Below are positions 1-64,000 of a stretch of 64,000 nt of DNA, one piece after another. The stretch's first letter is position 1, and every line of letters begins with the position of its first letter. The notes under the pieces were generated by a model that did no database searches, was not told the DNA's origin, and saw only the letters and a program-made list of their open reading frames with translations. Source of the DNA: Trichoplax adhaerens (taxonomy: Eukaryota > Animalia > Placozoa); the NCBI RefSeq assembly GCF_000150275.1, contig NW_002060966.1:405922-469921 (forward strand). The letters are read 5' to 3'. A program made the translations under genes and the position numbers.

Positions 1-590
1 AAGATTTGCACTTCCTTGTAGCCTATTTGCTACCAAATCCAGAAAGACTTTTTCATCTTTATAGGTATATTCATTTAAATCGACTGAACAAATTAATCGA
101 TAGCCAACTGCAAGAGCTCTTTTTTGCATGATTGGATTGAAAATAGTGGTTATCATTTTGTCATAACCATGTCGAGCACTTATTGCTTCTACTAAAAAAC
201 CGCTCAAGAATCCAATAGCCTTACTAGCATATTTTTCACCTCTCAAGCAAGCAACATCATCGATAACGATCATTTTCTTTGGATCAAAGGATTCTTTTTT
301 CTCTGCGTCTTCATATAATTGCATCATACAATCCATAATCGGAGCCATAGCTTCTCCATAGTTATCAACTATGTTCTCGCCCGCAGTCGCTTCAGTTGCC
401 TTACTGTAAACATAACCAATTCCTACTCCAACTAATTTATTATTTTCTATATCTCGAGCAACGATTGCTAATTTATCTTCCATCGCCAATCGGCATTCAA
501 ATTTAGCAGCAAGGATATACTGCTCGACCGTTATACCTCGACTTTATAAATTTCATTTCGTTCAATAAAAGAGATAGCAATGACTTTCAT
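1..590 (-). pseudogene. GNAT-family (AANAT-like) acetyltransferase paralog, frameshifted and 5'-truncated; 3' end runs off the window
   Basis: Manual translation of 540->1 is open: RGITVEQYILAAKFECRLAMEDKLAIVARDIENNKLVGVGIGYVYSKATEATAGENIVDNYGEAMAPIMDCMMQL...MIVIDDVACLRGEKYASKAIGFLSG...RHGYDKMITTIFNP...GYRLICSVDLNEYTYKDEKVF. It aligns with the two intact GNATs (VARDSHGNMVG, YIDDLAVL, RQGYTHI). The upstream segment MKVIAISFIERNEIYK (590-543) is in another frame, implying a 1-nt indel at about 541-543. Confidence 0.7.
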
Positions 591-3070
591 AACATCAATA
601 TATAATAGTGATGCTGAATATACTTTTAAGCTTAGAATGAAATCAATAAGTCTGTAAATAGACTGCAGCACTTAGAGGGGCCTAGGACAGGTGATAAGGC
701 AAGCGATGATGGATAGACTTTGAGCTTAAAATTAAATAAATAAGTCTGTTATTACATTACAAAACTATGTGAACCTATTTTGAGCATTACACTTACACTA
801 GTTGTTTCTGGAGAGTGATCAACTTCACTATTCATGGTATGACTTTGAAGTTAAGAAATGAAGATCGTGGTATAAAGATGTATAACTTCATCATAGCAAT
901 GCAAATAATTTAAAAGTAGGTTAAATCTGTGCTCTTTTGGTTCAATAAGATTATCTATTGCTGGGATAAGTTATGGTGTACTGCCTCATTTATATGCATT
1001 ATTTGTTCTATGTGCAATGTATCTTAATTAATTAATACGCTAAAAATCCGTTTAAGAAGCTATGTAACTTGATCTTAGCAATGCAAATAATAATTCATAA
1101 ATTAATTATCTTCAACTCTGGATGTTCAATAAGATCAACTATCATTCCATTAATTATTACCGAAACTCCTTTCACTCTTGATAATTACGTACTGTAATTA
1201 TACTTCTAACTTTATCTATATAATAGCGTACAATCACTTTTCAAAATGAGTATATATTTAAAATTACTTGTGTATTCCTAGACACACGGACGAAAATTTT
1301 TAACAATTTTGGATAACTTTCTAATTCCGAGTGTATCATAGAGTATATGGAATAGGCTATAAATAATTGATCTTTTTTAGAAGCAATAATAACCTGATAG
1401 TTAACAACTGAAATGCGCTTTAGCTACTTTACTGGTTCATTATTTTCATTGTAAGTAAACATGCAGTTTTCTTTTCAAATGATAAATATCATTATCCGTT
1501 AACATAGCGTATCATATGGAACTTTAATGACGGATTTTTATTAGTATAGCTAGTTTATTATTGATTACATTATAATCCCACCCTCCCGTTAATACAGAGT
1601 GAGGAACTTTATAGCTAGGGCTCACTTCCTTCTATTATATAATTATCATTCATAGATCTTACTAATGGTATCATATACGGTACTCTAGTGATATGAGATT
1701 AAATGCCATGACAAATTTAAAACATCACAACTAGCTAATTAGATAACCAAAATTAATAGCCAGCAATTAATTATAATATGTGCATGATTCTGCAGGAACT
1801 ACTCGACGAAGAATTCACCTCCAAATTTGAAAATAGAGGAAATCAAGTAGAGTAGTGCCCGCTTTCTATCGCTTTGATATATGACATGTACAAACAATCT
1901 TGTACAACCTTCCATTTTTAATTTAACTTTATTCAATTTAATCCAATAAAGTAGAATAACATGCAAATTTCTGGTTACCCAGTGATTGAATAATCTAATT
2001 TTTGATCGCTGTTTACTTTGAATGATATACTACCGCTGTTATAAAATACTTCTATTTTAGTTAACATCCATGAGTAAAATGGCACTGAACCGAAATTTTT
2101 CTCTGATATTGAATTAAATATTTCTCTGTAGTACAGTCGCAAATGAGCCCAAAATTACGATTGCAAGATTGTAGTGAGATCATTTCAACTTGCATGTTAG
2201 ATTATAAGATTGTCTAGGTACCCATTCGTAAAAGATGGTTCCATTACGTGGACTGTTTACTGCATAATATGTTATAGTCTATTCTTAGTATGTTTATTTT
2301 CCCCTACTCTATAGCGTAACTCTATGGATGTAAATCTACATTGAATAATTCACACTGTAGAAATCTACTGATACTCTAGTTGAATTGTATCGTAGAGCTA
2401 ATTTAACGTAAAAGTAAGATACTTTTAGAAGCCATTCGCCTTGATAAGAAATTCCTCCTACTGTGCTCCCTACGTTATAAAAGCTGTCTTCATTCGTCTG
2501 TCTAGTTAGTGATTCCTGTTAGTTATACGTTATGCGTCTACGATTTACCAGTACCAATCCTAGGTACTATAGCTATCCGACTAGTCATGTCGTTACTCGC
2601 GCTGTAGCCTTGGATGGTTATCCTCTGCATGTTACCTCAATAAAAACTAGTATTTTACAAGTTATTCTTTTACAATTTATTGATTATTCGACGCTTACTC
2701 TTCTGAAGCATCACAGTAATGCAGCATATATAGATACAATAGTACAAAATAATGTAGCTTTCAATTTTCTTGTAATATATTGCTTAGGGTGGAATACATA
2801 GCTGTTCATTTAAACGAGAACTTTACCAGTTTATATCATGAACTAACGGTTACAGGCAATTTTAGTTCTTGCTTTAGTTTGAAGAAGACGCTTCATTACA
2901 TTATCTATCAATCATTTTCAGGGTAAATAGCTTGGTTAAGATCGGCCTTATAGTGGACTTCAATTCAATCGATATACGCAAAATGAACTGAAAGGGTATC
3001 TTGTGTAACTGTTGATTGAACTGGTGCTCCTTTTCATCATTTTTATATAAAAATAGATGCAGCATTTTGA

Positions 3071-3820
3071 TCATAGCTTACTCGGATTTAGTACTCCTAT
3101 GTAAAGTGAAATTGAGCGAAAGCCATTCTTAGATATGGATTCATATACGCGTTCTTTACCATCATTTCCTGTAATACTGGCTACTTCGATACTATTAATT
3201 TCTTTCCAATTTGGAAGCATATCCAAATCATTTTTGGTGATTTTGTGTATGGCGATAGTTGCAGCATGTGTGTAGCCTTTTCTTTCTGCTAATACTAACG
3301 CAAATTCTGGCAGTATGTAACCGACACCTTTGCCTGATGCACTCTTTAGTACAGATACTTCATCAAGATAAACTATTCGATCGATGCCACCATATTGATG
3401 CCATGGTGTTGTTTTAAATAGTTCTACAAGAGCATTAAGAAGTGGGACAAGTTTACTACCACAGCGGTCATACGATTCCTGTCCATGGGTAACATTTATT
3501 GCTGTGGATAATGAATAAGCTACATGAACACCTATCATTTGGCCTTGTCTATTACGAGCTATGCATCCAATTCTACTCTCAACACTTTCTTGACAGGAAA
3601 AAGTAGAATCTTCAAGATATTCATCAGCAGACATACTTATACTTCTATAAAATGGATTGCTAGCCATACATTGTGCACTAATTCGACTTGCTTCAGCGAT
3701 ATCGCTCTTTTCCATTATATGATAGGAAATTTTATTCTTGAAGTCGTATAAATAGTTCTCATTTCCGGATCTAAATTGCCGTAGAAGCTGATCATACCAT
3801 GCTAAATCTTTTCTAAACAT
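3071..3820 (-). CDS. GNAT-family N-acetyltransferase (insect AANAT/dopamine NAT-like fold), 249 aa, C-terminal PTS1 (SKL)
   Basis: Single-exon ORF with the acetyl-CoA motif A region YLDEVSVLKSASGKGVG, an A-x-x-x-G-Y motif B region (AERKGYTH) and an AANAT-like C-terminus; ends LNPSKL. Splice acceptor CAG 5 nt upstream of the ATG (3826-3827). Confidence 0.8.
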   Translation of the reverse strand: MFRKDLAWYDQLLRQFRSGNENYLYDFKNKISYHIMEKSDIAEASRISAQCMASNPFYRSISMSADEYLEDSTFSCQESVESRIGCIARNRQGQMIGVHVAYSLSTAINVTHGQESYDRCGSKLVPLLNALVELFKTTPWHQYGGIDRIVYLDEVSVLKSASGKGVGYILPEFALVLAERKGYTHAATIAIHKITKNDLDMLPNWKEINSIEVASITGNDGKERVYESISKNGFRSISLYIGVLNPSKL

Positions 3821-5554
3821 TTCGGCTGGTAATTAATTAAAGAATAAAAATTGGAGTTATTTTTACGAACGGCTATAGTATACATAATACTAGATCGTTT
3901 ATGGTGGCATAAACACTCTTCTAGTGGTGCTAACGAATTGTTACACTAATTTTAGTTAACGATAAAAGAATCTATTTTTCGATTCAATGGATTTATGTTA
4001 AATCTCTGAATGGCTACTAACATTATTTCAGTTGAGTAATCAAACTTTCCGGCATAAGTTACTATCATAGTATAGTATTACCTTGAATTTGGTTTCCTAT
4101 TTAGTTTTGCATTGATTCTATTAACATAGATGACGAAATTGGTCATTAATTTTACAAGATTGAGGATAATTTAACAGTCCTACTTGTTTAGAATAGATTA
4201 ATGCCTAATTTAGCGCCTTAATCTAACAGCTATCTATGTAGATGGTCCAATAGGATATGCTACAATCTTGAACTAGTTATCTTATTGAATAATGCCTTAA
4301 ATCTATTAAGACGAAGGCAAGATCTAGAATTGATTTAATGGTTGACTTGATAGGACTAGTGAACTTTGTTGCATTAATAAATGTATAAATACCTTGTCTT
4401 ACCGTTTTAACTAATTCAATTATAAGTATAACATATGATAATATTGAAAACGCCAAAGTCTTGAATTAGTCTATTCTGTTTAACTTTACTTTGATTATAT
4501 CAGAAGAACAACGTAATTCGTCACAAATCTTTATGATCGACAACTGAATAATCTTCTTGGCCTTCAAAGCTTGTATTAAAAAGTCTGTACTTATCGTACA
4601 ATACAAGTATACCAGAATTTCGAATTCTGGTAAAAGGTACTGAGTTCTGCTAGGCAACCAAGGTGCAGTTCACCGCTATTTATTGCTACTTATGTATACT
4701 CTTCGATGTCGCCAGCTTTTATCCTTAGACTTGTTTTTATACTTAATGGTGATAAATAGAGCCATCATTGTTCTCAAGGCATTGTTTATGATGTAAGGCG
4801 TCTAAGATACGTGATCATTAAACATTCTTGTCCATAACAATATAGCAATTTCTAGTTCTGTATTGATTTTATTTATGCATGTATGCTTTTGGATAATGCA
4901 GCTTATTATCTATAGTATCCAGAATAAAATTATCGCATTACGTTTCAATTAAAATTAGCATAATTTCTATATAGTTTAATTCAATGCTATTAAGCTAAGT
5001 AAGTAGATATTTTTAATCAGCAATGCTTTTTCGCTTATTTTATTTCATAATTTTGCGAATTGCTTACGATGTAGTAATTATTCCATTCTTATACCATTAA
5101 AGTGGTAGTTAATAAATGTAGAGTCGTATGTATTGTTGGTTGTAGCTCAGAATTCGTGTTACCATTGTTTAAGAATTAGTTACTGATAAGATTTGAACAC
5201 CTAGATATTATAGAGTGTGAACTTTAATAATTGGTGGCAAGTACATTAAAGTAAATTATTATTTACTGATTAAGTTTTGATTTTTATGTGGTCGTAAAGG
5301 TCACGGTTTATCATGTTAAAATGAAAATGATTCGGATTATAATTGCTAAATATTAAGACTAGAGGTCGAATTTGTAATGGCTTTCCTTTTGGTGTGGTCG
5401 GCAAATTTTACTATTTGAATATTAGTGTACCTTGCTAGATTGGATCATTCAGATTATCAGCTTCAAATTATTAACGTTTTAAATTAGATTCTAAATGATC
5501 TCCGGACTAACAGTTTATGAGTATCTGAAATTATTATTGTTTGAAGGTGTATTA

Positions 5555-5592
5555 AAAATTAAAATTAAAATTAAAATTAAAATATTAAAATT
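5555..5592. repeat. (AAAATT)n microsatellite
   Basis: aaaattaaaattaaaattaaaattaaaatattaaaatt read directly. Confidence 0.75.
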
Positions 5593-6116
5593 ATTATTAT
5601 GTATTAAAATTAGCTCATGCATTATCTACTTGTCATCTTTTAAAATTAGATTTGATTCCTGAATTACAATTTATTAGCGTTTTGAATTTATTAAATCTTT
5701 GTATCTTAAACGTAGTTTTAAAGAAGGTCTAGAAGGCGTTCTTGATGACTTTTACTGACCATCATTGAAATATTATACGACAGTTCCCGCATATCAATCA
5801 AGTGTAAAAGAAAGCTCAGGACATAAATTTGAGTAATTCTATCCAGAATTTTTGTGTGTCCTTGTCACACACCACTAGTGACAAAGTAGTCTACACACGC
5901 CAATCCTTGCGTAGAACGCCACTTACTAACTTAAAGAGGCGAGATTAGCTATATCACCAAATAATTCAGTTCCAACGACGTTTACTATGGTATAATTATA
6001 GCGTCACAGATGATGTAGACGAGATAGTCAGAGATTTACTATCATTTATTACTGAAGGAATCTTGGCACCCAAGATTATAGTCTTTACAATTAAATATCA
6101 ATTGAAAAACTAGTTG

Positions 6117-6244
6117 ACTATCTAACCGACTAACGAACTAAAAAGGAATCTTCATTAGGACGAGCTTACGCATCGTAACAACTATCTAACCGACTAACGA
6201 ACTAAAACGGAATCTTCATTAGGACGAGCTTACGCATCGTAACA
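6117..6244. repeat. 64-bp direct tandem duplication (2 copies, 1 mismatch)
   Basis: 6117-6180 and 6181-6244: actatctaaccgactaacgaactaaaa(a/c)ggaatcttcattaggacgagcttacgcatcgtaaca. Confidence 0.95.
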
Positions 6245-6878
6245 GTCCTTCTAACTATATTCATATAAATTAGCAGAATAAAACAATATATAGATTTATG
6301 ATGATGTATGTAGGTACTTTATTGGTTGCTATGCCAAAGTATCTCAAAAATATTACAGCAGCCATAATTTCTGGTGAAACTATTTTATTGCGTGTGCATA
6401 AAAATTGATACGCTTACCAAGTATTTAGAGTTAGTTACAATACACAAGACTTTGCTCATGTTTTAACACACTTTTATTTTGCCCTAAGTTATATGCCATT
6501 TTGCAAGTAGAGAGATAATTGGTCATAATTTAAGCCACGCTATACCTACAATATTTAGTGCTGCAGGACTTGGAAACGTTAATTGAACACAACCAAAATA
6601 TGAAATTTTTTTACGAAATGGCATTAAAAAATCTCATGGTTAAGAAAAGGAGTTCAATACTTTTACTTTAGCAATGCTTTCCTTTACAAGTATTAAGTAA
6701 TAAATAGTTTCCATTGCAAACGCAGGTGTCCTGGAGAATTGTCATAATAATTTTATAGTTTGCGATAATTTAATCTTTCTATACAGGATAATATGAGCTC
6801 AATATCTCTACATGTACTAATAGTTGTAGTCCTACTTTCTGTTACTCTACTATATAATTAGTCTAATCAACACTATAA

Positions 6879-7628
6879 TTACAATTTACTCGGATTCAAT
6901 GCTAGCATATATAGCTGAATTGAGCGTATACCTTGCCTGGCTATGGATTCAAATGCTTTTTCTTTACCATCGTTTCCGGCTATACTAGCTACATCGATGC
7001 TGTTAATAACTTTCCAATTTGGAAGTACATTCGCATCTCCCTCCAAGATCTTTTCGGTAGTGATACCGGTAATATGGGTATAACCTTGTCGTTGAGCTAA
7101 TGCTACGGAAATTTCGGGCAAAATAAATCCAATACCTATACCAGAAGCGCTCTTAAGAACAGCTAAATCATCAATATACGCTATTCGTTGTGGATCTCCA
7201 TATTCATGCCATGGTGTTGTTTTAAGTAGTTGCACAAGAGCATTTAGAAATGGAGTAAATTTTTGACCACATCGCTCAAATGATTCTTGACCATACGTAA
7301 CATTAATCGCTGTGAATAAAGAGTAGACCAGATTTATTCCTACCATATTTCCATGACTATCTCGAGCTACACTTGAAATGCCAGCATCAGCAGCTATTTG
7401 ACATGTTACAACAATATCTTTAAGATATTCTTCAGCAGACATTCCAATGGCTAGATAGAATGGATTGCGAGCCATACATTGTGAACCAACTTGGCTTGCT
7501 TCAGAAATATCGCTTTTTTGCAATGCATAATAGGTAATTTTATTCTTAGGGTCGTATAAGTAGTCATTGTTGTTATCTATAAATTGCTTACAAAGTTGTT
7601 GATACCAAGCCAAATCTTTTCTAATCAT
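6879..7628 (-). CDS. GNAT-family N-acetyltransferase paralog, 249 aa, C-terminal PTS1 (SKL)
   Basis: Same length as and colinear with 3071-3820 (RKDLAWY, QCMAxNPFY, KTTPWH, LKSASGxGxG, LPNWK, GNDGKE, LNPSKL). Acceptor TAG 5 nt upstream of the ATG (7634-7635). Confidence 0.8.
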   Translation of the reverse strand: MIRKDLAWYQQLCKQFIDNNNDYLYDPKNKITYYALQKSDISEASQVGSQCMARNPFYLAIGMSAEEYLKDIVVTCQIAADAGISSVARDSHGNMVGINLVYSLFTAINVTYGQESFERCGQKFTPFLNALVQLLKTTPWHEYGDPQRIAYIDDLAVLKSASGIGIGFILPEISVALAQRQGYTHITGITTEKILEGDANVLPNWKVINSIDVASIAGNDGKEKAFESIARQGIRSIQLYMLALNPSKL

Positions 7629-8649
7629 TATGGCTATGGATAAAAATACAACATTAATGATTCATATCTCAAGGATCTTAAACGGTCATCAGTCAGTTAA
7701 ACACACACTATTCAAGTAAGATGGAATTCGGAGTAAACTATGATAATAGTGATCTAAACGATGCTAGATATTAATTGTATGCGAATTAATAAATCTACGT
7801 ATGCAAGATACAGATTCGAACTAGATCGATTTAATGCACTACAATGCGTAGTTTGGGCTATAGCGGAGCTTCTTAATGTAATGGTAATAAAATTGTGAAT
7901 TTGAATGACTTCCAGTAGGAGTCTTTGTAGCACTAATTTGTTACCGTCTATTATTTGTTGTACTGTAATAAAAAATTCTTCCATAGCAACTGACACTAAT
8001 TAATCTTATTAATGCTCTTAAATGATTCTATGACGGTCAATAATGCTGTATTCATTTGGCTATTAAGTAAGACTTAAGTGTTGGAATTTTAAGATGCTTC
8101 GTCAATTTTAGCTATTATCGAAGAGTCAAATGAGTCTGATAGATCGCTGAATAAAATCATTTCTGGAGTACTATGACCTAAAAGCAGTTACGTTTAAGTT
8201 CTAATTAGATCCAGTAGTTAAAGAGTGCTCAATCCCAAAAACTTAAGAAATTTAGAGGTTTGTTTTGACGTACTAGTAAACTTGTTGCAAAGCTATTTTG
8301 TGCCATCACTATGATAATATAGTGTTGATGACGACTTGGTTATTTCGCTTGATATAATTTTTATTAATTAGTTCAATATTAGTATTAATACTTTACTTAA
8401 GATTCATATTTGATGGTAATAACAGGATAATAAGAAATATAGTTAGCGTTAAAGGTTGATAAATATGTGAATCTTTTGGAGCTTTAGTAAATTAATTAAG
8501 GAGTTTATGTTTCATACTACTTTATTTTTTACCACAATACATCACCAGATGGAATATGGTTGAGCTATGAATTACTAAATTATCACATAAATGCGATTAT
8601 TTAGTCATCCATGTTACAACCTTAAATTTATTTTTGAATTTCATCTTAC

Positions 8650-8930
8650 TTGAATAGTAAGCAGGATAACAATATGCTATCATCGATGGCAGTAATGGCT
8701 GATATAACAGTCCAATTAGTCTTTAATTCGATCTATAGTAGTAGCTAGTCTATCCACAAATCCCATAGAATCGGATGTTGAATTACAAATACTATTTTAT
8801 CTTACCTTATTCGTCAACAGAATAACCGGATGCGCAACTGACTTTAATGATCGGTGATTAACCTGTCGTCTTGAATTTAATTATATTTGCTACTGAATTA
8901 ACAACAGCAGTACTCAATTAGGGATTGCTA
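8650..8930 (-). other. Putative spliced 5' leader exons of the GNAT cluster (exon 8650-8732, 73-nt intron 8733-8805, upstream exon ending at 8806)
   Basis: Minus-strand GTAAG donors at 8645-8649 and 8801-8805, TAG acceptor at 8733-8735, and a CCAAT/TGACGT-containing segment at about 9040-9110 upstream. The GNAT CDSs have an acceptor just before the ATG. Confidence 0.4.
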
Positions 8931-9711
8931 AAGAAAGGAGGTGGGACATAAAGCGGCTTTTCAGGGACAAAAATAGGAAAATCGATTTTTATTGCTGATT
9001 CACTTATTATACCTGAAGACTGGAACCGTACCCTATACCGTTGCCAATCAACCTGTTGGTTACTTTGAGAGCGCCCTTGTTAACAGTATAATGTGCAGTT
9101 ACTGACGTGTTTGCCATTTAAAATGACCAGAAAAAAATCAACGATGTCATTTTCATGGAGGAAAAGTTATTTCCTGTCCTTTTTTGTTTCCTTCAGCAGT
9201 CTCAGATACAAATAATTGTCAGCTTACGAAAACACTGCTAAATTTTTCGGTCTATTATCATCAGGTTAATTTTATCGTCATAGATGAGAAAGCATACTCT
9301 CTTATGTAGTCAACATTGACCTTTAGACTTGCAATCTCATTAACTAAGATTGACAGCAACGCTGTTATTATCAATCATCCATACCCTTTATAAACCAATC
9401 ATCCCAGTCAGCAAAGTATCAGGAATATAGTTTTATATTAGTCTTATGTATTGTAGATTTGATGATGGCGTAGCAAGATTAATTAATTATTGTATGTAAA
9501 TAAACCCTATTCTACTAGAGGTTCAAAATTTGCATAATTCCGTTATTGTTTTGTTTAATGCTTTTATGCTTATCACGTCGCCGCTATTCTATTTGGTTTA
9601 TGATGTCGAATTACCGATCTTCTCGAGCTCATGAACCTAATCCAAATCATGGTAATAATTCATTTGTATTTTCGATTCGAAACGATAGCAAACTAAGTCC
9701 GTACAAACTTG

Positions 9712-10311
9712 TGTAATGAAATGAAATATGTAGAAATCAAGCTACAAAACTTCTAATAAACTTTGATTCTACTTTCTTTACACTCTGGTCGACTTAACGA
9801 AACTTTGATAGCAAATAAAATTGGGGAAACAACCGATCAGCAATTTATTAAGAAAATGTGAGAGAGATCAATCAAATAACCATCCAAAAACTTAATTTTA
9901 AGTATTGTAAGTGTAGAAATGAAAAAACGGCAGAAATAAATCTGTTAACAAGCAAACAACTTAATAAAAAAAAAGAACGTTTTAACTTACAGCAGTTCGA
10001 CCTCGAAGGCCTTTAAATTTCAACAATTTCTTTAAAACAATCTTTCTTTTTACTTTTTACTCTAAAATTTCTGATTGCTCTATCATTTATAGGCTTTGCA
10101 GAGCCCTCAATGGTATTTAAAACTAAACATTTAATAACTAATCACTTTTAAGGTCGATTTTAGAGAACTATTTTGCTCCACTTAAGAAAACAAAAATTAT
10201 TCACAGTTCACACACAATTGACCTATGATTCCCTTACAAAACACTATAAACCAACAAACTAACTATAAAATACATCAAGTTTCACTTCTAACATAATTCT
10301 TTATCATTAAT
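9712..10311 (+). repeat. About 600-bp dispersed repeat, copy 1 (possible non-autonomous TE or solo-LTR)
   Basis: Colinear with 49380-49980 from tgtaatgaaatgaaat..aatcaagctacaaaactt..cactctggtcgacttaa..caatttattaagaaaatg..cagagccc..cttaagaaaacaaaaattatt to catcaag.ttcactt..aacataatt. Confidence 0.85.
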
Positions 10312-10833
10312 ACAATATAAAAGTCAAAAAATTAACCTTTAAACATCAATACTTAGTCATAAAAATAAGAGTCTAACTACTTAACAATCAGCACAACCTC
10401 TGCCCTTAGCCATCTTATATTCTATTGTCTCAATTAAACTTTCCTAATGTAACTTTCATGTCACGTCATAAAATTCCAAAGTTTTAAATTCACGACAAAT
10501 AGTTTAAATTTCAAAAATTAACTCTTGCAACATTTTCTATAAATTAAAATCCAAACATTATATCGAACACAGGTCAGACAGTATACTCAGGTACAGTCGT
10601 AATGGATATATTAATTTTCCTGAAATAATATTTACCTTGATAGTATTAACATGTTGAATAGATTCTTAGTTGGATTTTGTTAGTTAATTAATTTTCTAAT
10701 ATCCTATAGATCTTAAATAGATTTGTGCTTATGTTCACATCGTGCCCTACTCTATTTGATAGTTAAACATATAATTAATATGTTGTGTAGAATTGCAATA
10801 GGTTATTATTATGAAATCATGTTGTGTATACAG

Positions 10834-11097
10834 TTTTACCATGCTTGTACCGATAAGATGATGCGATTTCTAATTTACTTTGTTAATTGATTGATAAATG
10901 ATTCCATGGATCGTTAAAAAAATTTACTGATGACTTGACACTATGTCTTGTTATCCCAAATATCTTACCGTGCTTGTTCTGATTACGTGATGTGATTTAA
11001 ATGATTGTCTTCACTTTACTAATTAATTAACAAATGATTCTATGGATGGTCAATAAATTAACTCAGGAGTTTACATCGTGTCTTACTATACCTAATA
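10834..11097. repeat. Degenerate tandem repeat of about 130 bp
   Basis: ttacc(a/g)tgcttgt..gat...tgatg.gattt...aaatgatt.(c/t)atggat...tgtctt occurs at about 10835 and 10965, with a partial earlier copy at about 10735. Confidence 0.6.
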
Positions 11098-13774
11098 ATC
11101 TATATATATACCGGTAAAGTTGTGATAAATGTATTCATTTCCAAGCATAGTTCTGCCTTGATTTTACTAGTAACATAATACTACCATCAATTGCTAAATT
11201 ACTTTATAGATTGATAATTTTTTAGGTAACGTTATTCTCCCTGACTAACTAAACTGAATCCTTCGATAGATACAAATACCATAATATCTGCTTGAATTGG
11301 CTATTTTACTTCAATTTTTCAATAATAGTATTAAAAAAGATGACAAGGTGGAAGATCAACTCTGATAACTGATTAGCCAATTTGATGAATCTTTATTGTT
11401 TAAGCTAATTAGTCAACAACTTTCACTGTTAATATTTCAATATCTTGTAAATTTTAACTTTTTACTCTTGGTCAAGTATTTTCATATTCCATAACACAGA
11501 TTTCAGCATTACCTCCCAAACTTATATTTTCATAAAACGACAATAAAATAGCAACGCTGTTATAATACATGTCTCGTTGCTTATGCTTATAGTCATAGCT
11601 TTAAAATTAAATCATTGTCATCTTTACTCATGCAAAATGTTCTACATTGTTTTATTTCTGGCTATACCAATATTAGAATATAATATAGCCGGCAAATGAC
11701 TTAATGATGGGTGAAATATTTATCTTGAGGATATTATCCTCATTTGTTTTAGTTGAATTAAACAGATAAAAGCTCAGCACGCCTTGAATCTTGCTTAAAT
11801 TACGATTATGCCATTATTAAATTAATTAAAAATAGTCAGATTGATGGAATAATTGTTTCAAAATAAATAGATGATGTCATTTAGGTATAACTGCCATGAT
11901 GTTATGCTTTAGATGTCTCTCTATGTGATATGATATGAAACTGTTTGTAATCGGGTGACCATTCCTTTTGAAATCCTTTTAAAGTAGAAGAATTTAAAGT
12001 AGACTCCTTTAGACAGATTATTGCTGTGGATTCGTTATTATTTCTTCTTAATATCGTAAACAGTAATTACCTTATGTATCGGGTACCTTAATCATATCCT
12101 ACACACCGTTGTTCGAACTTGCTTTAATAACCCTTGCAATTTACTATACCGTTACTACTTGTTTATTTACTTGCAGTCTTGTAATTTTGAATAATCTTGT
12201 CGTAATGTTAATGTCTTTGATATTCGATGCATTTGTTGAAAACGATTCATTTTTTCTTACATAAGCGTAAATGTAACTTATAAGGCTAATCGATTCTGGA
12301 TGTAATTCTTGATGCTAGTCTGTTTGATCAAATACAGTGCTAATAAATTGCTATTATAAAAAGCATAGGCAGGGATTAATAAATCGGTTTTTAGCCTTTA
12401 AAAGACCCATATGAACTCGCTAATACATAAAGCATTGGTAGAAATTAATAGAAATAAGCAACTAATGAACAGATTTATATGATACAAATCAAGTAAATAT
12501 GTCAGGTATGGAAGTGTAGCGGGATGATTAGAGGAAGCTGTAGAGAATTTTGCTTATAAATAGGAGCAATCATAGCCACATGTTGATTCTTTTGAAATAG
12601 TAGAATAAAGTGATATACGTGGGATAGTCATATTCTAAGATAGTTTTTAATTTCAGCTTATTATAGAATCGTCATAATTGAAGTTGTAGATTACTGCAGA
12701 ATCTAATATGTTTGCTGGAACTAGTGCATATTTTAAAAAACTCTAAGCATTTTGGATTATAATTGTGGCGTTAAATCAGTTATGACTATCGAGAAGAATT
12801 GTAATATGATTAGTATAAAGACAAATGCAGATTGTAAGCTTTAGATTAGTGAGAGACTAATGCAGATTGTAAGATGGTCATAGCCATAGATTCCGTGGCA
12901 TTAACCCAGCTATGCTTATGGAAATGAACTATCCTATGATTAGCATTTCGCCAATAGATGTGAATCCAGTTGGACATGCATACTAGCATATGATAGAATT
13001 TAGATTTGCTTATTTTATTGGGTTGCTACAATGAGCTTAATGATCATGCGTCCATGTATAGCATTTGACTATAGCCAAAGTATGAAATCAGCTCATAGCA
13101 ACTACGATATTTGAACGTCATAAATGAGAAGGACTAGCTTATAGGATGATTATGCTCCATAAGCTTGCCAATATCCAATAAATTAGCGTCCATCTCTTGC
13201 TATACCTTGAATATAATTCAATTACATTGACTAGGTCAAGGACTATTTACGATACCCATCTAGAGCAATATCTTAAGCTAAATCTTGAATATTTTTATTC
13301 TTCAGCAGCGGATATAATCTCAACTTACATCAATGTAATCGAATTTTATCACTGATAGGATGATGCAGAAACTACATCTACTAAACTCAAATATGTACAG
13401 TTTAATCGTAATATTGTCGATCAGGGAATGATGGCACCGACATATTTTCCAATGAGCTGCATTCGCACATCAAGCCATACGTATAATCTACGCCAGCTAG
13501 CTAACTGATTGTGGCTCTAGAGGTTCTCTATCGAATACCAATAAATTTTCAATGCATCTCTAGTGATGCTCTATGAAAGTGGATAGCCTGATGATGACCC
13601 TCTATCTACGGGTCCGGTCTATAGATTCTCCGTGTATTCTCTAACGATTCTCTATCGATCGATTAGCTGTAGATGCTACTTACGATTTCTGACGATCCTC
13701 TATCTATCTGGAATATAGGTATACGCATAGATCCTCTATGTTTTGGACTATATAGTTTTAATCCATTGATCCTT

Positions 13775-14100
13775 GATGTATTCCCTTGATACCTTTCTCG
13801 ATGTATTCCCTAGAGACCTTTGTCGATGTATTCCCTTGGGATCTCTCTCGATGTATTCCCTAGAGACCTTTCTCGATGTATTCCCTTGGGATCTCTCTCG
13901 ATGTATTTCCTTAAAAGATCTGACTCGATGTATTCCCTAGAGACCTTCTCGATGTATTCCCTTGGGATCTCTCTCGATGTATTCCCTAAAGATCTGACTC
14001 GATGTATTCCCTAGAGACCTTTCTCGATGTATTCCCTTGGGATCTCTCTTCATGTATTCCCTAGAGACGTTTCTCGATGTCATCCCTGAAAGATATTCCA
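13775..14100. repeat. 25-bp minisatellite, about 13 units, with higher-order AB/ABC organisation
   Basis: Core GATGTATTCCCT followed by variants A=AGAGACCTTTCTC, B=TGGGATCTCTCTC, C=AAAGATCTGACTC. Order: A' A B A B C A B C A B A and a degenerate unit. Confidence 0.95.
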
Positions 14101-14780
14101 TCCATTCTCTAAATATTTCGTGCGTTACTTATCCAGCCTATTTTCAAGCTACCATATGATATACCAGTTACAAAATGTGTATGGTACCCTATATCCTATT
14201 CGCTTTTGGACTCAGTTTCTGCCAAAATTCAGTAATATATCGCTTCCGAGCTATCTTGAGCAAGAGATGCTAGAGGACTAGCAATGATATTACCAAGCTC
14301 TGTCTACGCCACAGGTAAACTGCAGAGCTGACTACTTGTGCCCCATTTATTCCACAAATGAATATCATCGTATTCCTTTAGATAGTCTCGAAGATGGTTC
14401 TTGGTGTTATGGTATACTTTAGGTCTACTCTACAGCTAGAAAAAAATTCCCATCTAGCTGAACATAGACAACATATAGCAGGAATATTTTCAATATTAGC
14501 TCAGAATTGAAGGCAAAGAGCTATCATGGAGCATCTTGAGCATCTTGCAGCCTCCACCCACTTTCTGCAAATAAATTCATAAACAGCGAAAGAATGACAT
14601 CATCCTTGATGGGTTTGCATAAATTAACGAATTGATAGCTGGATTGTAGCTCATGATCTATTCCTATGTCGATATAGAACTCTAGAAAGCAGCTAATCCA
14701 AGGCAGTTTAGTATATAAGAATAATTTTGGACTAGGTCCACTGCTACGATTATAAGAAGGATAGGTTGTTACTTCTTGGT

Positions 14781-14817
14781 AGTATACATACACGATCATT
14801 GATCGTGTATGTATACT
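14781..14817. promoter_or_regulatory. Perfect inverted repeat (18-bp arms, 1-nt spacer) about 270 bp upstream of the PARP4-A ATG
   Basis: AGTATACATACACGATCA-T-TGATCGTGTATGTATACT; the arms are exact reverse complements. A regulatory role is inference. Confidence 0.6.
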
Positions 14818-15086
14818 TTACTATGGATCTAATCAACGCTCCCAGCGCTTTTCCCAAGACTTGATTGTGCAATGTTATTGATTCTGGATAAGAATAACTA
14901 TGATACTCAAACATGTCTTTCATAGCCTTGCTTTACTATTAGAACCATCGCCATCCTTTGCGATGTTTTTATTCGTTATTCGCTAATGTTATCCTTTACC
15001 TTCCTCTCTTCTGGCATCCATCTTGATCTGGCTAATTTGGGCTATTACTTTAGGATTATTGCTTCCAACTCTATTCATTTCATTCC

Positions 15087-18000
15087 ATGGGCATCTTTAC
15101 CAATTCTATCTTTACATTACAGCTAAGTTCTACCGTTCATTTCAAGCGAAAGCAAGAAATTCGCCATCAAATTATCACTCATGATGGCACCATTTCTTAC
15201 ATGTTTAATCGAAAGGTAATTAGCACAATTTGGATCATTTTTTCAATCGATAGTGTGGCCAAGAACCGTAGGAATGATGTTGTTGGGTATTGGATAGACA
15301 TGGTCTAGTAATAAGACGATGAGAATCGATATTTAGCGATTGTAAAGATAGCTTTCGATCACATGATTGTTCTAAATCGATGGAATAGCGATCAGAGCTA
15401 TTGATGTTGATTGGGTGTAGTAAGATGGATATAAGCGATTCGTTCTATTAGCCTAGCAATGACGATTAATCTACCTAGCTACGTTAGTATCTGTATTTCA
15501 AGTAGCTTTCTTTATTGCAAAGATTGTCTAAACATAAATTTTGCTCATCGACCATATGATGACGATAAAGGATCATGTTTACTTTCTGTCATTATTAGCT
15601 TGCTATAGAGATGGCCATGCTAGAGTAGTTATCAAACAATTCGATAAACTACCATAATATCTGTATTTTAAGGAACTGTTGCTATTGCAAAGGTATACAG
15701 TAGTATACGTAAGCATAGTAGAAATACAAGATGAAGCAGTACTAACGGCGAACATGGCTGTTGTTTCTTGATAACAACGCCATGAAAAGTGATCATTATA
15801 CTTCCGATCGTCATGGTTTGCTATGCAGAATCGATCTTGTCAATGGCAATGTTGTAACAGCACAGTGAGGATAGGCAATCTGATTAACCGCTTTAGTGTC
15901 TATGTTATATAGATTGTAAGTAGCCTTGGTTAATTATTGTAGAGATACAGTAGTGCAGGTGTAGAACAAGCTGAATGATTAAGTAATCGTTGATTACTGC
16001 TCAATAGCACAGCGAGAAAAGAGCTAATTTACTTTCATCACCTACATTTCTACCAATGGCTATATTCTAGTAACACAGAAATAATGCCAGATTCTCTCAA
16101 TTAATTATTACTTAACCATAATGATTCGATTACAAGTGGCCTTGACTACTGCAGAAATTTTATAAATGTAGTAGAAGCCAGTATTTTTGAAACCTTCTGT
16201 GATGACTTAAAAACAATATTTCAGGCCATGGGAAAAGCACAATATCAAGCAATAACGAATTGCTGACGATATGATAATTAAAGCTCGATGCACTACGATA
16301 AAAGAGAATGCTACTTACTATACTTTTAGTACATGCACTTTTAGCCATGATTCGATGCTACTGTAGTAACACAAAAGTGCCGTCAGTTTCTATTAATTTT
16401 ATCAATTATTACTACTGTAAACTCTGCTGTGGAGATAGTAAGGGCGAATAGAAGCTAGTATTTTGTAAACATTCTGTAGTCAATCTATTTAATAAACCAT
16501 ATTCCAGGCTAAAGGTAAAAGCACAACGTAAAGTAATGACGAATTATGGACGATATGAAGATTAAGGCTCGATGGCACAGCGATGAAGGATAATACTATT
16601 CTATTTTAGGTCATCATTAGCTTATAAATGGCTCTATTTCAGTAGCCAAAAAAATAATACCAATTGCCATTGGTGACCATAGTCTGTAGATTGCAATTGG
16701 CCTTAACTACTATAAAGGGAGTGAAAGCATGGTAGAAGCAATTATTTTATCTGTTTTGAATGGAAATTAATTCTAATGGATGATTGCAGTTCCCGTAATT
16801 TGATCGAGTTGGAGCTAGATCTTTAACATTCTGTCAACAAAGGTCACATTAAATAAGGCAGCATTGGCTGATAAAGTAGCTGATCTATAACGGCTTTGCA
16901 ATCCAAGTTCACCATTGTAGAACCACTGTATAATAGGACTGCTATTCTATATATTGAATATAACTCATGTACTAGATGCTATTAAGAAGCTGCTATTCCA
17001 TCGTTAGACTGTAAATATTCAATAAGTTAGAGACATAGTGTAATCATAGTATCTTCCATTTTTAAAATCTGGACCATGTAACGCCTAGATCGATCAATCT
17101 TATGATTGATACAAGTGATCAAAAGTCGATTGAATAAAATTGTGCTTGCATTTATAGGTTAATTTCCTTGTTATGGATGAAGGACAAGATTATCGAGATA
17201 GTTATAAAGGCAGAACAGCAGATAAACTAGCTATTCCTATCGTATCGTTGGCATTTATTGATGCTTGTATCCGGCAACATAAATTAGTCGACCACCAGGA
17301 TTTCTTGCTAAGTGGCAAGCCTTCGTCTCAGTCTTTAGCGAAAGGCAAAATAGTGGGTAAGTCTTGAATGATACTTTAATTATAGATTAATGAATTGATC
17401 TTTGATATAGATAGAAATGTTCTTGACAATCTTGTTAGACGAGTGTTTTTAAAAATAATTTGATTTGATACGGTGCTAGTTTCTTTAGAGCTAATATAAA
17501 ATGTTCGTGCTACAATCTATGTTTTACTCTTTCCATTTAACTGCAATTTAGCTTTCAATTGCTCAATAATTTTAAACATTCATAAAACGAATTAATAATG
17601 CGTAAAAAGTGTGAGCTAGAATGGCTACAGTTTGTGTACGACTAGAGTTTAGGTTACTATCGTGATTGCAAGCTTTATATTAACAATATGGTACTAGACC
17701 TTAATGACGAGAATGCTCATCGTTTGGTAGAATATAATTCAAGAATTATATTTCATGTAGTAATCCACAAAACACAATGCCCATGCTTGTTGTATACTAG
17801 TATATGTTTCATACTGATAACGCTGTTGAACGATATCAAATCTTTCTTCCTTTCAGTTCAGGAGAGATATTTATGGATTGAATTAATCTTGAATAAGAGC
17901 TTGATATAATAACGATTTATCAAGAATGTAGAGCTTAGCAATTTAACATCTTTTAGGTATTAACAAACTCAATCCTTCTTAGGTATTAACCTTTTCAATT

Positions 18001-21000
18001 ATTTTTGTTTGCAATTAATACTACCAGTGCCAAGGGTTTCTATTCCGAAGAGATCCCGTTATACAGCATTTGATTTAAACAAGATCCAGTTAAGTAACTG
18101 TAAATAGAGAGGCTTAAAGTTCAATATTGAAGTTTTTAGAATACCTTGCTACTTTGTAATCTCTCAAATTAAATAACATAGTTCTAATGTTATTACTTTA
18201 CCTTACTGATTTATCCTAGTATTTTGTATTTCATGTGGATAATGACGCTCTTACCTATTAGAATGAATTTTTTTTTCATAATCTCTCCAAGCTGCATAGC
18301 TAGCATATTTCTATGTCCTTTAAATGTGCAGGGATAAAGCCTTTGGAACACATTTCATACCACAATCTCTTCCAACCGCATTTTGCAACATTTCTATCTA
18401 GACCTTGTCATATAGAATGCAAGTGTCATATTTATTAGTTTACGGTTTTTATTCAACATTATAGCAGCCAATGTAGATATTAATTGAGCTTCGAAATCTT
18501 GTACATGTTTTAAATGCCCGTATGTATTTGCAATCACCTGGCCTATACTTATACAAACGATAAATACTACTGTATTTAATAAATCTTTACTATCTTTGCA
18601 AACCTTACTTTACATTTATGAGAAGTTATTTTACCATTTATAAATGCAAATTATAAGTAATATCATGAAATTATTGCTCGATAAAAAATGACCGTACTAG
18701 AACTAAACTGCCATTTTACAGTAAAGACATTTTCGTTATCAACATTCTCGTAATTGCTTCGATAATTAATGTATTAATTAGAGTATGGAATAATAACAAA
18801 CAAGGAAGTGATAAATTTGACAGCAATTATAATATAATCAAATTGAGCCTATTGCAGGTAATATTGTAATATGTAAAGTTCTTATAAATATCCCGTAAAT
18901 ACAATTCAAGGCTATATTGAAACCTCTCATTATGCATAGGATAATGGGATAAACGAAAAAGAAAGAAAATTTGCAGCTATCGAACTACATCAAGAAAGGA
19001 CTGAAAATTTATCTTTCCGTGTGTATTCACATCGAAAAATGGTCAAACAGGAAAATATTCTTAATAAAAATAATATGAAAGATAAGGATTGCAATAACAT
19101 CAGGGAATACCGATATTGCCAAGATCTTGATCAAGCTGTTCAATTATATTCATACTTGTATCATCTCTACACAAAGTCTCCACATAATTTGCAGAAATGT
19201 TGGACCACATTGCCTATAAATATTGGTTCTGATAAAGCGAATGAGGTACATTTTTTACTGAATCGATTAAACAAACTAATATCATATTTTGTGATCATAG
19301 TGTTAACGTTTGAAAATTAATAGTATAACTACAGTGAGGTTCTTCAATTTAAATTGTACAGTAGCTCTTAACGTAAGTCAATCATAGCAGTACCATATTT
19401 TGTGTTCATTGCATATATCAAGTTCTCTTCAGTTAAATTTGCAGCAGATGATGAAAATAATTTACCACATTACTGCGTCTATGATATGGATGGGCAATTG
19501 AAATCATTTTTCATCGTTGCAGGTGATGGCTGAATTCCAAGCTAATGTAACTGACCGCAGTTTATCTCAAAATGTAGCCTCGTTAATACAATGCCTATGG
19601 GTAGAAGCAGTCGGCGAGTTACAAAGTATACTCTCAACTTCTGTAAATGAACTTAAAACTACCGATCTTGCGGTTGCAGAAGGCATTTTACTCAAGTTGA
19701 AGCAGAGCGTATCTGAAAGTAACCATGATAGCGTGACTGAGCTTAACAAACAATTTTACGAATTAATTCCTCACATAGATTCTAGTGTATACATCAACTC
19801 AAGACGATTAATCAGTCAGAAGCAAGATTTGTGCCAATTAATTCATGATATGATTACTGTTAATGAAGCAAGCAATTGGCAACTCACTGGCAGCGTTAAT
19901 GCCCAATATAAGGCTCTATCGTGTGATATTCAAGAATTAAATGCAAACAGCGATGAATTTAACTCTATCAAGAATTATATCTTATCATCATTGAAGGAGT
20001 AAATCTAAATACTTTACTTGTTTGTTTGGATCTTATTAAAATTTTAATTAGCATTTGTTGAGTGATGCTGTAGAGGATCGATTTGAGATTTCTTTAAACG
20101 CTTTCCATTTTAGGAATGATTCCACCACGGTCAACATAAAATATATATATTCTGTGGCTCGTAAAGTCGAGAATAAGTTATTTACTCATGAAATGGGTAA
20201 TAAGAAACTATTATTTCATGCTAGTCAAGTAAGTTGAATTGGCTCTATCCCTATTCTTAGCCTAATCTTAATCTTGTGTCCTTTTGAATATGAATGAACT
20301 TACTCTGTTCGTAAAAATGAAATAGCCTAGGAACAAGATAGAAGACTTTTGCAATGAAATTTAAATATTTTTTAATAAATTTACTTTAGGTTAAAAATTA
20401 CGTTGGCATTTTATCAAGGTAATATTTCCAGGATAAAGTATTGGTTAATTGATAATACTGTTTAGTGCAATAAACGAATTCGGTGATGATTTATATTCTA
20501 CATCTGTATACTGTAGGGGTTTACTGTTGCCCAAAATAGTTGTAAGTGAGTATGGTGGCGAAAGATCGGATTCTGGTAATCTTGGTAGTGGAATTTACTT
20601 TGCCGATTCATGCAGGTTTGAAGAACATTATTTTGAGGCTATTACTGATATTCATTGTATTGAGGCTAATTAATATATATTATAATTCATCAGTACAAGT
20701 TTGCAATATTGCAACATCAACAAGAATAATGGCACACGAATGATGCTCGTTTGCGAAGTAGCTCTAGGAAAGAGTAAAGTAAGCAAATTTCGGTCATAAT
20801 TAGACTTTGATATCCTGATCGATTGTCGTAAATATTACGTTGCAAATGTAATATAGATTTATAGAGACCAACATTTAGAGCTTACTTCACCGCCATCAGG
20901 CTATGATAGTGTGCATGGGATTGCCAGCTCTGAAAATGACCTATCCTATTTCACGGTAAGCTTTAAAAAGAATACGAATTAAATAAATTTTCATAATTTT

Positions 21001-24000
21001 AATTTTTTGTCTTGGTATGTTTTTTAGAATAACGAATACGTCATCTACAACTCAAAGCAACAAAAGCTTAGGTTTGTGATCTCATGATGGTAACTTATGT
21101 ATATCCAAAAAGGAATTAATATCATGTACGCTTTGCAGGTATTTAATAGAATTTTCATTATCGAAAGACCCTACGAAGAAAATCAAATCGACTACAGGCC
21201 TAACTGGACATGAATTTATACCATCACCTTTATTTCTTAATGGGTCAGGTAAAGTCAATTCTTGGGTACTTCACTATTCTCTTTTATTTCATATTCCTGA
21301 TAGTTATTTGACAATATGTATTGTTCTATTCAAGCAGTCCAAATTGACGTAAATGAGTTGCAAAATAATCAGTTGAATAAGCTCACCGAAGCTGGATTAA
21401 AGACAAGTAACAGTGAAACACTTCCACTGACTGACGTTCATTTTAGAGTGAAATTATTAGACTTAGCTTCTGAGGTTTGAGCGATTGTAATGTAATTGTA
21501 CAATATAAATAAGTAGATTTTTGATATATTCCAGTTGTATAGCGACATATTATATCAATATTAGCAAATGTATTAATTGTATAATACAGGTTACATTGTA
21601 ATCAAGTACAGTATGAACTGAATTTATATTCAATGTTTGAATGGAGAATATGTCATGGATTACAACATTAGGTTGTGGTTTTGCAACGCTATTATAATAA
21701 TTCGAATAACTCTATTGAAGCAAAGTACGTTTTCCCATTGGATGAAAGAGCTGCAGGTAATAGGGTGAATAAGAGTTTAATATTTTAGTCATAGTGTATG
21801 AAATCCTGATTCTTTTTTCTGTAGTTTGTGGCTTTGAAGCATTTATCAATAACAAGCACATTGTTGGTCAAGTTAAAGAAAAGGAACGTGCGCATAAAGA
21901 ATACAAAGAGGCTGTCAGCCGAGGCGATGGAGCTTATCTTATGGATGAAGATTCTCCTGTACGTAAATAGTATATTTTTGATAACTGTTTGGCAATGTAC
22001 GATTTTAGGGATTGCTGTACAATTCGAGCTCTGTATTCTAGAAGTCGTTGTAAAAGATGATCTAATTACTTATCTATATGTAACAGGACGTTTTTACCGT
22101 TAGCGTTGGCAACCTTCCTGCGAAAGCAAATGTTGTTATTAAGATTACATACGTAACCGAATTAGCTATAGAAGATGAATACTTAGATTTCTTTTTACCC
22201 TCTAATCTGGCTCCATGGAAGACCGGAGCTGCTCTCTCTAACAAGACACAAGTAACGTCCTATTCAGAAACCTTCATCCTTTTTTAAATCTTCAAATGTG
22301 TTTAATGAAAATCGTATCCACTAATCAATTTCATGGCTTACTAGGATACAGTCGGTGTCGTCAAGATTGATGAGGCTAAAGCAATGTGAGAAATTCTGTT
22401 GTTATTTTGAGTAATAATACTATAATTATTTGCAAACAAATTGCCCTAGTACGATTACGACAAATATCATTTTCTACATGTAAACCGAAAATTACTTGGC
22501 TAATTGTTCTCGTTTCATCTGTCATCTATTGATTAACTAAAGCGATGCATCAATACAAGTTAGCGTCGAAATGCCATTTGAAATTAGGGCCATCATGTCG
22601 CCAACGCATAATATCAAGCAAAAGGTAAGAATCGAAAGCTTTGGATAAGATTTTTCATGTTACTTTCTAAAAGCATTTGAAAATAACATTATTTGACAGT
22701 GCACTGCCACCAGAGCTGTTGTCGATACAGGAAAAATAACGTCGTTCGATAAAGGCTTTCGATTGCTCATTCGATTAGCTGAAATACACGTTCCTAGGAT
22801 GTGGGCTGAAACTCATCCAGAAAAGGGCAGCCAGGTTAGTATTTAAGGACGATGAAATACGGATATATATTGCTACTCTAACTATACTGCATTTATAATT
22901 TCATAACTATACTACTCGTTAACTATAAATTGTAGGCCTGCATGCTAACATTCTATCCAGAATTTGAAACTGTGGAAACGAAAGAGCCGGAAATTATTTT
23001 AGTTCTTGATATGTCTAATTCAATGAAGGTCTCATTATCTGATATATCTTGGATTTACATAATCGGCATCTACACTCGTAAATTTGCGTTAGACTTGGCG
23101 TCATTCCAGACCCGGCATAATTTAAAATGGAATAACATTTTCTATCTTGAAAGGATTGCTTGCTTGATGTGAAAAAATTGGCATTATTGCTATTGAATAA
23201 CTTACCATCAAATTGTCTATTTAATATTGCTGTATTTGGAACCTGTAAGCAATATAATTTATAAATTCTTTATACGGATTTGATGCATCATATCGATTTG
23301 AACAATTTTTATCGTCAAAAGCGCACAATGAACTTTTTCCTTGTAGCCAACAAGTTGCAAAGGACACTATCAATATTGCGCAGCAATTCATCATGGTAAG
23401 TTGAAGCAGATACTGCTGTTGTAATACTGCAGTTACTATACTTTTATATCAGTTAACGAATAATCTATATATCGCTTCAAAATATGAAGCTATCATCACT
23501 AACGTATCTGTCATTAATTTCCTAGACATTATCAGCTACATGGGGAGATAGCCAGTTCTTTAATATTTTAGATAATTATCATCACATTGCGAAAGGATTA
23601 AAGTCCAACGGAGCTTATAATTTGTTTGTAATATCAGATGGTCACTTTCCCGCTGAAAACTCAATTATTGACATCACCAGAAAAGAAATTAATTGTTTGA
23701 GAATATTTACATTTTCAATCGGGTTTGTGGTTCTCTACTCTTGAAAAGTTAATGCTAATCGTTTTGTATTTATGTTGGTTAATGTTAGGTATAAGATATT
23801 GCTTTTATGCAAGTTCGATACTTTTTTAATTCTTTAATTCTTTACCGTTTGATTATTATAATTTTGACTATGCAGGAATGTATGCAATCGTTACTTTATG
23901 CGATTACTTGCAAAAGTTGGGGCTGGTTACCATGAGCATTTTGATAGCAATTTAAAATCGAAATGGAATAGCAAGGTCGGTTGTTGTGTATCCATTATTT

Positions 24001-27000
24001 AAGGGATAATGATTATCTTCATAGTAACAAGCTTTTCTAAAGTATAGTTTTCTTGCCAGAAAAGTTACTAATCATTTCTTTGAGATTTCAAACTACTCTC
24101 ATTGTGGCTACGAAATTTATCTTTGGTAGATTAAGAAGCAGATTGAGAAAGCATTTCAGCCAACATTAACTTCTGTGAATGTAAATTGGCAACAATTTGG
24201 CCAAAGTTATCAATCAAATATGCAGGTATTATTCTGCTTATAAATAGAAGATAAAAGCATTCGGTATCAAACAAAAATTTTAAAACGTAAAAACATTGCA
24301 AATTTGATCTTAGTGAGGAATTGGATTAGTTGTAATTTCAACTTGCATTTATTATCAGGCGCCAGCTGATATTGTAGCTTTATTTAATGGATCACGGCAA
24401 GTAATCTATGGATTTATTCCTAACTGCTTGCAGGTAGAATTATCGTTTGAACTATATGAACTACACTTCAGTTTGTGTATTACAAGCTTTTAGAAGAAAA
24501 TTTTTCAGTATAGTTATTTATACCTTGTAGGCAACCTTAGAGGCAGAAATAGGTGGGACACAAATTTCAACCGTCGTCTCTACTTCGGAATTAAGCAAGA
24601 CATCAGGAAAGGTAACCGCCAATCTTATACTTCTATTTTTATATTATACCTACACTTATACATCGCATCCGATTTACCACTTCTGGTAAAATATAACTGA
24701 ATTCTAATTTCAATTCTTAAATTCTTAGATCTTACACCAGTTGACAGCTCGAGCACTTATTCGCGATTATGATGAAGGTGCATACAATAATGATCGAACA
24801 AATCATGAGGTATATAATACAGTTAAAGTGTTATTAATATCGCTATAATCTATAGCATGAACTGACAATGGCAAATATGATTTGTAAAATTTATTAGGCG
24901 TTGAAGATTGATCAAAAGTCGGCTATTATTGAATTAAGTAAAGACTACTCTATTGTTAGTCCTTTTACAAGCTTTGTCGCTATTGAAGATCGAACTCAGG
25001 TATACGTACGATATCATCGTTTCTTAATACTCGTATTTCAACTCACATATATACCACTTATAGCAATCAATCTATTGCTCAAAATAAATATCAAGGAGTT
25101 AGATTACGAATCAGAGGTGTTCAATCTGGATAAACTTCTTAAAGCCGAGAACGTCGATTATCTACCTTATGTTTCGTGGAGTGGAGATTCGGTATTATAC
25201 TTTAAGTTAATTATTTTTGACTTATTAGCTGAAATATTCGGAAATAAATTTGTTTTAATATGATGTACCCTAGTCTAGAAAATGCTTGCACATACAGCTA
25301 TAGATTACTTATAGCTTCTAAATATTTCTTCTCTTGATTAAGCTGTATTGAAATTGTTTGGAGGCTTACGGTACCTCAGTCGTAACAATAAGATGTGCTA
25401 TAATTAGATAAAATTTCAATATCATCCTTGAACGAAATTTTCGTAGTTTGTAAATTTGTTACACTAGGGTGATTTAATCCTAGGTTGTTGATTTTTGTTT
25501 CTTTTAGAGTCTTGCAGAAAGCCAAGAAATGCCCTCTACTGTTTGCCCTGTAAGTACAACTAGTCTAGACTCCCGCTTAATTTAGTGGAAATTAATTTAG
25601 TAATTTACCTCAGTAAGTATCTATACTTTTATTGTTTATTTACCGTTACGTGGAAGTTATGGATCTTTACTGATGAATTTCTCGTGATTAATTACCTGCC
25701 AATAATATGATCTTCCATAACTACATGAAATGACAACATCAGCCATGAATGGAATTTACTTAAGTCATACAATTATGAAACTAGGACGATGTAATTGTAA
25801 ATTTTTGTGTTGCATACTTTCATTATTTCTTAGATTATTACAGAGACTCAAGAAGGGCTCGGTCTTGATTACGCTGTAAGTATAACTAATTAATGGTAAA
25901 TTTAGTATCGTTTGTGAACATTAATCAACGTCACTAAATATCTATGCTTATTATCAGAATCATTTGTTTTCCTTTGATTAAATGTTATGAATTCTTACTT
26001 ATGGATTTTTTACTTAATTATATGTCACACATAAGTTGGATGGGGTAGATGGGGATTATGAAATGGATACTGATAACTTTGTCCAGGAAGAAGCAGATGA
26101 AGAGAAATATTGTCCTGACTTCTTTTACGATTTTGCAATGGATTTATGCGTATCTGAATATGATGAAAATAAGCGGTCGAATTTTGTTAGTTACGACGGG
26201 TATGTTAAAATAGTGAGAATGGTGCAAGTTTTAGCATCTATTTTCTTTGTATTGTTGTAGAAGCCCAATTGCTGTATAGCACATTAGCTTCCATGCTATA
26301 GTTCCTCTGGTTCTTTTAAGTTATAGTACTGACTTTAAATGTAGCGATTACAATTGTGTAAGGGACTAGGTAGGGGATTATTATTACGCTTATGTCCTAT
26401 TCTAAAGTTTGCATTGGAGTATCAAGGAAGTTGCTGATACTTAGTGCTATATTATTTCGTTGCTTAATTCATCGATGTCATCACATCCTAATAATTAGGT
26501 AGAATCTGTAGTGTGCGTGTAAGACTGATAAGATGACATCTTTTTTAGCTTTTCCAATACTTTATACATTTTCAGCTTATATCGGGATATTATCAGCTAT
26601 GTACAACGTTGATTTTATTAATATTCATCTGATGTCAATAAATTTTTTTGCTATCTACAGTAATGCCGAAGAACGAGAGTATATAAGTACTGCAGAAGAA
26701 CTTTGTAAATTTAATGAGCCCGCATGTTTGGACCTTATGGATTCGAACAGTCTGGAAATGTATGTATGCTGCATTTAGTCCGTTGAATGGCACTATTAAT
26801 AATTGCTATGATTCGCTGCTTTACAGTAAAAATGTTTCGTGTACTTTATCGGCTATCTCTATATAAATTCGGTCTTCTAATTTGTATAGAGTTGGCTCGC
26901 AAAGTACAGTAAACATGAAAATTTTAATTTAGTGTGCAGTGATAGAATTAATCAACATTGCTGGAGTTGTATATCAAGCTGTTTAATAATATTTATGTTA

Positions 27001-30000
27001 CTTACAATTAAATTCAATAACTGATTAGACTCTAGCAAAAAGAATAATAAATTAGTGACAGGTTTACGGCATATACTATTGGATTCAAATGTGTAACTTA
27101 GAGTTGACCAGATATACCTTAGCAGGAGTAGATTTCGAGATTTCGATATAAGAATTATGGTGATCTATGTATGATTTCGTATTAGAATTGCTGGACAATT
27201 TATTAAAACATAATCTAGAGTACATAATATCTTTTGCTTCATCTTACAATTATACGTATAAGTATCGGAATATAAGAAAGAACCTTCAGTTGACTACTTT
27301 CCTTCATTTTAAAGCAGTCAATTTCTCTACAAAACTGTTTACTGCATATGGTTAACCACTGTTTTAGAATATGATTCCGTAGTTAATCCAAATCACTGAA
27401 GTAAATGCAATATCTCGACATAATTTTCAACTTTATTAGATTTGATATATCATAGGTAGCTTAGATTATAATGTTTGAAATGGCGGCATATAATAAATGT
27501 AATTAGTTGTCAGTTAGTACCTAGCCTTTTAACATGGTAATTATAGTAAATTGATATGAAGATAGAATTGTCTGTGTAATTTCACATCGGAGCAGTTGAT
27601 ATCCTATCAATGCTGTGTAATGATGACTTTAATTTCATTACTTTCAATTCTGATTTATCTTCTAATTTCTAAATTCATTAGTGCAATTGCATTAGTATTA
27701 TATATAGCACCGTTTATGTTTATGTCTCACTAGCATGCTCATCTGCTAATATTCTGTTTAGAATCGTTTAGCAATCAAGTTTTAAGATCGGATAATTTTT
27801 CATTTTAATTCAAAAATACGAAGGCTAGTTTGCTATGTTACACGGCCTTGAGGTTTAGTTCTGTTAAATAAGCAGTTCTATGAATCCATTAGTCCAAATG
27901 GCGTGTTGCCATGCAAATTGCATTATAGCTATTACTGCGTAACAGCGTACACCGAAATTTTTTAATTAAGTAAATCATCTAATTTCCATTTAATTATTTA
28001 GTGGGTCTAAGGCAATGTCCATGTCGTCTGATAATTGTAATGAAGACTTTTCGGTTACGGCAAAACTGCCCCATAGGCGACGAGAACTACGTAAGTTTCA
28101 CATTACGCGCAATGTATGTATCTATAACTTACTGCCACTTATTCTTCCTTGAATGGTTACTTGGTAAAGTTTTCGGGATACATTTATCTGAGACATCAAC
28201 AGAGCTGTTTAGAGTTACTCTATATTTTATGTTGACATACCTTATAGCTATGCTCATTAGAGCCTAAATATTATTTTTGCATTAAATTTCTTGCTCTGTA
28301 ACATGAATCTTTAAAGAAATCGGCTATACTAAATGAATCAATTTTTAAACCCTAGGCACTTAACATTTGCAGACGTCTTTTTGAATAGAATCTGTTATAG
28401 TTATATAATTCATTTTTCTTACATTTTCTAGGTGGTAAAGAACTACTGGCCGACAAAGGTATTAATTTGATGGCCAATTCGTTTACTGGATTATAATGGA
28501 ATAATTTGGGATAGCGAGACAAATTAATAGCTTATTGTAGTAAAGTTGCGCTCATAGATATAAATTACCGAATGATACGTTACCATATCTCTCTACAAGT
28601 ACATTTATTAAAGCGAAATTATTTCTGTGTTAATGCTAGCATAAGCTAAATAATTATTGAATCTCTCAGCTGTAAATTATTGCTCTGTTATATCCTGGAT
28701 AATCATTCATTAGATTCTAGGCCGCACGGATCTTCCAAGATTGGTACAGCTTACTGACTATCAGATGACATCATATTTATTTCTATATAAATTTAAGGCA
28801 TTTTAAAGATTTAGAAGTAGCTTTTATTTTCCTTTATTTGAAACTACCACATCTACCTATTGAATTTAGAAGCTGAAAAGTATTTACCCAAGTTTGCTAG
28901 CCTATCTTCGAAAATGCTTAAATCCAGTAAGAGACTAGGCTTTTGTTGATTTTATTCATTGTTTGATTGTCGAGCCAATGCTAACAATTATTCGTGTTAT
29001 TTTGTATAATTTTTACCGCCAGTAGAAGATTCAAAGCCAACTGAAGGTAGTTACTACAAAATGTATTGATTAAACAATGCGCGAAAAGTATTTTTGTTTT
29101 AATCTAGTTTAATAGCAAGAGTTTTTTGGACTTTAAATCCGAAAAGCTCTGACAGAACTTTCTCTTGGAAATTTCTTGCTGAGGATTTCTACTATTACAA
29201 TTTAGTTTCCATAGCAGTATTATTCTGTATTTGTAAAGTAACTTTAGTTATTGGATTTTTAAATAAAAAATTTCACTGAAAGCTTTGCAATTCAATTAGT
29301 AAATAGACACATTCTTATAAAACTTAAGATAGACTTGATATAGTAAAGGACAATCAATTCTTTACTAATTTTTCATTTAATAGATTCTAAGAAGCGAAGA
29401 CGTCGTAAAGTAATGGATCAGTCATCAGGTATTCTGTTATTGACAATTGCTGTAATGCGATGCTCATAGAATAGGTATATGTGCAGGGTAATTCGGAATT
29501 TTTGCTAGTAAATTCGTGAAACATTTTACTAGAGTTATTGATCAATACTTTCTTTTGGATTTCAAATAGCAGCAAGTCTTACTATGCCACTTATAACTTT
29601 CGTTTATATAGCAGTGCTAGTCTCAGTATCATATTGTTATAATTAACAATAGTAATATGGTGGATAATTATTTTGAGTAAAATGATTGCATGATAGATAT
29701 AAGCATTATAAGTGTTGCGATATTCCATTCTGCCATCGGCTTGATAGATTCTGTAGCATCTAAAAGTCTTTTTGGAGGCACTGAGTCTGCTGGTTACTGT
29801 TTCGGTGCCGATACTCTCAACGAAGGTAATTAAAACCGAATTAGGAAAGTATAACTTTATCATTTCTGTAATTTAATTTAATAACACTATTTCTAGAGCT
29901 AATAGAGTATGAATTCTATTAAGCGCTAAAATAGTGAACTCCCACCAACTACAACAGATTTTTATTACTTCATGGACTCTCTGTGCGGTCGATATGATGT

Positions 30001-33000
30001 CAGTCATATACGGCAATTGCGATTTGACATTTTACAATTGGATTAATAGATTCTACGATATTTAAAGGTCTTCTGAGAAGTGCTCAGCCTTCTGGCTTAA
30101 GCTTTGGAGGACGTGCTGCCGGATCAGGTAATTGTAGCCGAATTAAATGCTACATAGTTGTAATGCCGATGAGATAAAGAAATAGCCCTTTAGTTGCATC
30201 GATTTTTTAATGAATTTTTTTTCCCTTTGACACCTATCAGATCGATAGCTGATTTATGATGTTCGATGCAACATAATAATTGTGATCTTCATTTCATAAT
30301 TAAATTGTTACGTTTTACAGCATATGAAAGTCTTCCTGAAAGAACTGAGTCATTTGGTTTTAGTTCTGGTTCGGGTATTTTCATCAAAGGTATTTATATC
30401 TGAACTTGAAAACGTTAAATGTGTTGCTTTCAGTTTGTTGTGACGGTATCATTTCTGTGATTAATTAATTTCCGGTGTCACTAAATCGTGAAGACATTAC
30501 TACACATGACATATAGTAATCACATACTAATCACAACAGTTTTGTATGGCGAATATTATTTTACGCCTTTGATGGCTATCATTTTATGTATTCCTCATTC
30601 TACGTAGTTCAGAATTCTATTCTTGTTAGAATTGTATATCGTAGCTAAAAATTAAAAGCTAGTACACTAAATTTGGCGATATACCAAAAGTACCAATTTG
30701 CAGACTTATTTTATAAATAGCGATTCATTTAGCTCAGCAAATTATTCTATTTTATATCCCCAAATTTCCTTACTTTGATGGCTTTGATAGTGATATCGTA
30801 AAGCATTACTCTTGAAGGTTACTGAATAATTTTATGACTGCATTTCCAATTTGTAGCAACCAATCTCGCTAAACCATTAACAGCTTCCGATGATAGCGGT
30901 ATCAATATTATTATTACTGTACTAGAAATAGGATTTACAGTAACTAAATGATAGATGAATCTACTTTGTGTATTGGTTTCCTTTTTGATGCATTAAAGCA
31001 ATTAATCATATACATCGTAATTGGTATCATGCTGCAGGTCCCGCAGTGCCAAACATTCTTAAAAAACGTGGTTGGCGCCCCGACTTTGCTACTGGTGCTG
31101 CCAATTTAGGTAATAGCATCCAGGATTCGACGGCTTCAAATTCTTTGAAAATTTTTGTTGCTATAACACTATTCGCAAGATAAATTTACTATAAGTTCGA
31201 TTTCTATAAGGTAGGATAAAATATAATACGTCGTATGTAAGGCCAATTTTACCTTTTAGTGATGCCAAGACAAATTCATTGCCAATTTCGTTTCACCTCT
31301 TTGATAGAAATCACTTTTTGTAGTTCGTATTCTAAGTACAGTACTTAGAATCTTGAATTGTATATACGATATTTAGTATACAATTGCAGGACAGTAAAGG
31401 CTACTTCCGTAAATTAGCTATGAACTTAAATCTATAGGATAGTTCTCTTAGTAACATATCATCGCTGTCATGAAATCATTCTCTGCTATGTATGTCCCTC
31501 AATATATCTTTACTTGCTTGTAAAGTATTGCAATCCCTTTTGAATTAGTCTGCCTAAATTTTTTTACTTAGGCATAATTTAAAACACTACACACGAACTA
31601 GCCGTAGTTGTGAACTTACGCTCTCTAATTGTACTAACTATAAGATAGTAATAGACATAGTACTACAAAGAGGGATTTAACAATCATAAATGTCACTTTT
31701 ATGATTCCTTGCCTCCTTTGCGCCAACGGAGTAAAGTGTTTAGTTGCGTTCACTCGTTCGGATTGCAAAATTAGTTTCCAATAATAAACAATTTTTAGCC
31801 TAATGTTAGCGAAAACCGAAACTGTAATTAATGCAAAGTTTTTAAGCTATTATCTTGAAGTTATAAAATGCTTAATAGCTGCAGCACCATTGGAACACTC
31901 AGAGTATCCGCTTCTACCGCCGTCTCTACCATACAACAGATTGCTAACTTCTGACGATCAAGGCAAGTTAATTTATGTTACTATTTAAGAAATTGATCAA
32001 CTATTAATTCAATTACGCTAGCAAGTTATGACCCATTTAGTGAATTAAATAAGATGTTTAAAAATTGATGCTATAAACGTATGACTTAGATGATAATTGT
32101 CATGCATGAGTATTTGGAAGAGGATTCACCTGCAGCACTCTCTATTTATACTTATAATGTATTTTCACGTCTCATTTATTATATCGAAGTGCAATATTAA
32201 ACAGTATCTATATCTATATTCATATCGATGACAGATAGAAACCGATGTACTCAGCAATTCTCAAAATAAAGTATATTATATATGATATTGTAATTAATGA
32301 TGCACCCAGTATTGTGTTACTAGTTATTTGAAATTAGTAGTGGCACGTGCAACTTACAAGTATTATAGCCTGAGGTATTAGTAAATGGCTATTAAAGTGA
32401 ACCGTAGTTAAACTAGTCACTAACGTTGTTCGAATCATTTGCGTGATAATCAATTAGTGTCAATGAATTCATCAGTGCTCCCTTCCCATTAATAGTTATC
32501 ATAAATAGATTTTCTAATATCAATAAATATTGTATCTATTTTCTCCTTGCTCATTGATCGTTTGTAATGAATGCTATTCGTAGTAGGTGTGAAGAAAAAG
32601 ATGCTTTCTCCAAAGTCAATATCGATGTTTGCTAAGTCTCAGCAAAATAGTACCGCTTTTCCTGTAGAGAAAGAAGTACTTCGTGATAGTCGCCGCAGTG
32701 ATGACGTAAATATCGGAAGTGAGCTTTATTCTGCATCAACCGTTTTTCTACCCCTTCCCCCCGCTACCGCAGCTTTGAATCGAACAAGAGGTCAAAAAAG
32801 CACAGCATTTAGGCGTAGTAGAGGTATGGTAGTTACTAAAATAAAATTTTGTATCATATATATGTACGTATTTACATTTAAAAGATTTAGAACATTCAAT
32901 AATCGTGTTGTGTACGTTAACTGAACTTGCAGAATAAATATTATAAATAAGAACGTATCTTTAAAAATTATTCATTTTCAATAAAGCATCAGTTGTAATA

Positions 33001-34468
33001 GAAGCTCAAATTTACAGGCATCAAATTAAAAGAAATAATTTTTTATATAGGAAGGAATTTGCAACTTGCTAGCATATTTTTATTAGTCAGAAGGAGCATT
33101 TAACGTTCTGATTTAATTGTTTTTTAGTTTTAGCGAAAGCGCTAATCGATGAAGTTGACGGTCAAGATAAACCTCCGACGGCGCTACATTTTGGTAGTAT
33201 CGGTACGATCCCCTCTTTTAATTGTATCGTTTATCATAGATTAAAGTAAACCGTATTATGTTTGTATTACAGATCAAATGGATGAATTCAGCCCATCGCA
33301 AGGTTTACTTCAAAAATACTTGTGTCAATAATTTTACGCGTGTATCTGTAAGATTTTAAATTATTCTTTATTGTGAATTTACTATTGATCTTAAAATTTA
33401 GAAGCACACTTTGTGGGTGACTATTCACCTACATCACCATCAGGTATGAAGATAATATAGTTATTAATTAAATCTTAGTTGCTAGTTATACGCTGTTACA
33501 AAATTGGTATTGTTTTTGTTTATGTAAATCATTAAACTTTTGAAGCCGAAGGCAAGTGGACAATTGATTTACCAAAGTCACCGGAGCCCAATTACGAACA
33601 GGTTTCAGAACATAATCTAGAAGCTATGTGCAATATTAACAGTTTAGGTTGATGTAGGAGGTTTTTATTCAATTTTTTGCTTAAGAATAAATTATTACGG
33701 AGTGAAAACATAAAACAGTCAATTAGTTTATGTCCGTACTTAATAATTGGATCTAAGTCACTTATTGCCTATGTGTAATGTTTTAATCAATCGCTAAATC
33801 TATGTCATGATGAATCATTGGTTTAAATAATGAACTACAATCAGATCAAGAATCTACAGTCTAAGGTATGTACGTATGCTATGTTAAGGGTTATGGTGAT
33901 AAGTTAGTCTATAGTTTTACGATCAAGGTAAATCGGCTGGCTACCGTCATTTTATAGGAAGGATATTGGGATTTAACGGATGAAATTGCTGATGTTATCA
34001 ACACAACAAAGGATTATCTACGATCAGTTCTTCAGAGTTGTGGCATTCAATCATTTGGTATAGTACAACGAGTATCGCTAATGCTGGAGTATACTTTGTT
34101 GCATCTGTACTTATATTAATTCTTCTATCGCAATATTTATATGCCTATTAAAATTTGAGTATAGAACTCTGACACTCTATATGGTCGACTACTTCAATGA
34201 TATAATCGTTGTTTTCGTTTATGTAATATCGATGTTTTATATGTGCATTGTATTATTAGGTCTAGCGGCATATAATGACATTGTTCGCATGGTTATAACC
34301 ATGCTTATTATAGTCATGTTCAAGGACATATCTACGCTGACTGAAAGTGTCCATCGAGGTAAGAAATGGTTTACAGGCATGGACAAGAGATATCCATCGC
34401 TACTCTATCGAATGGAATTGGGTCAAAATTGGGAAAGTGCAAAATTGAAACTAATTGGTAAAGCTTAA
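15087..34468 (+). CDS. PARP4: Vault poly(ADP-ribose) polymerase-like protein (PARP4/VPARP), copy A, about 55 exons
   Basis: BRCT exons 15087-15215 (MGIFTNSIFTLQL.., like human MGIFANCIFCLKV) and 17158-17356; then 18028-18088, 18782-18857, 18940-19245, 19523-19998. Catalytic exons 20114-20228 (LFHAS), 20390-20418, 20517-20615 (GLLLPK..GNLGSGIYFADS), 20694-20778 (CEVALG), 20857-20955 (PPSGYDSVHG), 21028-21071 (NNEYVIY). VIT about 21338-22251 (PLTDVH, IEAKYVFPLD, VCGFEAFINNKHIVG, FTVSVGNLP). vWA from 22936 (LDMSNSMK, ISDGH). IIELSKDYSIVSPFTSFVAIEDR; VDYLPYVSW. MVP-binding C-terminus 33546-33601, 33845-33865, 33958-34057, 34260-34468 (LQSKEGYWDL, GIQSFG, YPSLLYRMELGQNWESA). Confidence 0.93.
15900..16750. 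repeat. Degenerate tandem array (about 280-bp period) in PARP4-A intron 1
   Basis: tagaagc.agtatttt...aaaagcacaa...acgaatt...gacgatatga..attaa.gctcgatg at about 16171 and 16448; partial copies at about 15960 and 16731. Confidence 0.65.
28432..33443 (+). other. Run of about 15 symmetric phase 1-1 (micro)exons encoding the PARP4-A low-complexity linker
   Basis: AG/GT-bounded, stop-free, lengths multiples of 3: 28432-28458, 28714-28743, 28870-28926, 29023(29026)-29046, 29384-29428, 29748-29825, 30050-30127, 30321-30389, 30857-30898, 31038-31109, 31879-31962 (GC donor), 32587-32823, 33134-33202, 33273-33302, 33402-33443. Confidence 0.7.
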
Positions 34469-35309
34469 CATGCTCTAGCAACAGTACCGTCGTGTACAAT
34501 GCATAATTCAAGTAGATCGTGTGACCAGAATACTACATCTTGTGTACTGTTTATCGCGGCCGATATCAGGTTTTTAACCGTTTAATCGATTCAAAATTTA
34601 AAAATTGCTATCGCTGCACATTTATCGAATAAGTATTTAATCGTTGTAATAGTCAATATGTCATACAAATATGCTGAGTAAAATATAACAGATACAATGT
34701 GTAGATGATTTACTATCGATCGACGTAAGCACCATTAATCGTATCAAGGAATTACTTGTAATAATGTGATTTAGTAATTATAACGACTGGTGTTCATTCT
34801 AGACTATTTTATTTTCTATTAACTCTCCTAAGGGTAAATGTTAACTTATGATTTGGAAACTGAAGTTGTGAATTTCATATTGTAATGAATACGTATGTAA
34901 AACTGATTTTCATTAGCTACTTAAACGATATATTTCAAGTTTATAAAATTTAAGTTATGGTTATAAATTAAAGAGACGAAAAGTAAGAATTTGACTCAAG
35001 CGTAACTCTTTATAATTAATTTTATTCAATGTAACAATGAAAATACTCATAAAGCTACTTATTTTTAGTTATTTATCACTAACTTGATAATCAATTCTTT
35101 GTGATACCGTGTTAAGATATTGTATTGTTACTTTATCTAATTTTTAAAATTTTACCTTGAGTTTTAATGAAGTTAGATAAGAACAAACCCTGTACGTTTA
35201 TTCTATGATTAAAACTGGGAATATTGTACTAGATAAATATAGTCCTTGTAAATATCACTAACGAATGGCAGAGTGCTACATCTTATCCTGTAAACAATAA
35301 GGTTCGTTC

Positions 35310-35880
35310 TCTACCTTCTACTGTATATATACTGTGGAAAGATGTCGATTTGGAAGTATAACTGTTATACCGGCTGAATATACGCCCATCGCGGAGCACT
35401 CTCACGCCATTGACTTGATGAATTGGAAATAGATTGGTATCGAGTAATCGCCTTGTAATTGAAGAATTTAAGCCTATATTCATTTTGATCGTATTTTCTG
35501 CTGGAATAGGAATCTTTTCAAATTGCACCTTTACATAATAAATAACTTATTAGCTTACTTCTAAGAAGAAACAAAAAATACATCGATTAATGGCCGATCA
35601 TCGTAGTACCTTCCCCAAATTAAAAATCAGAGGTAATAATATAATCGTCACCCGGAAGTGAAAAATCTTCTAATTAAAGCAGTGTATACCCTATATGGAT
35701 GTAGGGGTACAATCATTAATTTACATTCTTATTTCAACTTTGAGATTTACAACGTTATCATTTTCTATCAAATCTTCTAATATTGGGTTCTCGAGTTTAT
35801 GTTTCCGTGTAGAAATGACCCATGAATATTTTCATCATTTACGGCATTAAGTTAAAGCACTAGCTGAAGTAAGAATGGAT
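35310..35880 (+). pseudogene. Decayed PARP4 5' fragment (promoter, exon 1, start of intron 1), closest to copy B
   Basis: 35506-35632 reads ATA(lost ATG)-GIFSNCTFT**...KKKQKIHRLMADHRST versus copy B MGIFSNYTFALQ...KKKQEIRRLITNHDGT. The flanks also match 54595-55190 (cac..acgccat.gactt; tcacccggaagtgaaa; tatcatttt..atca). Confidence 0.85.
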
Positions 35881-38010
35881 CACTAGAAGAGATTACCTTA
35901 TTTCCTCCAGTCTTCATCGGCTACTTGAATCTTTGATCATAACATATTGCAGTAACTTATAATTGCTCAATATCAGCGCTATATCTACGCGTCTTAAAAT
36001 ATAAACTATTTTTTTTTTATTGACAATCAACACTAGCATATTAAATTAAAATTATTGCGTGAAATCATCAACAATCACGCGCACCTTAGAAGAAGAAATT
36101 TATCTAGCAGTTGCGTCAGTAATTCTTTTAGGTGCTTTTTTATCTTTATTGTTCCTGATATAATTAAATGATTTTCCCCAGGTTAAAATTAGAATTAAAA
36201 AGAAATTGCTCACTGTTGTAAAGCCCAGTTTTAAAAATATTACAAGTGCTAACTATATCATTCTGTGTTTTTTAAACTGACTATGCTTGATTAAAGCTAA
36301 CATCTGTTACTTTGTAGTCTAATTTTATTAGCTCCACCTCTTACTATATAATATAAAATAATTGTGTACGATTTTATTGCCACGGTCCTATGTCGTTCCA
36401 ATCAAGTTGACATGAGTGTTTCTGATTGGCTGAAAAGGGATTACCGTCACTGTAAAAAAAGAGCTTTTCAGAATTTACCGCAAAAGCGAAGAGTGTACAG
36501 AAACTTTACTGTTCAATTACGGGAAAATGCCTTTTTAATCTGAATCATCTGTATGATATCCAAGCTACTAACAAGGCGAGTCTTGTTTTTTATTACAGAT
36601 CATTATATAAACAGTACAATCCTTGCAATCTTATCTAGATAATTTTCATAACTACTACATTAAGAGTGATTATTATGGTAGGATATTAATGTTACAATAC
36701 CACGGTGAATACCATTACCACATAATGAAAACCCAAAATATCGCAAATTAATCAATTAAATTAATCTATCATTACAGTCACAATTTTGTTTTGTACTGTG
36801 TTACACAATATCCAGTATACTGTACTGTAATATACCTTACATTCTTTATATATTATATATATAATAATTCCACCCTATCTTGTAACAATCTAGAACCTTA
36901 AGTTTGCCCAAATTTTTGGTTATTTATTAAAAGAATTGTGCTTTACTTCACAATAATTAGCAAAACATACTTGTACATATATTCGTACACTATAATAATC
37001 CTGCTTTTTTTAAAGTTTACGAATATTTTTTATCCTAAATTTTGCAAGGAAAAAATTTATATTGAAGTGTAAAAAATGTTAAAGAAAGTACACAGCAAAT
37101 TATAATAAAAAAAATCGTCTATATAGTACGGAATAAAATAAATGTTTGTCTTTACAGCGAACACTATCTTAACTTCAGTTGTCTATAGATTGCATCGTAA
37201 GACAAACATACATTTTTAAATCTTGCACTACCTTATCTTTAGTTATCTATTAACTACATTATTAATTAATAACAGTTAGTAGGTAAACAGTTAATCGACC
37301 GAAGATCAATCGATATAGTACAGTTTAATTGAATACACTTATTATTGGATTTCTCAAAACACATGAAATGTTAAAGCAGGAATTCAGATGAAACTAACAA
37401 CTACGTTCGGTCGAATATTTTATACATTTTAAACAAACGCATGTCATCTTTACGCTAACACTACTATACGTTTAGCCATTTGTAGACCATATTATAAAAC
37501 AACCGTCAGTCTTGACGACTAAGACTATTTTCCATTCAGTCGTTCATAAGTCGTCTGTAAACTTCATTAGAAATAAATGGATATCTTTACGGCTAACACT
37601 ACCTAATCTTCAGTCGCTTATAGACGGCATTATAAAATGAATGCATATCTTTAACGCTAACACTACTTTTAGTACCTGTTATGGAGCCAAGCTCCAAAAT
37701 AATAAAGGCCTTGTTAATTAAAATATATAATATAAATTGTTGTTTATACCCCACTGGTCTAATAAGCGTTAATGAATACATGTTTATTGATAAGGTTAAT
37801 GTCTAAGTAATTAAATACTAATACCTAAGTGTAAGGCGTAATTTATACTGAGCCTCAAGGCTCTAATTGGCACAAATAAATTTATTATTCTTAATTAGCG
37901 TTAACTTATACTGATTTATGTTAACTTCTTCTATCTAAATTCCTACACTAAACAGCGTAACTAGTTATGTCTAAGATACTAACATATGCACCATCGGCGG
38001 AGGCCGAGAC

Positions 38011-38249
38011 TATATAAATTCGAGCACTAAATTAGCTGTTCAGTTCCTTTTAAAGCATTTTTAGATTCACTTAATCATTTTTGCTAGGAGTTTTCTTAGG
38101 ATATATCTCAATAAAGTAAATTCCTGAAACCTATTACCCGTTGGTAGCTTATCTGTGTAGTCGAGAGTTAGTTCAACTACGATAAATCGCCTAAGTCAGT
38201 TGGGGACACGAGTAGTCGTGACAACAGCGTTTAAGACCTCTTCGAAAAG
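38011..38249 (+). promoter_or_regulatory. TATA box plus Inr core promoter and putative non-coding first exon (TSS about 38042, donor at 38250)
   Basis: TATATAAA at 38011-38018 lies exactly 31 nt before the A of TCAGTT (38040-38045). It is followed by about 208 nt without any ATG, ending in AAG|GTAATT. Confidence 0.5.
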
Positions 38250-39505
38250 GTAATTCGTAACAGTGCCATACCTTTACATCCTGTTACGAATTATAAAATA
38301 CGAAATAATTGACAAGTAAAGTATGAAAAATGGCTAGATAATAAATCAACTGATAATTAACATTATACAAGAACCAAAAAATCTCTTCCTGAGCTGAATT
38401 TCGGACATTAGCCACAATTTTATCATAAAAATAAAGCTACGGGTAGGGCAACAAAATCTGTATTGCTCGCTTTATACAACATGTAAATCACACTAAGAAT
38501 AATTGCATATTTTATAACTGCTCTCTGGTGATTTGATTAGTCAAAAAAGTTCTTTATATCTATAGCGGAACTTCAAAATCGAGGACGAACAACAACACTC
38601 GACGGCGCTCTATTAGCACGATACTTAAATTGTTTACAACATACAGATTATAAAATAAGATGAAGTAAACTTGCAAAACTAAGTAAGCCTTTTCAAATCT
38701 AAGAATCTTCTTCTACTCACTATGTTAACAATAGTATATTTTTGAAACAGCTTCACTACTGTTAGTCAATTGCATAAAAATGATCAAATTTATAGCAATA
38801 AGATAAATATTCGGATATTCATATTCTGATCGTTGTTAGTATCAACACGATTGGTAATTTGTTACCTATTTTGGGTTTGCAACAATGGGACTTTTGGCGA
38901 AAATATTTCCAATGCGTTAATAATTTAATAATCAATCGAGATGGAACAATGGAATATTAATATATATTAGAAATTTCTTGTTTTATTCATTATAAGTAAT
39001 TTCAATAATGATCTATAATTGGAGGGAGATCAGTCATTTCTTCCTATAACCGACTTGATAGATCGTATTGTCTTACAATCAATGAATTGGTTGTCAATCA
39101 CGATCAGTAATGAACAAACTTTTATGATTGAAGTGTAGTTCCCACATGATACAACAATTCGCAGAACTTTCAGACGTATTGTTTTGATTCCATATTTAAG
39201 TAAACGTATGAAATCATGTCAAGTATCTGATCCTACGGGAGCGGTATGTAATATCTTTCAAATACAAAAATACACGATTCGAAAATTATTAATTCATTAA
39301 ATCGCTTAAGGCTATAACTTAAGGCATATCATGATAGTCTGTTCATATCAGCTGGACTGTTGGTGCGTTGACGCTGTAACGTTTAGTAAATGCAAGCATC
39401 CGTTTCCGTGTACCATCCTTTTATTTGGCAAATAGTCATCAGTAAAGCAGTAATTAAAAAAATTACAGATAAAATAGACTCTACAGTTCAAGGTAGAAAT
39501 ATTGG

Positions 39506-40036
39506 AATTAATTGACAAGAAGAGCTTGCAGAATTAGCAATCCATCGACAAAACTTTTGAAATTGATTCCTCTTTCTTGATTTATTTACCACTAACATCG
39601 ATATTGCGGTATTCATTTATGAAAAATTTAAACATTTTAATAGCAAAAGAGCATAACCCTACCAGAAAAGATCAAAATAGCCAAGCAATCGTGTGAAAAA
39701 CTTAAAATTGATTGTATTTTACGATTAATATTGATGATTGATACTGATATTGATAATTCATTAACTGATATTAGACATTGATATTAATTGGCAAGAAGAG
39801 CTTGCAAAGTTAGCTATCCATCGCTGCTGGGACTTTCGAAATTGATTCCTCTTCCCAGATTCCAGCTGTAACTAATATTGATCTTGTGTAAGGTATTCAT
39901 TTCGTAAATTTGGACACTTTATTACCAAAAGAATATAACCTTACAGGAAAAGAGCGAATATAATCAAACTATCGTATCAAAAACTTGAAATTTGTTCTAT
40001 TTGGCGGATAAATATAGACGACTGATACTGATTTTG
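39506..40036. repeat. Tandem duplication of about 276 bp upstream of GPCR1 (third homolog at about 44800-45065 before GPCR2)
   Basis: aattg(a/g)caagaagagcttgca..ttagc.atccatcg...gaaattgattcctctt...ggtattcattt...aaaaactt.aaatt...tgatactgat at 39506 and 39782. Confidence 0.85.
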
Positions 40037-40073
40037 AGAACCCACTCAGAGCACAAAGAATTTGATATATAAA

Positions 40074-41198
40074 ATGAACGCTAGCTTTAATGACTTTATT
40101 AACAAGACCCAATCATTTTATAGTAATATTTGGAGCGATATAATTAGACGCACTGAAATCATGCAGCCGGCTTTGACTGTGATGGCCTGCTTATATATTA
40201 TGATCATGGTTATAGCTATACCTGGTAATTCATTAATCTTATGGATTACTTTGGCCAATAGGCACCTGAGGACACCGACAAACTTGATGGTTTGTAATTT
40301 AGCCGTAGCAGGATTGTTGTTAGCAAGCATACAGATACCATTTAAAATTTTTGATCTTTTAAGCCCAATTCAGTCAAGATATTACTATCCGTTTAGCGTT
40401 TCTGTATGCAAGATGACTCTAATGATACCTGGAGTATGTGTTACAGCAATATCGTTTACCTTAATGGCTATTTGCGTCGATCGATATCGTGCGATTGTAA
40501 CTCCGATCAAATTTAAGTTGATAACCCATCCAGTTAAGGTCGCCATTTTTTTGCCATTATGTTGGTTATTTGCTTTCTCGCTTTTGGCGCCTTATGGTGC
40601 TTTTGCAACCATTCACCCATGGTTTGAACAACGCCAAGTTTGTGTTGTAAATTGGATGACTAACCACCATTTGGATATCATCTTCGTTAAAAATAGAATA
40701 GTGTACTTTATACCTTTCTCCAAGATGATCCTCTGGCTATTATTTATTATTCTAGTCTTTCTTGTGCCAACAATCATTATGACAATGTTATACAGCATTG
40801 CCGCTCGAGTGTTGTGGCGTGAAGGGCTAGAAAAGATGCGAATGATGACTTCGATGAGTCTAGAATCCAGTTCGATTAGCCGTGAACGATGTGCTAGCTT
40901 AAGTTTGGATGAGCATCGATTAAAAGCTCGAAAACGAACTATTAAAATTTTGATAGCCTGCTTTATCTTGTTTATTGCCAGCAATTTACCGTATTATACT
41001 TTGCTCACGTTGTTTGAATTTAAATTAATTCAACTTCCAAATTATTTCGTACGTTATGGTCTGATCAATGCATTTGTGCTCTTAAATTATACTTGCATTG
41101 CTTATAATGCCATTATTTATGGCTACTTTAATTATAACTTTCGGCGTAATGCTCCTCGATGGTTTCATTTGAAGAATTATTGTTCACAGTGCAGATGA
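40074..41198 (+). CDS. Rhodopsin-family (class A) GPCR, peptide-receptor-like, intronless CDS
   Basis: Seven hydrophobic segments; TM1 GN, LRTPTN, TM3 C...DRY, TM4 W, TM5 F-L-V-P...Y, TM6 LPYY, TM7 NAIIY-x-x-x-N-x-x-FR. The likely start is the ATG at 40074 (MNASFNDF matches paralog MNNSINDF); the ORF track's 40062 start is TTG. Confidence 0.93.
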   Translation: MNASFNDFINKTQSFYSNIWSDIIRRTEIMQPALTVMACLYIMIMVIAIPGNSLILWITLANRHLRTPTNLMVCNLAVAGLLLASIQIPFKIFDLLSPIQSRYYYPFSVSVCKMTLMIPGVCVTAISFTLMAICVDRYRAIVTPIKFKLITHPVKVAIFLPLCWLFAFSLLAPYGAFATIHPWFEQRQVCVVNWMTNHHLDIIFVKNRIVYFIPFSKMILWLLFIILVFLVPTIIMTMLYSIAARVLWREGLEKMRMMTSMSLESSSISRERCASLSLDEHRLKARKRTIKILIACFILFIASNLPYYTLLTLFEFKLIQLPNYFVRYGLINAFVLLNYTCIAYNAIIYGYFNYNFRRNAPRWFHLKNYCSQCR

Positions 41199-44100
41199 AT
41201 TAATGCACAAGAGCCGTGATAGGGATTCTATATTGTGGTAGAATGTCAACAATTTGCGGTTGATCAAAAACTACAGATAACTGAAAGTATCTAATGCAAC
41301 TATATTAGATGACTAAAATAAGTAAGAGCTTTTAAATTGGCAGTAATTTGAATTTCCTTACTCTTTATTGATCTTATGTTTTGGTATTGAAATTGAAATA
41401 GAAAGCTAAATCTTATTATACGATTTCAATGATACTACTCTTTCGAACACCACCGTAACTGTATTATTTAACTAATTGATATCTTTAATTTGGAGATGGT
41501 ATGTTGATTCAAATAATTGCGACTTAGTAGTTCGTCGATGATGATGACGAAGTGAAAATAACTTCGAAAATTAACGTAAGAAAGCGTAATTTGGGAATAT
41601 TGAATTTAGTCAATTGCTTACAGTTAATCAGTGTTGTATAACGAATGTTAATGACAATACAAAATGTTTTCAGCTCAGTAAAATAAATTCTCTAGACCTA
41701 TCTGGAAAATGTCGCTAATTCTACGTGTTTTAATTAAGAGTAGTTTTTGCTTGGTTGGTAAAGTAAAGTTAGCATTTTATATTCAAAAGAGCAAGAGAAA
41801 ATCTATGATCATTTGAATAAGTAAGAAATCTGCATACGGTATTAATTCTTAATGTTTAAACTATCGGAAAGATGAAATTATCTAGTAGGAATAAAAATAT
41901 CTAATCATTGTATGGAATTCAAAGGAATCTCATTCTTGCATGATAAATTAATGAATTGCTGATAGAATTTCCAAAACTTTTTGGTGCATGGCTTTTGAAT
42001 AATGAAGCGATAATTACTTCTTACACGACTTGATCGGTTGTGAGATTCTAGCCAATCTTTCATGGTCGATGGTAGAATGGTTTCGAAAATGTGACAAACA
42101 AATTTTAAATATAACAGATAATTAACTGATTTTGTACTAGGAGTTTATCGACTAAGATACATTTACTCTTGCATTTAAAACTGATTCATAATTTAGTTAT
42201 GAGTGCACTGATAGAATAATCTATGCCGTCTATGCCACTAAACCGTTAACAGACTAAATAGTCTGTAGAGCAACAATATTGATTTTAGTTTTTGAAGTAG
42301 TTTAAATTTTCTAGTTATAAATTTCCATTTGTAATAACAGTATTAAACGATAGCTTAGAGAGATTGGAGATATTAATTAATTAACATTTAATGTAACTTA
42401 CCAGTAAACTATGCTTAAGAATACTGTTTCTTGTTTTAGTTATTGCTAACGTTAATACTAAATTTTGGCTACTTAAAAACTAATGAAGTAAATTGTAGAT
42501 GGTGAAGATTTTCATTTATTATAGCAATAGAAAGAAAATACTGAACGCCAGTTAATAATGTAAATAAGTAAGAAAGCACAAATAAAATAAATAGGGTTGA
42601 ATCAAATTGTCATATAGCATTAATAATCGTTATTAGTGCAAATGATTATACGCGTATTTCAATTTAATTTCTTAATTTAATAATTGTATTTAGATCCTTC
42701 TTCAATCATGTTAGCAGGTTTTGCTATATTTGTGCAAATACCTCGAGTGCATTACCAAGTAGGTAATTAATACCGGTATGTAGTAAAGGAATATTAATTT
42801 TGACTGACTGTAGGAATTTCTATGTTTTATGAGCTAACTCTTAACAATTTCAAAAGTAGACTTAAATTTGAGATTACTCGCTTGCTTACGGTATGTCGGC
42901 GATTTGATCATTCAAATTATTTTAATTGATGTACTGCATAAGTTGCTGTCACAAAACAGCTTTGCAACAAGATAACGCAATGTACGATCAATAAGTCAAT
43001 TCCTTGAACCACGTATCAAGGAACCATATCTGCACCATCACAAACACTTTTGCTCTACTAGCAGACTACATAAAGACTTAAACGCCTCGTATTTTACGTT
43101 AAACACTAAGTTTGAGAATTCTCTTTATTCCAATATATACTGCATTTATATACTATTCCTCAATAGTTCATGAGTCATAGTTAATACAATTAACCTCGGA
43201 ATCATTTACTGAATTAGATATTAATTTTAGCTACTGCTCCCTTAATGCAGACAACAGTATTTACGAACATAGACATGTAATGACTAATACAGAATAGTCA
43301 GATTACGATATGTCCTATCACGGAACATTTCCATGATAATTTACAATCTGCCATAAGTAAATTACAATCACAATGATTCGATCTGTAAGTAGATGATTTG
43401 CATTCCCTATTATAACTATTAATTTCAGTATGTGTATAAGTGTCACTGTGATAAAAAGTCAGTGCTATATTAAAACACAGTATATCCAAATCAGAAGTTA
43501 ACTAAATAAGGATAGTCTAATAGAATTATCCTAACATAGATATTTCTACTGTAATACAGTATTTAACACTATAACAGTTGCCAATTAAGATCAGGTGCGA
43601 ACAGCTTTGTAATTAACTTGTGAAATACAACGATAGACAACGCTGAGATTATGCATTGAATAGGCTATATTGTGATAAACTATTTTTCTCAAAAATAGTA
43701 AATGAATTATAGTTTACTGTTATGATATATACAAATCACGAGATTCCAAATTTTAGAAAAATAAGGGCTTTATTGAATCTTTACAAAGATTAACTACACA
43801 CAGCTCTACTTTAGCCGAATACTACTACTAACGACTTCTAGAACGAACTAACAGAATAATCTGAAGTAGCATGCTTTTATACTTTTCGTAGCATTCGTAG
43901 CTACAATCTGTATGGCAACCTTTTACCTTATATTACACATAGTTAAATTATTCTTAGTAAGACTATTCTACTGCGGACCATCATTAATCCAATATGGATA
44001 CGACTACAGTACTTACGTAGACATTATTTACACCAGCCAAAGTACAATGAATTAACCATATCCTAATATATGATTTACAGTTCTATTTTTACCTAAAGCC

Positions 44101-45144
44101 TAATTAGTAACTCAACACCTCACCGTATATAGTCATGTGTACTCTAGCATAGAGTCTATACCACTACAGTCTATAGTTATAGCTACCAAATATCTGTTAG
44201 GATAAATATCTACCGTATATTAAACTTGGCTAACAGTCTACAATCACAATACTAGTTACATTACAACTGTAAACTTGGATTCACAACCTATATCTGGTTT
44301 ATCTTACACTTATTCATATTGTGGCTTCTAATTGAATTATCACAATGTGAATTTTATACTGCTAACGCAAGCTATATATAGTATATAACATTAAATAAAA
44401 ATTTTTATGTTTTATTAACGATAAACAACTTGAATAATAGACCTCCATGTAAAATCCATCGTTTATTTGCGTTACCTTTCTATTAAATCTCATTGGTTTA
44501 ATTGATAAATACGTTGTCAATCACGATAAGGTATGAGCAGCTGGTTTAAATTAACTCCCAAAATATGAATATATGTAATTCAGAGATTATAACTCTATAA
44601 ATGATTTGAAGCTATAAAATAAAGCTAATCACAATTATCTTTTCATATCTGTTTGGCCACGATACATTGTAATTAAAAGTAGAATCATACGTTTTCGTAC
44701 AGTGATTATTTTATTATACAGAAACATATTAAGATAAAGAAGACTCTGTTTTGAAAATTTCGATAGACTGACTCTACGTTTCATAGCAGAGACATTGGTA
44801 TAAACTGACAAGAAGAGCTTACAAAATTAGCAACCCATCACGGAAAATTATTGCAATTTATTTCGATTTCTGGACTACTTTTGCGACTTATAATTATATC
44901 AATATTGTGAACGGCATCCAGTAGCAAATTTAGATATTTTGTTATCAATAAAGTATCGTACCATCTTATCAGAAAAGTGCTAAGGCCAAAATTAACTAAT
45001 CGTCTTAAAAGCTTGAAATTTATAAAACTTTATGATCAAGACTCATCGTTAATACCGATATTGAATATCCATTTAGAACACGAAGACTCTATAATATTGA
45101 AATTATCTATCATTTAGACAAATATCACTAAGTAAATCATCAAA

Positions 45145-46281
45145 ATGAATAACAGCATTAATGACTTCGTGAATAACTCTCAGGCAATCATAAATAATAT
45201 ATCCGGTTATATTGAAAGAATTGAAGTTATACGAACAGCTTTGACCATAATAGCCGTCATATACGTTACGCTAATACTTATAGGTATTCCTGGCAATTTA
45301 TTAATTATATGGATTACTTTGGCTAACAAGCACTTGCGGATACCGATAAATTTATTGGTTTGTAACTTGGCCCTTGCTGGATTGCTAATAGCAAGCTTAC
45401 GAATTCCAATTACAATTTTCGAACTTTTATTCCCCATTCAATTTGCTAATCACTATCCGTTTACTCTTTCAGTCTGCAGATTGTCTGAAATTGTGCCAGG
45501 TGCATGTGTCATAACAATATCTCTTACGTTAATGGCTATTTGTATCGATCGATATCATTCGATTGTACATCCAACAAAGTACAAACTGAGAATGAATCCA
45601 GTTAAGGCCATTATTTTTTTGATATTATGCTGGTTGTTCGCTTTCTCGTTTTGGATACCATATGCATTTTTTATTAGGATTGGTAGCTCTACGAGATATC
45701 GCTATTGCTACACAATTTGGCCTTCAAGTCCGTTATTGGATGTAAGAATTCCTAATTCCGCTTATGGAAATATCATAATACCATACTCAAAAATGATTTA
45801 TTTGCCACTCTATTTCATTCTGATCTTTCTTATCCCAATTACCATTATGACGACATTATATATCATTACTGCTAAAAAATTGTGGCATACAAGGCCTGAA
45901 CATATGTTAACAACAGCGCTTAATAGTACAAAACCCAATGCGACTACTAGTAAACGATCCGATAACATATCTCAGGATGGACATCGACTTCATGCTCGAA
46001 AACGGATCGTTAGAATTTTCATAGCTTGCTTTATCTTATTTATTTTCAGCAATCTGCCATATTACATGATCACAATCTTAATTCAATTTGGATTAATTCC
46101 AGTTTGGAGTGGTAACAGTGAATTTGTACTGTATAGAGTTTTTATTCTCTTGAATTACTCCTGTGTTGCTTATAATGCCATTATTTATGGCTACTTTAAT
46201 TACAACTTTAGACGTAAAGCTCCCCGATGGTTACAGTATAAATGTCCGCAATGTAGATCAGCAAGGCTATCAGCAAAGTAG
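45145..46281 (+). CDS. Rhodopsin-family GPCR, tandem paralog of 40074-41198
   Basis: Same motif set (PGNLLIIWITLANKHLR, TLMAICIDRY, CWLFAFS, SNLPYY, AYNAIIYGYFNYNFRR). Flanking non-coding homology: about 38960-42060 versus 44385-47050. Confidence 0.93.
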   Translation: MNNSINDFVNNSQAIINNISGYIERIEVIRTALTIIAVIYVTLILIGIPGNLLIIWITLANKHLRIPINLLVCNLALAGLLIASLRIPITIFELLFPIQFANHYPFTLSVCRLSEIVPGACVITISLTLMAICIDRYHSIVHPTKYKLRMNPVKAIIFLILCWLFAFSFWIPYAFFIRIGSSTRYRYCYTIWPSSPLLDVRIPNSAYGNIIIPYSKMIYLPLYFILIFLIPITIMTTLYIITAKKLWHTRPEHMLTTALNSTKPNATTSKRSDNISQDGHRLHARKRIVRIFIACFILFIFSNLPYYMITILIQFGLIPVWSGNSEFVLYRVFILLNYSCVAYNAIIYGYFNYNFRRKAPRWLQYKCPQCRSARLSAK

Positions 46282-47169
46282 AATAATGCCAACAATTTAG
46301 TGTTCATGAATTGTTTTCGCAAATAAAATCACAGCAGAAGCGATAATTACAGGATGAAATACATCAATACCTATTTTTAATTCATAGTAGCTTAAAGTGA
46401 GGAGCTGCTTTTTCCATGCTTCACTATTTTAAGCTATTTCAACTTTGCCACTTCTTTCACGAACTGCTATTTATCGGTATTGTTTAATTAATTTATGAAT
46501 TCCTCCAATTTTGTCTTAGTAGGTTATGTTAAAGAAAAGGCAATGTGATTATCACGATTATGTGAAATTAAAGCTAACAATATGAATCAGCAGTTGCAAT
46601 TTGCGGACATTAAATTGCGTAGAACGCTTGAAGTTAATTTATTTTGGACAGCTCATGTATAGTTCAATGTAAAAATGATCTCAACTCAATTCAAGCAACT
46701 AGACCAAGCCTTTCAAGAAAATACAGTCCTTTTTGCTTTCTTAATTGAAATCTCCATTTAAAGGCATTAATAAGTTAATGACTGCTAATGATGAACATGA
46801 GTCAGCTCATATCTAAAGTAAACTTGAAACTTGCTTATCATGTAATTCCTAATTTCGTAATTCCAATAAATAGGAATTATCTATAATAGCATAATAAGAA
46901 TATCCAAGTATTGTATGTAAATGAAAAACCTAATTCTTGCAATATAGATTGCTTAAGTTCTGATAGAATTTAAAAAAGTATTTGCTGCATAGTTTAGAAT
47001 AGCACAGTGATAGGTACCGTAAAATACTTTATTGGCAACAGTGAGAATCTAATGTATGCTACCCTGGGCTTGACCTGAGATACAAGCTCCAATTGGCATT
47101 TCTTAATGATACTTCTGGCACAAGTACAAATAACAGATACATTACAAAATCATATGCTATCACGACTAA

Positions 47170-47520
47170 AACTGAAAATAAATTATGTGTCGGCAATACG
47201 CCAGTAATATTTCGATACAGATGAGACAAGTGAATTAACTTATTCGATAATATTGCTATTTAGCAGCAAGGGCTTCGCTGAAAATAAGCTGTGTGTCCGT
47301 AATACTCAAACAATATCGTCGATACAAAATAAATATAAGCTACTTAAAGATAATTTACATATCAATCGGTATTGCTGTTTTGTGTCTCAGATTTAATTGA
47401 AATCAAACTATGAATCATTAATGAACGAACGATATTGTCTAGGCAAATGAGACAAGTAAATCAACCTACTTGGGTAATATTGCTATTGGCATCACGAATT
47501 GCATAGAAAATGCGTAAACT
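47170..47520. repeat. Degenerate two-copy tandem repeat (about 225-bp period)
   Basis: atgagacaagt(g/a)aat(t/c)aac(t/c)ta...taatattgctatt at about 47221 and 47447. Confidence 0.6.
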
Positions 47521-49379
47521 ATGTGCTGATAATGCTGTAACTTAGATACAAATAAGACAATTGGTTGACATTTTCGGCAATATTTTAAGTATTAAGCATT
47601 TTACCTCTAGAAATGAAGTGGTAATAAACGGTGCAGTAATGCTTTAGTAAAATCGAGAAAAATATTCAAGTTAAGCAGCAAACATAACAAGGTTGGTATT
47701 GAAAAATTATCTCGTAGATCGTTAATTTCTGCAAGTTTTCAATTTAAATAGTATTTTATGCTAGAATGGCAAGCTTTTCAAATGATACGCTATGAAGAAT
47801 TTTACAACGACACATTTTATGAGCCTTCTTCAACCTGTTGAGGTACGAGTAATAGTATAGCTAGCAAGGATAGCTGGAAAAAGATTACTTACAACAATAT
47901 CTGCTCTTAGAAATTAGGAACTTAGAACAATACTCTAAAGAAAAAGCGAAACTGCTAAAATATGAAATTAACGTTGTGTATATCAGATTGTGAACAACAT
48001 CAATTAAACTTTCAGAACTTAATTTGCACCGGAGATTCTATGATTATACTTGTACACTAGCCTATCTAAACAGCTTTACTACAGGCAGTCAACTGCATAG
48101 CAGTTATCAAATTCATAGTTTTCGGATAAATTGTATTATGCGAAACTCGTATTCTGATATTAAAACGAATTGTATCCATATGAAGTTTGTGGTTGAGGCG
48201 ATATATTACATTAACATATTGATAAATTAAATTGTATTTCAAATTTAACATCTGGCATTCTGTAGACTTCCATTCGACTTAGTTTACCTATTTGCCAATA
48301 AAGAGCTATCATATCCTCCTATCTTTCGTGCATCTGTGATAATATTTATTAGGTTAAACAGGAACTATTAAGACTAAAGATATAGATTTGACAAACAAGA
48401 AGCTAAATATGATATTTGCACCGATGTTGCTATTGATGAAGATGAGCATTGAAAAAAATACTACAGTAATTGAGCGTTGTGCTGTGATATTTAAATGGAC
48501 AGATGACAACAAAATGTATACTATACTGCTTGTATAGATAACACAGCTGTTATGGAGTTTGTTACGATTATTTACGGTTAGGTACGATATTATGTAACGT
48601 AATTGTCCATTAACGGTCATGGCTTTAATTAATCCGAACACAAACTAGTCCAGTAGTATAGTACATATACGCATTGAATATGTATGGTAACAGTTTATAT
48701 AGACGCATTACTTAAGGCGTTACCATCATAGCTATCTTAATTATGGAAATATTCAGGATCGTCAGTAAATGACATTTAACGATACTAAATATTTGCCTAG
48801 ATAAAATACCGGCTTTCTTGTAAATAATTTATAATTTCTTACTTGGTAATCCCTGATCTTTAATATCTTAAGAGATCTCAATTTAAATGAAGTAATTTAA
48901 AGGGATTTTCATTGATTCTAGAGCACGGCAGGTTATACTGAATAACTTAGTTAAATAAGATGACCAGGAGAAAATAACCTTAGCAGTTAGAATCAGGAAG
49001 TGTAATTTGGACATAGTTAACCTAGACGATTACTTAGAGTTAATTGATATTGGGCAGCGAAAACTAACTACAATATAAAAATTTGTTTCTTAGCTCAATT
49101 AAATAGACTATACTACAAATTTAAAGAAAATATTACACTTTATCGGTATTTATTTAATTCAAAGCCCAATCATAATATTTGAAACAGTACAATTAGCAAA
49201 TTTGTTTGAAAGGTCGAAAAAAATCAACTTTCATCTAAAAATAACCGGAAATCCATATACGGTTGTTATACTTCTCTTACTCTCTGAGACATAGACTCCT
49301 TACAAACCCCAGCTTTTACTCCAGCAACACAATACGCAAATCTTAGAACTTTAAAATCGCCTTTTATTCACGTAGCCTT

Positions 49380-49980
49380 TGTAATGAAATGAAATGTGTA
49401 GGAATCAAGCTACAAAACTTTTAACTAACTTCTGATCCTACTTTCTTTGCACTCTGGTCGACTTAATAACACTTTGACACCTAATAAAATTGGGTAAACA
49501 ACGGATCAACAATTTATTAAGAAAATGAGTGATAGACTAATCAAACAACCTTCCAAATGCTTAATTCTAGGTATTATCAATAACGAAATAAAAAAGCGAC
49601 AGAACTGATACTGTCAGCAACCAAACAACCTAACAAATAGAAGAACGCTTTAACTTATATCAGTTCGACCCAGAAGGTCTTTAAAATTTAACTAGTTCTT
49701 CAAATAATCATCTTTTACTCTCTACCTTAAATTTTCTGATTGCACTATTATTTATAGGCTTCACAGAGCCCCTGGTGGAATTTAAAACTAAACATTTACT
49801 AATCAATCATTCTGACGATCCATTTTAGATAACTACTTTGCACCGCTTAAGAAAACAAAAATTATTGAGACACAGTCTGCTCTACGATTCCTTACAAAAC
49901 ACTATAAAACCAAACAAACTATCTATGAAATACTCTAAAATTCATCAAGCTTCACTTTCAACATAATTTGTAATCATTAT
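49380..49980 (+). repeat. About 600-bp dispersed repeat, copy 2
   Basis: Colinear with 9712-10311, same orientation. Confidence 0.85.
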
Positions 49981-50534
49981 TTCGGACTTTACTTAATAAT
50001 TCCAATTAGCAGATTACAATATTACAATTATAACTATAATTACAATTTCAATTAGTATTATTATTACTAGAATCATATTATAGTAAATTTTGTCAATCAA
50101 TTCGGCTTACTATTGACAAACATGTAACTTATATCATATCTATCTTGTCCAATACTTGTAACTGATTTAATAACTGGTCTATGATTTACAGGCGCTAAAC
50201 AAGTAATCATCTAATTTGATGGCATAGAGGTTGTTATAGGACCAATACTACTGCCCGTTACAATTCTAAATTTGTAACGGAAAAATTTCATTTTAAACCT
50301 AGAATCTAAATACTACCCATATTACAATTCCAAATAATGGCGATCATCCATCGCCAGGAGGAACAGCAATGTATTTATATAGGAAAGAATGTATAATGTC
50401 ATAGATAAGACCATTCTCAATAAATATCAAAGGATGTTATCTCTAGCGGAAATAAGATATGCGTTACTTATCAAAAAATCGCTAAGCGACAGCTACTGTA
50501 TATATTGTCAGATATTGCTAAATTTAGTTTCTTT

Positions 50535-52013
50535 TTATCTTCTTTTACAACCTAGATTTATGCCATTAGCTGGAGACATAGTTATGCCACACCTTAATGG
50601 TAAGGGAACATCTGTTTCTTCAGTAGTAATTAATTCTACACTTCGTAAAATTTTCACAAGGGCCAATTTAACCTCTAGCAGAGCCAATCTCTTTCCGATA
50701 CAATTTCGTGGCCCGTTGCCAAATGGAAGAAATGCGCAAGCTGCGTGCTTGGATTTCTCCTCCGGCGTAAAGCGTTCAGGCATAAACTGCTCTGGATTAG
50801 GCCATAATTTAGGATTATGATGAATAGCATAGATAGGAATAGCAATCATAGCCTCTTTTGAGATCTGATGACCATCAATTGTAATATCATTTTTGCATTT
50901 TCGAGTAACTCTAAATGCGGGTGGATAGATTCTTAATGTTTCCAATATAACCATTTCTAGATAGGGTAAGTCCGATACACAATCATAATCTAAAGGATCA
51001 GTATCGTTAAGTTTTGTTTTAATTTCATGATATAATCGACGCTGTATTTCAGGGTTTGTTGCCAATAAGTAGGTGGCAAACGCTAATGTATTTGCTGTCG
51101 TTTCGTAACCTCCCACGAGAAAGACCAAAGCCTGAGCGATAATTTCTTTGTCGTCTAATTTATCGTTATCACCAGCTTCGATCATCTGTTGTAACATATC
51201 TCTACGGCATGAAACGCCTTCAGACATATTTTTCCTCCTTTCCTTAATTACATTTCTGCAAGTATCCGCTAAATAATTTAGCGAGTTCATAAACTGCCCA
51301 CCAAATAGTGGCTCTAAAATACGAAATAACGGTGTTGCAAATAATAGCAGTATATGCAGTAAACCAGGTGAATTACTCGTTAGCTGACTAGCAGCACCAG
51401 TTAATCTCTTTTCTTGTTCTTTCGATTCAAATTCTATTCCAAAGGCAGAAGCAAGAATAACCTTCATTGTAAATTTGCCACAAATCCTCCATAACTCAAT
51501 AGAACGGCCTTCTTTTTCTGCGTTTAATAACATTACAACAATTTCATTACTAGCCTTGTCAACACAGGGGAAAGTGAGCTTCAACTTTGATGTGCTAAAT
51601 GTAGGTATTAAAATATTCCTTACACGCTTCCAGTCGGTATCTCTCAATTCTACTAACGTTTTATTAAACGGTTCTAAATTATTAGCGATACCGAAACGGT
51701 TAGTGAAATTGGAGAAGTCCTTGATTAAGACTGATTTCAATACTTCTGGGTCGCCAATCCAGATGGTAGGGACGGAAAAAAATAAAGTGCCATACACATG
51801 ACCGTATTTTTCTTGTCTTTCTACTTGGACTAAGTGCTGCGAAGCCGATTTACCATCCAACAAGTTGCCAAAAAGGGGTTTAGGACGGGGACCACTTAAT
51901 CCCAATTTTCTCAAATGACGATAAGGTTTAAGGTAGTACTTGTAAAAACACCAGGCCAGAATTGTACCTGATATTAATAAGATTTGCGATATTGATAACT
52001 GCAACCCAATCAT
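50535..52013 (-). CDS. Cytochrome P450, clan 3 (CYP3A/thromboxane-synthase-like), intronless CDS
   Basis: N-terminal membrane anchor, GPRPKPLFGN, WKRVR (WxxxR), I-helix GGYETT, ETLR (ExxR), PERF, heme motif FGNGPRNCIG. ATG at 52013; the ORF track's 52019 start is GTG. Confidence 0.95.
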   Translation of the reverse strand: MIGLQLSISQILLISGTILAWCFYKYYLKPYRHLRKLGLSGPRPKPLFGNLLDGKSASQHLVQVERQEKYGHVYGTLFFSVPTIWIGDPEVLKSVLIKDFSNFTNRFGIANNLEPFNKTLVELRDTDWKRVRNILIPTFSTSKLKLTFPCVDKASNEIVVMLLNAEKEGRSIELWRICGKFTMKVILASAFGIEFESKEQEKRLTGAASQLTSNSPGLLHILLLFATPLFRILEPLFGGQFMNSLNYLADTCRNVIKERRKNMSEGVSCRRDMLQQMIEAGDNDKLDDKEIIAQALVFLVGGYETTANTLAFATYLLATNPEIQRRLYHEIKTKLNDTDPLDYDCVSDLPYLEMVILETLRIYPPAFRVTRKCKNDITIDGHQISKEAMIAIPIYAIHHNPKLWPNPEQFMPERFTPEEKSKHAACAFLPFGNGPRNCIGKRLALLEVKLALVKILRSVELITTEETDVPLPLRCGITMSPANGINLGCKRR

Positions 52014-53998
52014 GTTCACAGTTTTCCTGTACTGTATACTGAATTTCTAGTTAAAAAAAGTCATAAAATACTCCAGGAAGATATTAACACGTTATTACTT
52101 TTTCTCTGATGAAAGTAAATGTTACAGGATGCTATATAATATGAAGTTAATGCTTAAAGGCGATAATAATTCTTCAATCTTCTAGTCTATGCAGGTTTTA
52201 AGATTGATAAATTGATTTCAATTCTGGGAGATTTTGTAAACTTTATAAAGGCATTAATTTAATACAGGTATAAAAGCTTTAGTGTTTTTTTACGTCGATG
52301 AGTAAATATTCTAGGGGGTAGAATCTAGTTTTAGATTAAAACTTGAAGATGATCGACGAATTTTCCTTTGGCTAATTCAGCCAGATTTTCAGGCTTGATA
52401 AAACGATTTTAGTCTGAGAAAAGTTGTAAATATTTAAGGTAAGAATGGCGGAGAACGTGTATGATAGGGAATCTATTTTCCAATAGTGAATTTTATAGGC
52501 TTGTGCCGTTCCAATTACCAAGGCAGGAATTTAGCAAAGCTAATAGCTTACTTTAGAAGACTAAATAACGATTTTCTATGTAACGATTTACGTTTTTCAA
52601 CATTAACTAAGCAATAAGCCAATGCACAGGATCAACTTTATCTCGCTACCAAGATTGCTAGTGCATACAGTTAAATGTACTGTATATCAGTTCTTTTACG
52701 CTGCTAAAAAGAGATCCAGAAGTGGACTGGAATAAAGAAACCTGTAGATAATATAACTGTACTATTGGAAGAATACAATTTGATCTACTTTAATACTGTG
52801 TCAATAATGGACTTAGCCTATATACTGGAATAACTACGATACTTCTTGCTCGTTTATTCGCGATTTGATAGCACATTTCTGCAGATTTTAGCTTATACGA
52901 GTATGGCTATGTGCTCGGCTGATAGAATATCCTTTACAGTCTTTTAGCTTATTCCATCTGTCCGAAGGAAAGGTAATTTTATGCAAAAGATGGTTGCTTT
53001 CTAAGTTCCTCGTATCAAAATATAGTGTAAATCATATATAGCACATTGCCATGTATGGGCCCTGTTGATGCTTCTATTTGTATACAAATACTGCAATGTC
53101 AATAAATTAAATCATTCGACATCGTATAACCTTACCTCCAACTAATATCTTGCATTTTACTATCAAAGGCCTGACTAATATAGCGATATCCTCCACTTAG
53201 TATCAATAGAAACTAGACGTTTAAACTTACCAGTATAGGTCAAAGATGTCGCTATTGGCTCTTACTTGGTATCAATTGCTGAAATTAAATAGGGTTCGAA
53301 TTTCCCCCATTTAATGAATGATCCTACGATTGACGAGTATACGCGTATGTCTGCATGTTGATAGCTCTATGGCTACAAATTACTGCTATTCTATCTGTGA
53401 TGGAGGGTTAATGATTTTACAGAGGCAGATCTATAACCAATTAGAAATTGATAACAAGGCATTGCGTAAGAAAATAGATTCTTTATCATAGACTACAACT
53501 GTGAGATAGTTACGCTAGAAAAGGGTGTAAACTGTTGTGAAATAATGTAAGAATAATGAATACTGTGACTAGTTTCGCTTATCCTCAATCTCTCCATAAA
53601 TCTATAATCATCATATACCCAAGAAATTGACAACGCCTCATCATCACCACAAAGTCCAGCAATACAGGCTATGGTTTATAATAAGATGTAAAGCTACTGC
53701 AAGATTTCATCTACTATCTTGCAGACTGCAGAAGTAGAAATTAATTTCTATTTAATGAATTAAATCAATGGACAATATGGATGAATAAGTATCCTTGTTT
53801 ACCGCAGTTGCAAGCTAGCTAGCTTTCATGTTGATCATGTCATAAGTAGTAGCAGTTGCTCGATGCCGAAAGTAAAGTAAATAAAATAAAGGATAGGATG
53901 TAAAATTACTGCTGTGAATGTAGAAGAAACTCTGTCTGTTGATAGTAAAAAAAATAACAGCAACGATGAATACGTAAGCTTAATAACTCTAGCTTGAA

Positions 53999-54570
53999 GT
54001 TAACTAGCAGTCATTCAAAGGTTAACTTGATCGGTAAATTTAGGTTATAAAATTAATGATAGGAAGTAGAGCTACTAGAGATTGCCGCCGCAGATCCTGT
54101 AGACTAAAGAAAATAAACTCATTTCTATGTAATAATTGAGCTAAATAGCTACATTCATTCTTGTTCGTTTTAATATGTACAGCATATAAATATGTAACAG
54201 TTTCTTGCTATGAACGTTTATAATGCTAAACTATGTCATAGAGTTTGCCCATCATAGGGCTTGGACTGCTAGATATGTCTAGTAGTCCATGCATAAGGTA
54301 ACTGGATCAGTCAATGAGGGTTATAAAAATAATGATAGGAAACAGAACTAATAGATACTGCCATTAGAGATCACGCAAACTAAAGAAGATAAGTCTGTTT
54401 CTATAAAATAATTATTGAACTGAGTGAAGATATACATTCGTTCTTATTTGTTTAATACGAATATGTAACCTATTTATAGGATATCACGGTCTCCCTACAT
54501 CAACCTATATAATGTTACTATTGAGTAGCATTTACCTATCAGAAGCTAACTTGATCAGTTAATGCGTAAT
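53999..54570. repeat. Tandem array of a unit of about 230-275 bp upstream of PARP4-B exon 1 (2 full copies and a partial one)
   Basis: taact(t/g)gatc...ttataaaa.taatgatagga...ctgcc...agatc....actaaaga..ataa.....tttcta at 54023 and 54299, partial at about 54547. Confidence 0.85.
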
Positions 54571-54607
54571 CTAGTCAACAGTAACTTTAACTCGGTACCT
54601 TCCAGTA

Positions 54608-54633
54608 TATATCTATATATATATATAGATATA
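54608..54633. repeat. 26-bp (TA)n-centred perfect palindrome about 180 bp upstream of the PARP4-B ATG
   Basis: TATATCTATATATATATATAGATATA is its own reverse complement. Confidence 0.7.
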
Positions 54634-54809
54634 CATGCGCACACCCATTACACTTACGCCATCGACTTTATTAGCTGGGAATAAACCTGCCAGCGATGCT
54701 TTTGTTTAATCGAGAGAAATAGTCTAGTTATTCATTATTAGCAGCCATGTTATTATTGAGTAATCATTTTATAGATTATTAGTTTTCAGTTTTGGATCAC
54801 TTATCTAGG

Positions 54810-57800
54810 ATGGGAATTTTTTCAAATTATACCTTTGCCTTGCAACTGAGTTATAGCCTTCCTTTCAAGAAGAAACAAGAAATACGTCGATTAATTACCA
54901 ATCATGATGGCACCATCTCCTATATCATCAATCGAAAAGTAAGAATGTGATTATCACCCGGAAGTGAAAGAAAGTGCTGTATGGAAGATCTTTTAATTTA
55001 GAGCCAAAATGAGCATACAATCACTGATTTATTTGTAACTCTAATTTTAAGAATTAGAAAGATATCATTTTCGATCAGATCGTTTATAATTTAGATTCTG
55101 TATTAACTGTTGTCCGTAGAATGCTAGCGACTCAAGAATAGTTTTATGTTTACGTTATCAACTTTAACTGCAAACGAATACAGAACATGTGCGAGGGATT
55201 TGAATAGTTCCTTAAATCTGTATTTGCTTTATGAATCCATTATATAATCATCGTGTGCTCTACGAATCGGTAATGGCTATATATTATCAGTATTAGGTCC
55301 ATCAATAGGGGTATACACCCTGTATAAGTGTTGATAATTTGTAAAGCTGTTTCGTGAGACATTGTGAACTATCACGCAGAATGTAGAAATAGAAATTAAT
55401 TCCTGTTTAACGAAACAAATGAACAACATGCATAAATAAGTTCCCCTTTTACTCTATTAGTAAGCTAACTAGCTCCAAGTTGATTATTTCATAAGTAGTA
55501 TTAGTTACTCAAAATAGATACTCGAATTGTTCGATTAGTCAAGAAAATGAAGGATCAGATATAAAATTATTGCGTGATACTATTAATTATTTATCACTTA
55601 GAATGTAGAAGATACTTAGTATATTCACAGTAAGATATCCTTGTATTAACAACATGGATGAATGCTTTTGTTTGGATACTCTAACTGGATGTTAACTAGC
55701 AATCATTCGACGTAAACGTATATAATGTTAATAAGCTACTGATTTTGCCCATGATGGGGTAATTTGATCAATCCATCAATGTAGGCTATAATATTATTGA
55801 TAGGAGTAGAAATACTGCATACTCTCACCAGAGATCAAGCAGACTAAAGAACGTAAACTCATTAATATGAAATAATTGAACTACGTGGATAAGTACGTTC
55901 ATTCATTTCGTGTAATAAGTAATCTCCTGTAGGATAAAACGATCCCCGATAATAACATATACAATTTTAATATAAAATGGCATTTGCTAATTATGGAACA
56001 ACTTGATCAGTCACTGTAGCCTAATAAATTAATGATAGGAAGCAGAACTACTGCATACTGCCACTAGAGATCATGCTGACTAAAGAAGATGAATACATTT
56101 CTGTGAAAGAATTAAATTAGATAGAGAAATAAATTCATTCTTTTTCGTTTATTATGTAACCTCCTATATAATAGTTTATAATGTTAGTATCAACTGGTAA
56201 CTGCATTTGGCGGTCATAGGATAACTTGATGAGCCAAAGTAGGCTATAAAATTAATAATAGATGAATAAAACTATCGTATACTGCCAGCAGAGATCAAGC
56301 AGGTTACAAAAGATAAACTCATTTCTACAAAATAATTAAACAGCACGGACAAATGCATTCGTTCTTATTTTCTCATTATATCTTGGCTACTTTAATTTCC
56401 ATCCTTTTGCACAGGCTCTATGTTTTATCTATATTCGGATGTCAACACAGAATTTCACTTATTAAATTACTTGTAGACGTAAAATCATGCTACTTATCCG
56501 TGAATCCTTCAAACTCTGATCGTATCGATTTATCCTCTTTAGACTCACTTTCTTGTGGTCGATCAGAATGAAGACTACCTCGATAGTTATAAAGGTAGAA
56601 CAGCTGATAAACTGGCTATCCCCGTAGTATCAGTGGATNTTATACACGCTTGTAACGAGAAGCAAGCATTTCTCAATCATCAAGAATTTCTTGTATCCGT
56701 TAAATTGTCACCTGAATTATTCGCTCAAGGCAAAGTGGTGGGTAAGTTCAACTTTATCAATCAGTTTGAAACGGAAGAGTTTCCTGCTTAAATTTTCTCT
56801 TATAAATAACACGAATCACCATATTAAGACTCAGCTAATCGAAGACAAATAAAGACAGTGCTGTGACAGCCATGATAAATTATCGTAGCAGTCATATTGC
56901 AGCGTAATAGTCCTGTACTTATTTAGCCTGTATAGTATTTTATAGTACTTGTATATGCTATTAACAAAAATGCCTAGAAAAAGCTTGGCTATTGCATAAT
57001 GAACTCTATCTTGATTTAGAAATAGCTATTCTCGAATTTGTGATACAGTAGGGTATCCTGCTTACTTTATAAGAATAGAGAGAGAGACTATAGTGAGTCA
57101 AGAGTGATAACAAGTGATGATTTAACCGAATATAACTCTGATTGCTTCATCATGCTTCTTTAACAAATTAGATTTGAAGGATAGGCAAAGCTTTTGGCTC
57201 TGACTTGTCCATATTTTATTTATGTAAACGTACAATGTCTCTAATGATTGCAAAATTTATCTATATTGCAGTACCAAAAGTTTCCTTTCAAGAAAAATCT
57301 AAATATTCAGCTTTTGATTTAAACAAGATACCGTAAGTTCCTATTACTATTTTCCTTTCTGTCTCTGCAAAGTTATTTGCTCATCAAAGCAAATAGTATT
57401 CATGAATGAAGTATTCAACTTCTTTTTATATTTGAGATCTTACGTTTCCATTTATTTTTGTTATAAATCTCAAAGTTCTCTGCTCATTGAAGCTAAGCTA
57501 AAAGTAAACAAGCGTTAAAACGCAAATTATATCTAAATAGTGAATGACTGATTTACAGTAGTTCTTAAATGTATTCAAGAGTCCAAATTTTCATCTTTTG
57601 TTTTATATTATTGACCTTCGAGCTGCATTTATTTGTTATATATCTCCAAAACTCATTTTATCATTTAAGCTAACCAATTACCTAGTAAACCAACCCACAA
57701 ATAGATTTCATCTCCATAAAAAATGAATAATTAAATATAACTCTTGAATGCACTCTAAGACTCCTATTTGGTCATGCAATGCTCAGCTCAGTAATGGACT

Positions 57801-60800
57801 AAAGTATGCTTCGTAAAATTGGGTTTTCAAATACCTAGTTCAAGATAAAAGCATCCAGTAAATATAGTAGATATGCTGTATAATTCTTCTCCATTGACTT
57901 GGAATGTGGCTATAAGCTAAACGTTCATAAAGCCGGTCAAGTTTTCCCTGATTTTGCCTATCTTGTCAAAGTAGTAAAAGACATGCATTGGAACTCTGTA
58001 GAGCATTTTGAATTATAGAAATTATCACACAACCGTAATCATAAGTCCGTAGTAAATTATTGTAACTCAATCCAAATAAATCAAGTATCCAATTTGCAGT
58101 TCCGTGCGTGTGCAACACCATTGGTAAATTAATCGAACAAACCTTTCGCAGCCATCCTTTAGGTTTCATATTTTATTATTAATCTTATAGAGTTTGGACT
58201 GACAATGATCGCCATAATGATACCTTTCAAAGCCGGTATAAAGTTCTAAAACTAGTGCTATTAAAGGTAAGTTTAAGTGGAGTTACACTAGCCTTAACCT
58301 GTAAATTTACATTAATTTTGCATAATAATGGCCCTACTTTCAATGCTATTCAATTTTAGAATGATTCAGGCAGTAAGGAAAAGAAATTTGCTGGCATTGA
58401 ATTGCAGCAAGGAGAAACTGAAAATTTATCCTTTCGTGTCTATGTGCATCGTAAGATTATTAAATACGAAAAGGAAGATGAAAACATCAATTTGAGAAAT
58501 GCTCATTGTCAAGAAATCAAGGAATATCGATATTGTCCAAATCTTGATCAGGCAATTCAGTTATACTCCCATCTATATAATTTACACACCAAGTCACCGT
58601 ATCATATGCAGAAATGCTGGACAAGACTTCCAATTTGTATTGGTTCAGAAAGAGCAAATGAGGTTTATTAATTATTATATACTATGAGCTTTCAATAATT
58701 TCAATAGTCCACCCGAATAAAATGTTAATTTGTCAAGTCTTGATTAAATAGAAATTAAGTTAAACTTCAAAGCACTGCAACGATTACTTGCTAGGCATAA
58801 GAAATAAAACTATTTCCTACCCAAACTTATAGCGTAATAAAAGCCACTACGTCTAAGATAGCGAAAAAAATACAGATGTAACCTTAGATTATGACAGATT
58901 TCAATCTTAAAGCTAAAAAAATCACAGTATCTGATAGAGGATAGCTTAACAATAGGAAAGGATAATAAGAAAAATGAAGCTTTAAAATTGCAGATTCCTG
59001 CAAATCATCTAATTCTTTTTCGAACTAGATCATCGTTGCTGCTATTGTCGATGCATTGTTGATTTTACCTTTCATTTAATCTGATGCTACTAGGTTTTAA
59101 ACTATTTCCAATCTGAAACCACAGACACCATAGTATCTGAAGATGTTGCTTCGTTAACGCAATGTTTATGGGCAGAAGCCGTAGGAGAATTAGATGAAAT
59201 ATTATCATCATCCGTGGAAGAGATTACGAACGAAAATATTGCATCAGCGGAAGGGATTCTCCTCAAATTAAAGACCTGCCTATCCGAAAACCGCTATGAT
59301 CAAATCAGCAACCTTAGTCAACAATTTTACTCCTTAATTCCACACAAAAATGATGATAGAACTATTGATTCATTCCGATTAATTAGTGATAAGCAAGATC
59401 TTTGTCAATTAATACGGGACATCATTAATGTTAGTGAATTAACCGATTGGAAGATGGATAGTAGTATAAATGCCAAGTATAAAGCATTAAAGTGTGATAT
59501 TCAAAATTTGGAAGAAAACAGCCATGAATTTAAATCCATAAAGAATTATACTTTATCATCCTGGAAAGGGTAAGTTAAAGTTATCTTACTTTACAGTAAA
59601 TAATGTTCATTACTTATTTGCTAGAAACGGAAATTCCAAAACACTAAATACTGATTTAAAAAGTCTATAAACTTTTACGATCACAGCGAGCCTACAACAA
59701 TAAAAATTAATAGAATATTTAGCTTAAGTCGGCAGAGCGAAGAGAGATTATTTACTCTTGACATTGGAAATAAAAAATTACTCTTTCACGCTAGCCATGT
59801 AAGTCCAACTCTAATCTATTGCTAGTCAATGTTGAAACTGTTTTAGAAGATAGCGAAATTGACTTATTCTGGAATTCTATTCTATAATATAGGTTGCTAA
59901 CTTTGTTGGGATCCTTTCCAGGTGATCTTAATTTCAATAAACCTCATAAATTGTTTAAAATCGGTTGCTTAGCTAATTTCCAAGTCGAGTTAATACGAAT
60001 AGTCAGGAATAGGCAACGATATGACCATTAGTGCTACAGGTGATGGAATTATGTTTTAATAATCTTTCAATTTATTTTTTGCAGAGGTTTATTAATGCCT
60101 AGAATTGTCGTTAGCAGTCATGGTGGTAAAAGGTCTGATGTTGGTCATCTCGGCAGTGGAATTTATTTTGCTGATTCACTTAAGTATGCAAGATTATTAT
60201 TTTACGACCATAAGATATCCTCTAGTTCCTGTATTTAATACCCTTTAAGAAAATGGAAGTATAAACCCGTGATTTTATTGAATCACTAGCTCTTAACCAT
60301 TTTCCAATAACAAAGTTTACTAGTGATCAGATTCGCTTTTTTTCCAATCAAATAGGAAAATTTCCGTTACAATTATAATGTAGGCTTATTATTTCTGATA
60401 TTAAAGTAGGAAGCATTTGATACTCTCTGAATAGTGACTATTGCAATTTTAATTACGATCTTCAACATTTTTATTTGATATTTATTGACAACTTAAATAG
60501 CAGTAAAATTAATACTATCAAGCAATGATTATTAACTATTCGAATATCTATCTAAATTTGTTTTAGCACCAGCTTGCAGTTTACTGATGTTGGGAAAATG
60601 TCTGGAAATCGAATGATGATTATTAGTGAAGTTGCTTTAGGCAAGAGCAAGGTAAGTTACGCTATGGGTATAGCAAAATGCTACGACTGTTAAATACTCT
60701 ATATACAAGCAAGAAAAAATTAACTATTACTAATGTTTTCTAATTGTAATAGGAATATACTAATAAACAGACAGAATTAAAGTCTCCTCCACAAGGTTAT

Positions 60801-63774
60801 GATAGCGTAATTGGAATTGCTGAAACTGAACAACAATCATCCATGTATAAGGCAATACTAGCTATTTACGAAGTACTTGGCGTTATAATCACCTTATCAA
60901 TATCGAAATTTATTCGACTTATAACTTTTAATTGCAGAATAACGAATATGCTATATTTGATGAAAAGCAACAAAAACTCAGGTAATTCTTTATGCGTATA
61001 TCAATCTATGCTTTAAAGTAATATTAACTAGGTTAAAATTTCTTTTCAGATATTTAGTCGAATTCAACTTAGCTAGCGATCCGAAAACGACATCAACGTT
61101 AAAATTAAATTATCCGGAAACTTTGCAAGATCAGCCTGCGCCTTCGCATCTGTTTCTTGATAATTCAGGTCAATATTAATATTGTAGCAATATAGAGAAT
61201 CGATTTCATAGCAGGATACAACTTATAAGTGTTCAATTCCTATATTCATACCGTCAACCTTAGCCGAAATTGATATAACCAAGCTACTAAATGGGACAGC
61301 CAAAAGAGTCAGTGAAGCTGGATTAAAGACTTCAAATGATATTTCCATACCATTAACAGACGTTCATTTCAGAGCTAAATTATTGGATTTAGCCGCAGAG
61401 GTAGACATAATTTACACTGTGAAAGGGTACTAAGAGTATGAATTAGGATAGAGAGTATATATTTTAATGGCCTTTGTTATAATAAAATAGTTAATTTAGA
61501 ATTCCCATTATAGTGTAAATTGCATATAACTTTATTAAGAGCTAAATTCGTTCTGAAGAGATCGAATTTAAACTGAGATATCGATGATGGCAATTGACTA
61601 ACGATTATTTAGTGCCAATGCTGATATTCTAAATTTCATTAAAAATTGATTTATTAGTGACCTTGACTAATTATTCTGCTAATTTATTTATAGGTGGTGG
61701 TATTACAATGCTATTTTAACAAATCATCACAACCAATTGAAGCAAAATATGTATTTCCTCTGGATGATAGAGCAGCAGGTAATTCATGAATATTAATTAC
61801 GATAGTTTGTAATTTGAGGTTTATGGGTGATAGGTAAAGCTCACTTGCATGAGGTCTACCAGGCTATAATTACGGAGGAAAATGAAGCATTTCGCACAGC
61901 TAATATTAAACATAAACTGAGTGCTTAATTGTATTTTGCAATTAAAAGTATACAAATTTCTATTACTGTGCAGTTAGCTAAAGTATAATTGGCTAGTATG
62001 AGCAGTAATAAAGAAAAAAAATGATATCGAAGATTATTTTTTGATTGTTTGACGAGCTGAAATGCCCATATGTAGTACTAATTTTATTCCATCCCTACAG
62101 TATGTGGGTTTGAAGCCTTTATCAATAACAAACATATTATTGGCCAAGTCAAAGAAAAAGAGAAAGCGCATAAAGAATATGAAGCTGCTGTAGCTAGAAA
62201 AGATGGAGCTTACCTAATGGACGAAGAATCACCAGTATGAACTTTCAAACACAACATAGCTACTATTTCATTAATGAAAATCATTTCAACTTTTTACGTA
62301 TTTAATGAGAGCGGTTGCGGTAATTTCCTGTCTACAATAAGTTTATGTTAACATACGAGTATATAAGTTAATAACCACAGGCAATATTAGCCATCTTTTG
62401 AAATTCACTTCCTTTCAATGCATAGAAAGTTAAGCAGTATTGCTTTATATTTACCATTTCTTTAGGATATTTTTACTGTCAGCGTTGGGAATTTACCTCC
62501 TAATTCTAAAGTATTAATCAAAATAACTTATGTCACCGAGTTGTCTATGGAAGGTGACTGTTTCGACTTTTTCCTGCCATCTAATCTGGCTCCGTGGAAA
62601 AAACAAGAAGCACTATCCAATGTAACCCAGGTTTGCGTAGAATTTTTACTTTCATCGCTAGACATATGGTTAATTAGTATCTAACTACTGAAATTTAAAA
62701 TCTCATTTAGGATGCAGTGAGTACGGTCAAGATTAACGAAGTCAAATCAGTGTAAGGCAAAAACTTTAAGAAATGATACTTTTATTATTGAGTAGAGTAC
62801 ATAGCAATAAATATAGTCGGATTATAAAGTTAAAATGCAATAGTTATTTTACTAAATAATACCTTCTTGGACGGTGTACTGGTAATTTAAGCGCCAGCGA
62901 GATTTTAAAAGCCTGACAGTAATTTGCTAGCTATCGTTTATAGAGAATAAGATCCCCTATCTTGCAATTATTTTACTGCACTCGAGGGTTTATGTGCTTG
63001 ATTATTTCATCATTATTGATAATAGCAATGCAACGGTTCAGGTTCGAGTTGAAATGCCGTTCGAAATTAGATCGATTAGCTCGCCAACACATCAAATTAG
63101 ACAAAAAGTAAGCAATTCATTCTTTATCCAATAAAAATAAATAAAACGAGATAACGAAGCAATAATATTTACAGACGACTGCTACTAAAGCTGTGGTGGA
63201 AACTGGACAAATGACAAAGTTCGATAATGGATTTCGATTATTAATACGATTAGCGGAAATTCACGTACCAAGAATGTGGGTTGAAAAATATCCAGATACT
63301 GATAGCCAGGTCAGTTGTTTCTATTCTATCTCGAAGTCAGTGCGAGAAAATAAGGATAGAAGTGCTTAAATAATTCATAGTCATTCTTAGTAATGGCCAA
63401 TATTGATAGAGAAGATACCCAGTCAGGCTTTGCCGTTTAGTATAATTGTACGCGAGATATAATATCGAATAATTTAATATTAAATTCGATGGTCTTAAAC
63501 TATCTTCAAATTCTGATTCAATGAGTATAGTAGAATCAAATTAAACCGGTTTTGTTCAGTATAACCGCACATAAATGTCAAATAATTTAACTATATAATC
63601 TTGATAGTATTAAATGCTATTTAATAGTCTAATATTTATTGAACCGTTATAATACAGATGCATCTTTATGTGTACCTCTAGGCATGCATGTTAACTTTCT
63701 ATCCAGAGTTTGATGTAACAGAAAATCCTCGACCAGAAATTATCATAGCTCTAGATATGTCAAATTCCATGAAG
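54810..63774 (+). CDS. PARP4: Vault PARP-like protein (PARP4), copy B; 21 exons seen, continues beyond the window
   Basis: Exons 54810-54938, 56543-56741, 57272-57332, 58191-58266, 58360-58662, 59094-59569, 59687-59798 (LFHAS), 59893-59921, 60085-60183 (GSGIYFADS), 60567-60651, 60753-60851 (GC donor), 60938-60981 (NNEYAIF), 61050-61168, 61264-61400, 61694-61778, 62101-62234, 62466-62630, 62711-62751, 63026-63107, 63175-63309, 63682-63774 (LDMSNSMK). Exon lengths and phases mirror copy A. Confidence 0.92.
55691..56380. repeat. Three further copies of the same unit (about 230 bp) inside PARP4-B intron 1
   Basis: Unit starts at about 55760, 55999 and 56222. The array begins with gttaactagca.tcattc, as does the upstream array (53999). 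Confidence 0.85.
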
Positions 63775-64000
63775 GTGCCGTTATTACATCTATGAATTAG
63801 TTATAAAGTTTGTTTGATTACCAACATTCTATTCTATGTTGATACGTCATAAAAAAGAAATTTCAATTAGGCAAGAGCCGTTATTGCCCGTAATCGTAGA
63901 CAAGCAGTTGTAACCACGATCGTTCCTCTAGTCTAGAAATGAAGTAATTAAAATATGAGTTAAAATGAGAAATATAAGATAATTAATAAACACTGTATAA

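Follow-up and report, generated by a model that had tools for sequence, protein, structure and literature searches.

Here we describe a run of 15 consecutive, frame-neutral exons in the gene for PARP4 copy A of Trichoplax adhaerens, one of two neighbouring vault-PARP genes. The run spans positions 28432-33443 of the analysed window (the whole stretch of 64,000 nucleotides; the exons given by coordinate below lie on its forward strand) and is defined by GT..AG joints from three studies. Every exon of this cassette has a length that is a multiple of three, an open frame and phase 1 at both ends, as the preliminary description of the locus had claimed, and the exons are almost always included together. 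The same description had gone on to propose a combinatorial splicing system, an idea not supported by three RNA data sets, which show one dominant, all-inclusive form and few variants. We regard the cassette as a tidy case of a known gene-building pattern, not as a demonstrated splicing switchboard, and lean towards the view that its uniform phase is a by-product of the gene's history rather than a means of regulation.

The gene was characterized by protein searches that were all run exon by exon, on unjoined exons. The exon at 19517-20002 matches PARP_reg (30.5 bits versus a cut-off of 26.8) and the exon after it a fragment of the PARP catalytic domain (E 0.018), so that both the regulatory (helical) and the catalytic part are represented. 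BRCT_2 was found on a single exon with E 0.0032, at 18.2 bits and thus below the cut-off of 27.3; this exon is conserved in copy B. A VIT domain (50.1 bits) is followed by the vWA/ITIH-like region, where the DxSxS motif is visible as LDMSNSM; single vWA exons and the tether exons gave no significant match in Pfam, and one vWA exon compared with the PDB gave chance matches only. The last conserved exon of the ITIH-like/vWA region (24898..24999, ending in phase 0, splice flanks checked) aligns with residues 1155-1182 of human PARP4 (E 0.0036) and is 74% identical to its counterpart in copy B. At the other end, the best PDB matches of the C-terminal exons are weak and collinear: the first exon of the MVP-interacting domain (33958..34057, conserved in copy B) matches human PARP4 1583-1617 (E 0.061), and the last one (34260..34468, including the stop codon and 56% identical to copy B) matches 1660-1705 (E 0.0024). 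Both copies keep the Arg that aligns with human R1689, in agreement with a MINT/MVPID in this position. It is through its MVP-interacting domain that human PARP4 docks inside the vault, and the Trichoplax genome contains an MVP gene with four Vault repeats. Since the flanking exons match the human protein, the position of the cassette within PARP4 is fixed: as far as these alignments go, it is part of the non-conserved tether, with the ITIH-like/vWA region before it and the MVP-interacting domain after it, which is where the preliminary description had placed it. The segment would tether the C-terminal MVP-interacting domain to the BRCT-PARP-VIT/vWA module, and its peptide composition suggests that it is disordered.

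The tether begins with five exons upstream of the cassette, at 25096-25191 (96 nt, phase 0-0), 25508-25549 (42 nt, 0-0), 25834-25875 (42 nt, 0-0), 26036-26199 (164 nt, 0-2) and 26661-26759 (99 nt, 2-2), which are predicted from open frames and AG/GT flanks; in this part (25096..26759), the donor at 26759 is the sole element with RNA support, provided by loose ends at 28002 in runs X9, X4 and X8. These three runs consist of RNA-derived contigs from three independent studies, with GT..AG joints in all three; run X5 lacks joints and resembles DNA. All joints were taken from alignments of the contigs, which can hide rare isoforms. The entry exon (28002..28090, 89 nt) shifts the phase from 2 to 1, with loose ends to 26759 and the joint 28090|28432 in the three runs.

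Within the cassette, exons 1 (28432..28458, 27 nt) and 2 (28714..28743, 30 nt) are flanked by joints at either end in X9, X4 and X8, including 28458|28714 and 28743|28870. The latter provides the 5' joint of exon 3 (28870..28926, 57 nt) in three runs; inclusion of this exon is read from bin depth, as is that of exon 4 (29023..29046, 24 nt) in X9, X4 and X8, the latter exon having AG/GT flanks, an open frame and a second possible acceptor at 29026 that would give 21 nt. Exon 5 (29384..29428, 45 nt) encodes the basic stretch KKRRRRKV and is connected by the joint 29428|29748, seen in three runs, to a tandem triplet comprising exons 6 (29748..29825, 78 nt), 7 (30050..30127, 78 nt) and 8 (30321..30389, 69 nt). 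Exon 6 is bounded by joints and resembles exons 7 and 8 at the DNA level; for exon 7, with splice flanks checked, the acceptor at 30050 is seen as 29825|30050 through loose ends in X9, and the donor in three runs as 30127|30321. The latter joint and 30389|30857 frame exon 8, again in three runs and in line with its similarity to the other two members. For exon 9 (30857..30898, 42 nt), both the 5' and the 3' joint occur in three runs. Exon 10 (31038..31109, 72 nt) is bounded by 30898|31038 and by 31109|31879, the latter present in X4 and X8 and as loose ends in X9. Exon 11 (31879..31962, 84 nt), which is followed by a GC-AG intron with its GC donor, is spanned by a 665-letter X9 contig that joins exons 10 to 18 with zero skips. 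Exon 12 (32584..32823, splice flanks checked) has a TAG|TAG acceptor and measures 240 nt, or 237 nt when started at 32587; its donor joint, 32823|33128, occurs in three runs. Exon 13 (33128..33202, 75 nt) is included by 32823|33128 and 33202|33273 in X9, X4 and X8 and skipped in one X4 contig. Exons 14 (33273..33302, 30 nt) and 15 (33402..33443, 42 nt, encoding YSPTSPS) are framed in three runs by joints at either end, namely 33202|33273, 33302|33402 and 33443|33546, and the same is true of the exit exon (33546..33601, 56 nt), which leads from phase 1 back to phase 0. The joint 33601|33845, present in three runs, connects it to the last tether exon (33845..33865, 21 nt, 0-0), from which an X9 loose end reaches 33958.

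Most of the exon lengths given in the preliminary description agree with these boundaries; the exon listed there at 69 nt measures 75 nt, starting at 33128 and not at 33134, and for the one listed at 237 nt both 237 and 240 nt are possible at the TAGTAG acceptor, although only the 240-nt form, with its start at 32584, agrees exactly with the length of the X9 contig. It was also correctly noted that the list of open reading frames misses nearly the whole cassette, and so does the public model TRIADDRAFT_61583 (P0001), a 148-aa fragment annotated as 'uncharacterized protein' that lacks exon 14, among others. A search of the largest cassette exon against 1.84 billion protein cluster representatives returned this fragment model and one spurious repeat protein only; as no orthologue was returned, a comparison of orthologous tethers was precluded. 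Word-indexed searches with model P0001 and with the 609-nt exon of copy B described below added nothing further, the length window limiting both, and the introns gave no match in Rfam.

Taken together, the cassette comprises 990-993 nt, or about 330 residues in the centre of a tether of ~533 residues, and 60% of its residues are disorder-promoting. Its exons are bounded by 16 consecutive phase-1 introns. The folded part of PARP4 copy A uses mixed phases, as had been claimed, with 20 inferred introns distributed 14/3/3 over phases 0/1/2 at positions common to copies A and B. Phase 1 thus accounts for 16/16 introns in the cassette versus 3/20 inferred ones in the folded part (Fisher p = 1.3e-7). 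The term 'microexon' is a loose label for this set, because just 4 of the 15 exons are <=30 nt and 7 of the 15 <=51 nt long. As had also been predicted, the 15 exons can be omitted in any combination without causing a frameshift. No new stop arises either: no cassette exon ends in T, so that no junction codon can be a stop. G is the last letter of 14 of the 16 exons that precede a phase-1 intron, giving split codons of the type G|NN, and four cassette exons, exons 2 and 5 among them, begin with ATTCT. Short linear motifs (NLS-like, FG-like and YSPTSPS) sit on separate exons.

Among the joints listed, one all-inclusive chain dominates across the three RNA data sets, and the alternatives amount to one exon skip and two in-frame alternative acceptors. 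The latter are an 18-nt shift in X4 (joint 29825|30068), which yields a 60-nt form of exon 7, and the 3-nt choice at the TAGTAG of exon 12. The skip of 33128-33202 (joint 32823|33273) occurs in X4 only, in a contig that bears linked variants at 32763, 32785 and 32791; because these three nearby SNPs share its contig, the skip looks like the product of a variant allele or strain. We also considered that the divergent X4 contig might derive from a paralogue, which was ruled out within this assembly since a DNA search found the cassette to be single copy. Judged by the expected number of joints, there would be at most about two further alternative joints beyond those listed, and low-level skipping would be compatible with the data, as contigs may mask rare isoforms. 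Exonic variants between the samples were non-synonymous in 6 of 8 cases.

Exons 6-8 are related by tandem duplication, which took in their intron flanks as well (z values of 8.8 and 12.7 for exon 6 versus exons 7 and 8), and the two upstream 42-nt phase 0-0 exons are duplicates as well (71% identical). Detectable paralogy is limited to 3 to 5 of the 15 cassette exons. Tandem Repeats Finder did not detect the exon-intron duplicates because they are too diverged. Copy B carries in the same slot a single predicted open exon of 609 nt, followed by a predicted 59-nt exon of phase 1 to 0 and then by the conserved C-terminal exon. The comparison with the linker of copy B, as suggested in the preliminary description, recovered the phase 1-1 slot, but one large exon in place of an array of mini-exons. 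The folded parts of the two copies are 50-85% identical, and when the A cassette was compared with copy B by tblastn and tblastx, the tethers showed no credible, collinear similarity.

How the uniform phase is to be understood depends on which of several readings the exons best fit. An AT-rich span such as this one offers many open stretches between AG and GT, and an ab initio search returned 1653 candidates, too many to inform, so that RNA joints were used instead. The notion that the cassette exons are such chance stretches within a long intron was refuted by GT..AG joints at their exact boundaries in three studies, and we give it practically no credence. Alternatively, a large phase 1-1 exon resembling that of copy B might have been fragmented by intron gains at AG|G proto-splice sites. 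The single 609-nt phase 1-1 exon in the copy B slot would fit such a history, as would the 14/16 exons ending in G before phase-1 introns, but the similarity among exons 6-8 continues into the introns on either side, a sign that exon-intron units were duplicated rather than an exon split, and the A cassette retains no residual similarity to the exon of copy B; we consider fragmentation unlikely. Where Gly, Ala, Asp and Glu codons abound, as in this tether, gains at proto-splice sites would fall mostly into phase 1, but 16/16 gains in one phase would be a stronger bias than such sites are known to produce.

Regulated skipping of exon subsets, by which the length of the PARP4 tether and its motif content (NLS-like, FG-like, YSPTSPS) would be tuned in the vault, seems to us more improbable still. 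The layout would allow it, with the frame kept by every subset, no stop at any junction and each short linear motif on its own exon, and the RNA contigs do contain the skip of 33128-33202 as well as the 18-nt and TAGTAG acceptors. Human alternative exons are enriched in symmetric disorder-encoding exons (PMC3632108), and in tropoelastin a layout with phase 1:1 throughout serves cassette-like splicing (PMC12554196). However, a single dominant all-inclusive chain was found in all three RNA data sets, the only skip was confined to one run and is linked to three SNPs, suggesting a difference of allele or strain and not regulation, and, beyond the joints listed, at most about two more could be alternative. 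Moreover, exon duplication suffices to produce a common phase, which is thus explained without selection for skipping. That the cassette was selected as a regulated selector of tether length and motifs, operating by cell type, state or allele, we regard as doubtful, and with equal reserve we name the exons on which it might act, namely the basic NLS-like exon, the FG-like triplet and the YSPTSPS exon. If such a selector existed, the isoforms could alter the reach of the catalytic module inside the vault or its retention there.

We favor the view that the uniform phase is a by-product of growth. According to this model, the cassette would fill one ancestral phase-1 slot, which in copy B is occupied by the single 609-nt exon. 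Additions to the slot, whether by tandem exon duplication or by recruitment of intron sequence as an exon, would survive only if they were phase 1-1 themselves, and repeated additions of this kind would generate a run of exons of the same phase. A loosely constrained tether rich in Ser, Ala, Lys and Pro would tolerate both gain and loss of exons, and in-frame length variants, such as the allele-linked skip and the 18-nt and 3-nt acceptor shifts, could arise readily.

Several known systems invite comparison. In tropoelastin (ELN), many short exons with splice sites of phase 1:1 throughout permit cassette-like, frame-neutral removal (PMC12554196). This is the closest analogue, since it too combines a flexible low-complexity region with short phase 1:1 exons and growth by exon duplication, and the cassette shares its defining features of a single phase and exon lengths that are all multiples of three. 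In ELN, however, the rule covers the whole gene, whereas in PARP4 copy A it is confined to the tether, the remainder being mostly phase 0; alternative splicing is documented as extensive for ELN, while the RNA contigs of PARP4 copy A show little skipping, and there is no sequence relationship between the two. For schistosome MEGs, exon skipping was reportedly documented by DeMarco et al. in 2010. MEGs encode small secreted proteins almost wholly by exons of 3-81 bp (bioRxiv 10.1101/2023.06.21.545858). The likeness consists in runs of short symmetric exons in multiples of three and in the possibility of skipping isoforms, but the cassette of PARP4 copy A has exons of up to 240 nt (also 84, 75 and 78 nt), belongs to a large intracellular multidomain enzyme and is rarely subject to skipping; it is not a member of the MEG family.

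In human PARP4, the MVP-interacting domain is linked to the ITIH-like region by a disordered, fast-evolving segment, in which sites at 1504-1521 have been under positive selection in primates (PMC10450202). This segment corresponds in position to the Trichoplax tether, as human residues about 1183-1582 lie between the two aligned flanks. The Trichoplax and human tethers had no detected sequence similarity, and Trichoplax differs in having two tandem copies with very unlike gene structures in this part. Finally, symmetric disorder-encoding exons have been found to be favoured for insertion, tandem duplication and alternative splicing (2013, PMC3632108). The Trichoplax cassette is a clear instance of this trend, although the latter is a statistical one over human exons and ours is one gene with an unbroken 15-exon run and a paralogue for contrast.

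A regulated function of the cassette is a candidate at most, and a faint one. The RNA-backed gene structure replaces a public fragment of 148 residues by a full-length PARP4 with, judging by sequence, a vault-docking domain in an early-branching animal. The tandem paralogues provide a natural contrast: one tether slot, filled by 15 same-phase mini-exons in copy A and by one large exon in copy B, offers a way to study the growth of disordered linkers through exon duplication and the limits that intron phase sets on it. For vault biology, the finding means that the PARP4 tether varies as freely in a placozoan as it does in primates.

All 15 exons of the cassette, the run of consecutive short exons at 28432-33443 (+) in the tether of copy A (one of two tandem PARP4, or vault-PARP, genes), are open, multiples of three in length and in phase 1-1, as the preliminary description had claimed. 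That they are genuine exons was borne out by GT..AG joints in contigs of three of the four runs, from four studies, that we aligned over 27960-33950, the only part of copy A covered by reads: X9 is an RNA run by its record, such joints in X4 and X8 show that these contain spliced cDNA, and in X5, which appears to be DNA, there are none. Once cut positions had been corrected, the joints define a chain on the forward strand that leads from an entry exon (28002-28090) through 28432-28458 (27 nt), 28714-28743 (30 nt), 28870-28926 (57 nt), 29023-29046 (24 nt), 29384-29428 (45 nt), 29748-29825 (78 nt), 30050-30127 (78 nt), 30321-30389 (69 nt), 30857-30898 (42 nt), 31038-31109 (72 nt), 31879-31962 (84 nt), 32584/32587-32823 (240/237 nt), 33128-33202 (75 nt), 33273-33302 (30 nt) and 33402-33443 (42 nt) to an exit exon (33546-33601, 56 nt), a 21-nt exon (33845-33865) and an exon beginning at 33958. 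Four expected joints are among six unlisted ones. Of these, 29825|30050 is visible in X9 loose ends, and 31962|32584 follows from an X9 contig whose 665 letters equal exactly 15+84+240+75+30+42+56+22+101; from bin depths that fit inclusion, we infer that 28926|29023 and 29046|29384 are used. Most of the lengths first proposed stand, but the exon given as 69 nt measures 75 nt and that given as 237 nt measures 240 nt in X9, both shifts being in-frame. The splice flanks are AG and GT throughout, bar one GC donor after 31962; this GC-AG intron (31963-32583) has the donor GCAAGT after the 84-nt exon and a TAGTAG tandem acceptor at its 3' side.

The uniform phase sets the cassette apart from the folded part. 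For the latter, we relied on 27 blocks that are conserved in copy A and copy B alike and accepted an intron only if residue offset and phase were identical in both; the 20 introns thus placed fall into phases 0, 1 and 2 as 14, 3 and 3, in line with the mixed phases first noted for the folded domains. Phase-1 introns hence make up 16 of 16 in the cassette versus 3 of 20 in the folded part (Fisher p = 1.3e-7). The whole non-conserved tether (25000-33957) has 23 exons totalling 1599 nt, or 533 residues, in the phase order 0-0, 0-0, 0-0, 0-2, 2-2, 2-1, fifteen times 1-1, 1-0, 0-0, its exons at 25096-26199 being predicted from frames and splice flanks only. Searches, all run with single exons, gave for copy A (+ strand, from ~17.1 kb) a weak BRCT match to the domain profiles, PARP_reg at 30.5 bits (over the cut-off), a PARP catalytic fragment and VIT at 50.1 bits. 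The exon at 24898-24999 (+) aligns with human PARP4 1155-1182, and the two last exons align with 1583-1617 and 1660-1705, retaining the equivalent of the conserved Arg1689, within the MVP-interacting domain (MVPID, 1570-1724, PMC10450202; MINT, 1562-1724, PMC12280208). A search of the 105.6-Mb assembly, in 1414 contigs, found only two MVPID-bearing genes, copy A and its tandem neighbor copy B (+; 56500-64000 and onward at L002:1-6630; one N in its BRCT exon, near 56640); an MVP gene is present in the same genome. The T. adhaerens PARP4 duplication has already been published (PMC4245714).

Since no cassette exon ends in T, no junction codon between any exon pair is a stop, and all exon subsets are therefore translatable; that any subset can be skipped without frameshift can thus be read directly from the sequence. 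The combinatorial splicing system proposed on this basis did not find a counterpart in the RNA, which shows modest variation and nothing indicating such a system. One X4 contig joins 32823 to 33273, dropping the 75-nt exon 13, at a depth of 93 versus 31 for the including contig; it carries three substitutions, at 32763, 32785 and 32791, that are absent from X9 and X8, and hence appears to represent a second allele or strain. Two exon 12 haplotypes occur in X4 at about 3:1. The exon 7 acceptor lies at 30068 in X4 and at 30050 in X9, 18 nt apart and in frame, and the TAGTAG acceptor (32582-32586) yields exon 12 as 240 or 237 nt. Counting the joints that the chain requires leaves room for no more than about two additional variants among the unlisted ones. 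Rare forms are lost from contigs, which also give no measure of isoform levels, and regulated skipping may occur at a low level, below what the contigs show. Unspliced contigs extend over several introns, notably 29429-29747 (mainly X9) and 31110-31878 (X9, X4, X8), in these two with depths similar to those of spliced contigs, and are abundant pre-mRNA or intron retention; no Rfam family was found in these two introns.

The exons themselves suggest in part how the common phase arose. Exons 6, 7 and 8 (29748, 30050, 30321) can be aligned with one another, and the alignment takes in about 45 nt of intron on the upstream side and 25 nt on the downstream side (z against shuffles, 12.7 and 8.8); two 42-nt phase 0-0 exons upstream of the cassette share 71% identity across 59 nt. 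Part of the tether was therefore built by tandem duplication of exon-intron units, and when a 1-1 exon is duplicated the copy is 1-1 as well. Exons 2, 5, 6 and 7 start with ATTCT, preceded by a TAG acceptor. The triplicated exons (29748-30389) encode the FG-like motifs SLFGG, LSFGG and SFGFSSGSG; KKRRRRKV comes from the adjacent 45-nt exon and YSPTSPS from the 42-nt exon at 33402. The suggested comparison with the copy B linker revealed large exons there and mini-exons in copy A: judged by frame and sequence, the cassette slot of copy B would hold one open, Pro/Ser-rich 609-nt phase 1-1 exon (L002:5233-5841, +), apparently followed by a 59-nt phase 1-to-0 exon and the conserved 100-nt MVPID exon, and an acidic open frame at L002:2921-3475 (+) is a second putative large exon. 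At 32% GC, the 203 codons that stay open in the 609-nt exon are far more than chance would give. No similarity is detectable between the two tethers, versus 50-85% identity in the folded parts. The simplest reading is one ancestral phase-1 slot, where only 1-1 pieces could be gained or lost, be it by exon accretion in A or by intron loss in B. The cassette is single copy in a genome DNA search and, searched with its largest exon, has no homologue among 1.84 billion protein representatives beyond the fragment model described below; it contains 14.5% Ser and 60% disorder-promoting residues, and 6 of 8 exonic differences between samples are non-synonymous (the differences include 28039, 28058, 32763, 32785 and 32791). 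These features suit a linker that evolves fast under loose constraint, which is how the human PARP4 linker has been described (PMC10450202).

Exon symmetry has been linked with protein disorder (PMC3632108), and the cassette is an instance. In layout it resembles tropoelastin, whose splice sites are all phase 1:1 and whose cassette-like splicing is extensive (PMC12554196). As for the claimed array of microexons, divisibility by three stood, but only 4 of the 15 exons are ≤30 nt. With exons of up to 240 nt and a large intracellular enzyme as product, a schistosome-type micro-exon gene was rejected.

Elsewhere in the window lie two intronless 249-aa paralogues, both SKL-terminated (3071-3820 and 6879-7628, -), described initially as AANAT-like acetyltransferases; two intronless 378-aa paralogues (40062-41198 and 45145-46281, +) that look like seven-transmembrane receptors; and an intronless 494-aa open frame (50535-52019, -) resembling cytochrome P450, with FxxGxRxCxG near the C-terminus. 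At 13770-14100, open frames overlap on both strands with a repeated SMYSLETFLDVFPRDLSRCIPLG-like peptide motif, which suggests a short tandem DNA repeat.

Among public proteins, only XP_002117526.1 (TRIADDRAFT_61583, Trichoplax adhaerens; 148 aa) matches the largest cassette exon, which identifies the organism as this placozoan. The protein is a fragment of the copy A gene at 32600-33650. Its start is a Met inside exon 12, to which exons 13, 15 and 16 are joined; the RNA-supported 30-nt exon 14 (33273-33302) is left out, and the model runs on into the intron after 33601. Given these gaps, that gene set lacks the tether and thereby the connection from the catalytic part to the vault-docking domain.
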